A stretch of 64,000 bases of DNA from assembly GCF_046119375.1 (NCBI RefSeq), contig NW_027362769.1, forward strand, positions 370,140,001 to 370,204,000, read 5' to 3'. The notes beneath the pieces are model-generated. The model did no database searches. It was not told where the DNA came from and worked only from the letters and a program-made list of their open reading frames with translations. Made by a program: the position numbers and the translations under genes. Source of the stretch: Phyllobates terribilis (taxonomy: Eukaryota). Below are positions 1-64,000 of this stretch, one piece after another; positions within the stretch are counted from its first letter, which is position 1; each line of letters starts with the position of its first letter.

Positions 1-189
1 CGCAGATGGGGGACAGTCGTGTCCTATAAATGGCTCTCGAGGTCTGGGGGCAGGAGAGTCGCGCTCTAAATAACGCTCTCGTTTTTATGCCTTCACAAAC
101 TGAAAGGAAATGTCATCAGGAAGTGTCCCATTGTTTTTCTTGCTGAATATTTTTCTCTTTGAGGTTTTTTAAAGGTCATTGTGAGGGGA

Positions 190-1110
190 GAAGGTGAGCT
201 GTGATATCGCCTATTAATGGTGGATCCTGTGTTATCTACTGTATATAGAGGTTCTGTCATTGTACAGGAGGAGGTGAGCTGTGATATCACCTATTAATGG
301 TGGATCCTGTGTTATCTACTGTATATAGAGGTTCTGTCATTGTACAGGAGGAGGTGAGCTGTGATATCACCTATTAATGGTGGATCCTGTGTTATCTACT
401 GTATATAGAGGTTCTGTCATTGTACAGGAGGAGGTGAGCTGTGATATCACCTATTAATGGTGGATCCTGTGTTATCTACTGTATATAGAGGTTCTGTCAT
501 TGTACAGGAGGAGGTGAGCTGTGATATTGCCTACTAATGGTTGATTCTGGGTTATCAGTCATTGTACAGGAGGAGGAGGTGAGCTGTGATATCACCTATT
601 AATGGTGGATCCTGTGTTATCTACTGTATATAGAGGTTCTGTCATTGTACAGGAGGAGGTGAGCTGTGATATTGCCTATTAATGGTGGATTCTGGGTTAT
701 CAGTCATTGTACAGGAGGAGGAGGTGAGCTGTGATATCACCTATTAATGGTGGATCCTGTGTTATCTACTGTATATAGAGGTTCTGTCATTGTACAGGAG
801 GAGGTGAGCTGTGATATTACCTATTGTTAATGGATGGTAGATCGTGTGTTATATAGGGGTATCAGTCACTGTACAGGAGGAAGTGAGCTGTGATATCACC
901 TATTAATGGATGGTAGATCGTGTGTTATATAGGGGTATCAGTCACTGTACAGGAGGAGGTGAGCTGTGATATCACCTATTAATGGATGGTAGATCGTGTT
1001 ACATACTGTATATAGAGGTGTTATCAGTCATTGTACAGGAGGAGGAGGAGGAGGTGAGCTGTGACATCACCTATTGTGAATGGTGGATTCTGTGTTATCT
1101 ACTGTATATA
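190..1110. repeat. Minisatellite, ~80-bp unit (some shorter variants), ~12 copies
   Basis: GGTGAGCTGTGATATCACCTATTAATGGTGGATCCTGTG... recurs at 193, 273, 353 (period 80). Confidence 0.9.
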
Positions 1111-1799
1111 GAGGTGTTCTCTATCCGTTCCATCCTGTCTGTGATAATGAAATAGCTGACAGGTCTTCTGTACACAATAGAAAATGTGAGTATAATATTA
1201 TGCTTGGAGCTCGGTGTGAACAATCCAGGGTTTGTTTTTTGTGTGAAACATTCGCTAGATTTTAAAAATCTTAAAACCCTGATTTAAACTGTTATTTTCT
1301 GAGGTTTAGAAATCTGTATTAAAGTATAACTCCGGTATTTATTTTTTATATCACATCCGGAGAGTCTGTTCTCTGCCCCTCTAGTATTATACTGACTGGC
1401 TGCCATCTTCTGCTCTTCCCGGTGCCCCTCCGGTCCTGTGCCGCCATCTTATGGCTACTCTCAGTAGAAGTCTTTGAGATCCTCATTCTGCCTCTCATAG
1501 ACTTACATCAGGAAGTGACCTACGGCTCGCCCCCGGCAGACCCTGGAGCCATCCGGCAGGTCACAACCAGCAGAAGGCGACCGGAGCGTCAACGAGGACA
1601 GATGAAGATGGCGAAAAAAAACATCGGAGTGGTGCTTTAATAGCTGACTACTTGTCACCACGGTGGTCACTTCTCAGCTGGGACTGCAGGTTTACGTTTT
1701 CTATAGTTTATTATCGAGGAGGTGCGTCCTTGAATGTAGGTGGTCCGGAGGAAACACCCGTGCATGGATGTAGCCAGTCCTCCGCAGCAGAGGCCATGG

Positions 1800-2180
1800 T
1801 TGATTGCCTCCTCGTTGATTCTGGAAGGCTTCCTATGAACAGAAGACTTTCTGGCCAAAGGAAACATCTTATGTTGAGGACCCTGGTTGGTGGGAAAACT
1901 CTTGACAAAGGTTCTAGTTTGCATCGAGATCAAGAAGTAATTTAGGATTAATGTCCTAGCAGACGTGGAGGAAAAATCCTCCCAATATTGACCTGGAACA
2001 TTAAGGTGAAGGGCCCTTTTCAGATCAATGGTTCTTGGCTTAGAACGGCAATGAAAGTTGGGTTTCACCTAAACTTAAAGCTCAGCCGTGCCGTAGAAGA
2101 GCATGGGCTCGTGTCCTTAATCCCCCGCAAGGACAACCTACTTTTGGTGCACATATCAGTTTATGATGTCCTGGACCTGT
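1800..2180 (+). mobile_element. Possible highly degenerate DIRS-type tyrosine recombinase fragment
   Basis: Broken frames give HLMLRT..SSLHRDQEVI and LKAQ..WA..TFGAH..DVL, resembling DIRS YR motifs (VLRT..FH.NQEI; AHSTR..SWA..TF..HYR.DV). Many stops and frameshifts; recognised from memory only. Confidence 0.3.
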
Positions 2181-2545
2181 CCACACGAGTGATGGCCGCA
2201 TCAGACAGGTGGTCCGTCTTCAGTAGTGGTGGCTTGGGTTCATTGTTTAGTTTTCCGATCTTGTTAGGAATATTGTGAGAGCCCCTCTGCCTGGAGGAGA
2301 GGGTGGATGGCAAGTTACAGATCATGAGCATTTTGGACTTGCCCCAAGCAGAATTACTTTTCGAACTACATTGGCTGTAATTGATCTATCTAGACTTCGG
2401 TGACGTCCCCAAACAGCTTGTGGACTTCAGACAATGGTTACCGGCCACAGCGCCATGTTTTGCTTATTTTTTTTGGGGGGGGGGGGTTGTTTGCCATTGG
2501 GTGTGTGGGATTTATTTTCCTGATGTTTTCAGACACTTTTTTTAA

Positions 2546-3030
2546 AGGAGCACTCCTCCTCCCATCAAAGTTTTTATCCTCTTAATATATTGCAATCATC
2601 ATATTATACAGCACTATACTTACAATTGCTTATTTTGCCTTTCTACCCAGTTAATTCTTTTCCATTAGGTCTATGACATCACGTGATTAAAAACTGACCA
2701 GCTGCATCCTTCTAACCTCTATGTAGAATCAGGAGGTCAATTTTCCCTGTATGAGTCATAAGTCACTGCAAAAGTCCCTGGGAGGGGGAACAGCTGGGTC
2801 AGGAAGTTGAAAGGAGATGACTCATGCAGGGAAAAGAGACTTGCTGTTTCTACATAGAGCTTAGAAGGATTCAGCTGGTCAGATTTTCACGTGATGTCTG
2901 AGACCTAATGGAAAAGAGAAGAATTATCTGGGTAGAAAGGCAAAATGAGCAATTGTAAGTACACAGTGCTGTATAATATGATGACTACAATATACTAAGA
3001 GCATAAAAATTTTGATGGGAGGAATGCTTC
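2546..3030. mobile_element. Palindromic TTAA-associated MITE
   Basis: Long inverted ends (CCTCCCATCAAA..ATATTATACAGCACT..CTTACAATTGCT vs AGCAATTGTAAG..AGTGCTGTATAATAT..TTTGATGGGAGG); TTAA at the left end. Confidence 0.65.
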
Positions 3031-3738
3031 GGAGGAAATGTACTCCAGTCCCGTTCTTCATGGATTATTGTAATTTTATATTGCATCTAAAAATATATAT
3101 TTTTTTTTTTCATTTGACTATTGTGTACCATGCAGAGTTGAAACTAGTTTGAGCACTGACTTCAATGGGCTAAAAAGGTTCATGTTCATATCAGTAAGAC
3201 ATGCTGCATATTGAGGAAAAAATAGTTATGGGTATAAAAAAAGTGAGTAATACTGATAAAAAAAAATCCAGTAAGTGTGAATAAGCCCCTAGGCCAAATT
3301 TAAGCTTTTGGCTTATTTGGAACATTTTTTTTTTCCCTCTTGTTGACAGTTATGTAAAATTCTGGCAATTTTAACACATTTTTTTTGAAAGTCATGGAAA
3401 AAAAATGCACCAGGCACGCATGGTGTGAACACAACCTTATTGCAATGTAAATGATCTGCATGCAAGTTTGCATTGGAAATCTGCAAATACGCATCATGTG
3501 AAAACACCCTAATTGTGCAACTTTTTTATTTTTAATTCATAAGGTTTTTGTTGCAATTTTTGTAACACATGCTGCAGACATATTTGCTGGGAGCCGATAG
3601 AAGTAGCAGAGCAGACAGTTCTGTGTTTTTTGGTGTGGAAGCCCGTGGGGAAAAAAACAGCAGTTTCTGCACAAAGGAACAAGCCCTAAAAGATCAACCA
3701 GGACGACACCCTTTTCTAAAGCAAAAATGTAGTATTAA

Positions 3739-4429
3739 AGGGGTGGTCCAAAGTAAATTTGCTTTTCAATATCTATTTAGTGCCATAATCAAAACTATTT
3801 TCTAATATACTTGAATTAAAAATTCCTTATTTTCACAAACTGCTTTCTATCCATATATATTTTATTTTTTTAATTTTTGATGTTTTGTTTGAGAATCCCA
3901 ATGCATTCTGGGATACTCAAATGAAGCGTCATCAGGGGGCAGATGTAGTGGTCACTTGACGCAGCCTCTTTCCCATCTCTGAAATGAAGCGTCATCTGTG
4001 ATGCTCGTTTCAGGGGCTGGGCTAGTCCCTGCTCTGTATCCTTGCGTGGTGTGCACAATGACAGCGCGCGCTCTCTTGCCGGCTAAGATCAGCAGTAACC
4101 AGCTGGCAACACACAGCATTGTGAGAATACCTGGCGTGCAGAGTCCAGCGCCGTCTCTGCAAGTGATGTCACTGGTCTCTGCACGCCGGGTATTCTGACA
4201 ACGCTGTGTTGTTGGGTTTGAGAGAGCGCACGCTGTCATTGTGCACATCGACTGGCCCAGCCCCTGAAATGCACTGGGTTTTTCAAATGAAACGTCATCA
4301 AAACAGAAGTGAAAAAAAAATAAATGAAAAGTAGTTAATTTTTAATTCAAGTATATTAGAAAATAAGTTGAATTATGGCATTAAATAAAGATTTAGGAGA
4401 AAAATTACTTTGAACTTGAGACTGCCTCT
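3739..4429. mobile_element. TTAA-flanked MITE (T2/Kolobok-like)
   Basis: TTAA|AGGGG...CCT|TTAA ends with inverted subterminal sequence (AAAGTAAATTT..TTTAGTGCCATAAT vs ATTATGGCATTAAA..AAATTACTTT). Confidence 0.6.
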
Positions 4430-5471
4430 TTAAGGCTTGTTCTTACATAGAAAAAATTTTTTGCAGAAATTGCATTATACACACATTTTATGCAGAAAAA
4501 AAACCCAAAACTTATGAAAAATATTTTGTGCTTGTTTGGGTGCACAAAACCTCGTCAACAAATTATGGCCATGCCTGGCTCTGTGTACTTGTCTGTATAA
4601 TAATAGATAATAAAAAGAACGGACGGGTGCGAGAGCTGCCTCCTATTAACGTGCACTAGTCTGGTCTGTGAAACAGAAAAGATTAGCGTGTGCGGTGCTG
4701 TTTTGTTTTTTCCCCCTCCACAAGTTCACATGAGAAATTACTGGAATGTACAGGCACACTGGTTATTGGATTGATCCGTTGTCTGTCAATCACATGGGCC
4801 GAGGATCTGCTCGTCTGAATGAGCCCCTAAAGGTTCAATGAATGACTTGATTAATAAAAGTCTTTGAATAGAGAAAAATGTCTGCATCATTTAATGGGCT
4901 ACTTGCTGTAATTTTGATAAAATCCGCTTTCTCTGCTGCAGATGTAGCAGTTCTCTGAATGCTGATCCCTGTATAACTCCGCTCACACCATTGATTGACA
5001 ACTTTTTGTGTACACTGCATAGGCAGAAAGCTGCCAATTGGTAGTGGGGGCAGGGTTATACAGAGCTCATGAATATGGAGGACTATATGGCAGCAGGATT
5101 ACTTGTCCTCTAGTGATAATCTGCTGATAAAAGTGTTATGCTTTTTTTCCAAAACCACAGCAAACAGCCCTTTAAGTGACACATTGCTGAAATCAGGGTC
5201 TCTGCCCTCAGCTCATATTAGGTGGCAAAACCAGGTGACAGATTCCCTTTAAAAAAAAAAACTGCTTCAAATCTTCACCCAAAATGCATCAAATAAAGGG
5301 GAAAACGCATTAAAAAAATGGAATAATCAGAGAAGATTGTTGTATACATATGTTGGTGCAGACAACTGCAAATAAAAAGCCGCAGGGAAAAAATGCAACA
5401 TTTACTCTGTGTGAACAGTCACATGTGTTTTTTTTAAGATAAAAACAAAGAGTCATAATTTTGTTTTTTGG

Positions 5472-5473
<2 letters not shown>

Positions 5474-5500
<27 letters not shown>
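5474..5500. repeat. (GT)n microsatellite
   Basis: Direct reading. Confidence 0.95.
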
Positions 5501-5504
<4 letters not shown>

Positions 5505-5777
5505 GGGGGGGATTATGGTGTTTTAATTTTTTTCCCCAGAAAAACCCTTCCGGGAAAACAATACATGTGCTGTGAATCCGGCCAAAAATACTGGACCCAA
5601 TGGCGAAAAGCAAACAGACTCCATTCTAGACCGAGGTCTGTGTGGCCCTTGTCGTGCAGCCGGACAGTTCTTCCTATTTCTGATTCTAAAGGTGGAAGTG
5701 ACACAGGTGTGAACAGCACTTAAAAAAAAGCTCACAAGAACCATGAAAATCAGGATTTTTTTTTACATGGCAAAAGG

Positions 5778-5779
<2 letters not shown>

Positions 5780-5849
<70 letters not shown>
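5780..5849. repeat. (TA)n microsatellite abutting a Tc1 TIR
   Basis: Direct reading. Confidence 0.95.
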
Positions 5850-5852
<3 letters not shown>

Positions 5853-7473
5853 TACAGACCAAAAGTTTGGACACACCTCATTTAAAAATTTTTCTGTATT
5901 TTCATGACTATGAAAATTGTACATTCACACTGAAGACATCAAAACTATGAATTAACACATGTGGAATTATATACTTAACAGAAAAGTGTGAAACAACTGA
6001 AAATATGTTTTAGATTCTAGGTTCTTCAAAGTAGCCACCTTTTGCTTTGATGACTGCTTTGCACACTCTTGGCATTCTCTTGATGAGCTTCAAGAGGTAG
6101 TCACCGGAAATGGTTTTCACTTCACAGGTGTGCCCTGTCAGGTTTAATAAGTGGGATTTCTTGCCTTATAAATGGGGTTGGGACCATCAGTTGTGTTGTG
6201 CACAAGTCTGGTGGATACACTGCAGATAGTCCTACTGAATAGACTGTTAGAATTTGTATTATGGCAAGAAAAAAGCAGCTAAGTAAAGAAAAACGAGTGG
6301 CCATCATTACTTTAAGAAATGAAGGTCAGTCAGTCTGAAAAATTGGGAAAACTTTGAAAGTGTCCCCAACTGCAGTTGCAAAAACCATCAAGCGCTTCAA
6401 AGAAACTGGCTCACATGAGGACCGCCCCAGGAAAGGAAGACCAAGAGTCACCTCTGCTTCTGAGGATTAATTTATCCGAGTCACCAGCCTCAGAAATCGC
6501 AGGTTAACAGCAGCTCAGATTAGAGACCAGGTCAATGCCACACAGAGTTCTAGCAACAGACACATCTCTTCAACAACTGTTAAGAGGAGACTTTGTGCAG
6601 CAGGCCTTCATGGTAAAATAGCTGCTAGGAAACCACTGCTAAGGACAGGCAACAAGCAGAAGAGACTTGTTTGGGCTAAAGAACACAAGGAATGGACATT
6701 AGACCAGTGGAAATCTGTGCTTTGGTCTGATGAGTCCAAATTTGAGATCTTTGGTTCCAACCACCGTGTCTTTGTGCGACGCAGAAAAGGTGAACGGATG
6801 GACTCTACATGCCTGGTTCCCACCATGAAGCATGGAGGAGGAGGTGTGATGGTGTGGGGGTGCTTTGCTGGTGACACTGTTGGGGATTTATTCAAAATTG
6901 AAGGCATACTGAACCAGCATGGCTACCACAGCATCTTGCAGCGGCATGCTATTCCATCCGGTTTGCGTTTAGTTGGACCATCATTTATTTTTCAACAGGA
7001 CAATGACCCCAAACACACCTCCAGGCTGTGTAAGGGCTATTTGACCAAGAAGGAGAGTGATGGGGTGCTACGCCAGATGAACTGGCCTCCACAGTCACCA
7101 GACCTGAACCCAATCGAGATGGTTTGGGGTGAGCTGGACCACAGAGTGAAGGCAAAAGGGCCAACAAGTGCTAAGCATCTCTGGGAACTCCTTCAAGATT
7201 GTTAGAAGACCATTTCCGGTGACTACCACTTGAAGCTCATCAAGGAAATGCCAAGAGTGTACAAAGCAGTCATCAAAGCAAAAGGTGGCTACTTTGAAGA
7301 ACCTAGAATATAAGACATATTTTCAGTTGTTTTACACTTTTTTGTTAAGTATATAATTCCGCATGTGTTAATTCATAGTTTTGATGCCTTCAGTGTGAAT
7401 GTACAATTTTCATAGTCAAGAAAATACAGAAAAATCTTTAAATGAGGTGTGTCCAAACTTTTGGTCTGTACTG
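5850..7473 (+). mobile_element. Tc1/mariner DD38E (Intruder-type) transposon, full length, transposase inactivated
   Basis: TIRs CAGTACAGACCAAAAGTTTGGACACAC. The frame 6261-7313 (MARKKQLSKEKRVAII...GGYFEEPRI) is continuous but has stops at 6336, 6468 and 7203. WSDESK / QDND-38-E triad. Confidence 0.93.
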
Positions 7474-7477
7474 TGTA

Positions 7478-7527
<50 letters not shown>

Positions 7528-7530
<3 letters not shown>

Positions 7531-9163
7531 TGCTCAAAAAAATAAAGGGAACACATAAACAACAGAATATAACTCCAAGTAAATCAAACTGCCCACTTAG
7601 GAAGCAACACAGATTGACAATCAATTTCACATGCTGCTGTGCAAATGGAATAGACAATAGATGGAAATTATTGGCAATTATCAAGACACCCTCAATAAAG
7701 GAGTGGTTCTGCAGGTGGGGACCACAGACCACATCTCAGTACCAATGCTTTCTGGCTGATGTTTTGGTCACTTTTAAATGTTGGTTGTGCTTTCACACTT
7801 GTGGTAGCATGAGACAGACTCTACAACCCACAGAAGTTGCTCAGGTAGTGCAGCTCATCCTGGATGGCACATCAATGCGAGCTGTGGCAAGAAGGTTTGC
7901 TGTGTCTGTCAGCGTAGTGTCCAGAGGCTGGAGGCGCTACCAGGAGACAGGTCAGTACACCAGGAGACGTGGAGGGGGCCGTAGGAGGGCAACAACCCAG
8001 CAGCAGGACCACTACCTCTGCCTTTGTGCAAGGAGGAACAGGAGCAGCACTGCCAGAGCCCTGCAAAATGACCTCCAGAGGGCCACAAATGTGCATGTGT
8101 CTGCACAAACTGTTAGAAACCGACTCCATGAGGGTGGTATGAGGGCCCGACGTCCACAGATGGGGCTTGTGCTCACAGCCCAACACCGTGCAGGACGCTT
8201 GGCATTTGCCACAGAACACCAGGATTGACAAAGTCGCCACTGGCGCCGTGTGATCTTCACAGATGAAAGCAGGTTCACACTGGGCACATGTGACAGACGT
8301 CACAGAGTCTGGAGACGCCGTGGAGAGCGATCTGCTGCCTGCAACATCCTTCAGCATGACCAGTTTGGCAGTGGGTCAGTAATGGTGTGGGGTGGCATTT
8401 CTTTGGAGGGCCGCACAGCCCTCCATGTGCTCGCCAGAGGTAGCCTGACTGCCATTAGGTACCGAGATGAGATCCTCAGACCCCTTGTAAGACCATATGC
8501 TGCTGCGGTTGGCCCTGGGTTCCTCCTAATGCAGGACAATGCCAGACCTCATGTGGCTGGAGTGTGTCAGCAGTTCCTGCAAGATAAAGGCATTGAAGCT
8601 ATGGACTGGCCCGCCCGTTCCCCAGACCTGAATCCGATTGAGCACATCTAGGACATCATGTCTCGCTCCATCCACTAATGTCACGTTGCACCACAGACTG
8701 TCCAGGAGTTGGTGGATGCTTTAGTCCAGGTCTGGGAGGAGATCCCACAGGAGACCATCCGCAACCTCATCAGGAGCATTCCCAGGCGTTATAGGGAGGT
8801 CATACAGGCACGTGGAGGCCACACACAATACTCAGCCTCATCAGGAGCATGCCCAGGCGTTGTAGGTAGGTCATACAGGCACGTGGAGGCCACACACAAT
8901 ACTGAGACTCATTTTGACTTGTTTTAAGGACATTACATCAAAGTTGGATCAGCCTGTAGTGTGTTTTTCCACTTTAATTTTGGGGGTGACTCCAAATCCA
9001 GGCCTCCATTGGTTAATAAATGTGATTTCCATTGATGATTTTTGTGTGATTTTGTTGTCAGCACATTCACCTTTGTACAGAACAAAGTATTCAATGAGAA
9101 TATTTCATTCATTCAGATCTAGGATGTGTTATTTGAGTGTTCCCTTTATTTTTTTGAGCAGTG
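7528..9163 (+). mobile_element. Tc1 DD34E transposon, full length, transposase inactivated
   Basis: TIRs CACTGCTCAAAAAAATAAAGGGAACAC at both ends, TA at 9164. ATG 7809; FTDESRF; QDNARPH-34-E (DLNPIE). In-frame stops at 8226, 8649 and ~8677; 71-bp internal tandem duplication 8765-8903. Confidence 0.92.
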
Positions 9164-9194
9164 TATATATAATGAGTAAGAATAGAAGGAAGCG

Positions 9195-11145
9195 GCCATG
9201 TGTGGCCCTGTCACTGGGGGGCACTATTGGTTGTCACCGGCTGCCATGTGTGGTCTGGGCACTGGGGGGCAGTATTGGTTGTCACCAGCAGCCATGTTTG
9301 GCCCTGGCACTGGGGGGCGGTATTGGTTGTCACCAGCTGCTGTGTGTGGTCCTGGCACTGTGGGGCAGTATTGGTTATCACCAGCTGCTATGTGTGGCCC
9401 TGGCACTGAGGGGGCAGTATTGGGTGTAACCAGCTTCCATGTATGGCCCTGGCACCAGGACAATAGTACTTGTCACCAGCAGCCATGTGTGGCCCTGGCA
9501 CTGGGGGGGCAGTATTTGTTGTCAGCAGCAGCCATGTGTGGTCCTGACACTGGAAGCAGCTAGTGACAACCAATACTGCCATGTGTGGTCCTGGCACTGG
9601 AGGGCAGTATTGGTTGTCAGCAGCAGCCATTTGTGGCCCTGGCACTGGGGGGCAGTATTGGTTGTCCGCAGCAGCCATGTGTGGCCCTGGCACTGGGAGG
9701 TGGTATTGGTTGTCACTAGCTGCTATATGTGGTCCTGGCACTGGGGGGCAGTATTGGTTGTCACCAGCTGCCATGTGTGGCCCTGGCACTGGGGGGCAGT
9801 ATTGGTTACCACCAGCTGCCATGTGTGGCCCTGGCACTGGGGGGCAGTATTGGTTGTCACCAGCTGCCATGTGTGGCCCTGGCACTGGGGGGCAGTATTG
9901 GTTGTCACCAGCTGCCATGTGTGGCCCTGGCACTGGGGGGCAGTATTGGTTGTCACTAGCTGCCGTGTGTGGTCCTGGCACTGAGGGCAGTATTGGTTGT
10001 CACTAGCTGCTGTGTGTGGTCCTGGCACTGGGGGGGCAGTATTGGTTGTCACTAGCTGCCGTGTGTGGTCCTGGCACTGGGGGGCAGTATTGGTTGTCAC
10101 TAGCTGCTGTGTGCGGTCCTGGCACTGGGGGCAGTATTGGTTGTCACTAGCTGCTGTGTGTGATCCTGGCACTGGGGGCAGTATTGGTTGTCACTAGCTG
10201 CCGTGTGTGGTCCTGGCACTGGGGGGGCAGTATTGGTTGTCACTAGCTGCTGTGTGTGATCCTGGCATTGGGGGCAGTATTGGTTGTCACTAGCTGCCGT
10301 GTGTGGTCCTGGCACTGGGGGGCAGTATTGGTTGTCACTAGCTGCCGTGTGTGGTCCTGGCACTGGGGGGCAGTATTGGTTGTCACTAGCTGTCGTGTGT
10401 GGTCCTGGCACTGGGGGGCAGTATTGGTTGTCACTAGCTGCTGTGTGTGGTCCTGGCACTGGGGGGCAGTATTGGTTGTCAGCAGCAGCCATGTGTGGCC
10501 CTGGCACTGGCGGGCAGTATTGGTTGTCACCAGCAGCCATGTTTGGCCCTGGCACTAGGACAATTGTGGTTGTCACCAGCTGCCATGTGTGGTCCTGGCA
10601 CTGGGGGGCAGTATTGGTTGTCACCAGCTGCCATGTTTGGCCCTGGCACTAGGACAATTGTGGTTGTCACCAGCTGCCATGTGTGGTCCTGGCACTGGGG
10701 GGCAGTATTGGTTGTCACCAGCTGCCATGTTTGGCCCTGGCACTAGGACAATTGTGGTTGTCACCAGCTGCCATGTGTGGCCCTGGCACTGGGGGCAGTA
10801 TTGGTTGTCACCAGCTGCCATGTTTGGCCCTGGGGGGCAGTATTGGTTGTCACTAGCTGCTGTGTGTGGTCCTGGCACTGGGGGGCAGTATTGGTTGTCA
10901 CCAGCTGCCATGTGTGGTCCGGGCACTGGGGGGCAGTATTGGTTGTCAGCAGCAGCCATGTGTGGCCCTGGCACTGGGGGGCAGTATTGGTTGTCACTAG
11001 CTGCTGTGTGTGGTCCTGGCACTGGGGGGCAGTATTGGTTGTCAGCAGCAGCCATGTGTGGCCCTGGCACTGGGGGCAGTATTGGTTGTCACCAGCTGCC
11101 ATGTGTGGTCCTGGCACTGGGGGGCGATATTGGTTGTCCCCAGCT
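9195..11145. repeat. Minisatellite, 48-bp unit, ~40 copies, directly upstream of TRAP1
   Basis: Unit GGCACTGGGGGGCAGTATTGGTTGTCACCAGCTGCCATGTGTGGCCCT; translates as the 16-aa repeat MCGPGTGGQYWLSPAA in the ORF track. Confidence 0.97.
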
Positions 11146-11149
11146 CTCC

Positions 11150-11410
11150 TCCACCACCAGCAGCCGCCATAGAGCTGGGAACAGTCAGACACGCCCAGCA
11201 GTGACGTCACCGCAGTCGGCTTTCTCGGTCGCGGACTAGTGACGTCACTGACGTGCGCGCGTCCCTGAAGAAACATGGCAGCTGCAGCACTGTTCCGAGG
11301 ACACCTAAGCCGGGCGCTGCGATCGTGGAGCCGAACCGGAGCTTTCACATCAGGGCGGAGCCTGAGCGGTGAGTCTGACGTCACCACCAACCAGCCTGAT
11401 GTCATACGTA
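11150..11410 (+). promoter_or_regulatory. TRAP1 CpG-rich promoter/exon 1 region with three full CRE sites
   Basis: TGACGTCA at 11202, 11240 and 11376; TGACGTG at 11249; TGATGTCA at 11397; high CpG density around ATG 11275. Confidence 0.7.
11275..11368 (+). CDS. TRAP1: TRAP1 exon 1 (mitochondrial targeting peptide [18 protein letters not shown]...)
   Basis: AACATGG start, GTGAGT donor, phase 1 matches exon 2. Confidence 0.85.
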
Positions 11411-14400
11411 GCTTTTAAGGATTTTTATTTGGAGCAGAGCTGCCATCCGCACGTGGTGCCGGCGATCACTGTGCCCTCTAATGTCCTCTCCAGGGTGGCC
11501 AGACAGCAGGGTAAGGCTTCACCTGCAGCGTCCAGCGCCGAGAGCGTCACATGACCGGAGCGGCATCCTCTTGAATCACACAACTTTCTTGTTCACGTCA
11601 CCTTGACAATATATATATATCATCTATATCCCACCGTACACACATGTGCTGGTGGTGTTCATGTCTTCTCTGTGGGGAGAGGAATTAGCTGGACACTGCT
11701 GCCCTGAGACTCAAAGGATCGGGCATATTGAAATCCAATATGCCCAATCCTTTTTTTTTTTTCCCCTCTTGTATCCTCCGGAGTCAGAAGGCCCCTGTTC
11801 ACATTAGATGGACAGCTGTTTAATCCGTAAGGCCTCCTTAAAGGGATTATTTTCATTTTCATAAATATATACTGTTGAATATCGCTGATAAATACAAGCA
11901 ATTTTGCAATTTGCTGCTTATTAAAATTTTCCGCCGTTCTTGATTTGATAAACCTTTGTTTACAGCTCGTTGCCTCGGAGACCAACCATCACTGTTAGCA
12001 GGGGTTACAAGCTCTTGGTTTGAAGCTATGGATTGCTGAAGCACCCCTTTACCTCCTAATCCCAGCCAGCTTCATTGCAGTGCTTACAAGTTAGACAGTA
12101 GGGGTGGTCGGTCTCCAAGGCAACAAGCTGTAAACAAAAGAAAAGTGTTAATATCTCAAGAACGGCTGCAAATTTTAACAAGCCGTAAATTACAAAAGTG
12201 TTTGTATTCACAAGCTCTATGTAAGGGAGAGAAAGAAACTCTCGGCAACAAAAGGGTTATAGTGCAATGTCACCGAGGACACAGGTCCTGTATAGTAGGA
12301 GACAGTCTGTGTGGACCTGCAAATATTGCATCACCCGCTGACCCCAGTCAGGAGAAGATCAAGAGCGTTATAACCTAGCGAGGGGCTTGTGGCCTCGGGA
12401 TCATTTTCATTCTTATACACTTACCTTAAAGGGATCATCTCATTTTAAATGGGTAAAATTGCAAAGTGCTTGTAAAAACAAAGCAACTTTACATCTTAGA
12501 AATCCTCTCCGTTCTCAGGAACAGAGGGATCTTTAATTTTTATAGTTTGCAACCCGTTGCCTAGGTTACCGGCCACCGCTGCAGTCTGTTAGCAGAGGCG
12601 CTGTGACTAAAAGGGCTTTTATGGTGAGGTTACAAGTGGTGTTCAGAAGTTTCTTCATCCCCCGTGTGCTCTGCTGTCAGCACAGATCAGCAGCGCAAGT
12701 ATGGTCCGAACTGTCAGTCATCCGCAATCAACAACGCACTGCCCCGGAAAACAGGAGGTCGGGAGGCGGAGGAGCGGCCGTTTCTGAAGACAGTAGATGT
12801 ACAAGCCTTTTAAAGTGTCTGCATCCTAGACCTCCCCTTTATAGGAATTGAAGAAATAGCGCCTCTCTTGTCGCTGGGACGTATGTGGTATTGCAGCTGT
12901 TTTCTGAAATGCTACCTGATCTTTTCTAATTTTGGTAAACCCCTTTATTTGTAAGCTCTCTGGTGTTTATCCCGGCCACCCCCCATCCAGTCCAAATCAC
13001 CGCCACCGGGAATCACCATATTGCAGGGTATTAAAGGGGTTTTCCGGCTCCACTTACTTTTGCATTGGGAAGGGAGCGGACCTGACTGCAGGAATTGTTC
13101 ACCATTCTGATGAATAGGACTGGTGCACGCAGGCAACACACAAGACAAGCGGTGACGTGACTTCGGCAGCACCGCCCACCTGCCGCTGCGAAGCTGAATT
13201 ACCCCGTTAAAAAGAGAATCTTCTTCAATCCAGAAACAATCTGTTTATATACCCTCCTCAAAATATGATTGTGGCTTTCAGGGCACACTGAGGGTTGTAG
13301 TTCTGCTACAGCTAAAGAGCCGCAAGTCCCTATTCGCCATCATCTGGAGCAGAGTAATATTTACCTATGTCGTACCGATAAGGTTAGTGCAATGCAGGAG
13401 AAATCTGGAAAGCCCACATAGCAGACTTATGGCAAAATTTGTGTTATGGTGGTCCCTGTACACATAGTTACGACTGGAAGGCTGTGGAAAACAGAAGTCG
13501 GCTGGGGTTTAGATGTCAGACGTCTGTTTGCTAAGGGATGTTTTTTTCAGGTTGCGTCTCCAGGTACCAGCAGTCTCCCTGGCATTCAGTGCCCACCTCC
13601 AGGAAGAGCCTGCCCACACTGAGCAGTATAACCTACCGGGGATATACCACGCAAACCGCGGAGAGCAAGGAGGAAGAGCCCGCGCTGCACACAATCATCT
13701 CCGACACTGAGAGCGTACAGGGTGAGCGCTCATCTGACATTATGTATAGTTCCATGCATGTGGCTGGGCACCAGTCGGTTTCCTGTGGCTCTAAAGGTAC
13801 AATTGCCGGCATGTCCTGACAGCACACTAGGTGTTGGAGCATGGAGATGCATCTGTTATCTAAGGAATCTGCTTCCTATTGCTAAACTACAATGCCCAGA
13901 AGGCCCTGATGGCACGGTGAGCATGCAAAGTCATTTGTAGGCCTGTGATCCCCAATCTGTGGCTCTTATATGCCATCATCCTTGGGGATCCGAGCTCTAG
14001 TCGTACCGAGAATGAAGGGGCTGCAGCACCGATCTGACACTTCACTGCGTCCCCTTGTGCAGCAGGTGGAGGCCGGGATGTTGTTGAAGGGACCACAGTG
14101 CTAAACCAGCCCTTCATTCTCAGGATAGGTGGTGGTCCCAGATGTCGGACCCCCACTAATTTGCTAATGTTATCACTTTATAAAGTGGAAATGCAAGGGT
14201 GAGATTCAACATAACCCTTCTAACTGGTTACTTGCCTTCCTTGAGGGATTCTAGATGCAAGTTTTATAAATGTTTCCACGATTTTCCAATAATCCAGAAC
14301 ATCCGATAATCCAGGAACCTGTAATATTGTGTTAAAGTAAGATCACAACGGCTTCACAGATCGTCTGTAAATGTCTCACAGGTGTCGCCTCTAAGCACGA

Positions 14401-17400
14401 ATTTCAGGCCGAGACGAAGAAGCTCCTGGACATTGTCGCTCGCTCGTTATACTCAGAAAAAGAGGTGAGAGCGGAGTTTATTTCCTTTTATTTGTTTTAT
14501 TCTCTATTGATCTGCAAATAGATGGGAAAGACACGTCTGTAAATGAGAGAGATGGTGCCGTCTCGGCAATGAGGAAATGTGGCTTCAGATGAGCCCAGTC
14601 TGTCCGACGCTGTTGATATCTGTCTGATGCCGTCTGTCACCAGGTTTTCATCCGGGAACTGATCTCAAATGGTAGCGATGCCCTGGAAAAGCTGCGTCAC
14701 CAGCTCTTGTCTCAGGGGACCGGCCTGCTGGAGATGGAGATCCACCTGCATACGGACAGCGAGAAGGGCACCCTCACCATCCAGGTAAGAGGAGTCTGGT
14801 ACTGTGGACATAAATCCCCCCTGGGGCCCCCATTGATAAGCGCTGGATCCACGATCAAGATGTTACCGCCGCTCCCCCCCAGCACCGTCCTCTTCTGTGC
14901 TGGTGATGGAAGCATTTAGCACCAGTGCAGATACGGGCAGCAAAACCTGCATCTGCACCGGCCAGGAGAATGGAGGGTGACCAGGCGCGTCCCAACGGTC
15001 TCTGTCTAACTGTGCCATCATTCCCATAGGACACCGGAGTGGGGATGACACAGGAGGAGCTCATCTCTAATCTGGGCACCATCGCACGTTCTGGATCCAA
15101 GGTAATCCTGCAGACCGGGCTGTTTTCAGGCTCTTCGTACCCAATGGGACTTATGTCTGTGATATGTTTTGCTCTTTTTTCCCGCAGGCCTTTCTAGAAG
15201 CTCTGCAGAACCAGACTGACAGCTCCGGGAAGATCATAGGTCAGTTTGGCGTTGGCTTCTACTCCGCATTTATGGTGGCTGACAAAGTGGTCGTCTACTC
15301 TCAGGCTTCGGAGCCCGGCAGCCCTGGATATTGCTGGACGTCTGACGGGTCAGTACAGAATTGAGAACGCTGAGACCATCCTTTATATGCAACTGCATAT
15401 ACTATACTATAGCACCGGCCCCTACTATAGCACCGGCTCCTACTATAGCACTGGCCTATATTATAGCACTGTACAGGCATACGGCTCATTATTCACTAAA
15501 TTGACATCTTTCCTCCATAGATCTGGAGTCTTTGAGTTGGCAGAGGCCGGTGGTGTGAGGCCAGGGACGAAAGTTATCATTCATCTTAAAGATGACTGTA
15601 AGGAGTTCGCCAGTGAGGACAGAGTAAGAGGTGAGTCCCCACCATTCACCCCCTGGTAGCACCCCGGCTGTTGTATCGGTCATTTATATATGAATTATCC
15701 TAAAATTAATAGACTTTGAGATGGTTAAATTTACTTTGGAGACCTACTGCGGTCTGTGCTGTTTGGTTGCTATTAGCATGTATGACTTGTCCATGTTTTA
15801 ACCCCTTTCTGACATAGGATATGCCAATACATCCTATGGTCGGGCTCGGGAGCTGAGCCTGCTCAATGTATAAGGCAGCCGGCACCTGCTTCCAACAGCA
15901 GTGATCGGAGCTAGCTCTGATCTCTTCTGCTTAACCACTTAAATGCTGATGGGAGGATTTAAGTAGCGTTTGCTGACATATATTTACATCAGTCAGGGTG
16001 CGGGTGTAAGAAGCTAGCGCCGATTGCTGCCATTTAGCCGCTTAGATTCTGCTGTCAATCATTGACAGCGGCATTTCAATGGCCCATTTGCAGAAGTATC
16101 GACTCCCATCGGCCTCCCTGCAACACTAAAGCCAGATGTCCATGGCTTCCCATGGCTGATGCGGGCCTATGTGGAAGCCATGTTGGTCCTCCTATGAAGT
16201 GTATAGTATAAGCAATCAAATACTGCTGATACAAGTTCGAAAAAGGAAAAAAATGGTTAAAGAAAATAAATGGTTTAAAACGCCCAATTAATAAAATTAA
16301 TAAACATGAAATAAAATAACCCTATTCAGTTTTGTCTTGTTCGATCTATAGAATTATTTTAAATCTGTTACACACCAAAAAAAAGAATAAAACATCTAAA
16401 TTCCCTAATTCTTCTGCACAAAAGCACAAAAATTATTTTTTTTGATATTTCAGAGGTGGTGACAAAATACAGCAACTTTGTCAGCTTCCCCCTGTACCTT
16501 AATGGCAAGAGGATCAACACTCTGCAGGTAGGAGGCAAACCCTCCCTCCCCCCGTCTTCGGGATTCCTCTCCCCTCCTCTGACTTTTATAGGGTCTCTCT
16601 TCAGGCTCTCTGGATGATGGACCCCAAAGAGATCGGAGAATGGCAGCACGAGGAGTTCTACCGATTTATCGCCCAGGCTTATGATAAACCGCGCTACATG
16701 CTTCACTACAAGGCAGACGCCCCTCTGAATATTAGGAGCATCTTCTACGTGCCGGAGATGGTAAGCGCCATCTATAAAGAGCGGACTCCAATCTGCCCGG
16801 ATGTAATGATTATTTGTTGTGCATAGAGGGGAGTAGTGAGCGCCGGCCGCTGCTCGCTGTAATGGACGCAGTGTGATCTTTTTTGCAGAAACCTTCTATG
16901 TTTGACGTAAGCCGAGAGCTGGGGTCCAGCGTGGCCCTGTACAGCCGCAAGGTCCTCATCCAGACCAAGGCCACGGACATCCTGCCCAAGTGGCTGCGCT
17001 TCCTGCGAGGTGAGAACTTCATGTACGATCTCCCCATCGGCAGTACAGCTATGCTTGCCCTGGTTGACATTGCAGCCCTAGACCATCCAACTTTCACGGC
17101 CCATGTACAGACCGGCCGCAGGTCTAACATATATGAGGCTGTTGAATTTGGCTCAGGAGACCAGCGGCATGTCCTACACAAAAACCATCACAGGCCTTAA
17201 GTTGTCCACATTTGGGAACAATTCTTTTTTTTTTTTTTTCCTTTTTACTTAAAAGCTTGAAATCATTTTTGCAATTGGGTTTCATTAAAAATGTTACACC
17301 ATTTCCCTTCTAAATCCTCTGGGATTCACTTGCTTCATAATGAGTTAATGGAGAATCCATCAGTGAGCTCGTTTTGACATCTGACGGGGAGTTTGTAACT

Positions 17401-20400
17401 CTTCTAGCTGTGCTTTTTCGGAGCTCCTCTCTGCTGATTTATGACCACATCAAAGTTGAATGTGCGGGAAAGAAAAAAACCTGTAAAAGCAAAACAGTTG
17501 AACGTTTTTAATGTAACCCAATAGCAAAAATGATTTTTTTTAAGTCAAAATACATTCATTTAAGTTAAGAAAAATTGTACCCAAAGATGGACAAAGCCAA
17601 CGTTGCTACACCAGCACAGGGATCGGCAACCTCCGGCTCTTCGGATATTATTAAACTACAACTCCCATCATTCCCTGACTCTGACAGTTATGTTTTTCTG
17701 CTCTCTGCAGGGGTTGTTGACAGTGAGGATATTCCCTTGAATCTCAGCAGAGAATTGCTGCAGGAAAGTTCCCTCATAAGGTGAGAAAAGGAGTATCCGG
17801 CCAGAAGCGTGTCATTCATCCACCCATCAGCGCCCTTGTCACATGATCGCGGGGCACCGATGGGTTGTAATGACAGCTGGGGGTCTGCAGAAGACCCCTG
17901 TGCCTGACATTGTGAATCCTCTGTGAACGCCGGCTCGTGGCTGGTATTAGACTATGTTCACACTTTGCGTTTTTGCTGGTTTTGTTCCTGCTTTTTTAAT
18001 GCAAATTAAAGCTGTATTTTACAGCACCAGCGAAAGTTATGAGAGTTGAGAAATCTCATGCACACACTTGAATTTTTTTCCTGACTGAATTGGACACTGC
18101 AGCATGTCATTTCTGTGAAACCTATTTATTTTTGTGATTTTTCCAAAGTTGAAACCATAATATCTTGGTATAATCACATGAGCATGAATGTTAGTATTAG
18201 TACAGTTTAATTAAAATCAGTAATATGTGTAAAAGTAAACAATGTCCGACCAACTCAATGTCCTACCAATGTCTGAAAGTAAACAATACCCAACCTACTT
18301 AATGCCCTACCAATGTGTTAAGTAAACAATGCCCGACCAATTTAATACAATACCAATGTGTGAAAGTAAACAATGCCTGACCAACTCTATGTCCTACCAA
18401 TGTCTGAAAGTAAACAATACCCAACCTACTTAATGCCCTACCAATGTGTTAAGTAAACAATGCCCGACCAATTTAATACAATACCAATGTGTGAAAGTAA
18501 ACAATGCCTGACCAACTCTATGTCCTACCAAAGTGTTAAGTAAATAATGCCCGACCTACTCAACTCAATGCCCTACCAATGTGTCAATCCTGACCTACTC
18601 GATGTCCTTATCAATGTATGAAAGAAAACGATGCCCGACCTATTCAATGTCCTACCAATGTATTAAGTAAACAGTGCTTGACCTACTTGATGCCCTACCA
18701 GTGTATGAAAGTAAACAATGCCCAACCTACTCAGTGTCCTACCAATGTGTTAAGTAAACAATTCCTAACTGACTCAATGCCCTACCAATGTGTCAATCCT
18801 GACCTACTCGATGCCCTTATCAATGTATGAAAGTAAACAATGCCCGACCTATTCAATGTATTACCAATGTATTAAGTAAACAGTGCTCGACCTACTTGAT
18901 ACCCTACCAATGTGTCACATAAACAATGCCTTACCAATTCAACTGCCCCTTGCTGCTTTTACATAAAAAAATGTTTTATGGTTTCACATACATCTTGTAT
19001 TGCTGGCCTAATATCTTGTATTGTTCGCTTCACACTTGTAATTTAGAAGCAAAGCTGCACTTTGGTATCCTGAAAAACAGCAAAAAAAAAGGCTGCAAAC
19101 CTGAGTTTTGTCTGCAGCTTTTTTACTGCCAAGAGATCAGGTTTTGGCTGCAGAAAAAAAGCAACGTGTGAACATGGTCTAAGGATCCTAGTAGTTACTT
19201 GTAAGATTGTGCTCTGTATATGGAATCACCTAAGAAGCTCACCGAGCACAAGAAGGAAATCCTCATTGTGTCTTTAGTCCTTTCCTGGAGATAACCTAGA
19301 GGAGTGTTTCCCAACTTGTGGCTCTCCTGTTGTTTCAAAACTAGTCGGTGGCTCTCATGGCATGATGGGAGTTGTAGTTCTGCAGCTGCTGGAGATCCAC
19401 AGGAGGGGGAACACTGTCCTAGAGGACGTTTCCAAAGGCTTTCAGTATCTGAGCTCCTGCGACTCAGATGTGATGTCTGCGCTCGTACAGGACCTGGGAT
19501 TGATAAATGAAGTATTTTTTTGATTCCCTTTTTAATCAGGAAACTACGCGATGTGCTGCAGAGACGACTCGTCAGATTTTTCCTCGACCAAAGCAAGAAG
19601 GATCCAGAGAAATACAAAAAATTCTTTGAGGACTACGGGCTTTTCATTCGAGAAGGGATTGTGACCACCCAGGAGCAGGATGTGAGGGTGTGTAGCGCAC
19701 AGGGTGTGTAGCGCACATTGTGCGCACTGAGAACTGCTGACATCCGGGTTGATCTTGCAGTGATGTGAGCTGGACAGGGGATAATAAACCTGCTCCATAT
19801 TGGATTTTTAACCGTTTCTTTTATTTCACATCCATCATTACTTTTGCAGGAGGACATTGGAAAACTTCTGCGTTTTGAGTCTTCCTCCCTGCCGGCAGGA
19901 GAACAGACCAGCCTCGCCGACTACGCCACTCGGATGCCAGCGGGATCCCGCAACATCTACTACTTGTGCGCACCCAACCGCCACCTTGCAGAGCACAGCC
20001 CTTACTATGAGGCCATGAAACAGAAGCAGACCGAGGTGCTCAGGTTCTCCCCCATTTTGTATACTCTTCTGCGCCCCCTTTTCTTGCCCTGACTTCCCCG
20101 TGGTCTTTGTCTCTCCAGGTCCTCTTCTGCTACGAGCAGTTTGATGAGCTCACCCTGCTGCACCTACGGGAGTTTGAGAAGAAGAAGCTCATCTCGGTGG
20201 AGACTGACATCGTGGTTGATCATTACAAAGAGGAGAAGTTTGAGGACGGCCGTGCAGGTAGCTGCCATTCCATTGTGGGCTGGTTGAGGTGAGGAGATGA
20301 CTTTGGCCACTTACACCGAGTCTTGCTTCTCCTTCAGCTTCTGATAAACTGAGCGAGAAGGAGTCTGAGGATCTAATGGCCTGGATGAGGAACGGTTTGG

Positions 20401-21848
20401 GGACTCGAGTGTCCAATATCAAGGTATGTGCACACCCTAAGTATACAGAGTGATCTTTATACCCTATACTGGATTAGTAGTGTTTGTCTTCATGTAGGTG
20501 ACACCACGTCTGGACACTCACCCGGCCATGATTACTGTGTTGGAGATGGGGGCGGCCCGACATTTCCTGCGCACACAGCAGCTTGCCAAAACAAATGAAG
20601 AACGAGCTCAGCTCCTGCAGCCCACTCTGGAGATCAACACTGGGTGGGTTTCTACATTCATAAGGCCTAACAGACAGTAGCTGGACCTGCCCTGGAGCTC
20701 TACTGGCGAGGTCTTGCAGGTTTTGCTGTTGTTGGTAGTGCTGGCTTGGCGACAGGTCAACTCTCCTACACCACTTGTCCGACGCTTGGCATTGTGCTTG
20801 GTGATGTTCAGCTTCTCAGCCATGAAGCTCCCGGCGGGGGAGGAGGTCTGGACTCTGCAGTTATGGGGTCAGCAGAGCGTTGGTGACTTTTCTGCCCTCT
20901 GCTCCTCAGCACTCGGCCCCCCGCTCTGTAAAGTTACGGGGTCTTCACTTTGTGGCTGAGTTGCTGCGGTTTTTTCCACTTCTCAATAATATCACTCACA
21001 GGTGATTGGCAGATTTAGGAGGAAGAAATGTCATGAACGGACTTGTTACCCCGGTGGCTCCTATTACAGGACCGCGCTGGTATCAGTGAGCTCTGCACCA
21101 CCGGCCGTTCTGTCACATGTTAGTAAAGGCTGACGGCATGGCGGGGAGCCGGAGGTTATACCCTGGGGGGGGCGGACTTTCTACTTTGGGGGGCGAGGGG
21201 CCGGATGTTATACACCAGGTATAACACCGACGTGTAAATTATGGATTTTAAATCCATTTATTAAGATGCTCTGTCACTGTGCCCCCTAGTGGCAGAACAT
21301 TTTCTTTTAAATCGACTCATTCTGTAAGCCAGAAATACTTTTTATTCTGCAGTAACGAGCTACGAATTACTAAATCAGTGTATGAGGAGTATCAGCCGCT
21401 TGTATAACACAGCTCCGTCTAGATTTAAAGGGACACAGCTGAAACAATCCACGCCCATAACTACTTTTTGTGACCGCCCCCCCTTGATCTGACATTATTC
21501 TAGGCATCCTCTTATTAAGAAGCTCGGACAGCTGAAGGACACGGACCAAGACCTGGCCAAATTGCTTCTCGATCAGGTGAGACACAAGCTGGAGCCGCAG
21601 TGGAGCGCTGGACGCGGCACAGACAGTGATTCTTTGCACCTTTACTCACTGTGAATTTTTTAAACCTAAGCACAGATATATTTTGTATGGCATTAGTAAA
21701 CTGCATAAGTAATGGCGCCCTAAAATATCTGTATTGTTCTACCCAGATCTATGAGAATGCCATGATCGCTGCCGGGCTGAACGACGACCCCCGGCCCATG
21801 GTAGGGCGTCTCAATGAGTTGTTAACGAAAGCCCTGGAGAAGCATTGA
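11275..21848 (+). CDS. TRAP1: TRAP1, mitochondrial HSP90 (HSP75); 18 exons, 2133 nt, 710 aa
   Basis: Exons all GT-AG and in phase. Motifs [69 protein letters not shown]; C-terminus ALEKH*; Arg/Ser/Ala-rich presequence. Confidence 0.97.
13551..13721 (+). CDS. TRAP1: TRAP1 exon 2
   Basis: ...TTTCAG acceptor; ...[17 protein letters not shown]; GTGAGC donor. Confidence 0.9.
14382..14464 (+). CDS. TRAP1: TRAP1 exon 3
   Basis: [24 protein letters not shown]. Confidence 0.95.
14644..14784 (+). CDS. TRAP1: TRAP1 exon 4
   Basis: [19 protein letters not shown]...GTLTIQ. Confidence 0.95.
15030..15101 (+). CDS. TRAP1: TRAP1 exon 5
   Basis: [24 protein letters not shown]. Confidence 0.95.
15188..15348 (+). 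CDS. TRAP1: TRAP1 exon 6
   Basis: AFLEALQNQ...[17 protein letters not shown]. Confidence 0.95.
15521..15630 (+). CDS. TRAP1: TRAP1 exon 7
   Basis: [29 protein letters not shown]. Confidence 0.95.
16454..16527 (+). CDS. TRAP1: TRAP1 exon 8
   Basis: [24 protein letters not shown]. Confidence 0.95.
16605..16760 (+). CDS. TRAP1: TRAP1 exon 9
   Basis: [21 protein letters not shown]...SIFYVPEM. Confidence 0.95.
16889..17009 (+). CDS. TRAP1: TRAP1 exon 10
   Basis: [25 protein letters not shown]...LPKWLRFLR. Confidence 0.95.
17711..17780 (+). CDS. TRAP1: TRAP1 exon 11
   Basis: [24 protein letters not shown]. Confidence 0.95.
18230..18940. repeat. Minisatellite, ~44-bp unit with a 131-bp trimeric period, TRAP1 intron 11
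   Basis: AAAGTAAACAATGCCCGACC..TACCAATGT recurs at 18232, 18276, 18363 and 18407. Confidence 0.85.
19540..19687 (+). CDS. TRAP1: TRAP1 exon 12
   Basis: [21 protein letters not shown]...REGIVTT. Confidence 0.95.
19850..20035 (+). CDS. TRAP1: TRAP1 exon 13
   Basis: [12 protein letters not shown]...[23 protein letters not shown]. Confidence 0.95.
20119..20257 (+). CDS. TRAP1: TRAP1 exon 14
   Basis: [30 protein letters not shown]. Confidence 0.95.
20338..20423 (+). CDS. TRAP1: TRAP1 exon 15
   Basis: [28 protein letters not shown]. Confidence 0.93.
20498..20643 (+). CDS. TRAP1: TRAP1 exon 16
   Basis: [25 protein letters not shown]...PTLEINT. Confidence 0.95.
20690..21095 (-). mobile_element. 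Degraded Tc1-like transposase fragment in TRAP1 intron 16
   Basis: Minus strand reads as a decayed Tc1 N-terminus: [38 protein letters not shown]; contains deletions and frameshifts. Confidence 0.6.
21504..21576 (+). CDS. TRAP1: TRAP1 exon 17
   Basis: [24 protein letters not shown]. Confidence 0.95.
21747..21848 (+). CDS. TRAP1: TRAP1 exon 18 (last coding)
   Basis: [33 protein letters not shown]. Confidence 0.95.
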
Positions 21849-22114
21849 ACACCTCCACCATCATCATCCTCCTGTAAGATCTGCTCCCGGGAACGATGGA
21901 CCCCACATCCTGGAGGACAGGAAACGTTTTGGGTTTCTGCACAAGGAGTATCTGACACAGCCGCCATGTTTCCTATGGAAAGAGAGACCGAAAAGATATA
22001 ATGTGGATGTATTTATTGGACAGTCCCCGCACGTCGGCCCCAGGGTTCCCCAGTGTACGGCCGTGCAGTAACGCTCGCTCATTGTTGTAAATGTTACACT
22101 TATAACCAAGAGAT

Positions 22115-22120
22115 ATTAAA
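22115..22120 (+). terminator. Candidate TRAP1 polyadenylation signal (ATTAAA)
   Basis: ATTAAA ~270 nt after the stop, followed by a U-rich tract at ~22150. Confidence 0.5.
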
Positions 22121-22898
22121 GATGTCACTAATTTGTATAAAGTCACCTCGTTTTTTATTTCTCTAATATTTATACTTGTCGCTACCTAGACAGCACCCGA
22201 GAGTAGTTCAGGATTCCTGTTTTTTTTTTAGCACACAAAGAAAAACGTCAGCAACATGGAGGATATTACACAGTGGTAGTGATCAGGGTATATGTGAATC
22301 CAGCTCTGAAATGAGTTAAAAGACTTACTAGAGAGCTCACGGCGATCTTTCTGTGCCTCCCTCTGCCTGTTTCCTCTCCCTTCTCCGTTCTATAGAGTAT
22401 AAAGGGCTGTGTCACATAAGCCTGCAGTAAAGACAGATTTGAGTTCAAGGGGGAGAGGAAGAAGTGGCTCATAAGTGGGGAAGGAAACCGATTTCTCTGA
22501 TAAGACATATTACAAAGTTTCTTATCTTTGCCTGTACTGTTAGTTTATGCAAAGTTTGTTTAATGTACAGTTCCTTTTTAAGAGGCTGCAAATGGAAGAA
22601 GATGTCCCTTCTAATGCTTATCACCACACCACGCAGGATGATTGAGGAATGCCAATGGCAATGTTATAGCTGCTGGGGGGCTACTGAAGACCCCCGTGTC
22701 TGCCATGTTTATACACCTATGAAGCTGCTTAGCCTGTCTCCATAAGCGATCGGTGCTTTCACAATACACTGTAATATCGCTGTATAGCAATGTATTGTAC
22801 AAGCAACTTCAGGCCCAAGTCCCCCAGGGGGGGACTAAATAAAATGGAAAAAAAAAATATATGTATTAAAAAAAAAAAAAGAAATAAATATATATATA

Positions 22899-24523
22899 CA
22901 GTACAGACCAAAAGTTTGGACACACCTCATTTAAAGATTTTTCTGTATTTTCTTGACTATGAAAATTGTACATTCACACTGAAGGCATCAAAACTATGAA
23001 TTAACACATGTGGAATTATATACTTAACAAAAAAGTGTGAAACAACTGAAAATATGTCTTATATTCTAGGTTCTTCAAAGTAGCCACCTTTTGCTTTGAT
23101 GGCTGCTTTGCACACTCTTGGCATTCTCTTGATGAGCTTCAAGAGGTAGTCACCAGAAATGGTCTTCCAACAATCTTGAAGGAGTTCCCAGAGATGCTTA
23201 GCACTTGTTGGCCCTTTTGCCTTCACTCTGCGGTCCAGCTCACCCCAAACCATCTCGATTGGGTTCAGGTCTGGTGACTGTGGAGGCCAGGTCATCTGGC
23301 GTAGCCCCCCCATCACACTCCTCCTTGGTCAAATAGCCCTTACACAGCCTGGAGGTGTGTTTGGGGTCATTGTCCTGTTGAAAAATAAATGATGGTCCAA
23401 CTAAACGCAAACCGGATGGAATAGCATGCCGCTGCAAGATGCTGTGGTAGCTATGCTGGTTCAGTATGCCTTCAATTTTGAAAAAATACTCAACAGTGTC
23501 ACCAGCAAAGCACCCCCACACCATCACACCTCCTCCTCCATGCTTCATGGTGGGAACCAGGTATGTAGAGTCCATCCGTTCAACTTTTCTGCATCGCACA
23601 AAGACACGGTGGTTGGAACCAAAGATCTCAAATTTGGACTCATCAGTCCAAAGCACAGATTTCCACTGGTCCAATGTCCATTCCTTGTGTTCTTTAGCCC
23701 AAACAAGTCTCTTCTGCTTGTTGCCTGTCCTTAGCAGTGGTTTCCTAGCAGCTATTTTATCATGAAGGCCTGCTGCACAAAGTCTCCTCTTAACAGTTGT
23801 TGAAGAGATGTGTCTGCTGCTAGAACTCTGTGTGGCATTGACCTGGTCTCTAATCTGAGCTGCTGTTAACCTGCGATTTCTGAGGCTGGTGACTCGGATA
23901 AACTTATCCTCAGAAGCAGAGGTGACTCTTGGTCTTCCTTTCCTGGGGCGGTCCTCATGTGAGCCAGTTTCTTTGTAGCGCTTCATGGTTTTTGCAACTG
24001 CACTTGGGGACACTTTTAAAGTTTTCCCAATTTTTCGAACTGACTGACCTTCATTTCTTAAAGTAATGATGGCCACTCGTTTTTCTTTACTTAGCTGCTT
24101 TTTTCTTGCCATAATACAAATTCTAACAGTCTATTCAGTAGGACTATCAGCTGTGTATCCACCAGACTTCTGCACAACACAACTGATGGTCCCAACCCCA
24201 TTTATAAGGCAAGAAATCCCACTTATTAAACCTGACAGGGCACGCCTGTGAAGGGAAAACCATTTCCGGTGACTACCTCTTGAAGCTCATCAAGAGAATG
24301 CCAAGAGTGTGCAAAGCAGTCATCAAAGCAAAAGGTGGCTACTTTGAAGAACCTAGAATATAAGACATATTTTCAGTTGTTTCACACTTTTTTGTTAAGT
24401 ATATAATTCCACATGTGTTAATTCATAGTTTTGATGCCTTCAGTGTGAATGTACATTTTTCATAGTCATGAAAATACAGAAAAAACTTTAAATGAGAAGA
24501 TGTGTCCAAACTTTTGGTCTGTA

Positions 24524-24526
<3 letters not shown>
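22899..24526 (-). mobile_element. Tc1/mariner DD38E transposon, full length, one frameshift
   Basis: Same TIRs as 5850-7473. ORF 24112-23240 continues in ORF 23316-23059 after a 1-bp gain in a G run near 23305. TA/(TA)n flanks. Confidence 0.93.
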
Positions 24527-24577
<51 letters not shown>

Positions 24578-25276
24578 ATATCCATATCACTCTCCTTTTG
24601 CCAGGACATAAAAAAATGGTAACATTTTGGTATCGCCATGTGTGTAACTGTCCAAAATAATGAAATATCAGATTACTTCTCCCATACGGTGACTGCCAAA
24701 ATGGAAATGGCAGAATCGCTGTTATTTTTATCACTTCACCTCCCCCAAAAAAATGGAATAAAAAGAGATCAAAAGTTGTATGGACCTCGAGGTTGTAACA
24801 ATAAAAATTCCGGCACGTCCCACAATGAAACAAGTCCTGATAAAACAACCGACCGGAAAATAAAACATTAGAAAAGCTCATGGAAGGAGAGAAGGAAAAA
24901 TCTACAGCTTGAAGAGGCCTCAGTCACAGGCCCACAGAGATCTGGGGTTGAAAGGTCTACATACCCTTTAATGACCAATGTTAAGGGGTCCTTTTATTTT
25001 TTATAAAGGTATAGAATATGTTTTATGTATAGGTAACGTCTGTTTATATGGTTTATGTACAGGTACAAGGAAAAGCAAATTCCGGCACACACGTGTTGGT
25101 GGTTAATTCGTTTATTCCACAACTTCAAAAAAAAAAAAAAGCATTTCAGCCTGTCCAAGGCTTTTTTCAATTGAATAAACAAATTGACCACCAACACGTG
25201 AGTGCCGGGATTAACTTTTCCTATAACACTACTCTCCACGTGTGCCACCCCAGCTACAGGCTGTCTTTATGGTTTA

Positions 25277-28200
25277 CTAGATGGTGGCCCAATTCGAACG
25301 CATCGGGTATTCTAGAATAGGTATGCGGCCGACGGGGCGCAATTAGCAGAGCGGCGTATAAATTTGGCGCCCAAATCGCTAATTGGTCGCGTTAGGCAAC
25401 TGCGACCAATCAGCAAAGCGGTGTTTAAATTTGGCGGCAATATCGGTGATTGGACGCGGGCGGCGGCTGCGACCAATCTGCGAACCGTGTTAGTGAGGAA
25501 TGGAGAGCGTGTTTAAATTTGGAACCAAAATCGCTGATTAGTCGCGACCAATCAGCAAAGAGGTCTTTAAATTTGGCGACAATACTGCTGATTGGTCGCG
25601 GCCGGAGACCGCGACCAATCAGCAGAGCGATGCAGAGCGGGGTTTAAATTTGGCGGCACAATTCCTGATTGGTCGCCGGCCGCGACCAATCAGCAGAGCG
25701 GTGTTTAAATTTGGCGCCAAAATCGCTGACTAGTCGCGGCTGACGGCCGCGACCAATCAGCAGAGCGTTGTTTAAAGTTTGCGCCAATACTGCTGATTGA
25801 TCTCGGCCAGCAACCGCGATCAATCAGCAGAGCGTTGTTTAAATTTGGCGCCAATCTCGCTGATTGGTCGCGGACGCCAGACGCGTCCAATCAGCAGAGC
25901 GTTGTTTAAATTTGGCGCCAAGCTCGCTGATTGGTCGCGGCTGGCGTCCGCGACCAATTAGCACAGCAGTGTTTAAATGTGGCGGCAAGATCGATGATTG
26001 GTCGCGGCCGCTATTTATATGTGGCGCCCAAATCGGTGATTGGCTGCGACCAATCACCGATCTTGGCTCCACATTTAAACACTGCTGTGCTGATTGGTCG
26101 CCGACGCTGGGCGCGACCAATCACCGATTTTGGCGCCACATTTAAATAGCGTCCGCGACCAATCAGTACAGCAGTGTTTAAATGTGGAGCCAAGATCGGT
26201 GATTGGTCGCGGCCGATATTTAAATTTGGCGGCCAAATCGGTGATTGGTCACGGGCTGCGTCCGCGACCAATCAGCAGAGCGGTGTTTAACTTTAGCGCC
26301 AAGATCACTGATTGGTCGCGTGCGGAGAGCGCGACCAATCAGCGAATCGTATTGGTGAGGAGCGGGGAGCGGAATCGTATTAGTGAGGACCGGGGAGCGC
26401 CGCTGCCTGTGCGGCTACTTCCGCTGCGAGAACCCGGGACATGAGCGACTGCTCGCAGCAGAAGTATCCCGACCCGCAGCGCCGCTCCCCGGTCTTCCCT
26501 TCACACCCTAGCCGCTGATCTCCCCACAGTATCTGCATGGTGTTACAAAGGTCCGGACATTTGTGTTAAAAATCGTTGATTGGTCGCTGGCGCTGCCCGC
26601 GACCAATCACCGATTTGGGCGCCAAATTTAAATATCAGCCGCGACCAATCACCGATCTTGGCTCCACATTTAAACACCGCTGTGCTGATTGGTCGCCGAC
26701 GCTGGGCGCGACCAATCACCGATTTTGGCGCCACATTTAAATAGCGTCCGCGACCAATCAGTACAGCGGTGTTTAAATGTGGAGCCAAGATCGGTGATTG
26801 GTCGCGGCCGATATTTAAATTTGGCGCCCAAATCGGTGATTAGTCGCGGGCAGCGCCAGCGACCTATCAGTGATTTTTAACACAAATGTCCGGACCTTTG
26901 TAACACCATGCTGATACTGTGGGGACATCAGCGGCTGGGGTGTGAAGGGAGGACCGGGGAGCAGCGCTGCGGGTCGGGATAGTTCTGCTGCGAGCGCCCG
27001 CTCATGTCCCTGGTTCTCGCAGCGGAAGTATCTGCACAGGCAGCGCCGCTCCCCGGTCCTCCCTTCACACCCTAGCCGCTGATGTCCCCACAGTATCCGC
27101 ATGGTGTTACAAAGGTCCGGACATGTGTTTAAAATCGCTGATTGGTCGCTGGCGCTGCCCGCGACCAATCACCGATTTGGGCGCCAAATTTAAATATCGG
27201 ACGCGACCAATCACCGATCTTGGCTCCAGATTTAAACACCGCTGTGCTGATTGGTCGCGGCCGATATTTAAATTTGGCGCCCAAAACGGTGATTGGTCGT
27301 GGGCAGCGCCAGCGACCAATCAGCGATTTTTAACACAAATGTCCGGATCTTTGTAACACCATGCGGATACTGTGGGGACATCAGCGGCTAGGGTGTGAAG
27401 GGAGGGCCGGGGAGCGGCGCTGCGGGTCGGGATACTTCTGCTGCGAGCAGTCGCTCATCTCCAGGCTTCTCTCAGTGGAAGTATCCGCACAGGCAGCGGC
27501 GCTCCCCGGTCCTCACTAACACGATTCCGCTCCCCACTCCTCACCAATACGATTCGCTGATTGGTCGCGCTCTCCGCACGCGACCAATCAGTGATCTTGG
27601 CGCTAAAGTTAAACACCGCTCTGCTGATTGGTCACGGCCGCTGCCCGCGACCAATCACCGATTTGGGCGCTACATTTAAATAGCGGCCGCAACCAATCAG
27701 CACAGCGGTGTTTAAATGTGGAGCCAAGATCGGTGATTGGTCGCAGCCGATATTTAAATTTGGCGCCCAAATCGGTGATTGGTCGCGGGCACCGCCAGCG
27801 ACCAATCAGCGATTTTTAACACAAATGTCCGGATCTTTGTAACACCATGCAGATACTGTGGGGACATCAGCGGCTAGGGTGTGAAGGGAGGACCGGGGAG
27901 CGGCGCTGCGGGTCGGGATACTTCTGCTGCGAGCGCCCGCTAATGTCCCGGGTTGTCGCAGCGGAAGTGCCCGCACAGGCAGCGCCGCTGACATCCATGT
28001 GACATCTTGGCCCGCGACCAATCACTGATCTTGCGGCTAAAGTTAACCACTACTGTGCTGATTGGTCGCGGCCGATATTTAAATTTGGCGCCCAAATCGG
28101 TGATTGGTCGCGGGCAGCGTCCGCGACCAATCAGCACAGCGGTATTTAACTTTTGCGCTAAGATCAGTGATTGGTTGGGTCCGAAGACCGCGACCAATCA

Positions 28201-28663
28201 TCGAATCGTCTTGGTGAGGACCGGGGAGCGGCGCTGCCTGTGCGGCTACTTCCGCTGCGAGAACCCGGGACATGAGCGGGCGCTCGCAGCAGAAGAATCC
28301 CGACCCGCAGCGCCGGTCCTCCCTTCCGCATGGAGGTCAGCGACGCCGGCGGTCCTTCCGCTGCTACCGGCCGGGACATGAGCGCCTCGCGCCGCTCATC
28401 TCCCGGCTGCATCTCCGTCCCGCAGATGGGTCCGGCGGTCGGGGTCCTTCTGCTGGTACCGGCCAGGAGATGAGCGCCTCGCGGCGCTCATCTCCCGGCT
28501 GCATCGCCGCTGACCTCCGTCCCGCAGATGAGCCGCTAACGGCCGCCATCTTTTTTCTGAAATCCCGCGGCACTGATTGGCCGCTGCCGGACCAATGAGC
28601 CAAGTGGGATTTCCTGGACAGATAGACAGACAGACAGACGGGCTAAGACAATTATATAGTAGA
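25277..28663 (-). mobile_element. Non-autonomous Helitron (3.4 kb) with an internal palindromic CCAAT/E2F-CHR array
   Basis: Minus strand starts TCTACTATATAA (28663 down) followed by a (GTCT)n tract. It ends with an imperfect hairpin (25288-25307) 7 nt before CTAG (25277-25280). It sits between A and T with no TSD. No RepHel coding sequence. Confidence 0.8.
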
Positions 28664-28769
28664 TGTACAGTCTTTAAATGTTTTATTTGCCAGTGGTTTG
28701 GTCACTGCCCACAATACAAGGCTCTAGTCTCTGGTGAGGACATTTGGAGCTCTGCATTTGCTGTGAGCT

Positions 28770-28940
28770 GAGAGAACGCGGCCGCCATTTTGTCGGAGAC
28801 TCATTAGTCCAGGCGCCAGTTTCCAGTTTGAATCCGTCGTCATGGGAACAGCCGAGCGCTCGCGCAGGTCGCCTTTGCGCGGTGACGTCATGTGGAGTGT
28901 AACTTCCGGGTCCCTTAACGTACGAATGGCCAGAGGTAGG
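28770..28940 (+). promoter_or_regulatory. SLX4 CpG-island promoter and probable first exon (donor at 28936)
   Basis: YY1-type CCGCCATTTT at 28782, CRE TGACGTCA at 28883, ETS ACTTCCGG at 28902; CAGAG|GTAGGT donor; CpG-rich. Confidence 0.6.
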
Positions 28941-30348
28941 TGAGATTCTGTGGGGGAAACACAATGACGTGAACCGGCGGCTGCACGGGACAATGACGGA
29001 CACGGCCGAGTCCTATCTAGGCAGCTGGTGGTAGCGGAGAGAGATCTCCCAGCATTCCCTTACACCCTTAGCTTGCTGATGTAGAACTACAAGTCCCAGC
29101 CAGGCAGTCTGCTGTATCGGATAGTCTGGTCTGATCTCAATCTGGAATCCATTAGTCTTCCTGGCTTTTTATACAGAGCTGTATATGATGCTTAAAGGGG
29201 TTGTCCATTTTTGATTTTTGGGGCCAATATATATATATATTTTTTTAACTTATTTCCTGTATTTGGGACTAAAAATGATTTTTGCCTTTTGGGTTTTATT
29301 AGAAACTTTGCACCATTTGGCTTTTCCAGGCCTTTTTTTCCTGCACTTTCAACTTTGCTGCGGTCATAAACCTCAGAAAAAGCCAGATAAAGCAGTCACT
29401 GACTCTCCTCGGACCCTCACAGTGGGGCTCACTGACAGATTCCCAGTTGCCTCCTTCTGCAGCAAAAGACAGTGCAACACGGAGGCCGTAGGAGGCAAAC
29501 GGTGCAAGATTTTTAATGAAACCCAAGTGCAGAAATGATTTTTATCCAGAAATACCTGCATTAAAGTAAGAAATAAATAGTTATTATCCCAAAGGGGTTG
29601 TGTGGGGATAAAGCAAATGTCCCGATCTATGCATCGACTTACTGGTGTGAAGCTGCCGTCACATAAGTGCAGGGTAGATGTCCCTTTAATGATCTTGAAC
29701 TACAAGACCTCGGGTTGATAAAGTCTCACCTCCAGCCCGTCCGAACCAGCATCATCATCAGAGACATTGGACCTGATTCATTATTGCATTTGTGCCTTTT
29801 TTGTCTATTTTTTAGCCTATTTTTAATTTCCGCCTTATTCTTCTCTTAATTTGCGCCTTTTTTAAATGCTGCATTATAGGGACACAATGAGACTTGAGTG
29901 GAAATGTTTCCCCGTCCCTTTATCAGAGCAGTCCAATAATCTGGTGCCCATTCTCAGGAAGTGTTCAGTTTCTGTGCAGCGCCCCTGCAGGAAGAATGAA
30001 GCATTAATTCACTGATTGAGGACCTCAAGACTCCCAAGAAGTCAAATCCACTATACTAGTAAATTCACTGACTGAAGTGGACTAACTATGTTAAAAATCT
30101 ACCTATATTTTAATTTATTAAAAATATATATTTCCATATCCCCCGTGTTTTTTGCAGTCTATCCGTCATGGTCCTTTTGTTTTACGTTCAGATCATATTG
30201 TATTCGTATTAGATCAGGGTTCTTGTCTTCTTTTCTGAACGAATCTGGTGCAGGGAATTCAGAAAACAAGAACCCTGATCTAATACAAATACTGCAGTAA
30301 TAAAATAGGGGCGATCGATTATTCACCTGATGTGTAGCAGTAGCTTAA

Positions 30349-30703
30349 AGGGGTATTCCCATCTCCAAGATCCTATCCCAATATGTAGTAGGTATAAAAA
30401 TATTAGCAAATACCTCCAATTAGAAATGTAGTATAGTTCTTCTGATTCGCTATGTCTCTTTTCTCATGTGCAGGCATTGCAGGACCTTAGATATAGCCAT
30501 AGTTACGACCACTGATATAGTGACAGCTAGTTGCTAGTGGTCGTAACTCTGGATACCTAAGGTCCTGCAATGCCCTACATTTGCGGGAAGAGGCATAGCG
30601 AATCAGAAAAACTATACTACATTTCTAATTGGAGGTATTTGCTAATATTAATATTACACCAACTACACTTTGGAATAAGATCTTGGAGATGGGGATACCA
30701 CTT
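30349..30703. mobile_element. TTAA-flanked palindromic MITE (second copy at 49979-50324)
   Basis: AGGGGTATTCCCATCTCCAAGATC...GATCTTGGAGATGGGGATACC; whole element is a foldback. Confidence 0.75.
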
Positions 30704-31832
30704 TTAATTTCTATATGGACAGCATTTAAAGGGATCCTGTCACCAGTTTTGACATATATGAACTCTAACTATGACTTTATTCAGCGCCTCTGCTGCACTC
30801 CATAAATGCTTATATAACCCATGAAATTGAACAATGCCTGAGCATCTCAAGGGCCGACCAAAGTGTAAAGGTATGTGCTCATGATGCAGAAAATTTCTGC
30901 AGCGTTTCTGCAAGTTCTTGGCAGTCAAAAACGCTTGCGGTTTTTGCAGCGTTTTTACATGCGGGTTTGACTTGCGTTTTTTAAGCGCATTGGGACCTCA
31001 AATCTGCATGCAGAAATGCACAAATAATGGACATGCTGTGGATTTTTCCGCAAGGAAAATTCCGAAGCATGGGCACAGAACATGCAGATTTTCATTGGGG
31101 ATCATGGGGCACGGATTACCAAGCGTTTTGCAAGCGTTTACGCGGTGGAAAATCCGCATCAAAAACACTTGAAAAACGCAGAGTGGGCACACAGCCTTAA
31201 AGTAAACAGTGTCCTACAAACTCAATGCTCCGCCAATGTCTTAGGTAAACTATTCCCGACCAATTCACCTCCCCCCATTTGTAATGTGTATTTTTTCATG
31301 AACGTGGTGGAAGCAAAGCTTAACTTTCAGATTCTGAAAAACCCAACAAAAGCAGCTTCTTTACTGCCAAGACATCAGGTTTTGCCTGCAGAAAAAAAGG
31401 CAACGTGTGAACATAGCCTAAGAATTTTAGTGCTCGCTATAATGTTAAACTGAAGGCAAAATGCAATAGAAAGTTATTGTTTATATTATAGGCAGAGAAA
31501 AGTAGGGGTGAACAAATTCTCCTAATGATGATACATTGGGAATAAATGCACGAATGTCATGAGGAGAGTGCTGGTATCATGATATCTGTGGTGTACAAAG
31601 TGCTGCCTGAAGAGTGATAAATACAACACATCACAACTGACACAAAGAAGAGTAGTATACACAGTGTTCTTTTCATTGTATTATGTTAGTATGGGTTTTG
31701 TAATCAGACAACTGCTTTAATGACTTTTCTCACCATTTTTCCAGCTGCGGATATTATGATGGAGAGGTGAGATGTTACGCCTACCTCCCCTCCCCCGCTG
31801 ATTTAACCATCGCTCCAGAGACGACGTCACTA

Positions 31833-32109
31833 ATGGTCGAGTCGGATGATGAATTCGCTGAACTCTGCTCCAAACTCTTGAAACGGGTTAGGAAGAATAA
31901 CAACCCCATAGAAAGTCAGAATGTCCCCAAAGCCAGCACTACGGCACGGGGGAAAGTCAAGAGGACCAAACCGCCTGCGAGCAAGAAGCAGAAAAAAGAT
32001 GGGGGCAGCAGAGAGGCCGAAGTGGGTGTCATATCGGGACCTGACGGAGACCGACCAGAGCAGAGGAATCGGACGGCGTGGAGCCACCTTACTAATGGCC
32101 TCCAGGACG
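31833..32109 (+). CDS. SLX4: SLX4 coding exon 1 (5' boundary uncertain)
   Basis: MVESDDEFAELC...; GTAATA donor, phase 1. Candidate acceptors end at 31744 or 31818. Confidence 0.8.
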
Positions 32110-35100
32110 GTAATAAGAGGCGTCGTATTATGTGCATTTATTTCTGCTCACTGCAAGGACCGCCACAAATCAGATCATAATTATTTCAATAGTAACTGAG
32201 CTGCAGTACCTAGAAGCGGCCATTATGCAGTATCCAGCTCTGTGGTGGTCCAGCCTCTAGGTATCTGCCGGGTGTCAGACCCTGACCAATACCTGTCCTA
32301 AAGATAAGTCATCTTGGACAGCCCCTGTAACCACAGCTGTAAATTCCATTTTAGCAGATGGTGGCCAAGGAGAAGACCCCAGACCCCTCGACCATGTGAA
32401 TGTAAGAGATCTTGTCTTGGAACGGATGCAACAGTTCAAGAGGACGGTCCCCAGCCGACTGAAGTTGGACTCCGCAGAGATGAGTGAAGCCCCCAGTGAG
32501 ATCGCAGCATCATTATCATGTGCGTCTTTCTCCGTCTCCCATCTCTTCATCATTTACAGTGCTAGAATCCTAGAATGTTAGAGTTGGAAGGGACCTCCTG
32601 GGTCATCGTGTCCAACCCCCTGCTCAATGCAGGATTCACTAAACCATCTCAGACAGATATCTGTCCAGCCTCTGATTGAAGACGTCCATTGAAGGGGAAC
32701 TCACCACCTCTCTTGGCCGCCTGTTCCACTCATTGATCCCCCTCACTGGCAAAAAGTTTTTTCTAATATCTAATCTGTATCTTCTCTCTTTCAGTTTCAT
32801 CCTATTGCTTCTTTTGTTTCCATGTGCAAATGAGAATAAGGATGATCCCTCTACACTGTGACACCCCTTCAGATATTTGTAGACAGCTGTTAAGTCTCCT
32901 CTTAGCCTTCTTTTTTGCAAGCTAAATATTCCCAAATCCTCTAACCGTTCCTCGTAGGACATAGTTTGCAGTCCGCTCATCATTCTGGTCACTCTTCTCT
33001 GAACTTGCTCCAGTTTGTCTATGTCTTTTTTAAGATGTGGTGCCCAGAAGTGGACACAGTATTCCAGATGTAGTCTGACCAAGGAGGAGTAGAGGGGGCT
33101 AATTACTTCACGTGATATAGACTCTATGCTTCTCTTACTACATCCCAGAATTGTTTGCCTTTTTTGCTGCTGCATCATACTGTTGACTCATGTGCAGTCT
33201 GTGATCTATTAGTATACCCAAGTCTTTTTCACACGTGCTGTTGCTTAGTTCTATTCCTCCCATTCTGTAGATGTAATTTTAGTTTTTCTTGCCCAGATGT
33301 AGAATCTTGCATTTCTCCCTGTTAAATACCATTCTACTAGTCACTGCCTATTGTTCAATCTTATCTAGATCCTTCTGAATCCTTTCTCTGTCTTCTCTAG
33401 TGTTAGCTATCCCTCCTAACTTTGCATCGTCTGCAAATTTGATTAGTTTACCTTCAGTTGCCTTATCTAGATCATTTGTAAAAGTGTTGAACACTAGGGC
33501 CAGGACAGAGCCTTGTGGTACACCACTTGAAACACTCTTCCAATTGGATGGTCAACCATTTATTACCACTCTTTGAGTATGATCACTGAGTCAGTTATGA
33601 ATCCACCTAACTGTAGCCTTGTCAATCCCATATTTGGTCATTTTTTCAATAAGGATAGTATGAGATACTTTATCAAATGTTTTGCTGAAGTCGAGCTATA
33701 CTATATCTACTGTATTTCCCTGATGCACCAAGTCAGTGATTCCATCATAGAAGGAAATTAGATTAGTCTGGCATGACTTGTTTGATACAAACCCATGCTG
33801 GCTCTGGTTAATTACTGTATTCTTATCCTTCCTTCTCTCTCACTCTTTTAATGTGTCCTTCTTGTAGTCGGACCTCCTATGGCAGGACCGAGCGTGCAGA
33901 ACGGTGGAGCCCTGGTGATGCCTCCTTCGGTAGGACTAAGCGTGCAGAGTGATGGAGCTCTGGCCCTGGCGATGCCTCCTACAGCAGGACCGAGCGTTCA
34001 GAATGGTGGAGCCCTGGCGATGCCCCCTACGGCAGGACCGAGCATGCAGAGTAATGGAGCCCTGGCGATGCCTCCTACGGCAGGACTGAGCATGCAGAGC
34101 GATGGAGCTCTGGCCCTGGCGATGTCTCCTACAGCAGGACCGAGCCCGCAGAGCGGTGGAGCCCAGGCGATGCCTCCTACAGCAGGACCGAGCCCGCAGA
34201 GCGGTGGAGCCCAGGCGATGCCTCCTACAGCAGGACCGAGCGTGCAGAACGGTGGCCCTCTGAAGATGCCTCCTACAGCAGGACCGAGCGTGCACAGCGA
34301 TGGAGCTCTGGTGATGCTAATGGATGTCAAAGAGAAGCCACCTAGCTTGGAAGACCAAGGACTCTTTTTTTGCCAGTTGTGCCAAAAAGACTTGACTGCC
34401 ATGACCGGTGCCCTGAGGGAGCAGCATGTGAACAGGTAAGGGGGACATTTGCCCAAGTCGCGCTCCATGGCTCACGTCTGGATACGTCTACATTGGTTCC
34501 TCCATCTCTTCAGGTGCTTGGACCAGGTGGAGAGTTTAGGAGGAAACGCCATCACCCCTTCGGTTCCTAGTTGTCCTTTGTGCGGGAAACCTTTTAGCAC
34601 AGAGAAGAGCCGGGCGTCTCACCTAAAACGCTGCGCTGCAAAACTGGATGTTCCTGCTCAGACCTTGCTGCAGGCAGTTCAGAGACAGGCGGCTGAGGCG
34701 GGATCGGAGGTGCCACCGCAGTAAGATTCAGACTCTTTTATCTCACAGTAAAAAGTTGCACACATTCTAGATAGACCTGATGAGGCCGGTGTACTTACCT
34801 TGAAAATCCGTGTCCAGAATGGCCGTATAATCCTGACAGTAAAAGGAGCATCTTACATGGACTCTCAATTGCGCATCTTAATATCAGGATGATACAGCCA
34901 ATCTGATCAGATATTTTCAAGGTAAGTACACTGGCCTCATCAAGGACTAAGAAATCAATTTAATACTATATGCAGTTTTGTATTGTGAAATCTGGTGCCG
35001 GTTATTTAAAGTTCCCATGCTTCATCTCTCCAGGGTGGTCAGCGGGAAGAGAAGAGGGGTGACAAAACAGAAAGAACCCTCCAAGAAAAGGAAGATGGGC

Positions 35101-38100
35101 CAGACTGGTGCGGAGATGGAGGATCTGATGGTCGCTATGGCATTGTCCCGATCAATACAGGAAGACAAGAGGGCGCAGACTGCAGCTAGTGGGCAAGTCC
35201 CCCTGGAGCTGCCTGCTCGAGGTACTGCGCTGAGATTGGGGCAGTTGTCTGTTTAGTTGGGCACCTCCATGGCGACTGCCATTTGTCCAGCTCTATGGTC
35301 GTCGGCCAGCCTTCTTCAGTGGAGAAGTAATTTAATAAGAAAGGCTTTTCTTACTGCAGTCATAAACTAAAGGTGCACCAAATTTATCTAGAGGCATTGA
35401 CCCTTTAATAAATTTGGAGCACCTCAGACTGTCCAGACGCCAACTTTGAGCAGGCATAGATTTTCACTTTTATTTAGGCCAGTCTTTCAGACCATGGCCC
35501 CTTGGCTTAACGGGGTCTTCCACCTTTTTCCCGGCTGCAATTTATTACAAAAACTGATTTACTCACCCTCCCCAGGTCCGGAACTGAGTCTCAGGTGTCT
35601 GTTATTGTCTGCAGCTGTAACGTCACATTGACAGCACTGCAGCCAGTCATGGAGCTCAGCAGCTTTGCCCAAAATGACAGCACTAGTCACTTAGAGCCAC
35701 AGGGGTCATTGATTGGCTTCAGTGCTTAGGACTTGACGTCAGCGCTGCAGACTATAACAGCACAGGGGACTCAGTTCAAGACCTGGGGATGTTGAGTAAG
35801 GCACGGTTTGTTTGTTTTTTTTAAATCCCGGAAAACCTCTTTAATCACACACTCGTTTCTAAGCACTATGAAAAGTGACGTGAGAGATGCGAAACGTCTA
35901 AAAAAAATGTCCTGCACCCCCCGTTTTGTTATAGAGAAGAAAAGTCGTCGGAAGCAAAAGGATAAGCCCACCCCCCTTCTGCTTTTCCAAGCCCCCGAGG
36001 AGACCAAGGAGAAGCTGCAGAAGAGACTGTCCATGCTACTGACCGAGGAGGCTGCGGAGAACAGGGTCCTCACATTGCCCCCGAGCCATTTCTGGTCAAT
36101 AATGGAAGAAGAGAAAGAAAACTGGAGACTGCGAGGAGGAAAGAGATGTGTCCTGTGGGGTATCAGTAATATGATGGAGAAAAGAGACCCCCAGAGCTAC
36201 TACACCGCTGAGCTAATGCCCCCCATAACTCCATGGAAATCTCCTGTGAAGGTGAGAAGAGCACACGTACACGCAAGAGCAATATCGGCACTGGATGGAA
36301 ATTGTCACCGTTTTTCTTGCTTCAGAAGTTGCAGCGTTCGCAGAAAAGTGTGAACACAACCGTACTGCATCCTGAAAAACTACAGAGTCAGACGACCGGT
36401 GACCAGGATCCCGAGTCCTGTGAGGATAAAAACCCACTATCCGACAGTCAGAAGGCATTGCTGGACCTGGCTGACCTGGCCGGAGAGGGGATGACGCTCA
36501 CTCAGTGGAATGGTGGTGTCGGCACTGATCACGAGTGTACAGGTAACATGGCTCCTCAGCTCCTCCGTACAGTACTCCCGTCCGTATACCGTATACTAAT
36601 GACTCTATTGTACGGCAGGGCGAGAGTCACCGGGCAGTATCACATCGAGCGGATTCATCGCGGCACAAGAGGAGAAGAGCAGAAACGAGGTCCGCGCTCC
36701 TGATAATAAGGTACGACAGGAATGATCAGGCTCCTGAGGCTTCGCTGACACCTTTTACTGGTAGCGTCCACTTATGTCTCACTTATCTGTCCTTTCTTTG
36801 TGTGTTTTAGCTCCCACTGCTTGTTCTGTCATCCGATTTCATGGAGATGGTGAACAACCCCCATCTGAGTGACGCTCAGCTGCAGACTGACTGCGGGGAG
36901 GTGCTGCATGCTCACATGTTTGTGCTGTATGCACGCTGCCCCCTGCTGGTTGAAGCCGTAAGTGAAAGAAGGTCTTATAGATTTTGCATTGATGGCCTAT
37001 TGTTGGGATATATTTTAAATGCTCGAGTGCTCAGCACCTCGTCCTCAACTGGACTTATTTTACTAATATTTTTCTTTTATCTGATCCTCACTTCTAGATC
37101 CACTCTGAAGGCTTCTGGGTAGATGAATCCGGCATGGGACGAGCTCGACGCATCCTACTGAACGATGTGTCTGCGGCGGCCACCCTCTGCTTTCTCCAGT
37201 TTATATATTCAGCCACCACGGACATTCCCAGTGGTTGCCTACCGCATGTTTGTGAGCTGGCGCGCAGGTATGTGATATACTGAGGACAGAGGAAACGTTC
37301 AGCACATCCCTGTGTGTCTGCCAGTGTCGGTGCACATTTCCTACCTTATTGATCGTAAGATATACCGTATATACTTGAGTATAAGCCAACCCGAATATAA
37401 GCCGAGGCACCTAATTTTACCACAAAAAATTGGGAAAACCTATTGACTCGAGTGTAAGCCTAGGGTGGAAAATGCAGCTGCTACTGGTAAATTTCCCCAT
37501 CCTGGTAAGCATGGCACTCCTCATCCCCCAATCCTGGTATACATGGCCTCCCTCATTCCAATCCTGGTATGCATGGCACCCCTCATCCCAATCCTGGTAT
37601 GCATGGCACCCTCATCCCAATCCTGGTATGCATGGCACCCATCCCTATCCTGGTATGCATGGCACCCCATCCCTCATCCTGATATACATGGCACCCTCAT
37701 CCCTATCCTGGTATGCATGGCACCCCTCATCCCCAATCCTGGTATGCATGGCACCCCACATCCCAATCCTGGTATGCATGGTTCCCTCATCCCAATCCTG
37801 GTATGCATGGCACCCCTCATCCCCAATCCTGGTATGCATGGTTCCCTCATCCCAATCCTGGTATACATGGCACCCCATCACTGCACACATGAAAAAAAAT
37901 AAACACTCCTACTCACCTTTCTTCCCTCTGCTTCAGCGCTGCGTCCTGTTATGCCAGCAACAGCTCACCTCGCATCTGAGCAGCATATGACGTCAATGCC
38001 ATGCGCCCTCAGACGCCGAGGTGAGCTGCTGGAATATTCACTCCTCCCCACGCCAGGACTATGGGCGTTGAGCGGAGTGAATAGTCATTCTCCTTACTAG

Positions 38101-41100
38101 TGCAGTGTGAATCACAGCTGCCGTTTCCTGCAGCGGCTCAGGAATCCTCTGTGCCCGCTACTAAAGAGAATGAATATTCACTGTTCTGTATGCCCATGGG
38201 AGTGAGGAGGAGTGAATATTCATACTCTCTAATAGCGGGCACAGAGGATCGCTGAGCAGCTGCTGGAAGCGGCAGCTGCGACTCACACTGCGCTATTAAA
38301 GAAAATGAATATTCACCCCTCTCCACTCCATGGGCGTGGAGAAGAGTGAATATTCATTTTCTTTAGCAGGGGGCACACGTGGTAGCTGCTGCAGTGGCTA
38401 CTGCCTGTGCCCGCTCCTCCGCCGCCGCATCCCCTCACCACCACCGGTATATACTGTATATATAAGTATATACCGGAGTATAAGCCGAGGGGGGCTTTTT
38501 CAGCTTAAAAAATGTGGTGAAAAAGTCGGCTTATACTCGATTATATACGGTATTCTATTGCAAGCAACTTTTGAGACACTTGTTGAGTAGCAGAAAGTAT
38601 AAACTTCCTATTTTTACACTTTCATAGATCCAAAAAGTTATAAAAGCCGGTTACATGGAGGCCCGATCGCTAGGGTCACCCACCAATTGTGAAATTTGTG
38701 AGACCCGGAGAGCAAAACAAGCATGCATTGTCCCGTTTCCAGCAGCCCTATGGTTAATAATATATCAGTCCACTGTAGGTGCCGCAGCTCCCCCTAGTGG
38801 TGGGTGAGTTCTGCATGGGAAAATTTTAATACTAAGTTGCTTAGTCAAGATTTTTCAAGGGGGGTCCCTTGTATATCACAAGATGTCAGCACTTTGTGCA
38901 GAGGTCGTGGTCACTGCTGCAATCAGCTGATTACTCCAGTTGCTGCTTCTGGCTCCCATGACAAGCGGTGCGTGCTGATAAGGCAAGCGGCAGCCGCCGG
39001 AGGGAGAGTGTAGGGGTACACAATGGTCATCCAGATGGTGGAATAAGTCTGCCAGAATAGCAGCTGCTTCATGGGGTGTTTGAGCAGAGGGACAGAACTA
39101 GTCCAGGGTCTTAGGGGCTGGTGCACGACACAGTGATTCTATCTGGTGCTTCCTGCACTAGGGAAAATACAGGGTATTAGCTTTGCCTTAAAGTGAACCT
39201 GTCCGATACAGTCCAGTCTGCAGGCGGCAGGTTATAGAGCAGTAGGAGCTGAGCGGATTGATACTTTTGTGGTTAAATATTCATTATAACTTCTATTCAT
39301 TGAAATCCCTGCTCTGGGGTTAGGAGTCCAGTGGGCGGTCCTACTGTGTGATGGGCAGAGCTGTCGGTCACTGATTGGGCCTTTCAGTCCAGTGGGCGGT
39401 CCTACTGTGTGATGGGCAGAGCTGTCAGTCACTGATTGGGCTTTTCAGTCCAGTGGGCGGTCCTACTGTGTGATGGGCAGAGCTGTCGGACACTGATTGG
39501 GCTTTTCAGTCCAGTGGGCGGTCCTACTGTGTGATGGGCAGAGCTGTCAGTCACTGATTGGGCTTTTCAGTCCAGTGGGCGGTCCTACTGTGTGATGGGC
39601 AGAGCTGTCGGACACTGATTGGGCTTTTCAGTCCAGTGGGCGGTCCTACTGTGTGATGGGCAGAGCTGTCAGTCACTGATTGGGCTTTTCAGTCCAGTGG
39701 GCGGTCCTACTGTGTGATGGGCAGAGCTGTCGGTCACTGATTGGGCCTTTCAGTCCAGTGGGCGGTCCTACTGTGTGATGGGCAGAGCTGTCAGTCACTG
39801 ATTGGGCTTTTCAGTCTAGTGGGCGGTCCTACTGTGTGATGGGCAGAGCTGTCGGACACTGATTGGGCTTTTCAGTCCAGTGGGCGGTCCTACTGTGTGA
39901 TGGGCAGAGCTGTCAGTCACTGATTGGGCTTTTCAGTCCAGTGGGCGGTCCTACTGTGTGATGGGCAGAGCTGTCGGTCACTGATTGGGCTTTTCAGTCC
40001 AGTGGGCGGTCTTACTGTGTGATTGGCAGAGCTGTCTGTCACTGATTGGGCTTTTCAGTCCAGTGGGCGGTCCTACTGTGTGATGGGCAGAGCTGTCGGA
40101 CACTGATTGGGCTTTTCAGTCCAGTGGGCGGTCCTACTGTGTGATGGGCAGAGCTGTCGGACACTGATTGGGCTTTTCAGTCCAGTGGGCGGTCCTACTG
40201 TGTGATGGGCAGAGCTGTCAGTCACTGATTGGGCTTTTCAGTCCAGTGGGCGGTCCTACTGTGTGATGGGCAGAGCTGTCGGACACTGATTGGGCTTTTC
40301 AGTCCAGTGGGCGGTCCTACTGTGTGATGGGCAGAGCTGTCAGTCACTGATTGGGCTTTTCAGTCCAGTGGGCGGTCCTACTGTGTGATGGGCAGAGCTG
40401 TCGGTCACTGATTGGGCCTTTCAGTCCAGTGGGCGGTCCTACTGTGTGATGGGCAGAGCTGTCAGTCACTGATTGGGCTTTTCAGTCTAGTGGGCGGTCC
40501 TACTGTGTGATGGGCAGAGCTGTCAGTCACTGATTGGGCTTTTCAGTCCAGTGGGCGGTCCTACTGTGTGATGGGCAGAGCTGTCGGTCACTGATTGGGC
40601 TTTTCAGTCCAGTGGGCGGTCTTACTGTGTGATTGGCAGAGCTGTCTGTCACTGATTGGGCTTTTCAGTCCAGTGGGCGGTCCTACTGTGTGATGGGCAG
40701 AGCTGTCGGACACTGATTGGGCTTTTCAGTCCAGTTGTCGGTCCTACTGTGTGATGGGCAGAGCTGTCGGACACTGATTGGGCTTTTCAGTCCAGTGGGC
40801 GGTCCTACTGTGTGATGGGCAGAGCTGTCGGTCACTGATTGGGCTTTTCAGTCCAGTGGGCGGTCCTACTGTGTGATGGGCAGAGCTGTCGGACAATGAT
40901 TGGGCTTTTCAGTCCAGTGGGCGGTCCTACTGTGTGATGGGCAGAGCTGTCAGTCACTGATTGGGCTTTTCAGTCCAGTGGGCGGTCCTACTGTGTGATG
41001 GGCAGAGCTGTCGGACACTGATTGGGCTTTTCAGTCCAGTGGGCGGTCCTACTGTGTGATGGGCAGAGCTGTCAGTCACTGATTGGGCTTTTCAGTCCAG

Positions 41101-44100
41101 TGGGCGGTCCTACTGTGTGATGGGCAGAGCTGTCGGTCACTGATTGGGCCTTTCAGTCCAGTGGGCGGTCCTACTGTGTGATGGGCAGAGCTGTCAGTCA
41201 CTGATTGGGCTTTTCAGTCTAGTGGGCGGTCCTACTGTGTGATGGGCAGAGCTGTCGGACACTGATTGGGCTTTTCAGTCCAGTGGGCGGTCCTACTGTG
41301 TGATGGGCAGAGCTGTCAGTCACTGATTGGGCTTTTCAGTCCAGTGGGCGGTCCTACTGTGTGATGGGCAGAGCTGTCGGTCACTGATTGGGCTTTTCAG
41401 TCCAGTGGGCGGTCTTACTGTGTGATTGGCAGAGCTGTCTGTCACTGATTGGGCTTTTCAGTCCAGTGGGCGGTCTTACTGTGTGATTGGCAGAGCTGTC
41501 TGTCACTGATTGGGCTTTTCAGTCCAGTGGGCGGTCTTACTGTGTGATTGGCAGAGCTGTCTGTCACTGATTGGGCTTTTCAGTCCAGTGGGCGGTCCTA
41601 CTGTGTGATGGGCAGAGCTGTCGGTCACTGATTGGGCTTTTCAGTCCAGTGGGCGGTCTTACTGTGTGATTGGCAGAGCTGTCTGTCACTGATTGGGCTT
41701 TTCAGTCCAGTGGGCGGTCTTACTGTGTGATTGGCAGAGCTGTCAGTCACTGATTGGGCTTTTCAGTCCAGTGGGTGGTCCTACTGTGTGATGGGCAGAG
41801 CTGTCGGTCACTGATTGGGCTTTTCAGTCCAGTGGGCGGTCCTACTGTGTGATGGGCAGAGCTGTCGGTCACTGATTGGGCTTTTCAGTCCAGTGGGCGG
41901 TCTTACTGTGTGATTGGCAGAGCTGTCTGTCACTGATTGGGCTTTTCAGTCCAGTGGGCGGTCTTACTGTGTGATTGGCAGAGCTGTCTGTCACTGATTG
42001 GGCTTTTCAGTCCAGTGGGCGGTCCTACTGTGTGATGGGCAGAGCTGTCGGTCACTGATTGGGCTTTTCAGTCCAGTGGGCGGTCCTACTGTGTGATGGG
42101 CAGAGCTGTCGGTCACTGATTGGGCTTTTCAGTCCAGTGGGCGGTCCTACTGTGTGATGGACAGAGCTGTCGGTCACTGATTGGGCTTTTCAGTCCAGTG
42201 GGCGGTCCTACTGTGTGATGGGCAGAGCTGTCGGTCACTGATTGGGCTTTTCAGTCCAGTGGGCGGTCCTACTGTGTGATGGGCAGAGCTGTCGGTCACT
42301 GATTGGGCTTTTCAGTCCAGTGGGCGGTCCTAATCTGTGATTGACAGCTATCCCTCCATGCACAGTTGTACAAGTAAGACTCGGTAGGACCGCCCACTGG
42401 ACTCCTAGGTCTCCTAAGCCAAGATTGTGCAGGGATTTCAAGGAAAAGCTATAATGATTCTTTACCACTACGCTATATTAATCTGCTCTCTAACCCGCCG
42501 CCTGCAGATTTTTCTGCTTTTCGGTGTGACCTTTTGCCATACATCTGTTTAATTCTGATTTGTGCGACGATTACGTTGAGGAAACTTGTAATACTCAAGA
42601 ATTTGTCTTTTTTCTAGGTTTGATGTGAAAAGTCTGATAGAAGCCTGTGAATCTGTAATCGCTGGGACGCACAACTCCGAAGGTCAGATATCCACAGAAG
42701 AAGAGGAGGGTGATGATGGAGGAGAGCGAGCAGAGACCTTCCAGGAGTTGTTGAAGTCCATGTGGCTGGATGAAGGTGAAGACATCTTTGAAGATTTGAA
42801 GCCGGAGGACAAGGAGAAGCCGGATGGTAGTGGCGGTGTAGGAGAGGGAGAGCTGGAAGAGATCTATGAATTTGCTTTGACTCAACGTAAAATGTTAGCG
42901 GAGCAAGAATCCAACAGTGAAGAGGAAGACCAATCAGAAGACGTCTCTCCAAAGTCTAAAAGTCTTACTCTAGACGAGGGAGAAGGAATGGATTTGGTAA
43001 TCGCTGCTCCACCTAAAGTGTCTCCAAACACGAAAGTCATGGACAGTTCTCCCAGAAAATCGCCTGCGTGTTTTCTGTCTCACAGCCCTGAATATTCTGT
43101 GGTTCCTCCCATAGCTTCTTCTGCCAAGTCCACAATAGAGCAGTCATCTTCTTGCTCTGATGTTCACGTTAATGTTTCAGGGACTTCTCCAACTAAACAA
43201 GTCATTTCCTCTGTCATTTCTCTGATCTCCCCAAACAGAGAAGACGACCCCGAGGCCGATATGTTTGCTCCTCACAGTCCTCCACCTCTTGATGATAGTT
43301 ACGACCGCATGTTCTCACAGACGTGTGGTGAATACGGGGAGCCGTCCGGTATGGGGGAAAGCAAATCCCAAATAAATCCAGCTAGTCCTCCTGATCAGCA
43401 ACCTGTGCTTACCAGCTCACCTACCGCCATGCCGTATCCCACCCTCGGGTCTTCTCCAAATATCCGGTCACGTTCATTTCCAGACCGGCCTTCGTACTCA
43501 AGTGAACATGAAAAATCCCTGCACTCCAGTGTCAGAGATTCTCTTCATCGTACAGCTTCTCAGAATGGAAAAGAGCCTTCTCCCAAATCTCAAGATGCCG
43601 ACATCATCCTGATCTTGTCCTCAGATGAAGAGGCCGAGTCCAGCAATCAGTCTGCTGCACCGACCAGAAGTTCATGCTTTGCTGCGCCCGATATAGCTAA
43701 GGCCATTAAAGATTCTCCGGTTAGTTTTACACAAGGGAGAAGAAGCGAAGGGCTTTCCCGTCTGGAAATGAGCAGTAGCTCAGAGATGTCTTGGTTGGTG
43801 CCCGCTACACCCTTACCCCAATTAGCAAGCTCCAGAATTTCCCCATTGCAGACATCATGTATACCTCCGACCACTCAGTCTTTACAGAAGACGTCCCACG
43901 CAACTCAGTCACCTCCAAATTCATGGAATATGTCCCACACCGCTCAGTCACCTCCAAAGTCCAAGGTAACGTCCCATGCAACTCCGTCACCTCCAAATTC
44001 ATGGAAGACGTTCCACACCGCTCAGTCACCTCCAAAGTCCAAGGTAACGTCCCATGCAACTCCGTCACCTCCAAATTCATGGAAGATGTCCCACACCGCT

Positions 44101-47076
44101 CAGTCACCTCCAAAGTCCAAGGTGGCGTCCTACGCTAATCAGTCCTCTCCAAACTCACGAAAAAAATCCCACACCGCTCAGTCCCCTCCAAACTCATGGA
44201 AGACGTCCGACTCAACTAATTCACCTCCAGACTCGAGGAAAACATCTCACACCACTTGGTCACATTCATACTCTCAGAAGTCTCCTCCAACCTCCCGCGA
44301 GAGATCATCATCTCAAACATCTAGAAACTTTGACCTTGATGTTTCTTGTAAAAGTTTGGTTTCTCAGACTCAGACAAGCCCAGTGTCCCTTCCATCGATG
44401 TCTCCAAAGACTTCTCGGTCACTGCGACCCTCCATACAAGAATCCCTTGAGGCACAGTCTAGTGAGCGTAGTAAAGCCCCTTCTTCCCCATCGATTTCCA
44501 TTGCTAGCAGCACTGTGTTTGAGGTTGGGGACAGCGAGGACGAGGCCCCTGTAGCAGAGCCCCCGGCCAATATCAGCAACTACAGCTTCCAGTTTGACTA
44601 TGATGAGCCTCCTATCCCCATGGAGGAAGATTTATGGGGCAGCGTGAACGAGACGCCAAAGAAGCCTCATTCCCCTCCTTCTCCGCCTTTACATTTGAAT
44701 AAGACACCAACCAAAACCTTGAATTGTAATGTGAACAGTCCTTCAACAGCGAAAAGCGGAACACCAGCAAATATCGAGGGATCTCCACCATACGCAGCCT
44801 CTCAGAGCAGCCGTCAGAGCTATCTCAACTCCAGGTTGTGGGAGGACTGGGAGGATGAAGACCCCAAGCTGACAGCTGTCCTCCCTCTGTCTCAGAGACT
44901 AGGTAGTGCCCCAGGGATGCAGAAGGAGCTGAGGACTCCAGGTAAGGCACGCTCTGTATCCAGGCGGTTGTGCACCTTAAGGGGTTTATCGTGTGACAAA
45001 CATTTATCACAAATCCATGGTATTTGGGCGTTTAACATGACGACTTGGCCCAATGTAGGACTCTTCTAACAAACTGTGTGTTTTTTCCGTAGTTTCTATC
45101 GTGCGTAGAAGAGAACTTGCTCCCAAGGTTCCCATCACTCCACTGCCTGACTATTCGGACTTGGACACTCCAGTCCTAAAAAAAGAGCTAAGCAAGTAAG
45201 TTCTCTCCATGTGCCCCTTTTACACTTGTGTTACTCGCTTATGGCAGAATTGTCACCATTAATTTGCTGCCCTTTTTCAGAAAATTTATCTAGTTTTTCC
45301 CAGACCATCCCTTTGTCACCTACCTGTAGGATAGGTGATAACTTGTTGATCAGAGGGGGGTCCGACCGCTGGGATCCGGACCGATCAGCAGAACAAGGCG
45401 CTGTTATCATGTCTGACCGCAGCTGCATTCGTTCTCTATGGGGCTGGCGGATAAAGCGGAGCACAGCGCTCGCAGCACCATCGGGGATGAACGGAGTGGT
45501 GTCTGAGCGTGCACACTGTGCTCCATTCTAAGGAGGACAAAAGCGCCATGTTCAGCCGATCGTTGCGGGTTCCAGCGGTCGGACACCCACCATTCAATTA
45601 GTTATCACCTTGGATTTGAAAGATGATGCAGATTTCATAGCGCAGTTCTTGGGATTGGCAGGGGTCCCAGCAGTCCAACTCCTAGGGATCGGCAAGTCAC
45701 CTATCCTGTGGATAGCTGATAACTTGCCCAGGCAATAACCTTTTGACCACTTTTTGACATTTGGCGTACATGTATCGTGCATGTCAAGTGTGGGTGTATG
45801 GATTGGGATTAGTAGCTGAGCCCAATCTACACACAGCAGGTGCTGGCTGCATTATACAGCTAGCACCTGCTGCTAACATCAGTGACTAGAGCCAGTGCCA
45901 ATTGCTGCTGTTTAACTCCTGAAATGCCAGTGTCAATCACAGACAATAGGCATTTAAGTGGCTCCTGCCGGAAGGGAAACACAAGTGCAAAAATGAAAAT
46001 TCAGCACCGAACAGTGTTAAACTTTTTTTTTATTCTATTGTATCTTTATGGATTGCTGTAATCTCTCTCTGCTGTTTAGGTTTGGCGTACGTGCTCTCCC
46101 CAAAAAGAAGATGGTGCTAAAGCTGAAAGAGATCTTCCGCTACACCCATCAGGTGATGAGCTCCGAATCTGAGGAGGACGTCCCTTCATCCCAGCCCCAT
46201 CGAAGCAAAGGCTGCGGCGTAGCTCAAGTGCTGAAGAAACCTCCTGAAGGCAAACAGAGGAAACAAAACAGTACCATGGGGTCCAGCAGCTCGCACCTGG
46301 GGAGAAAGGGGACCTCTGTGTGCGCAGTGAATGAAACAGACCCAGGAGACGATCAACCACTGACTGCATCTCAAGAGACTACTATGTCCTCTCTGGCTGC
46401 AAGCGATACCTCCTCCTTATCCCAAAGGTAACGAGAGCCACCCGCACTGTATGATTGACAGCGGTAGGGATCATAGGCTGGAGTGGGAGGCAGTGATTGC
46501 ACCAATGCTGCCCCTTCAACTACGTCTCCTCCGTGTGTCCTGTCGCTTGTTTCTGTATCCTGGCTCCATCTGGACGGACATGCGGACAGTGATCGGCAGC
46601 AGAGGTCACATGTTTGTCCAGGTGGAGCAGATCATACAGAGGCCAAATGACTTCATGTAGCTGCCGTTGGGCAGAATGCACCTGTGCACTTCCGGGCGTT
46701 TCGCTCCTCACTCAGGGGTTTCTTTTTCACGTCTTTCTGTAGCTCCAACACCAATGAGTTTGAGACGGCGTTTGCAGATGAAGATGACAACGACGACGAG
46801 GCACTTCCAGCCTCACAAGCCGCCAACAAAGAGGCTCTGACAGCGGAGGCTGTGAGAAGCTTCATCGAAACGCATCCCGAATTACATAAGCGGATCTTAC
46901 TCTATCAGCCCCTGGACCTGGCCGCGCTGCAGGCTGAGCTCAAGCTGAACAACATCAAAATTGCCTCTGGGAAACTGCTGGACTTTCTGGATTCGCACTG
47001 CATCACTTTTACTACCGCTTCCACACGCAAGGAGAAGAAGAGCCGCACACGGAGGAAAGCAGGGAAGCGCCACTGA
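31833..47076 (+). CDS. SLX4: SLX4 (BTBD12/FANCP) structure-specific endonuclease scaffold; 14 coding exons, ~1835 aa
   Basis: N-terminus MVESDDEFAELCSKLLKRVRK; two UBZ4 fingers; MLR (DLMVAMALSRS); BTB; SIM-like IILILSSDEE and VFEVGDSEDE; SWLVPATP; SAP (PITPLPDYSDLDTPVLKKEL); SLX1-binding domain (RILLYQPLDL...LDFLDSHCITF). Exon phases consistent. Confidence 0.95.
32304..32519 (+). CDS. SLX4: SLX4 coding exon 2
   Basis: VRDLVLERMQQFKRTVPSRLKL; acceptor is weak. Confidence 0.75.
32562..33828 (-). mobile_element. CR1 LINE 3' fragment (5'-truncated), antisense in an SLX4 intron
   Basis: ORF 33178-32639 ([44 protein letters not shown]) is the CR1 ORF2 C-terminus; 3' tail of short (ATTCTAG)-type repeats at ~32562-32577. 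Confidence 0.9.
33868..34435 (+). CDS. SLX4: SLX4 coding exon 3 (16/18-aa tandem repeat + UBZ4-1)
   Basis: ...EDQGLFFCQLCQKDLTAMTGALREQHVNR. Confidence 0.92.
34514..34720 (+). CDS. SLX4: SLX4 coding exon 4 (UBZ4-2)
   Basis: CLD...CPLCGKPFSTEKSRASHLKRCA. Confidence 0.93.
35034..35221 (+). CDS. SLX4: SLX4 coding exon 5 (MLR start)
   Basis: EPSKKRK...EDLMVAMALSRS. Confidence 0.9.
35935..36251 (+). CDS. SLX4: SLX4 coding exon 6 (MLR)
   Basis: KKSRRKQK..PLLLFQAPEE...YYTAELMPPITPW. Confidence 0.9.
36326..36542 (+). CDS. SLX4: SLX4 coding exon 7
   Basis: SQKALLDLADLAGEGMTLTQW. Confidence 0.88.
36619..36710 (+). CDS. SLX4: SLX4 coding exon 8
   Basis: RESPGSITSSGFIAAQEE...; phase 1 to 0 links the neighbouring exons. 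Confidence 0.8.
36811..36957 (+). CDS. SLX4: SLX4 coding exon 9 (BTB)
   Basis: MVNNPHLSDAQLQTDCGEVLHAHMFVLYARCPLL. Confidence 0.93.
37098..37267 (+). CDS. SLX4: SLX4 coding exon 10 (BTB)
   Basis: IHSEGFWV...RILLNDVS..FLQFIYSA..ELAR. Confidence 0.92.
37365..38550. mobile_element. pogo/Tc2-like non-autonomous element with an internal ~31-bp minisatellite (37490-37880)
   Basis: TA|CCGTATATACTTGAGTATAAGCC ... GGCTTATACTCGATTATATACGG|TA. Confidence 0.8.
39327..42331. repeat. Minisatellite, 61-bp unit, ~49 copies, inside a TTAA MITE (39188-~42516) in an SLX4 intron
   Basis: Unit CAGTCCAGTGGGCGGTCCTACTGTGTGATGGGCAGAGCTGTCGGTCACTGATTGGGCTTTT shifts by 1 nt per 60-nt line. Confidence 0.97.
42618..44941 (+). 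CDS. SLX4: SLX4 coding exon 11 (2.3-kb disordered exon: SIMs, SWLVPATP, 13-aa repeat)
   Basis: ORF 42625 frame; FDVKSLIEAC..; ELEEIYEFALTQRK; CCAG|GTAAGG donor. Confidence 0.93.
45093..45195 (+). CDS. SLX4: SLX4 coding exon 12 (SAP)
   Basis: PKVPITPLPDYSDLDTPVLKKELS. Confidence 0.93.
46080..46427 (+). CDS. SLX4: SLX4 coding exon 13
   Basis: FGVRALPKKKMVLKLKEIFRYTHQ. Confidence 0.93.
46743..47076 (+). CDS. SLX4: SLX4 coding exon 14 (SLX1-binding domain, stop)
   Basis: EAVRSFIETHPELHKRILLYQPLDL...CITFTTA...KRH*. Confidence 0.94.
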
Positions 47077-47390
47077 GACCGCTTCAAGGGACACTCTACA
47101 AGAAGGTTGCCTAGCGACAATGGAACTTTGTTTTTTGCCACTTCTGTGTTGTAGTCACAGAAAGTTCTCAGCTGTGTATAATGGTTTGTGACAATGTTAT
47201 CCACGGCCTCAGGAGCTGCAGATGACTGCTGTTGCCTCCATTAAAGGGGGACCTCTTTAAAGCCTCTCTTTAAATTAAATGGAAAATAATGGTCATTTCC
47301 TTCAAAAAGTTGTAGCAAGGAGATCCGGCTGCAGAGATAACGGTACGGCACTCTTGCTGGAGAGGTATCAGACGTGATATGGTTACTTGA

Positions 47391-47759
47391 AGGGGTGTTC
47401 TGGTTTCAGAAAACTACGTCCTCCGGCTGAAAAACAAACAAACTCCACTTTACTCACCCTCCCCGGGTCCAGCGCCAAGTCTCCACCTCTGCTCCCAGTG
47501 TCTTATTGGCTGCAGCACTGACATCACGGTGCTGCAGCCAATCAGAGAGCTCAACAGCTTGTGCCATGAACTCAGGGAGAGCCGCTGAGCTCAGTTATTG
47601 GCTGCAGCGCTGTCAATGTGACATCAGCGCTGCAGACAATAATAGACACCGGGAGACTCGGCGCTGGACCAGAGAAGAGGCGAGTAAAGCGCAGGTTTTT
47701 TTTTTTTTTTAATAAACTGCAGCTGGGAGGTGGTGCTTTCCTGGTTTTGGAAAACCCCT
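47391..47759. mobile_element. Foldback MITE in the probable SLX4 3'UTR
   Basis: AGGGG...CCCCT|TTAA ends; internal inverted arms; related copy at ~35509-35843. Confidence 0.7.
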
Positions 47760-47984
47760 TTAAAGCAATGGTATCTACCGCGCAGTCAGCTGCTTCTTGT
47801 GCTGCCACTTTTGGGGTTTGTTCCCACATTGTGAATATGCAGCAGATTTTCTGCTCGCTTGGGAAGTAAGGAGACAAGGGAGGAATTACTGATCAGTGTA
47901 TGTATGTGACATCTCCTTTGTATGTTTTAAAGTAACAAAAAACAACATTTGTAAATTATGTATTTTCAGTTTAATTTAATTTGT

Positions 47985-47990
47985 AATAAA
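47985..47990 (+). terminator. Candidate SLX4 polyadenylation signal (AATAAA)
   Basis: AATAAA in an AU-rich context ~900 nt after the stop. Alternative AATAAA at 47711 lies inside the MITE. Confidence 0.5.
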
Positions 47991-48059
47991 TATATAAAAA
48001 GTCAATTGTCTAGTATTTGATTAGGACATAGATGAAATTTAGTAATAAAGGGGTTGTCT

Positions 48060-48670
48060 CAAGATGAATCTTCAGGAGCACACTGCTCCTCTGTCTCAAG
48101 GGGGTGACTAATCTTCAGGTGCGCACCGCTCCTCTGCTTCAGGTGGGTGATGAATCTTCAGGTGCGCACCGCTCCTCTGCTTCAGGTGGGTGATGAATCT
48201 TCAGGTGCGCACCGCTCCTCTGCTTCAGGTGGGTGATGAATCTTCAGGTGCGCACCGCTCCTCTGCTTCAGGTGGGTGATGAATCTTCAGGAGCACACTG
48301 CTCCTCTGACTCAAGTGGGTGATGAATCTTCAGGTGTGCATCACTCATCTGCCTTAGGTGGGTGGCGAATCTTCAGGAGCGCAGCGATCCTCTGCCTCGG
48401 GTGGGTGATGAATCTTCAGAAACGCACCGCTCCTCTGCCTCGGGTGGGTGATGAATCTTCAGGAGCGCAGCAATCCTCTGCCTTGGGTGGGTGATGAATC
48501 TTCAGGAGCGCACAGCTCGTCAGACTCAAGTGGGTGATCAATCTTCGGATGTGCACCGCTCCACTGCCTCGGGTGCGTGATGGTTCTTCAGGAGCTCACC
48601 GCTCCTCTGCCTCAAGTGGATGATGAATCTTCAGGAGCGCACCGCTCCTCTGCCTTAGGTGGGTGATGAT
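48060..48670. repeat. Minisatellite, 43-bp unit, ~14 copies
   Basis: GATGAATCTTCAGGTGCGCACCGCTCCTCTGCTTCAGGTGGGT; period 48121 to 48164. Confidence 0.92.
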
Positions 48671-51600
48671 ATGAAGAGGAATACAGACAGATCTGCTCAG
48701 TAGTCTGTGCTGGAGAAGTCTTTAAGCCTCATTTTTTTGCCAGAGTAGATGCAGAGAGCGTCTCTCGCTCTGGAGAACCTGTCCTGTCCTACATTACACG
48801 TACAATCCGTTGACTTTAGTGAGAACAGTGTAATACTGCATGTCACCACTGGTGGCGCTGCAGGAACATTGAACACTTCCAGATTTCCCTATTGATTTCA
48901 GCTAATCGCTGGGGGACTGTGTGACAAATATTTTTTGGGGAACCCTCCTAATGATATGGATTAACCCCTTAGTGCATAAAACAAGGTAGAAAGATGGCAA
49001 ATTCTCAAAATGCTTCGAAGACTAAGGAACAGGGCGGCCGTGGCCATAGGGTTGTGGATAAATCCAACCCTCCATGATAGGTGATGCCAGCAAGCAGGTA
49101 GCTGTCCCCAGCCACCATACGCAGCAGTGTTGGGACGCCTCCAGACTTTGCAGCGTTTACGCTCACATGTAGGTCTGTCTCCTTCCTCGTGTGGTTTGCT
49201 ACATCCTGAGTGTGACCTGTGTCAGCCGCGCAGATATTCTTCTTCTATAATTATATAAATGCAAAAAGACCCAAAACATCAGAACCTTCCCCCTGTGCAC
49301 AGCAGGTAAAGATTACCACCAGGATCATCCCCCGGAGCATAAACCTGCAGCACGGACGCTCGGTGATGGCCATACACCTTTAAATCGATGTTGGGTAAAT
49401 CCGCAGATTTCTTTTGGACTGGTTGACCAGCAGATGTGCTTGATGGGGATGTACTAACTTTCCCCATATGGCAAATGGCCAGACACCATCAGTTACTCCT
49501 CCAGGCCCATCATACACATGACACTCAGTAAGGCCAAGTGTACATGTGCTGTCATTAGTGAGAGGGGTAAACTTCAGAAGAAAGGATTGGGCATATTGAA
49601 ATTCAACTTGCGTGATCATTTTAGCAACATAATCTGTTGTGAGAGTGATTTTATTAGGCCCCCCATACACACGTGCTACCGAAAATGGCAGGTTTGGCCA
49701 ATTTCACTCATATATTAGCAGCTTTAGATTTCATCTATCGATATATCTCATATCTATATTATCTATCTCTTCCTAAAACGACACCAGTCACCAGATTTCA
49801 CAATACACACTCCATGAATTACTTACACCTATTAGACTTGGTGAGACTGGTGTCTTTACTATGAAAATCCATGTCAGAATGGCTGTATAATCCTTTGTTA
49901 AATGTTTCCCTGGCTAGTATTAAAATTAGCATTTTTATCAGTCCCGCTGTATCAGAAGTCATAAAATGCTGACATTAAGGGGTTATTCCCATCTCCAAGA
50001 TCCTAGTATAGTAGGTGTAATAAAAATAATATTAGCAAATATTTCCAATTCGAAATGTAGTATAGTTTTTCTGATTAGCTATGTTACTTACCCCTTGCGC
50101 AGGACATTGGGTATCCAAGGTTACGGCCGCTAACAAATAACTGCCACTATATGAATGGTCAGAACCATGGATACCTAAGCTACTGCACGACCCTGCATAT
50201 GAGGTAACCGAGAAAGCTAATCAGAAGAACTATACTACATTTCTAATTGGAGGCATTTGCTAATGTTATTATTATTACAACTACTACATATTGGGATAGG
50301 ATTTTGGAGATGGTTATACCCCTTTATCGTCGGTTATAAACATATTTTGATGTGGAGCAGTTCTTTATGCCCCTTGTTTCAGATATAGGGGGTTGGAGGC
50401 ATTCTAAGTTGGACATTTTAGTCTCTGAAACCCCCACCTCAGTAGCTGCCCCAAAGGTATGCACACCCCTGGTTTACAAACAATTGGTTACAGATTTTCT
50501 AGATGATCAGATTCCGGATTACAGGAACTATACGGTATTTCATTTATTTCTAGATGAATCCTCGTCCCTTCTCCTCTCACTTACAGTAAGTGTTTCTCTT
50601 TGTGAATTGTCTCCAATGAGAAGCTGATCTTTATTTTCTATTCTTCTAAGTTTAGTTTCAAGACCTGAGACAGGAAGCCTGAGAGGGCGAGACGCCGAGG
50701 CGGAAGAGGTGAGATGCTGAGATCAGGGGACCAGACGGAGAGCACAGGCGCATAGCAGAGCTTAGAAGGTGGTCACAAGGCTGGAGGGCTGGGGAGAGGC
50801 ACCAGGAGCTGTCAAGGAGGACTGGTGACAGGTAACGGAGGTACTGCCGGTCTGAAGCAAGGAGACCGAGATCAGCGGTGATGATACAACACCGCCACTC
50901 ACCCTAGCTCAAGACAATGGGTATAACAATGGGGCTGATCCTCGTGGATCCGTTTGCGGTAGAGTGATAGTGTCCGTTGCAGAGGGCAATGGGATCCACT
51001 CAGGGTCAGTAGCAGAGGGCCAGCTCTGGGATTATATGAGCCTTTGGGTGACAGTGTCCCATTGGGCCCCTCTCTTTCCAAAAGCTATAATTTTTTTTTT
51101 TGTTGTTGATATCATTGTACGAGCTGTAGTTTTATTAACTTTTATTGGGGTCAACAGAACATATTTTATTCTATCTATTTTTGTTAATTTTTTTTTGGAG
51201 AGTTGTAGATTTAGATTGTGTCTTTTTCCTTTTGGAGTCAAACGTATGGGATAAGTATTATATTTTATTAGTGAAGACATGCAGGTGGCAATAGCAATTG
51301 TGTTATTTTTTTTACATTTTTTTTAGATTTTATTATTTGGGAAAAGTACTTTTTAATTTTCATTTAAATAATATTTTTAATTTATTTATTTTTATTGTTC
51401 TCCATAGGGAACTTGCGATCACTTGATTGCTTCTACATTGTAATACTGCTATGTCAATGCTGCCTAGTTGTGTAAGAAACCGATGGGCATCAGAAGGGAC
51501 ATCTTCCCCCATTTCCAACCTCTTAGATGCTACTTGCACAGAAGACAGCAGCATCTAAGTGGTTTCATTGCTTTAATACGAGCAGTTAGAAAAAAGTATT

Positions 51601-52370
51601 TGCCCCCTTTGCAGAGGTCTGCATGAAATGGTCTTCACGAGGGTTCCTGTTTCTGTTCTGGTCCTTTAGATATAGGCAAAGTCTCAGGTTCATTGGGGGA
51701 TGGGATTCATTTTGGTTTGGACTTTTTGTAATATTTTTTTTCGCATGCTGTTTCCCTCTTAAATCGGAACTAAGTCGACAAATTCATGTTTAAATTAAAT
51801 GAGAAAAATAGTCGTCATCACAGGGGTTTATTTTCAGCATTTTCTGCCTGATTCTGAGAAGGTCAGTCTTTTAGATAATCCTGCAGAAAACACAGGGGTT
51901 AATCTCCCACAGAAGATCAGTGTAATCTTTGCTTGGTTTAAGGGTGTGGAGATTATTGCTCTTTAGTCCTAGCAGTGGGGGGAGGCTCCTGCTGCAGTCA
52001 GTTGTCTTACAGCCAGACATCAAATAAAGAGGAGGATGTAGCTGAACTCTTCAGACACAGAGAAGATTTCTTTATCATTTTTTAGTTTCCATAGTAAAAC
52101 AAGAAAAAAAGGATAAAAATAGAAGATATAAAGCATGCTAGGTTAGACTTTGACTTTTTTAACTGAAGGTTTTAATAATCAAGGTGTTTTGAGTTTATTA
52201 TATGAATGTTTTTTGTTTTTTATTCCATGTCCGGACTGGCCTAAATTTAGTTTTATTACTTCGATACAGAGTCAGCGGGCTTTATTCTACCTTCAGCATA
52301 GATGAAGAGATGACATGGACCGTGATCACGCCTGGAATACTGGAACTTCGTGTTATTTCAAAATAATGAC

Positions 52371-52377
52371 ATGGAAG
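52371..52377 (+). CDS. NLRC3: NLRC3 probable start (ATG GAA G) at the end of exon 52297-52377
   Basis: Strong Kozak GACATGG; AAG|GTTTGT donor in phase 1 joins 53856 to give MEGLWILRYRRQLV; in-frame stop upstream at 52323. Confidence 0.55.
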
Positions 52378-55300
52378 GTTTGTAAATGGCCTTTTAGACA
52401 CTATATGCTTTGTGCTGTTCAAGGGTACATGTCCTTAGCCCACCTTTTTAAAGTCTTAACCCACTGTGGCTCTGTACACCTCCTGGTAGTAAAGTTATTT
52501 AGTAGAGTTCCTCTCTTCTAACCTACTGTGGCTCTGTACACCTCCTGGTAGTAAAGTTATTTAGTAGAGCTTGTCTTCTAACCTACAGTGGCTCTGTACA
52601 CCTCCTGGTAGTAAAGTTATTTAGTAGAGCTGGTCTTCTAACCCACTGTGGCGCTGTACATCTCCTGGTAGTAAAGTTATTTAGTAGAGTTTGTCTTCTA
52701 ACCCACTGTGGCGCTGTACGCCTCCTGGTAGTAAAGTTATTTAGTAGAGTTTGTCTTCTAACCTACTGTGGGTCTGTACACCTCCTGGTAGTAAAGTTAT
52801 TTAGTAGAATTTCTGTCTTCTAACCCACTGTGGCTCTGTACACCTCCTGGTAGTAAAGTTATTTAGTAGAGTTTCTGTTTTCTTACCCACTGGGGCTCTG
52901 TACACCTCCTGGTAGTAAAGTTATTTAGTAGAGTTTCTGTCTTCTAACCCACTGTAGCACTGTACGCCTCCTGGTAGTAAAGTTATTTAGTAGAGTTTCT
53001 GTCTTCTAACCCACTGTGGCTCTGTACATCTACTGCTAGTAAAGTTATTTAGTAGAGTTTGTCTTCTAACCCACTGTGGCTCTGTACACCTCCTGGTAGT
53101 AAAGTTATTTAGTAGAGTTTCTGTTTTCTTACCCACTGGGGCTCTGTACACCTCCTGGTAGTAAAGTTATTTAGTAGAGTTTCTGTCTTCTAACCCACTG
53201 TAGCACTGTACGCCTCCTGGTAGTAAAGTTATTTAGTAGAGTTTCTGTCTTCTAACCCACTGTGGCTCTGTACACCTCCTGGTAGTAAAGTTATTTAGTA
53301 GAGTTTGTCTTCTAACCCACTGTGGCTCTGTACACCTCCTGGTAGTAAAGTTATTTAGTAGAGTTTCTGTTTTCTTACCCACTGGGGCTCTGTACACCTC
53401 CTGGTAGTAAAGTTATTTAGTAGAGTTTCTGTCTTCTAACCCACTGTAGCACTGTACGCCTCCTGGTAGTAAAGTTATTTAGTAGAGTTTCTGTCTTCTA
53501 ACCCACTGTGGCTCTGTACATCTACTGCTAGTAAAGTTATTTAGTAGAGTTTCCGTCTTCTGAAGTATTTGACTCCAGTATTGTACTTTATTTGAGGAAG
53601 CTGCTCAGCCACCAATATGGTGGGCATTTCTTGTAAATTCATGTTTATTAGGTGATTACACAGATTTGGCATTTTGGGATCCTAAAAATAAATATACCGT
53701 AAATCCAAAGAGTTTGACTCTTTGACCCAGAATGAAGGGAAATACACGTCAAGATTTTTTTCATTTGTCCGTGGTTTATGTTTTATTTCCTTGGATTTTT
53801 TAGCTATTTAGGCATTGCTTACCTGGTAGTAACTACTTCTCTCTGTTGTGGTTAGGCCTATGGATTCTCCGGTACAGGAGACAGCTGGTATCCAGTGCCT
53901 GTCCGGAATCGCTCCAGGAGATCATGACAAAGCTACAAGATCTGCAGATGTTGGCTGCAGACGAGGTGAAACGTCTTCAGGAATTACCATTGCCCAAGAG
54001 GGCAGAGACTCTTATGGACACTGTAGGTGGGAAGGGCAGGATGCCTCTCCAAGCTTTCCAACACTGCATAGAGAAGAGTCGTACCTGCCTTTATCTGCGG
54101 ATGCGCCATTTTGGTCAGTGATGTCCTATACGTGAGCTCTAGGGTTTGTCTAAACTTTATTGAAAAGTTTGGACACACTTGTTCACACAATGTTTTTTGT
54201 TCTTATTTGAATGTGCACATTATAGATTCAGACTTATGGCAGCAAAACCACAAATGAACAGATAAGGAAACAAACAGTAAAGAACAAACCAGAACATGTG
54301 TTAAATCTTATATTCCTCATAGTACTCCGCCACTCTGATGACAGCTGTACATCCCTTTGGCATTCTCTCCAGCAGCTTCATCAGGTCATCGCCGGAATGA
54401 CTTCCAAAGACCTCATTTGTGGAACCGGCCTTCAAAAAATGTTTGCGACTATCAGGTGTGTTTTACAGAGGTAGAGTTGGTGCACAGATCCATAGTTTAC
54501 AACTCTAAGCCAAAATATGGCAAGAACCAATGAACTAAGTACAAAGAAAACGACAGTCCATTGTTACTATAAGACATGAAGATCAGTCAGAAAATTACTA
54601 GAACCTTGAAGAAACCCTCAAGTGCAGTCATGAAAATAATCAATCACTATTATTAAACTGGCTCTCATGAGGACTGCCCCAGGGAAAGAAGACCAAGAAT
54701 TACCTCTGCTGCAGAGGATAAGTTCATCAGAGTTACCGTCCTCAGAAACCCCAAATTGACAGCACCTCAGATAACAGCTCTCATAAATTATGCACAGACA
54801 TCAAGTGGCAGACAAATCTCACCGTGCACTGTCCAGAGGAGACTATGAGAAGCAGACTTTTATGACTGAATTGGTGCAAAGAATCAGATACTGAAAACTG
54901 CAAAGAAGAAGAGACTTTTTTTGGGCCAAGCAGCACAAGGTCTGGATATTAGATAAGTGGGAATCTGCACTGTGGTGTGATGAGTGAAAATATGAGATTT
55001 TTGGTACCAACCTCCATGGCTTTATGAAGTGCAGAAAAGGTGAGCGGATGGCTTCTAAAAGTGTGTTGCCCTCCGTGAAGCACGGAGGGGGAGGTGTGAT
55101 GGTGCTTTACTGGTGATTTATTCCAAATTCATGGCACACTTAACCAGCATGGTGACCACAGCATTCTCCACTGACATGCCATCCAATCCTGTTTCCATGT
55201 AATGAAACCATCATTTGTGCTGCAAGAGGACAATGTCCCAAAACGCACCTCCAGGCTATGTAAGATCTATATGACTAAGAAAAGGAGGGATGAAGACTGC

Positions 55301-58300
55301 GTTAAATGACATGGGCTCCACCATCACCTGACCTGAATCAAATTGAGATGGTTTGGGATGATCTTGACAGCAGAATAAAGACAAAGCAGCCAAGAAGTGC
55401 TCAGCACAACTGGGAACTCATTCATAATGGTTGGAAGCCATTCTTGGTGATGACCTGACGAAGCTGCTTGAGAGAATGCCAAGGGGGTGTAAAGCTAACA
55501 TCAAAGTAAAAGAGGGGTACGATGAGGAATCTAAGGATTAACACATATTCTGGTTTGTTTCACAGGCATTTCTTTACTCTTTGTTTCCATATGTGTCCCT
55601 ATGTGTTTTTTTGCGGAGTTCAGTCTGAATCTACTACGTGCATATTCAAGTAAGAACAAGGAAAAGCATTGCGTGAATAGGTGTGTCCAAACTTTTGACT
55701 GGTCCCGTACTTCAACCACATTTGTCTTTTTATAGATCCACTGGTGCGGAAACATTTGGACAATGTGGAATACGATGATCACCAGCCACTTTTGGCACAG
55801 TTAGACTCCGTTCTGATGGTGGAAGGTCTCAAAGATGCCCAAATTCAAGAACATGACGTTGGACAGCTAGAACTAGAGCAGACAGGACGAGCAGGCTCTA
55901 AGTCGTTGCCTCTTGAAAAAATGCTAATGCCATTGTCACGAGTCAGTCTTCCCCCACGTATCACCCTAACTGTGGGGGTGGCAGGGGCTGGTAAGAGCAC
56001 TCTTGTTCGACTGTTTGTGGAAAAGTGGACCCGCGGCAAGTTGTGTACAGATATTAAATCTGTGTTGTCTCTGAATCTGTGGGAGCTAAATATTTATGAT
56101 CGCCTATCTGCAGAGAAGATGGTTCGTATTGCTTGCCCTGGCACTTCCACTCTACCGCCAAGTTCTCTTCTCATTTTGGATGGCTTGGATGAATTACGAG
56201 CACCACTCGACTTCTCAGACTCTGTTGGCAGCATTGACCCCCAGAAAGAGCTTTCTCCCGAGTGTCTCATTACCAATATTTTACGGGGTAACCTGCTGCC
56301 AGATGTCACCGTGTGGATTACATCAAGACCAGGAGCAGCTGCAAAGATTCCTGGTGGGCTTGTGGATCGTATGACAGAAATTTCTGGTTTAGGGTCAAAT
56401 GACATCAGGGATCTTCTAGATCATTTGATACATGACACCAATGGCACCCTGGAGAGGGTCTGGGATCATCTACAATGTCATCGTGCCTTGAAGGCCCTTT
56501 GTTCTGTGCCCACCTTGTGCCATATTATAGGACTTTCTCTAGGGTTTACATTGCATGCTCAAGACTCAACACATCAACATTTACCAGATACGTTGTCGGA
56601 CATATTTTCCTGGTACTTAAAAGCCCAATTCTGTGACTCAGAAGGGATAGAACAACCAGCAAATTCCAGGAGAATGGTTGGCAATTTGGGCAAACTGGCA
56701 TTCCAGGGTCTGCTTAGAAAACGGACCGTTTTCTATGAGTCAGATCTGAAATCTTGTGGGATCGAGACCCCAGTTCTACCCGGCAGCTTAGGTTCACGAT
56801 TGCTGGTTTCTCAACACTCTCCCTCCTGTTCATCTTTCGCCTTCTCCCATCTTTTGCTGCAGGAGTTCCTGGCAGCCGTCCACTACCACTCTGCTGCCAA
56901 ACGTGCAATCTTTGACCTGTTTGCCGATGGTGGAGTTTCTTGGCCCAAGTTGGGCTTTCTCAATCACTATAAAAATGCCACCCAGCGCGTTTTACAAGCT
57001 GATGGAGTACAGCTGTCTATTTTTCTCCGTTTCCTATCTGGACTTCTTTCACCACAGGTCCCGCGTGTCCTAGCCGGATGTCTTCCAAGTAAAGAGGAAC
57101 CAAGCAACCATCGTGGGTCGGCTATAGATCACCTTCAGAGCTTGCTCAGTGCGGGAAAGACGATCTCTGGAGGGATGGTGAACTTGGTGTGCTGCCTTTA
57201 CGAGATGGGTCATACTGAGCTGATCAGTGCGGTGGATGAGGCTCTGAAGACGGGGACTCTTAGGGGTCAACTGAACCCATTGACAAGTTCTGCTCTTGCA
57301 TATTTGTTACGTGTGTCAGGCAGCTGTTCCCAAGAAACGAACCTCAACCAATGCCTGAATTATGGACTAGTCCAGAACTTCCTCCCTCAGCTCCAGTACT
57401 GCACCAACCTCCGGTAATTACTACAAGTCTTGGGACTATCCAAGACATGGTATTACATGTGCGATATGGGGAGTTTGCATCTCATATACATTTCTTTGTA
57501 CAGAATGGAGAATAACAACTTTAAGGATGATGTTATGGAACTGTTGGCCACCATCCTGCGCGCTAAAGACTGTACCATCCAGAAAATCAGGTGAGTAGCC
57601 CATGAGCAAATATCTGTCTGTCCTAAAATACAGGTAATATGAGTAGAGGTCTTGGGTTCATGGAGACGCAATCTATCGCCAGTGAATAAATCTGCCTTTT
57701 CCCGATGTTCTTTATTTCCAGCCTTGCAGAGAACCAGTTGGGTAATCGTGGTATTAAAGTGTTGGGCAAAGCTCTCATGGTGAACCGGACTCTATCATCT
57801 CTTGAGTGAGTCTCCATGAATCAGAGGGGAACTTGTAGGATGTAATTGCGGTATGAAGCCACGACGCTTGACCGGGGGGGGGGGGGGTTTGTGAGCCACG
57901 ACGTTTGCCTGGGGGGGTCTGTGAACCACGACACTTGTCTGGTGGGGTTTGTGAGCCACGACGTTTGCCTGGGGGGGTCTGTGAACCACGACACTTGTCT
58001 GGTGGGGTCTGTGGGCCACGACACTTGCCTGGTGGGGTCTGTGGGCCACGACACTTGCCCGGTGGGGTCTGTGAGCCACGACGCTTGCCCAGGGGGGGTC
58101 TGTGGGCCACGACACTTGCTCAGGGGGTCTGTGAGCCACGACGCTTGCCCAGGGGGGGTCTGTGGGCCACGACACTTGCTCAGGGGGTCTGTGGGCCACG
58201 ATGCTTGCCTGGGGGGTCTGTGGGCCACGACGCTTGCCCAGGGGGTCTGTGGGCCACGACGCTTGCCCAGGGGCAGTGGCCTACAACGCTTGCTCTAGTG

Positions 58301-61300
58301 CCACCTATTGGAGGTAGCTACCCTGTACATCATTTGAGACATAAACATACTATTAATTGCCTGCATTTTATGCCACAGCCTGCACAGCAACATCATTGGA
58401 CCCAATGGTGCCCGAGCCTTGGCGGAATATCTGAGGAATAATCAAGTACTTTCGAGTCTCGAGTGAGTAGACTGTACTGGGTCACACCGACGCCTCCATC
58501 ATCTGTTACAACAGTCATACATGAAGAAGAAAAAATTGTCTTTGTTGGCCCTAGAAACGAATCAGAGCTCAGCTATAATTTCTTAAACTGACTTGGTAAA
58601 ATGAAAGCTGCGTTGTGATTGGTTGCTATGAGCAACAAAAAAAAAGACTGTTTCTTTTAGGTAGTTTTGATAACTCTGCCCTAACAAATGCCTCGCTGTA
58701 GTGCTCACTGCCAGTACTAACGAATGTGATCTACAAGATCTCCCAGTCTGCACTTAGCAGATGTGTCACTGCCAGTCACAGTCATCTGTAGCCAGCACTG
58801 GCCTTACATTGCTTTGTGCCCTGGGCTGCTCCTTCCAGAGGTGCCGTCTACATGGGGTATAGAATAATAATACTTCCATACAGTTGTTTAAATAAATACT
58901 GCAACACAGTACTTATATAATACTGCCTTATAGTGCTTATAAAATAATGGCATACAATGACCAAATAATACCACCTAATAGTGCTTATATAATACAATCA
59001 TAAAGTGACCAAATAATGCCACCTAATAGTGCTCATATAATACCACCATAAAATGACCAAATAATACCGCCATATAGTGCTCATGTAATACTAACATACA
59101 GTTACTAAATAATACCACATTGTGGTGCTCACATAATACCGACATACAGTGACCAAACAATACGACTTTATAGTGCTCATTTAATACCGTTATACTGTAT
59201 CCAAATAATGCCACCTCACAGTTCTCATGTAATACTAACATATAGTGACCAAATAAAACCAACATATAGTGCTCATATAATACCGACATATAATGCTTAT
59301 AATATTCCCATACAGTGACCAAATAATACCACCTCACATTTCCCATATAATACCAACATAGTGACCAAATACCACCATATAGTGCTCATATACCGACATA
59401 TAATGCTCATATAATATCCCCCATACAGTGAGCAAATAATACAACCTTATAGTGCTCATATATTACCATTATACAGTGACCAAATAATACCACCTCACAG
59501 TTTTTATATAACACCGACGTACATTAACCAAATAATATTCCCTCATATATTGCGCATATAATACCAACATGTAGTGTTCGTATATCATGATAGTGACCAA
59601 ATAACAGTGCTATACAGAAGTATGGCACTGTACAATGTATAAATAATTCTGCTATACAATTAATGTTAAAATTTGTGTTGGTCACAATATTTGGCCGCTA
59701 GTCCATCAGTGGGGCCCCCTACAGCACGGACGGCTGATGCACCTCATACACAGAGCATTTCCCTAATGCCAACCCTTGGCCAACTTCGATGTATTAATGA
59801 GGTGTTTTTCCTTGTTCCATGGAAGCTTCATGTACAACCGGAGACCTGGCCCTCCACCCTAGTCCAGAGTCTACTTCTCAGATTCTCGGTAATTGGGGTT
59901 GTGCCTTTATCTTTCTTACAGTCTACAAAACAACCGCATCAAATCGGAGGGGGCCGAGCACCTGGCGCAGTCTCTACGGAAGAACCGCAAGCTGAGGGCC
60001 CTGAAGTAAGTGGATGCATGTCACATATGTGATGCTTCAGCGTAACGTCAAGATCCTGGACCCCACTGCCAAATCTGTAACCTGGACCTACCATGGGCCA
60101 TCTGTAATACTACTGGCTTATGTGGTCGAGCAGCATTTGGCCCCTGCAGGCACCAGGTGTGACTGCTTCCTCTACACCCCCACAAATTATCCATTGGGGT
60201 CCCATATTAACCCCTTTCCGACGTAAGATGTAATAGTACGTCCTGTAATGGGTGCGGATGTATGGAGTGGACTCAGGAGCTGAACTTGCTTTCCACTGTG
60301 CAAGCGCAGGCTGTGTTATACAGTCAGCACCTGCCTCTAACAGCAACCACAGGAGCTAGCTCTGATCGCTGCTGTTTAACCATTTAAATGCCAACCTCAA
60401 TCTCTGACAAAGGCATTTAAATGGCACGATTGAGTGGCGCAATCATTCCAGCATCCATTGCTCCACTTCCCGCTAGGAGATTGGGGAGAAGATAGGTTGC
60501 AATTGTAGCAGAGGGTCTACTGCCGCTCCTTCACCACAATCTTGGTGCTCCTATGGGCTTCATAGAAGATCGCTTGCCCTATGTACTGCATAACAATGGA
60601 GTCCCCCAAGGGGACTAAAATAAAATATACAGTAAAAAAATTAAATAAATAAATATATATACATATACAGTACAGACCAAAAGTTTGGACACACCTCATT
60701 TAAAGATTTTTCTGTATTTTCATGACTTTGAAAATTGTACATTCACACTGAAGGCATCAAAACTATGAATTAACACATGTGGAATTATATACTTAAAAAA
60801 AAAGTGTGAAACAACTGAAAATATGCCTTATATTCTAGGTTCTTCAAAGTAGCCACCTTTTGCTTTGATGACTGCTTTGCACACTCTTGGCATTCTCTTG
60901 ATGAGCTTCAAGAGGTAGTCACCGGAAATGGTCTTCACTTCACAGGTGTGCCCTGTCAGGTTTAGTAAGTGGGATTTCTTGCCTTATAAATGGGGTTGGG
61001 ACCATCAGTTGTGTTGTGCAGAAGTCTGGTGCATATACAGCTGATAGTCCTACTGAATAGACTGTTAGAATTTGTATTATGGCAAGAAAAAAGCAGCTAA
61101 CTAAAGAAAAACGAGTGGCCATCATTACTTTAAGAAATGAAGGTCAGTCAGTTCGAAAAATTGGGAAAACTTTGAAAGTGTCCCCAAGTGCAGTTGCAAA
61201 AACCATCAAGCGCTACAAAGAAACTGGCTCACATGAGGACGGCCCCAGGAAAGGAAGACCAAGAGTCACCTCTGCTTCTGAGGATAAGTTTATCCAAGTC

Positions 61301-62804
61301 TCCAGCCTCAGAAATCGCAGGTTAACAGCAGCTCAGATTAGAGACCAGGTCAATGCCACACAGAGTTCTAGCAGCAGACACATCTCTTCAACAACTGTTA
61401 AGAGGAGACTTTGTGCAGCAGGCCTTCATGGTAACATAGCTGCTAGGAAACCACTGCTAAGGACAGGCAACAAGCAGAAGAGACTTGTTTGGGCTAAAGA
61501 ACACAAGGAATGGACATTAGACCAGTGGAAATCTGTGCTTTGGTCTGATGAGTCCAAATTTGAGATCTTTGGTTCCAACCACCGTGTCTTTGTGCGACAC
61601 AGAAAAGGTGAACGGATGGACTCTACATGCCTGGTTCCCACCGTGAAGCATGGAGGAGGAGGTGTGATGGTGTGGGGGTGCTTTGCTGGTGACACTGTTG
61701 GGGATTTATTCAAAATTGAAGGCATACTGAACCAGCATGGCTACCACAGCATCTTGCAGCGGCATGCTATTCCATCCGGTTTGCGTTTAGTTGGTCCATC
61801 ATTTATTTTTCAACAGGACAATGACCCCAAACACACCTCCAGGCTGTGTAAGGGCTATTTGACCAAGAAGGAGAGTGATGGGGTGCTACGCCAGATGACC
61901 TGGCCTCCACAGTCACCAGACCTGAACCCCATCGAGATGGTTTGGGGTGAGCTGGACCGCAGAGTGAAGGCAAAAGGGCCAACAAGTGCTAAGCATCTCT
62001 GGGAACTCCTTCAAGATTGTTGGAAGACCATTTCTGGTGACTACCTCTTGAAGCTCATCAAGAGAATGCCAAGAGTGTGCAAAGCAGTCATCAAAGCAAA
62101 AGGTGGCTACTTTGAAGAACCTAGAATATAAGACATATTTTCAGTTGTTTCACACTTTTTTGTTAAGTATATAATTCCACATGTGTTAATTCATAGATTT
62201 GATGCCTTCAGTGTGAATGTACAATTTTCATAGTCATGAAAATACAGAAAAATCTTTAAATGAGAAGGTGCAACCAAACTTTTGGTCTGTACTGTATATA
62301 CACATTATATATATATTAAATGTAAGATAATATAAAAATTGAAATCCCCCCTCTCTCAATTATAAAATTAAGAAATTAAAAACAAACATATTTGGTATTA
62401 TTGTGCCTGTAAAAGTCCATTTTACAGTCGCTCACCCCCTCCAAAAAAAAAGCTGTAAAAAAAAAACAAGTCCTCATATGGCTATTTCCACTGAAAAATG
62501 AAGTATCAAAACTCCATCTTGCCTTACAACAGTATTAAGAAGAACTGCATTGAAGCTGCGGGAGCGGAGGGCCTGGCGTCCAGTCTGAAGGAGAACCAGG
62601 TACTCCAGGAGCTGTGGTGAGTGATCTGCTCTGTCGTGTTCCTGACCAATCAGGCCACCGCACGGCGTCATAAAGAGGAAGTTCTCGTGATTTCACATCC
62701 TTCGGGTGGGTTTCTTGCAGGTTATCAAGCAACAGCCTGGGAGACCAGGGAGCCGCGGCCTTGGCTGAAGCTCTCACTGCAAACTCAAGTTTAATCACCC
62801 TGGA
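52371..62804 (+). CDS. NLRC3: NLRC3, partial: start exon, CARD-like exon, NACHT exon and 6 LRR exons; continues beyond the window
   Basis: LMVEGL.D.Q..EHD, PLSRVSLPPRITLTVGVAGAGKSTLVR (Walker A), LLILDGLDEL (Walker B), WPKLGFLNHYK; 84-nt phase-2 LRR exons; syntenic with SLX4/TRAP1. Confidence 0.92.
52460..53570. repeat. Minisatellite, 60-62-bp unit, ~18 copies, NLRC3 intron
   Basis: CTGTGGCTCTGTACACCTCCTGGTAGTAAAGTTATTTAGTAGAGTTTGTCTTCTAACCCA. Confidence 0.95.
53856..54113 (+). CDS. NLRC3: NLRC3 N-terminal death-fold/CARD-like exon
   Basis: LWILRYRRQLVSS...EVKRLQELPLPKRAETLMDTVGGKG; the end resembles human NLRC3 ALMDLLAGKG; phase 1 to 1. Confidence 0.8.
54160..55705 (+). mobile_element. Old, degraded DD38E-lineage Tc1 filling most of an NLRC3 intron
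   Basis: AAAAGTTTGGACACAC / GTGTGTCCAAACTTTT ends; ATGGCAAGAA at 54517; decayed KHGGGGVMV, QEDNVPK, LCKIYMTKK, SPDLNQIEMVW. Confidence 0.8.
55736..57413 (+). CDS. NLRC3: NLRC3 NACHT exon
   Basis: ORF 55744-57417 frame; TTTTATAG acceptor; CG|GTAATT donor. Confidence 0.95.
57504..57590 (+). CDS. NLRC3: NLRC3 LRR exon
   Basis: MENNNFKDDVMELLATILRAKDCTIQKI. Confidence 0.92.
57722..57805 (+). CDS. NLRC3: NLRC3 LRR exon
   Basis: LAENQLGNRGIKVLGKALMVNRTLSSL. Confidence 0.92.
57880..58272. repeat. G-rich minisatellite, ~30-33-bp unit
   Basis: GGGGGTCTGTGGGCCACGACACTTGCC repeats. Confidence 0.88.
58379..58462 (+). CDS. NLRC3: NLRC3 LRR exon
   Basis: LHSNIIGPNGARALAEYLRNNQVLSSL. Confidence 0.92.
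58900..59610. repeat. Degenerate AT-rich tandem repeat (~24/48-bp period)
   Basis: Recurring CAGTGACCAAATAATACCACC / ATAGTGCTCATATAATACC. Confidence 0.8.
59922..60005 (+). CDS. NLRC3: NLRC3 LRR exon
   Basis: LQNNRIKSEGAEHLAQSLRKNRKLRAL. Confidence 0.92.
60668..62294 (+). mobile_element. Tc1/mariner DD38E (Intruder-type) transposon, apparently intact
   Basis: TA|CAGTACAGACC...GGTCTGTACTG|TA; ~270-bp TIRs (60668-60936; 62023-62294); uninterrupted ORF. Confidence 0.95.
61079..62131 (+). CDS. DD38E transposase, 350 aa, intact ORF
   Basis: HTH region, GRPR, WSDESK, KHGGGGVMVWG, QDND followed by 38 residues then E (DLNPIE). Confidence 0.93.
   Translation: MARKKQLTKEKRVAIITLRNEGQSVRKIGKTLKVSPSAVAKTIKRYKETGSHEDGPRKGRPRVTSASEDKFIQVSSLRNRRLTAAQIRDQVNATQSSSSRHISSTTVKRRLCAAGLHGNIAARKPLLRTGNKQKRLVWAKEHKEWTLDQWKSVLWSDESKFEIFGSNHRVFVRHRKGERMDSTCLVPTVKHGGGGVMVWGCFAGDTVGDLFKIEGILNQHGYHSILQRHAIPSGLRLVGPSFIFQQDNDPKHTSRLCKGYLTKKESDGVLRQMTWPPQSPDLNPIEMVWGELDRRVKAKGPTSAKHLWELLQDCWKTISGDYLLKLIKRMPRVCKAVIKAKGGYFEEPRI
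62533..62616 (+). CDS. NLRC3: NLRC3 LRR exon
   Basis: IKKNCIEAAGAEGLASSLKENQVLQEL. Confidence 0.9.
62721..62804 (+). CDS. NLRC3: NLRC3 LRR exon
   Basis: LSSNSLGDQGAAALAEALTANSSLITL. Confidence 0.92.
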
Positions 62805-63489
62805 GTAAGTCGTCTCTTACATCTATGAATGGGGGGTCGGAGGGATGGAGAACAGGTCAGGACAATGTGGGACCCACTGATTGCCTTGTTCCCCGTTTTT
62901 ACCTGGTTCTCCCCCCTGGCGGTAAGACTGAGGCCAGAAAAAGTTAAACGGACCGGCAGGTTGCACATTCGCCCGGACGTTTCACCAAATCTGCACTTGG
63001 CTCTATTCGTATTATCAGCGCCCTAGATTTAGTTAACACCAGGAGAGACTGGAACACCCCTTTAAGTAAACAGTTGCCATACAAAATCTAGGACCTCATG
63101 CAGCCCTATTACGGCTCCATGTTATATGGATGGTGGCCATAGACAGCTGTGGGCCCGTACCGTACCTGATTTTTTACAGACACATCGGATTGTTTCTCAC
63201 AGTTGCATATTATGCGGGATGACTAATCTCTGTAATAATATATCAGTATTTATTTCCTCTTTGTGTCAGTGCAGTTCCTTATCCTTCAGCTGAAGTGCAC
63301 ATCCTACCTGTGAAAATCAGGAAAGAGGGACATATAGTGTGGGCAACAGCACTTTCTATTTTACACTATTTCCCTTACCTCGCCTAATCCTTTATATGTA
63401 CCCACACAGAAATATTGCTCCCTGAAGCCCATTAGTATTCCCACACAGAACAGTACAGTACCCCTTTCATGGCCGCCACAGCCTATGTA

Positions 63490-64000
63490 CGCACACACAC
63501 AAAGATGTCCCCACCGCACATTCCCCCACACACAGTATGATGCCCCCACAATACATTCCCCCACACACAGTATGATGCCCCCACAATACATTCTCCCATA
63601 CACAGTATGATGCCCCCACAATACATTCCCACACACACAGTATGATGCCCCCACAATACATTCTCCCATACACAGTATGATGCCCCCACAATACATTCCC
63701 CCACACACAGTATGATGCCCCCACAATACATTCCCCCACACACAGTATGATGCCCCCACAATACATTCCCCCACACACAGTATGATGCCCCCACAATACA
63801 TTCTCCCATACACAGTATGATGGCCCCACAATACATTCCCCCCACACACAGTATGATGGCCATACAATACATTCCCACACACACAGTATGATGGCCCCAC
63901 AATACATTCCCCCACACACAGTATGATGCCCCCACAGTACATTCCCACACACACAGTATGATGCCCCCACACTACATTCCCACACACACAGTATGATGCC
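63490..64000. repeat. Minisatellite, 35-bp unit, runs off the window end
   Basis: CACACACAGTATGATGCCCCCACAATACATTCCCC; period 63541 to 63576. Confidence 0.93.

What the first reader, a model, noticed from the sequence alone, without database searches (positions are those of the whole stretch)
25277..28663. Helitron loaded with a cell-cycle promoter grammar (NF-Y + E2F/CDE-CHR) docked on the SLX4 promoter
Seen: Helitron hallmarks (5' TC, 3' hairpin + CTAG, A|T target, no TSD). Inside are roughly 50 CCAAT/ATTGG pentamers (hand count), mostly in the optimal GACCAATCAG context. There are 9 exact copies of GGCGCCAAATTTAAA on either strand (25704, 25838, 25905, 26618, 26814, 27180, 27267, 27753, 28078), plus variants. 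Known: GGCGC-4nt-TTTAAA matches CDE/CHR geometry, TTTGGCGC is an E2F site, and CCAAT + CDE/CHR is the signature of DREAM/MMB-regulated cell-cycle genes; several Fanconi-pathway genes are DREAM/E2F targets. The element ends ~120 bp from the SLX4 promoter motifs. Inference: a captured and amplified cell-cycle promoter module that could rewire SLX4, spread cell-cycle control genome-wide, or act as a factor sink.
Basis: partly seen in the sequence, partly recalled or inferred. Interest (0 to 1): 0.85.

Follow-up and report, generated by a model that had tools for sequence, protein, structure and literature searches.

The report
Helitron minisatellite beside frog SLX4 promoter
A 3.4-kb rolling-circle transposon (Helitron), filled with hairpin repeats that read like NF-Y/E2F/CHR promoter sites, sits about 50 bp upstream of the conserved SLX4 core promoter of a frog. 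The motifs belong to the transposon family, the position fits the known Helitron preference for promoters, and no effect on SLX4 is shown.

Summary
Window 25277-28663 carries 59 CCAAT/ATTGG pentamers, 45 of them in an RRCCAATCA[G/C] context. It has 9 exact copies of the 15-mer at the listed positions and 13 SGCGC-N4-TTYRAA pairs. Composition-matched random sequence gives about 0.

The element lies on the minus strand: A|TC...CTAG|T, with no target-site duplication. A 23-nt paralogous site 200 bp upstream spans the junction uninterrupted. The 3' hairpin is weak.

The body is a minisatellite of three modules (ATTGG-19-CCAAT hairpin, CCAAT-38-ATTGG, CCAAT-37-CCAAT) plus GC-rich modules, rearranged into nested palindromes.

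It has no homology to the SLX4 promoter or to the rest of the window, so neither capture from this locus nor local expansion is supported.

The native promoter and putative exon 1 (28780-28945) are 77% identical to those of Engystomops. That region keeps its own conserved TTTGAA and lacks the element.

Published work covers the remaining points:
- Helraiser integrates preferentially into CpG islands and promoters.
- Some Helitrons carry minisatellites or captured promoters.
- Human SLX4 is listed as not a DREAM target.

The copy is unusually CpG-rich (observed/expected 1.0-1.4), so it is either young or unmethylated.

This scan had already noted the same family on other pieces of this genome.

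Verdict: a new member of a known kind. Regulatory rewiring is untested. Interest is modest.

The parts
25277..28663 (-). Non-autonomous Helitron, 3387 bp. It has no ORF above 124 aa and is a CpG island throughout (observed/expected 1.0-1.4).
   Evidence: Ends and flanks were read. ORFs. CpG profile. No copy of either terminus occurs elsewhere in the window.
28564..28663 (-). Left terminal region. It contains the 5' TC, TATATAA, a (GTCT)n run, and a small CCAAT hairpin (ATTGG-11-CCAAT at 28576-28596).
   Evidence: tokens 1-2.
28204..28563 (-). GC-rich region behind the left end. It has a YY1-like AAGATGGCGGC at about 28540-28551 and two 67-nt palindrome-containing repeats (28351-28417 and 28443-28509).
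   Evidence: (family D8).
25964..28203 (-). Complex part. It holds the 109-bp higher-order units (ATTGG-19-CCAAT-37-CCAAT-38) and five GC-rich modules of about 225 bp in alternating orientation. Together they form nested palindromes with arms up to 452 nt at 94% identity.
   Evidence: (I1-I25, D2, D5).
25343..25963 (-). Simple tandem array of nine 67-bp units (hairpin link plus CCAAT-38-ATTGG). The units are older and more diverged than those in the complex part.
   Evidence: period 67, 69% matches; alignment by period.
25277..25342 (-). Right terminal region ending in CTAG. It has only a weak, imperfect palindrome.
   Evidence: -7.4 kcal/mol, z = -0.5.
25040..25062 (+). Paralogue of the target site. 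It matches the joined flanks at 21 of 23 positions, with 16 exact bases across the A|T junction, and so serves as an in-window proxy for the empty site.
   Evidence: 0 matches expected in 100 shuffles.
28712..28947 (+). Conserved SLX4 core promoter and putative non-coding exon 1. It carries a YY1-like GCCGCCATTTTG (28781-28792), GGCGCC...TTTGAA (28812-28832), a CRE (TGACGTCA), an ETS-like TTCCGGG, and a splice donor after 28947.
   Evidence: 76.6% identity over 171 bp to Engystomops L001:7555-7721, E = 2e-27; alignment.
31833..32084 (+). First coding exon of SLX4, starting at the initiator Met. Later exons run to 47073.
   Evidence: (tblastn with P0001 and P0002).

Best explanation
Shown: this is a non-autonomous Helitron on the minus strand, inserted precisely between an A and a T. 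The site is about 50 bp upstream of the conserved block of the frog SLX4 core promoter, and the transposon's 5' end faces the gene.

Shown: its body is a family-specific minisatellite built from three modules.
- An ATTGG-19-CCAAT hairpin link.
- A CCAAT-38-ATTGG spacer.
- A CCAAT-37-CCAAT spacer.
The two spacers carry (T)TGGCGCC-AAA-TTTAAA. GC-rich hairpin modules are interspersed.

Inferred: the array grew by slippage or unequal exchange between units. It was then inverted repeatedly by template switching at the 13-14-bp inverted CCAAT arms, which produced the nested palindromes.

Inferred, with moderate confidence (about 0.45): the CCAAT/E2F/CHR-like content is the transposon family's own regulatory cassette. 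On this reading the high-affinity NF-Y sites help transcription or keep the element unmethylated in dividing or germline cells. It is not a module captured from SLX4.

Inferred: the position at the promoter reflects the Helitron preference for open chromatin and CpG islands.

Not shown: any effect on SLX4. The insertion leaves every conserved promoter block intact.
For: - Termini and flanks A|TC...CTAG|T with no target-site duplication.
- An uninterrupted paralogue of the target site, 21/23 matches with 0 expected by chance. This also excludes the alternative boundary with a TAGATG duplication.
- The module grammar and counts.
- The unit folds as a strong hairpin: -25.3 kcal/mol, z = -5.2.
- Palindrome centres I2, I15, I21 and I23 fall inside modules that themselves form hairpins.
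- Palindrome arms are 93-94% identical, not 100%, so this is not a fold-back read artefact.
- No homology between the element and the rest of the window, including the SLX4 promoter.
- The Engystomops SLX4 locus has the same TRAP1-SLX4-NLRC3 order and a 77% identical promoter block, but no unit of this repeat.
- In the nine units aligned by period, without bias from motif selection, motif columns deviate from consensus in 13 of 189 cells against 73 of 414 for the other columns. CAAATTTAAA is the least variable stretch and the hairpin loop the most variable.
- Literature: Helraiser integration is enriched 6.9-fold in CpG islands, 7.3-fold in promoters of highly expressed genes and 14-fold in open chromatin; HelibatN3 spreads a captured promoter (PMC4778049). 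Helitrons made largely of minisatellites are known in frogs and fish (PMC12001565). CAG immediately 3' of CCAAT is optimal for NF-Y, and NF-Y binds transposable elements that carry multiple CCAAT boxes (PMC12065363).
Against: - The 3' subterminal hairpin expected of canonical Helitrons is weak here.
- No second copy or RepHel gene is available in the window, so family membership rests on the ends, the target site, and unchecked notes from the same scan.
- The regulatory-cassette reading has no binding, expression or methylation data behind it.
- Many modules have lost the CDE or the CHR.
- Conservation of the CCAAT arms is confounded with hairpin pairing and with recent duplication of higher-order units.
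- The high CpG content and the weak CpG hypermutability between arms (10 of 26 mismatches at CpG, where 22% of bases lie) fit either a young insertion or an unmethylated state. They do not separate the two.
Confidence: 0.75

Rival explanations
1. The array is a working cell-cycle promoter or enhancer module that binds NF-Y plus E2F/DREAM/MMB. It has been co-opted at this locus, extends the SLX4 CpG island, and changes SLX4 timing or level. Genome-wide, the family would spread such control or titrate the factors.
For: - The sites are of consensus quality: 45 RRCCAATCA[GC], 13 TTTSSCGC and 13 SGCGC-N4-TTYRAA.
- TTTAAA binds DREAM as strongly as TTTGAA (PMC4176359).
- The element is contiguous with the native CpG island and has even higher CpG observed/expected than it does.
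- There is little CpG decay between arms that are 6% diverged.
- It lies within about 50-165 bp of the conserved promoter motifs.
Against: - There are no functional data.
- A promoter-proximal position is expected from integration bias alone.
- The native promoter already has its own conserved TTTGAA.
- SLX4 is not a DREAM target in the human compilation.
- CHR elements act at or very near the transcription start (PMC4176359), whereas these lie 0.2-3.5 kb upstream and on both strands.
- Most S38 modules have lost the CDE or the CHR.
- Earlier follow-ups in this scan reported other copies of the family as decaying.
Confidence: 0.1
2. The resemblance to transcription-factor sites is incidental. 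The units would be structural DNA of the transposon: hairpins with a conserved AT-rich loop core that rolling-circle replication or the Rep/helicase uses or tolerates. The palindromic GGCGCC and TTTAAA would reflect dyad symmetry, not factor binding.
For: - The paired CCAAT boxes are the two arms of one hairpin.
- GGCGCC, TTTAAA and TTTGGCGCCAAA are all palindromes.
- The least variable stretch is the loop core CAAATTTAAA, not the CCAAT boxes.
- A related small hairpin sits in the left terminal region (tokens 1-2).
- Box spacing is not that of known G2/M promoters (the 31-33 bp figure is from my own recollection, unchecked).
Against: - Stem positions beyond ATTGGTCGC/GCGACCAAT are not kept by compensatory changes (H19 list).
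- The flanks of the pentamer match the NF-Y optimum more closely than a hairpin alone requires.
- The combination of E2F site, 4-nt spacer and CHR is improbable by chance.
- Helraiser needs only its terminal sequences, and its 3' palindrome is dispensable for circle formation (PMC4778049).
Confidence: 0.13
3. Not a transposon. The array would be a local tandem expansion of SLX4 upstream sequence, or an assembly artefact of a palindromic region.
For: - There is only one copy in the window.
- The frog window also holds other large minisatellites.
- The region is highly palindromic.
Against: - The element has no homology to flanking or promoter DNA.
- It has sharp ends with TC/CTAG at an A|T site, matched by an uninterrupted paralogue.
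- The palindrome arms differ by 6%, which fold-back artefacts do not produce.
- Notes from the same scan report the family at other places in this genome (not checked by me).
Confidence: 0.02

Closest known systems
Minisatellite-filled non-autonomous Helitrons (Helitron-N2_XT / Heli2Xen in Xenopus, Helitron-N1_DR in zebrafish; also DINE-1 and oyster Helentron-borne satellite repeats)
   Same: These are rolling-circle elements whose body is mostly a tandem array carried between the element's own termini. The arrays vary between copies (PMC12001565; PMC7492417 and PMC4067079, listed).
   Different: Those are Helitron2/Helentron-type elements, with for example a 166-bp unit. This one has canonical Helitron1-type TC...CTAG ends, a 67/109-bp unit made of CCAAT hairpins, and heavy internal inversion.
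Heli1Xen1, a horizontally transferred Helitron1 family of Xenopus, Bufo, lizards and bichirs (Li and Pollet 2025)
   Same: TC...CTAG ends and a TA-rich left end (TATATAAA there, TATATAA here). The family is reported in the tens of thousands of non-autonomous copies in Bufo. The window is from a hyloid frog: its NLRC3 exon is 88% identical to that of Eleutherodactylus coqui.
   Different: The published right-end hairpin CCCGTTA...TAACGGG is absent here. That paper describes no 67-bp CCAAT array. I could not compare consensus sequences because no supplement is held. I do not file this element as a member.
HelibatN3 (bat Helitron carrying the captured NUBPL promoter)
   Same: A Helitron with promoter-like cargo that lands near transcription starts and can drive or modify host transcripts (PMC4778049).
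   Different: There the cargo is a single recognisable host promoter with an exon fragment and a splice donor. Here no donor gene is identifiable, and the cargo is a repeated 67-bp unit related to the element's own left end.
LTR12/ERV9 and other NF-Y-bound retroviral LTRs with multiple CCAAT boxes
   Same: A transposable-element family whose regulatory region carries several CCAAT boxes in an optimal CCAATCAG-type context and is bound by NF-Y (PMC12065363; PMC5085097 and PMC3730095, listed).
   Different: Those are LTR retroelements of mammals with binding shown experimentally. This is a DNA rolling-circle element in a frog with about 59 boxes arranged as hairpins, and no binding data.
CDE/CHR and E2F/CLE cell-cycle promoters (CCNB1, CDC25C, RBL1/p107)
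   Same: TTGGCGC, a 4-nt spacer, then TTTAAA. This matches the p107 CDE (TTGGCGC) and the CCNB1 CHR (TTTAAA) with the published spacer (PMC4974476, PMC4176359 and PMC5729532). CCAAT boxes lie nearby.
   Different: The elements are not at a known transcription start. They are reiterated on both strands over 3 kb. Box spacing is 24, 42 or 43 bp. More than half of the modules lack the CDE or the CHR.

Membership tests
Helitron (canonical, Helitron1-type) | 5' terminus TC | tested here: met
   On the minus strand the element starts TCTACTATATAA at 28663.
Helitron (canonical, Helitron1-type) | 3' terminus CTRR | tested here: met
   It ends ...CCACCATCTAG at 25277.
Helitron (canonical, Helitron1-type) | Insertion between host A and T without a target-site duplication | tested here: met
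   The flanks are A|...|T. A paralogous site at 25040-25062 reads GGTTTATGTACAG uninterrupted, matching the joined flanks at 21 of 23 positions with 0 expected by chance.
Helitron (canonical, Helitron1-type) | Short GC-rich palindrome about 10-20 nt upstream of the 3' end | tested here: inconclusive
   The last 70 nt fold at -7.4 kcal/mol, z = -0.5. Only TATTCTAGAATA and imperfect stems are present.
Helitron (canonical, Helitron1-type) | Multiple genomic copies sharing the termini, and an autonomous partner encoding RepHel | not testable with these tools
   There is no other copy in the window. No copies were found in the metagenome, viral or prokaryote collections. Earlier notes from this scan report other copies, one of them upstream of RepHel; I did not check these.
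Heli1Xen1 family (Li and Pollet 2025) | Right-end hairpin CCCGTTA...TAACGGG and TA-rich left end TATATAAA | tested here: not met
   The left end has TATATAA, but the right-end hairpin motif is absent (one search compared with the paper text).
CDE/CHR or E2F/CLE cell-cycle promoter element | CHR TTYRAA with a CDE/E2F site exactly 4 nt upstream | tested here: met
   There are 13 SGCGC-N4-TTYRAA pairs, 6 of them as TTGGCGC-N4-TTTAAA, against 0.07 expected.
CDE/CHR or E2F/CLE cell-cycle promoter element | Location at or very near a transcription start, with CCAAT boxes upstream at the usual spacing | tested here: not met
   The sites are spread over 3 kb on both strands and lie 0.2-3.5 kb from the putative SLX4 exon 1. 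Box centres are 24, 42 or 43 bp apart. The requirement for a position near the transcription start is from PMC4176359.
CDE/CHR or E2F/CLE cell-cycle promoter element | Binding of DREAM/MMB (LIN54, E2F4) and cell-cycle-dependent transcription | not testable with these tools
   No chromatin or expression data are available.
Helitron with captured host promoter (HelibatN3 type) | Cargo homologous to a host gene promoter or exon | tested here: inconclusive
   The element has no homology to the SLX4 promoter or to the other 60.6 kb of the window, and none to the Engystomops locus. The rest of the genome could not be searched.

The most novel reading that the evidence does not exclude
A highly abundant frog Helitron family carries a self-amplifying array of genuine NF-Y/E2F/LIN54 binding sites that keeps its copies unmethylated. 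This copy would then have fused with the SLX4 CpG island into a 3.7-kb unmethylated promoter domain, and would add proliferation- or germline-linked control to a repair gene that is not under DREAM control in mammals.
Probability: 0.1. Interest if true: 0.7.

Novelty: new member of a known kind. Interest (0 to 1): 0.3.

Why it matters
If the boxes are bound in vivo, this would be a DNA-transposon counterpart of LTR12-type NF-Y elements, and a natural experiment on how a transposon-borne CpG island merges with a host promoter. As it stands, it is a well-delimited Helitron insertion. It is useful for annotating the SLX4 upstream region. It is also a testable locus: the conserved core promoter is intact, and a related frog lacks the insertion.

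Tried and rejected
- **Searches for other copies.** Two exact-pattern scans of metagenome contigs and one each of viral and prokaryotic genome contigs all returned 0 hits.
- **Spurious-ORF search.** A protein search with a spurious 116-aa ORF from the array, meant to find the repeat in other assemblies, gave no hit.
- **Rfam scan of 24800-29200.** Only sub-threshold miRNA-like hairpin matches, all below gathering scores. There is no known RNA gene.
- **Alternative boundary.** A boundary with a 6-bp TAGATG direct repeat acting as a target-site duplication is rejected, because the paralogous site reads GGTTTATGTACAG.
- **Local origin from the SLX4 promoter.** Rejected.
- **Fold-back assembly artefact.** Rejected, because the palindrome arms differ by about 6%.
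- **Heli1Xen1 membership.** The right-end hairpin motif is not met, and no supplementary consensus is held.
- **Literature search.** A search for Helitron plus CCAAT plus NF-Y found nothing relevant.
- **Species.** Not fixed. The best NLRC3 hit is Eleutherodactylus coqui at 88%, and the best SLX4 hit is Engystomops at 56%.
Full report
**Context**

The window is from a frog. An 814-aa ORF at 42625-45069 matches SLX4 of Engystomops pustulosus and Staurois parvus. tblastn maps SLX4 coding exons from 31833 (the initiator Met) to 47073 on the plus strand. A NACHT exon of NLRC3 follows at 55744-57417. Its best named relative is Eleutherodactylus coqui at 88% identity, so the genome is a hyloid frog or toad. 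I could not fix the species.

**Observation**

All the counts hold.
- There are 32 CCAAT and 27 ATTGG in 25277-28663.
- 44 of them are in GACCAATCA/TGATTGGTC and 25 in the full GACCAATCAG form.
- The 15-mer occurs exactly at the nine listed positions and nowhere else in the window.

Against 300 first-order Markov simulations the composite motifs are far above expectation.
- RRCCAATCA[GC]: 45 observed, 0.10 expected.
- SGCGC-N4-TTYRAA: 13 observed, 0.07 expected.
- TTTSSCGC: 13 observed, 1.4 expected.

The excess comes from repeat amplification, so what matters statistically is the content of a few unit types, not the 59 sites.

**Is it a Helitron, and where are its ends?**

Read on the minus strand, the element starts TCTACTATATAA at 28663 and ends ...CCACCATCTAG at 25277. 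The host bases are A before the start and T after the end.

A 23-nt sequence at 25040-25062 matches the joined flanks at 21 of 23 positions, with 16 exact bases across the junction. None is expected by chance. This acts as an in-window proxy for the empty site. It also rules out an alternative boundary with a 6-bp TAGATG duplication.

The expected 3' subterminal hairpin is weak: -7.4 kcal/mol, z = -0.5. No other copy of either terminus is in the window, and no ORF exceeds 124 aa. I call it a non-autonomous Helitron1-type element. Two membership criteria remain untested here: multiple copies sharing the termini, and an autonomous RepHel partner.

Earlier notes from this same scan report the family on other pieces of this genome, once upstream of RepHel. 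I treat those as leads only.

**Anatomy**

In Helitron orientation the body is built from three modules.
- H19: ATTGG-19 nt-CCAAT, a hairpin link, 20 copies.
- S38: CCAAT-38 nt-ATTGG, 18 copies.
- S37: CCAAT-37 nt-CCAAT, 11 copies.

H19 plus S38 gives the 67-bp unit of the simple array at 25343-25963 (TRF). H19 plus S37 plus S38 gives a 109-bp higher-order unit in the complex part, 25964-28203. That part also holds five GC-rich modules of about 225 bp in alternating orientation.

The left end carries TATATAA, a small ATTGG-11-CCAAT hairpin (28576-28596) and a YY1-like AAGATGGCGGC.

A unit folds as a strong DNA hairpin: -25.3 kcal/mol, z = -5.2. The region is full of nested palindromes, with arms up to 452 nt at 94% identity. 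The centres of I2, I15, I21 and I23 lie in modules that themselves form hairpins. This fits inversion by template switching at the inverted CCAAT arms. Because the arms are 6% diverged, a fold-back assembly artefact is unlikely.

**How good is the 'grammar'?**

- TTTAAA binds DREAM as strongly as TTTGAA and is the CCNB1 CHR (PMC4176359).
- The LIN54 consensus is TTYRAA, the CDE is SGCGCS, and the p107 CDE is TTGGCGC (PMC4974476).
- A 4-nt spacer separates E2F/CLE and CDE/CHR (PMC5729532).
- CAG immediately after CCAAT is optimal for NF-Y (PMC12065363).

Several points weaken the promoter reading.
- Only 13 of about 29 spacers keep SGCGC-N4-TTYRAA.
- The commonest S38 variant reads GGCTCC-ACA-TTTAAA and another reads GGCGCT-AAAG-TTAAAC.
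- Box centres are 24, 42 or 43 bp apart.
- CHR elements normally sit at the transcription start (PMC4176359). These are spread over 3 kb on both strands.

In the nine units aligned purely by period, motif columns deviate from the consensus in 13 of 189 cells, against 73 of 414 for the remaining columns. The least variable stretch is CAAATTTAAA and the most variable is the 9-nt hairpin loop. This shows constraint, or recent homogenisation, on the boxes and the core. It cannot separate factor binding from hairpin or loop function. Stem positions beyond ATTGGTCGC are not maintained by compensatory change.

**Origin of the cargo**

The element has no significant similarity to the other 60.6 kb of the window, including the SLX4 promoter. 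No unit occurs in the 26-kb Engystomops SLX4 locus. Capture from SLX4 and local expansion are therefore rejected. Capture from an unknown donor cannot be excluded. The related hairpin in the element's own left end, and the scan's notes on other copies, point to a family-intrinsic array.

**The SLX4 promoter**

The Engystomops locus (L001) has the same TRAP1-SLX4-NLRC3 gene order. Window 28780-28945 aligns to L001:7555-7721 at 76.6% identity (E = 2e-27). That block lies 2.3-2.9 kb upstream of the ATG exon in both species.

The alignment shows these conserved features:
- a YY1-like GCCGCCATTTTG;
- GGCGCC...TTTGAA (28812-28832);
- TGACGTCA;
- an ETS-like TTCCGGG;
- a splice donor after 28947.

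I take this as the core promoter plus a non-coding exon 1. That is an inference, because no RNA data are available.

The Helitron 5' end (28663) lies about 50 bp from where conservation starts, 118 bp from the YY1-like block, and 164 bp from the conserved TTTGAA. It interrupts none of them. The native promoter already has a canonical CHR-like hexamer. In the human compilation, SLX4 is one of the few Fanconi genes marked as not a DREAM target (PMC5729532 Table 2). In the mouse study of Fanconi genes, Slx4 was among the 42 genes tested and the seven that met the criteria are only partly visible in the passage I read (PMC4821997), so I draw no conclusion from it.

**Why is the element there?**

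Helraiser integrates 6.9-fold more often than expected into CpG islands. The enrichment is 7.3-fold in promoters of highly expressed genes and 14-fold in open chromatin (PMC4778049). A promoter-adjacent Helitron therefore needs no selective explanation.

**CpG state**

CpG observed/expected is 1.0-1.4 across the whole element. It is 0.24-0.65 in the upstream flank and 0.3-0.6 downstream of exon 1.

Between the 452-nt arms of I1, 10 of 26 mismatches lie in CpG dinucleotides, which hold 22% of the bases. That is roughly a two-fold excess, not the ten-fold or more I would expect for methylated vertebrate DNA (the expected figure is my own knowledge). Either the copy and its internal duplications are young, or the sequence has spent its history largely unmethylated. 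The sequence alone cannot decide.

**Verdict**

The Helitron call and the adjacency to the promoter are supported. The ideas of a captured module, rewired SLX4, and a factor sink are untested. Integration bias, the intact native promoter and the degenerate state of many modules all weaken them.

Each component is already a known kind:
- Helitrons filled with minisatellites (PMC12001565);
- Helitrons carrying promoters (PMC4778049);
- transposable-element families with multiple NF-Y sites (PMC12065363).

This scan had already met the same family elsewhere in the genome. I rate it a new member of a known kind, with modest interest. It leaves one clear, testable question: are the boxes bound, and do they keep promoter-adjacent copies unmethylated?

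Noticed in passing
window 39325-42341: A 61-bp minisatellite of 49.5 copies at 96% identity sits inside an SLX4 intron. It is flanked by inverted terminal sequences (CTGCAGGCGGC.GG... at about 39218 and its complement at about 42495), so it looks like a TIR DNA transposon with an internal array. Each unit also contains an ATTGG.
   Followed up: partly
window 9191-11145: A 48-bp minisatellite of 41 copies at 86% identity, G- and T-rich on the plus strand. It explains the GC and AT skew seen at 9-11 kb.
   Followed up: no
window 25063-25260: A fold-back, MITE-like element of about 198 bp lies immediately left of the Helitron, with inverted arms at about 25066-25115 and 25180-25235. It sits between the two copies of the 23-nt sequence used as the empty-site proxy. 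Rfam gives only sub-threshold miRNA-like hits there.
   Followed up: partly
window 28712-28947 and L001:7490-7721: The SLX4 core promoter is conserved between two frogs. It has a YY1-like box, GGCGCC...TTTGAA, a CRE, an ETS-like box and an exon-1 splice donor. The conserved TTTGAA hints at CHR-type control of frog SLX4, although human SLX4 is listed as not a DREAM target.
   Followed up: partly
window 21480-22140: These are the last exons or 3' end of the upstream gene, similar to the HSP90-family (TRAP1-like) gene upstream of SLX4 in Engystomops. The TRAP1-SLX4-NLRC3 order is conserved.
   Followed up: partly
window 23240-24112 (-), 7449-8228 (+), 61079-62131 (+): Three Tc1/mariner transposase ORFs. 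The third, of 350 aa, has HTH plus DDE_3 domains and looks intact; the scan has already noted it (s1-209173). The first lies 1.2 kb upstream of the Helitron.
   Followed up: no
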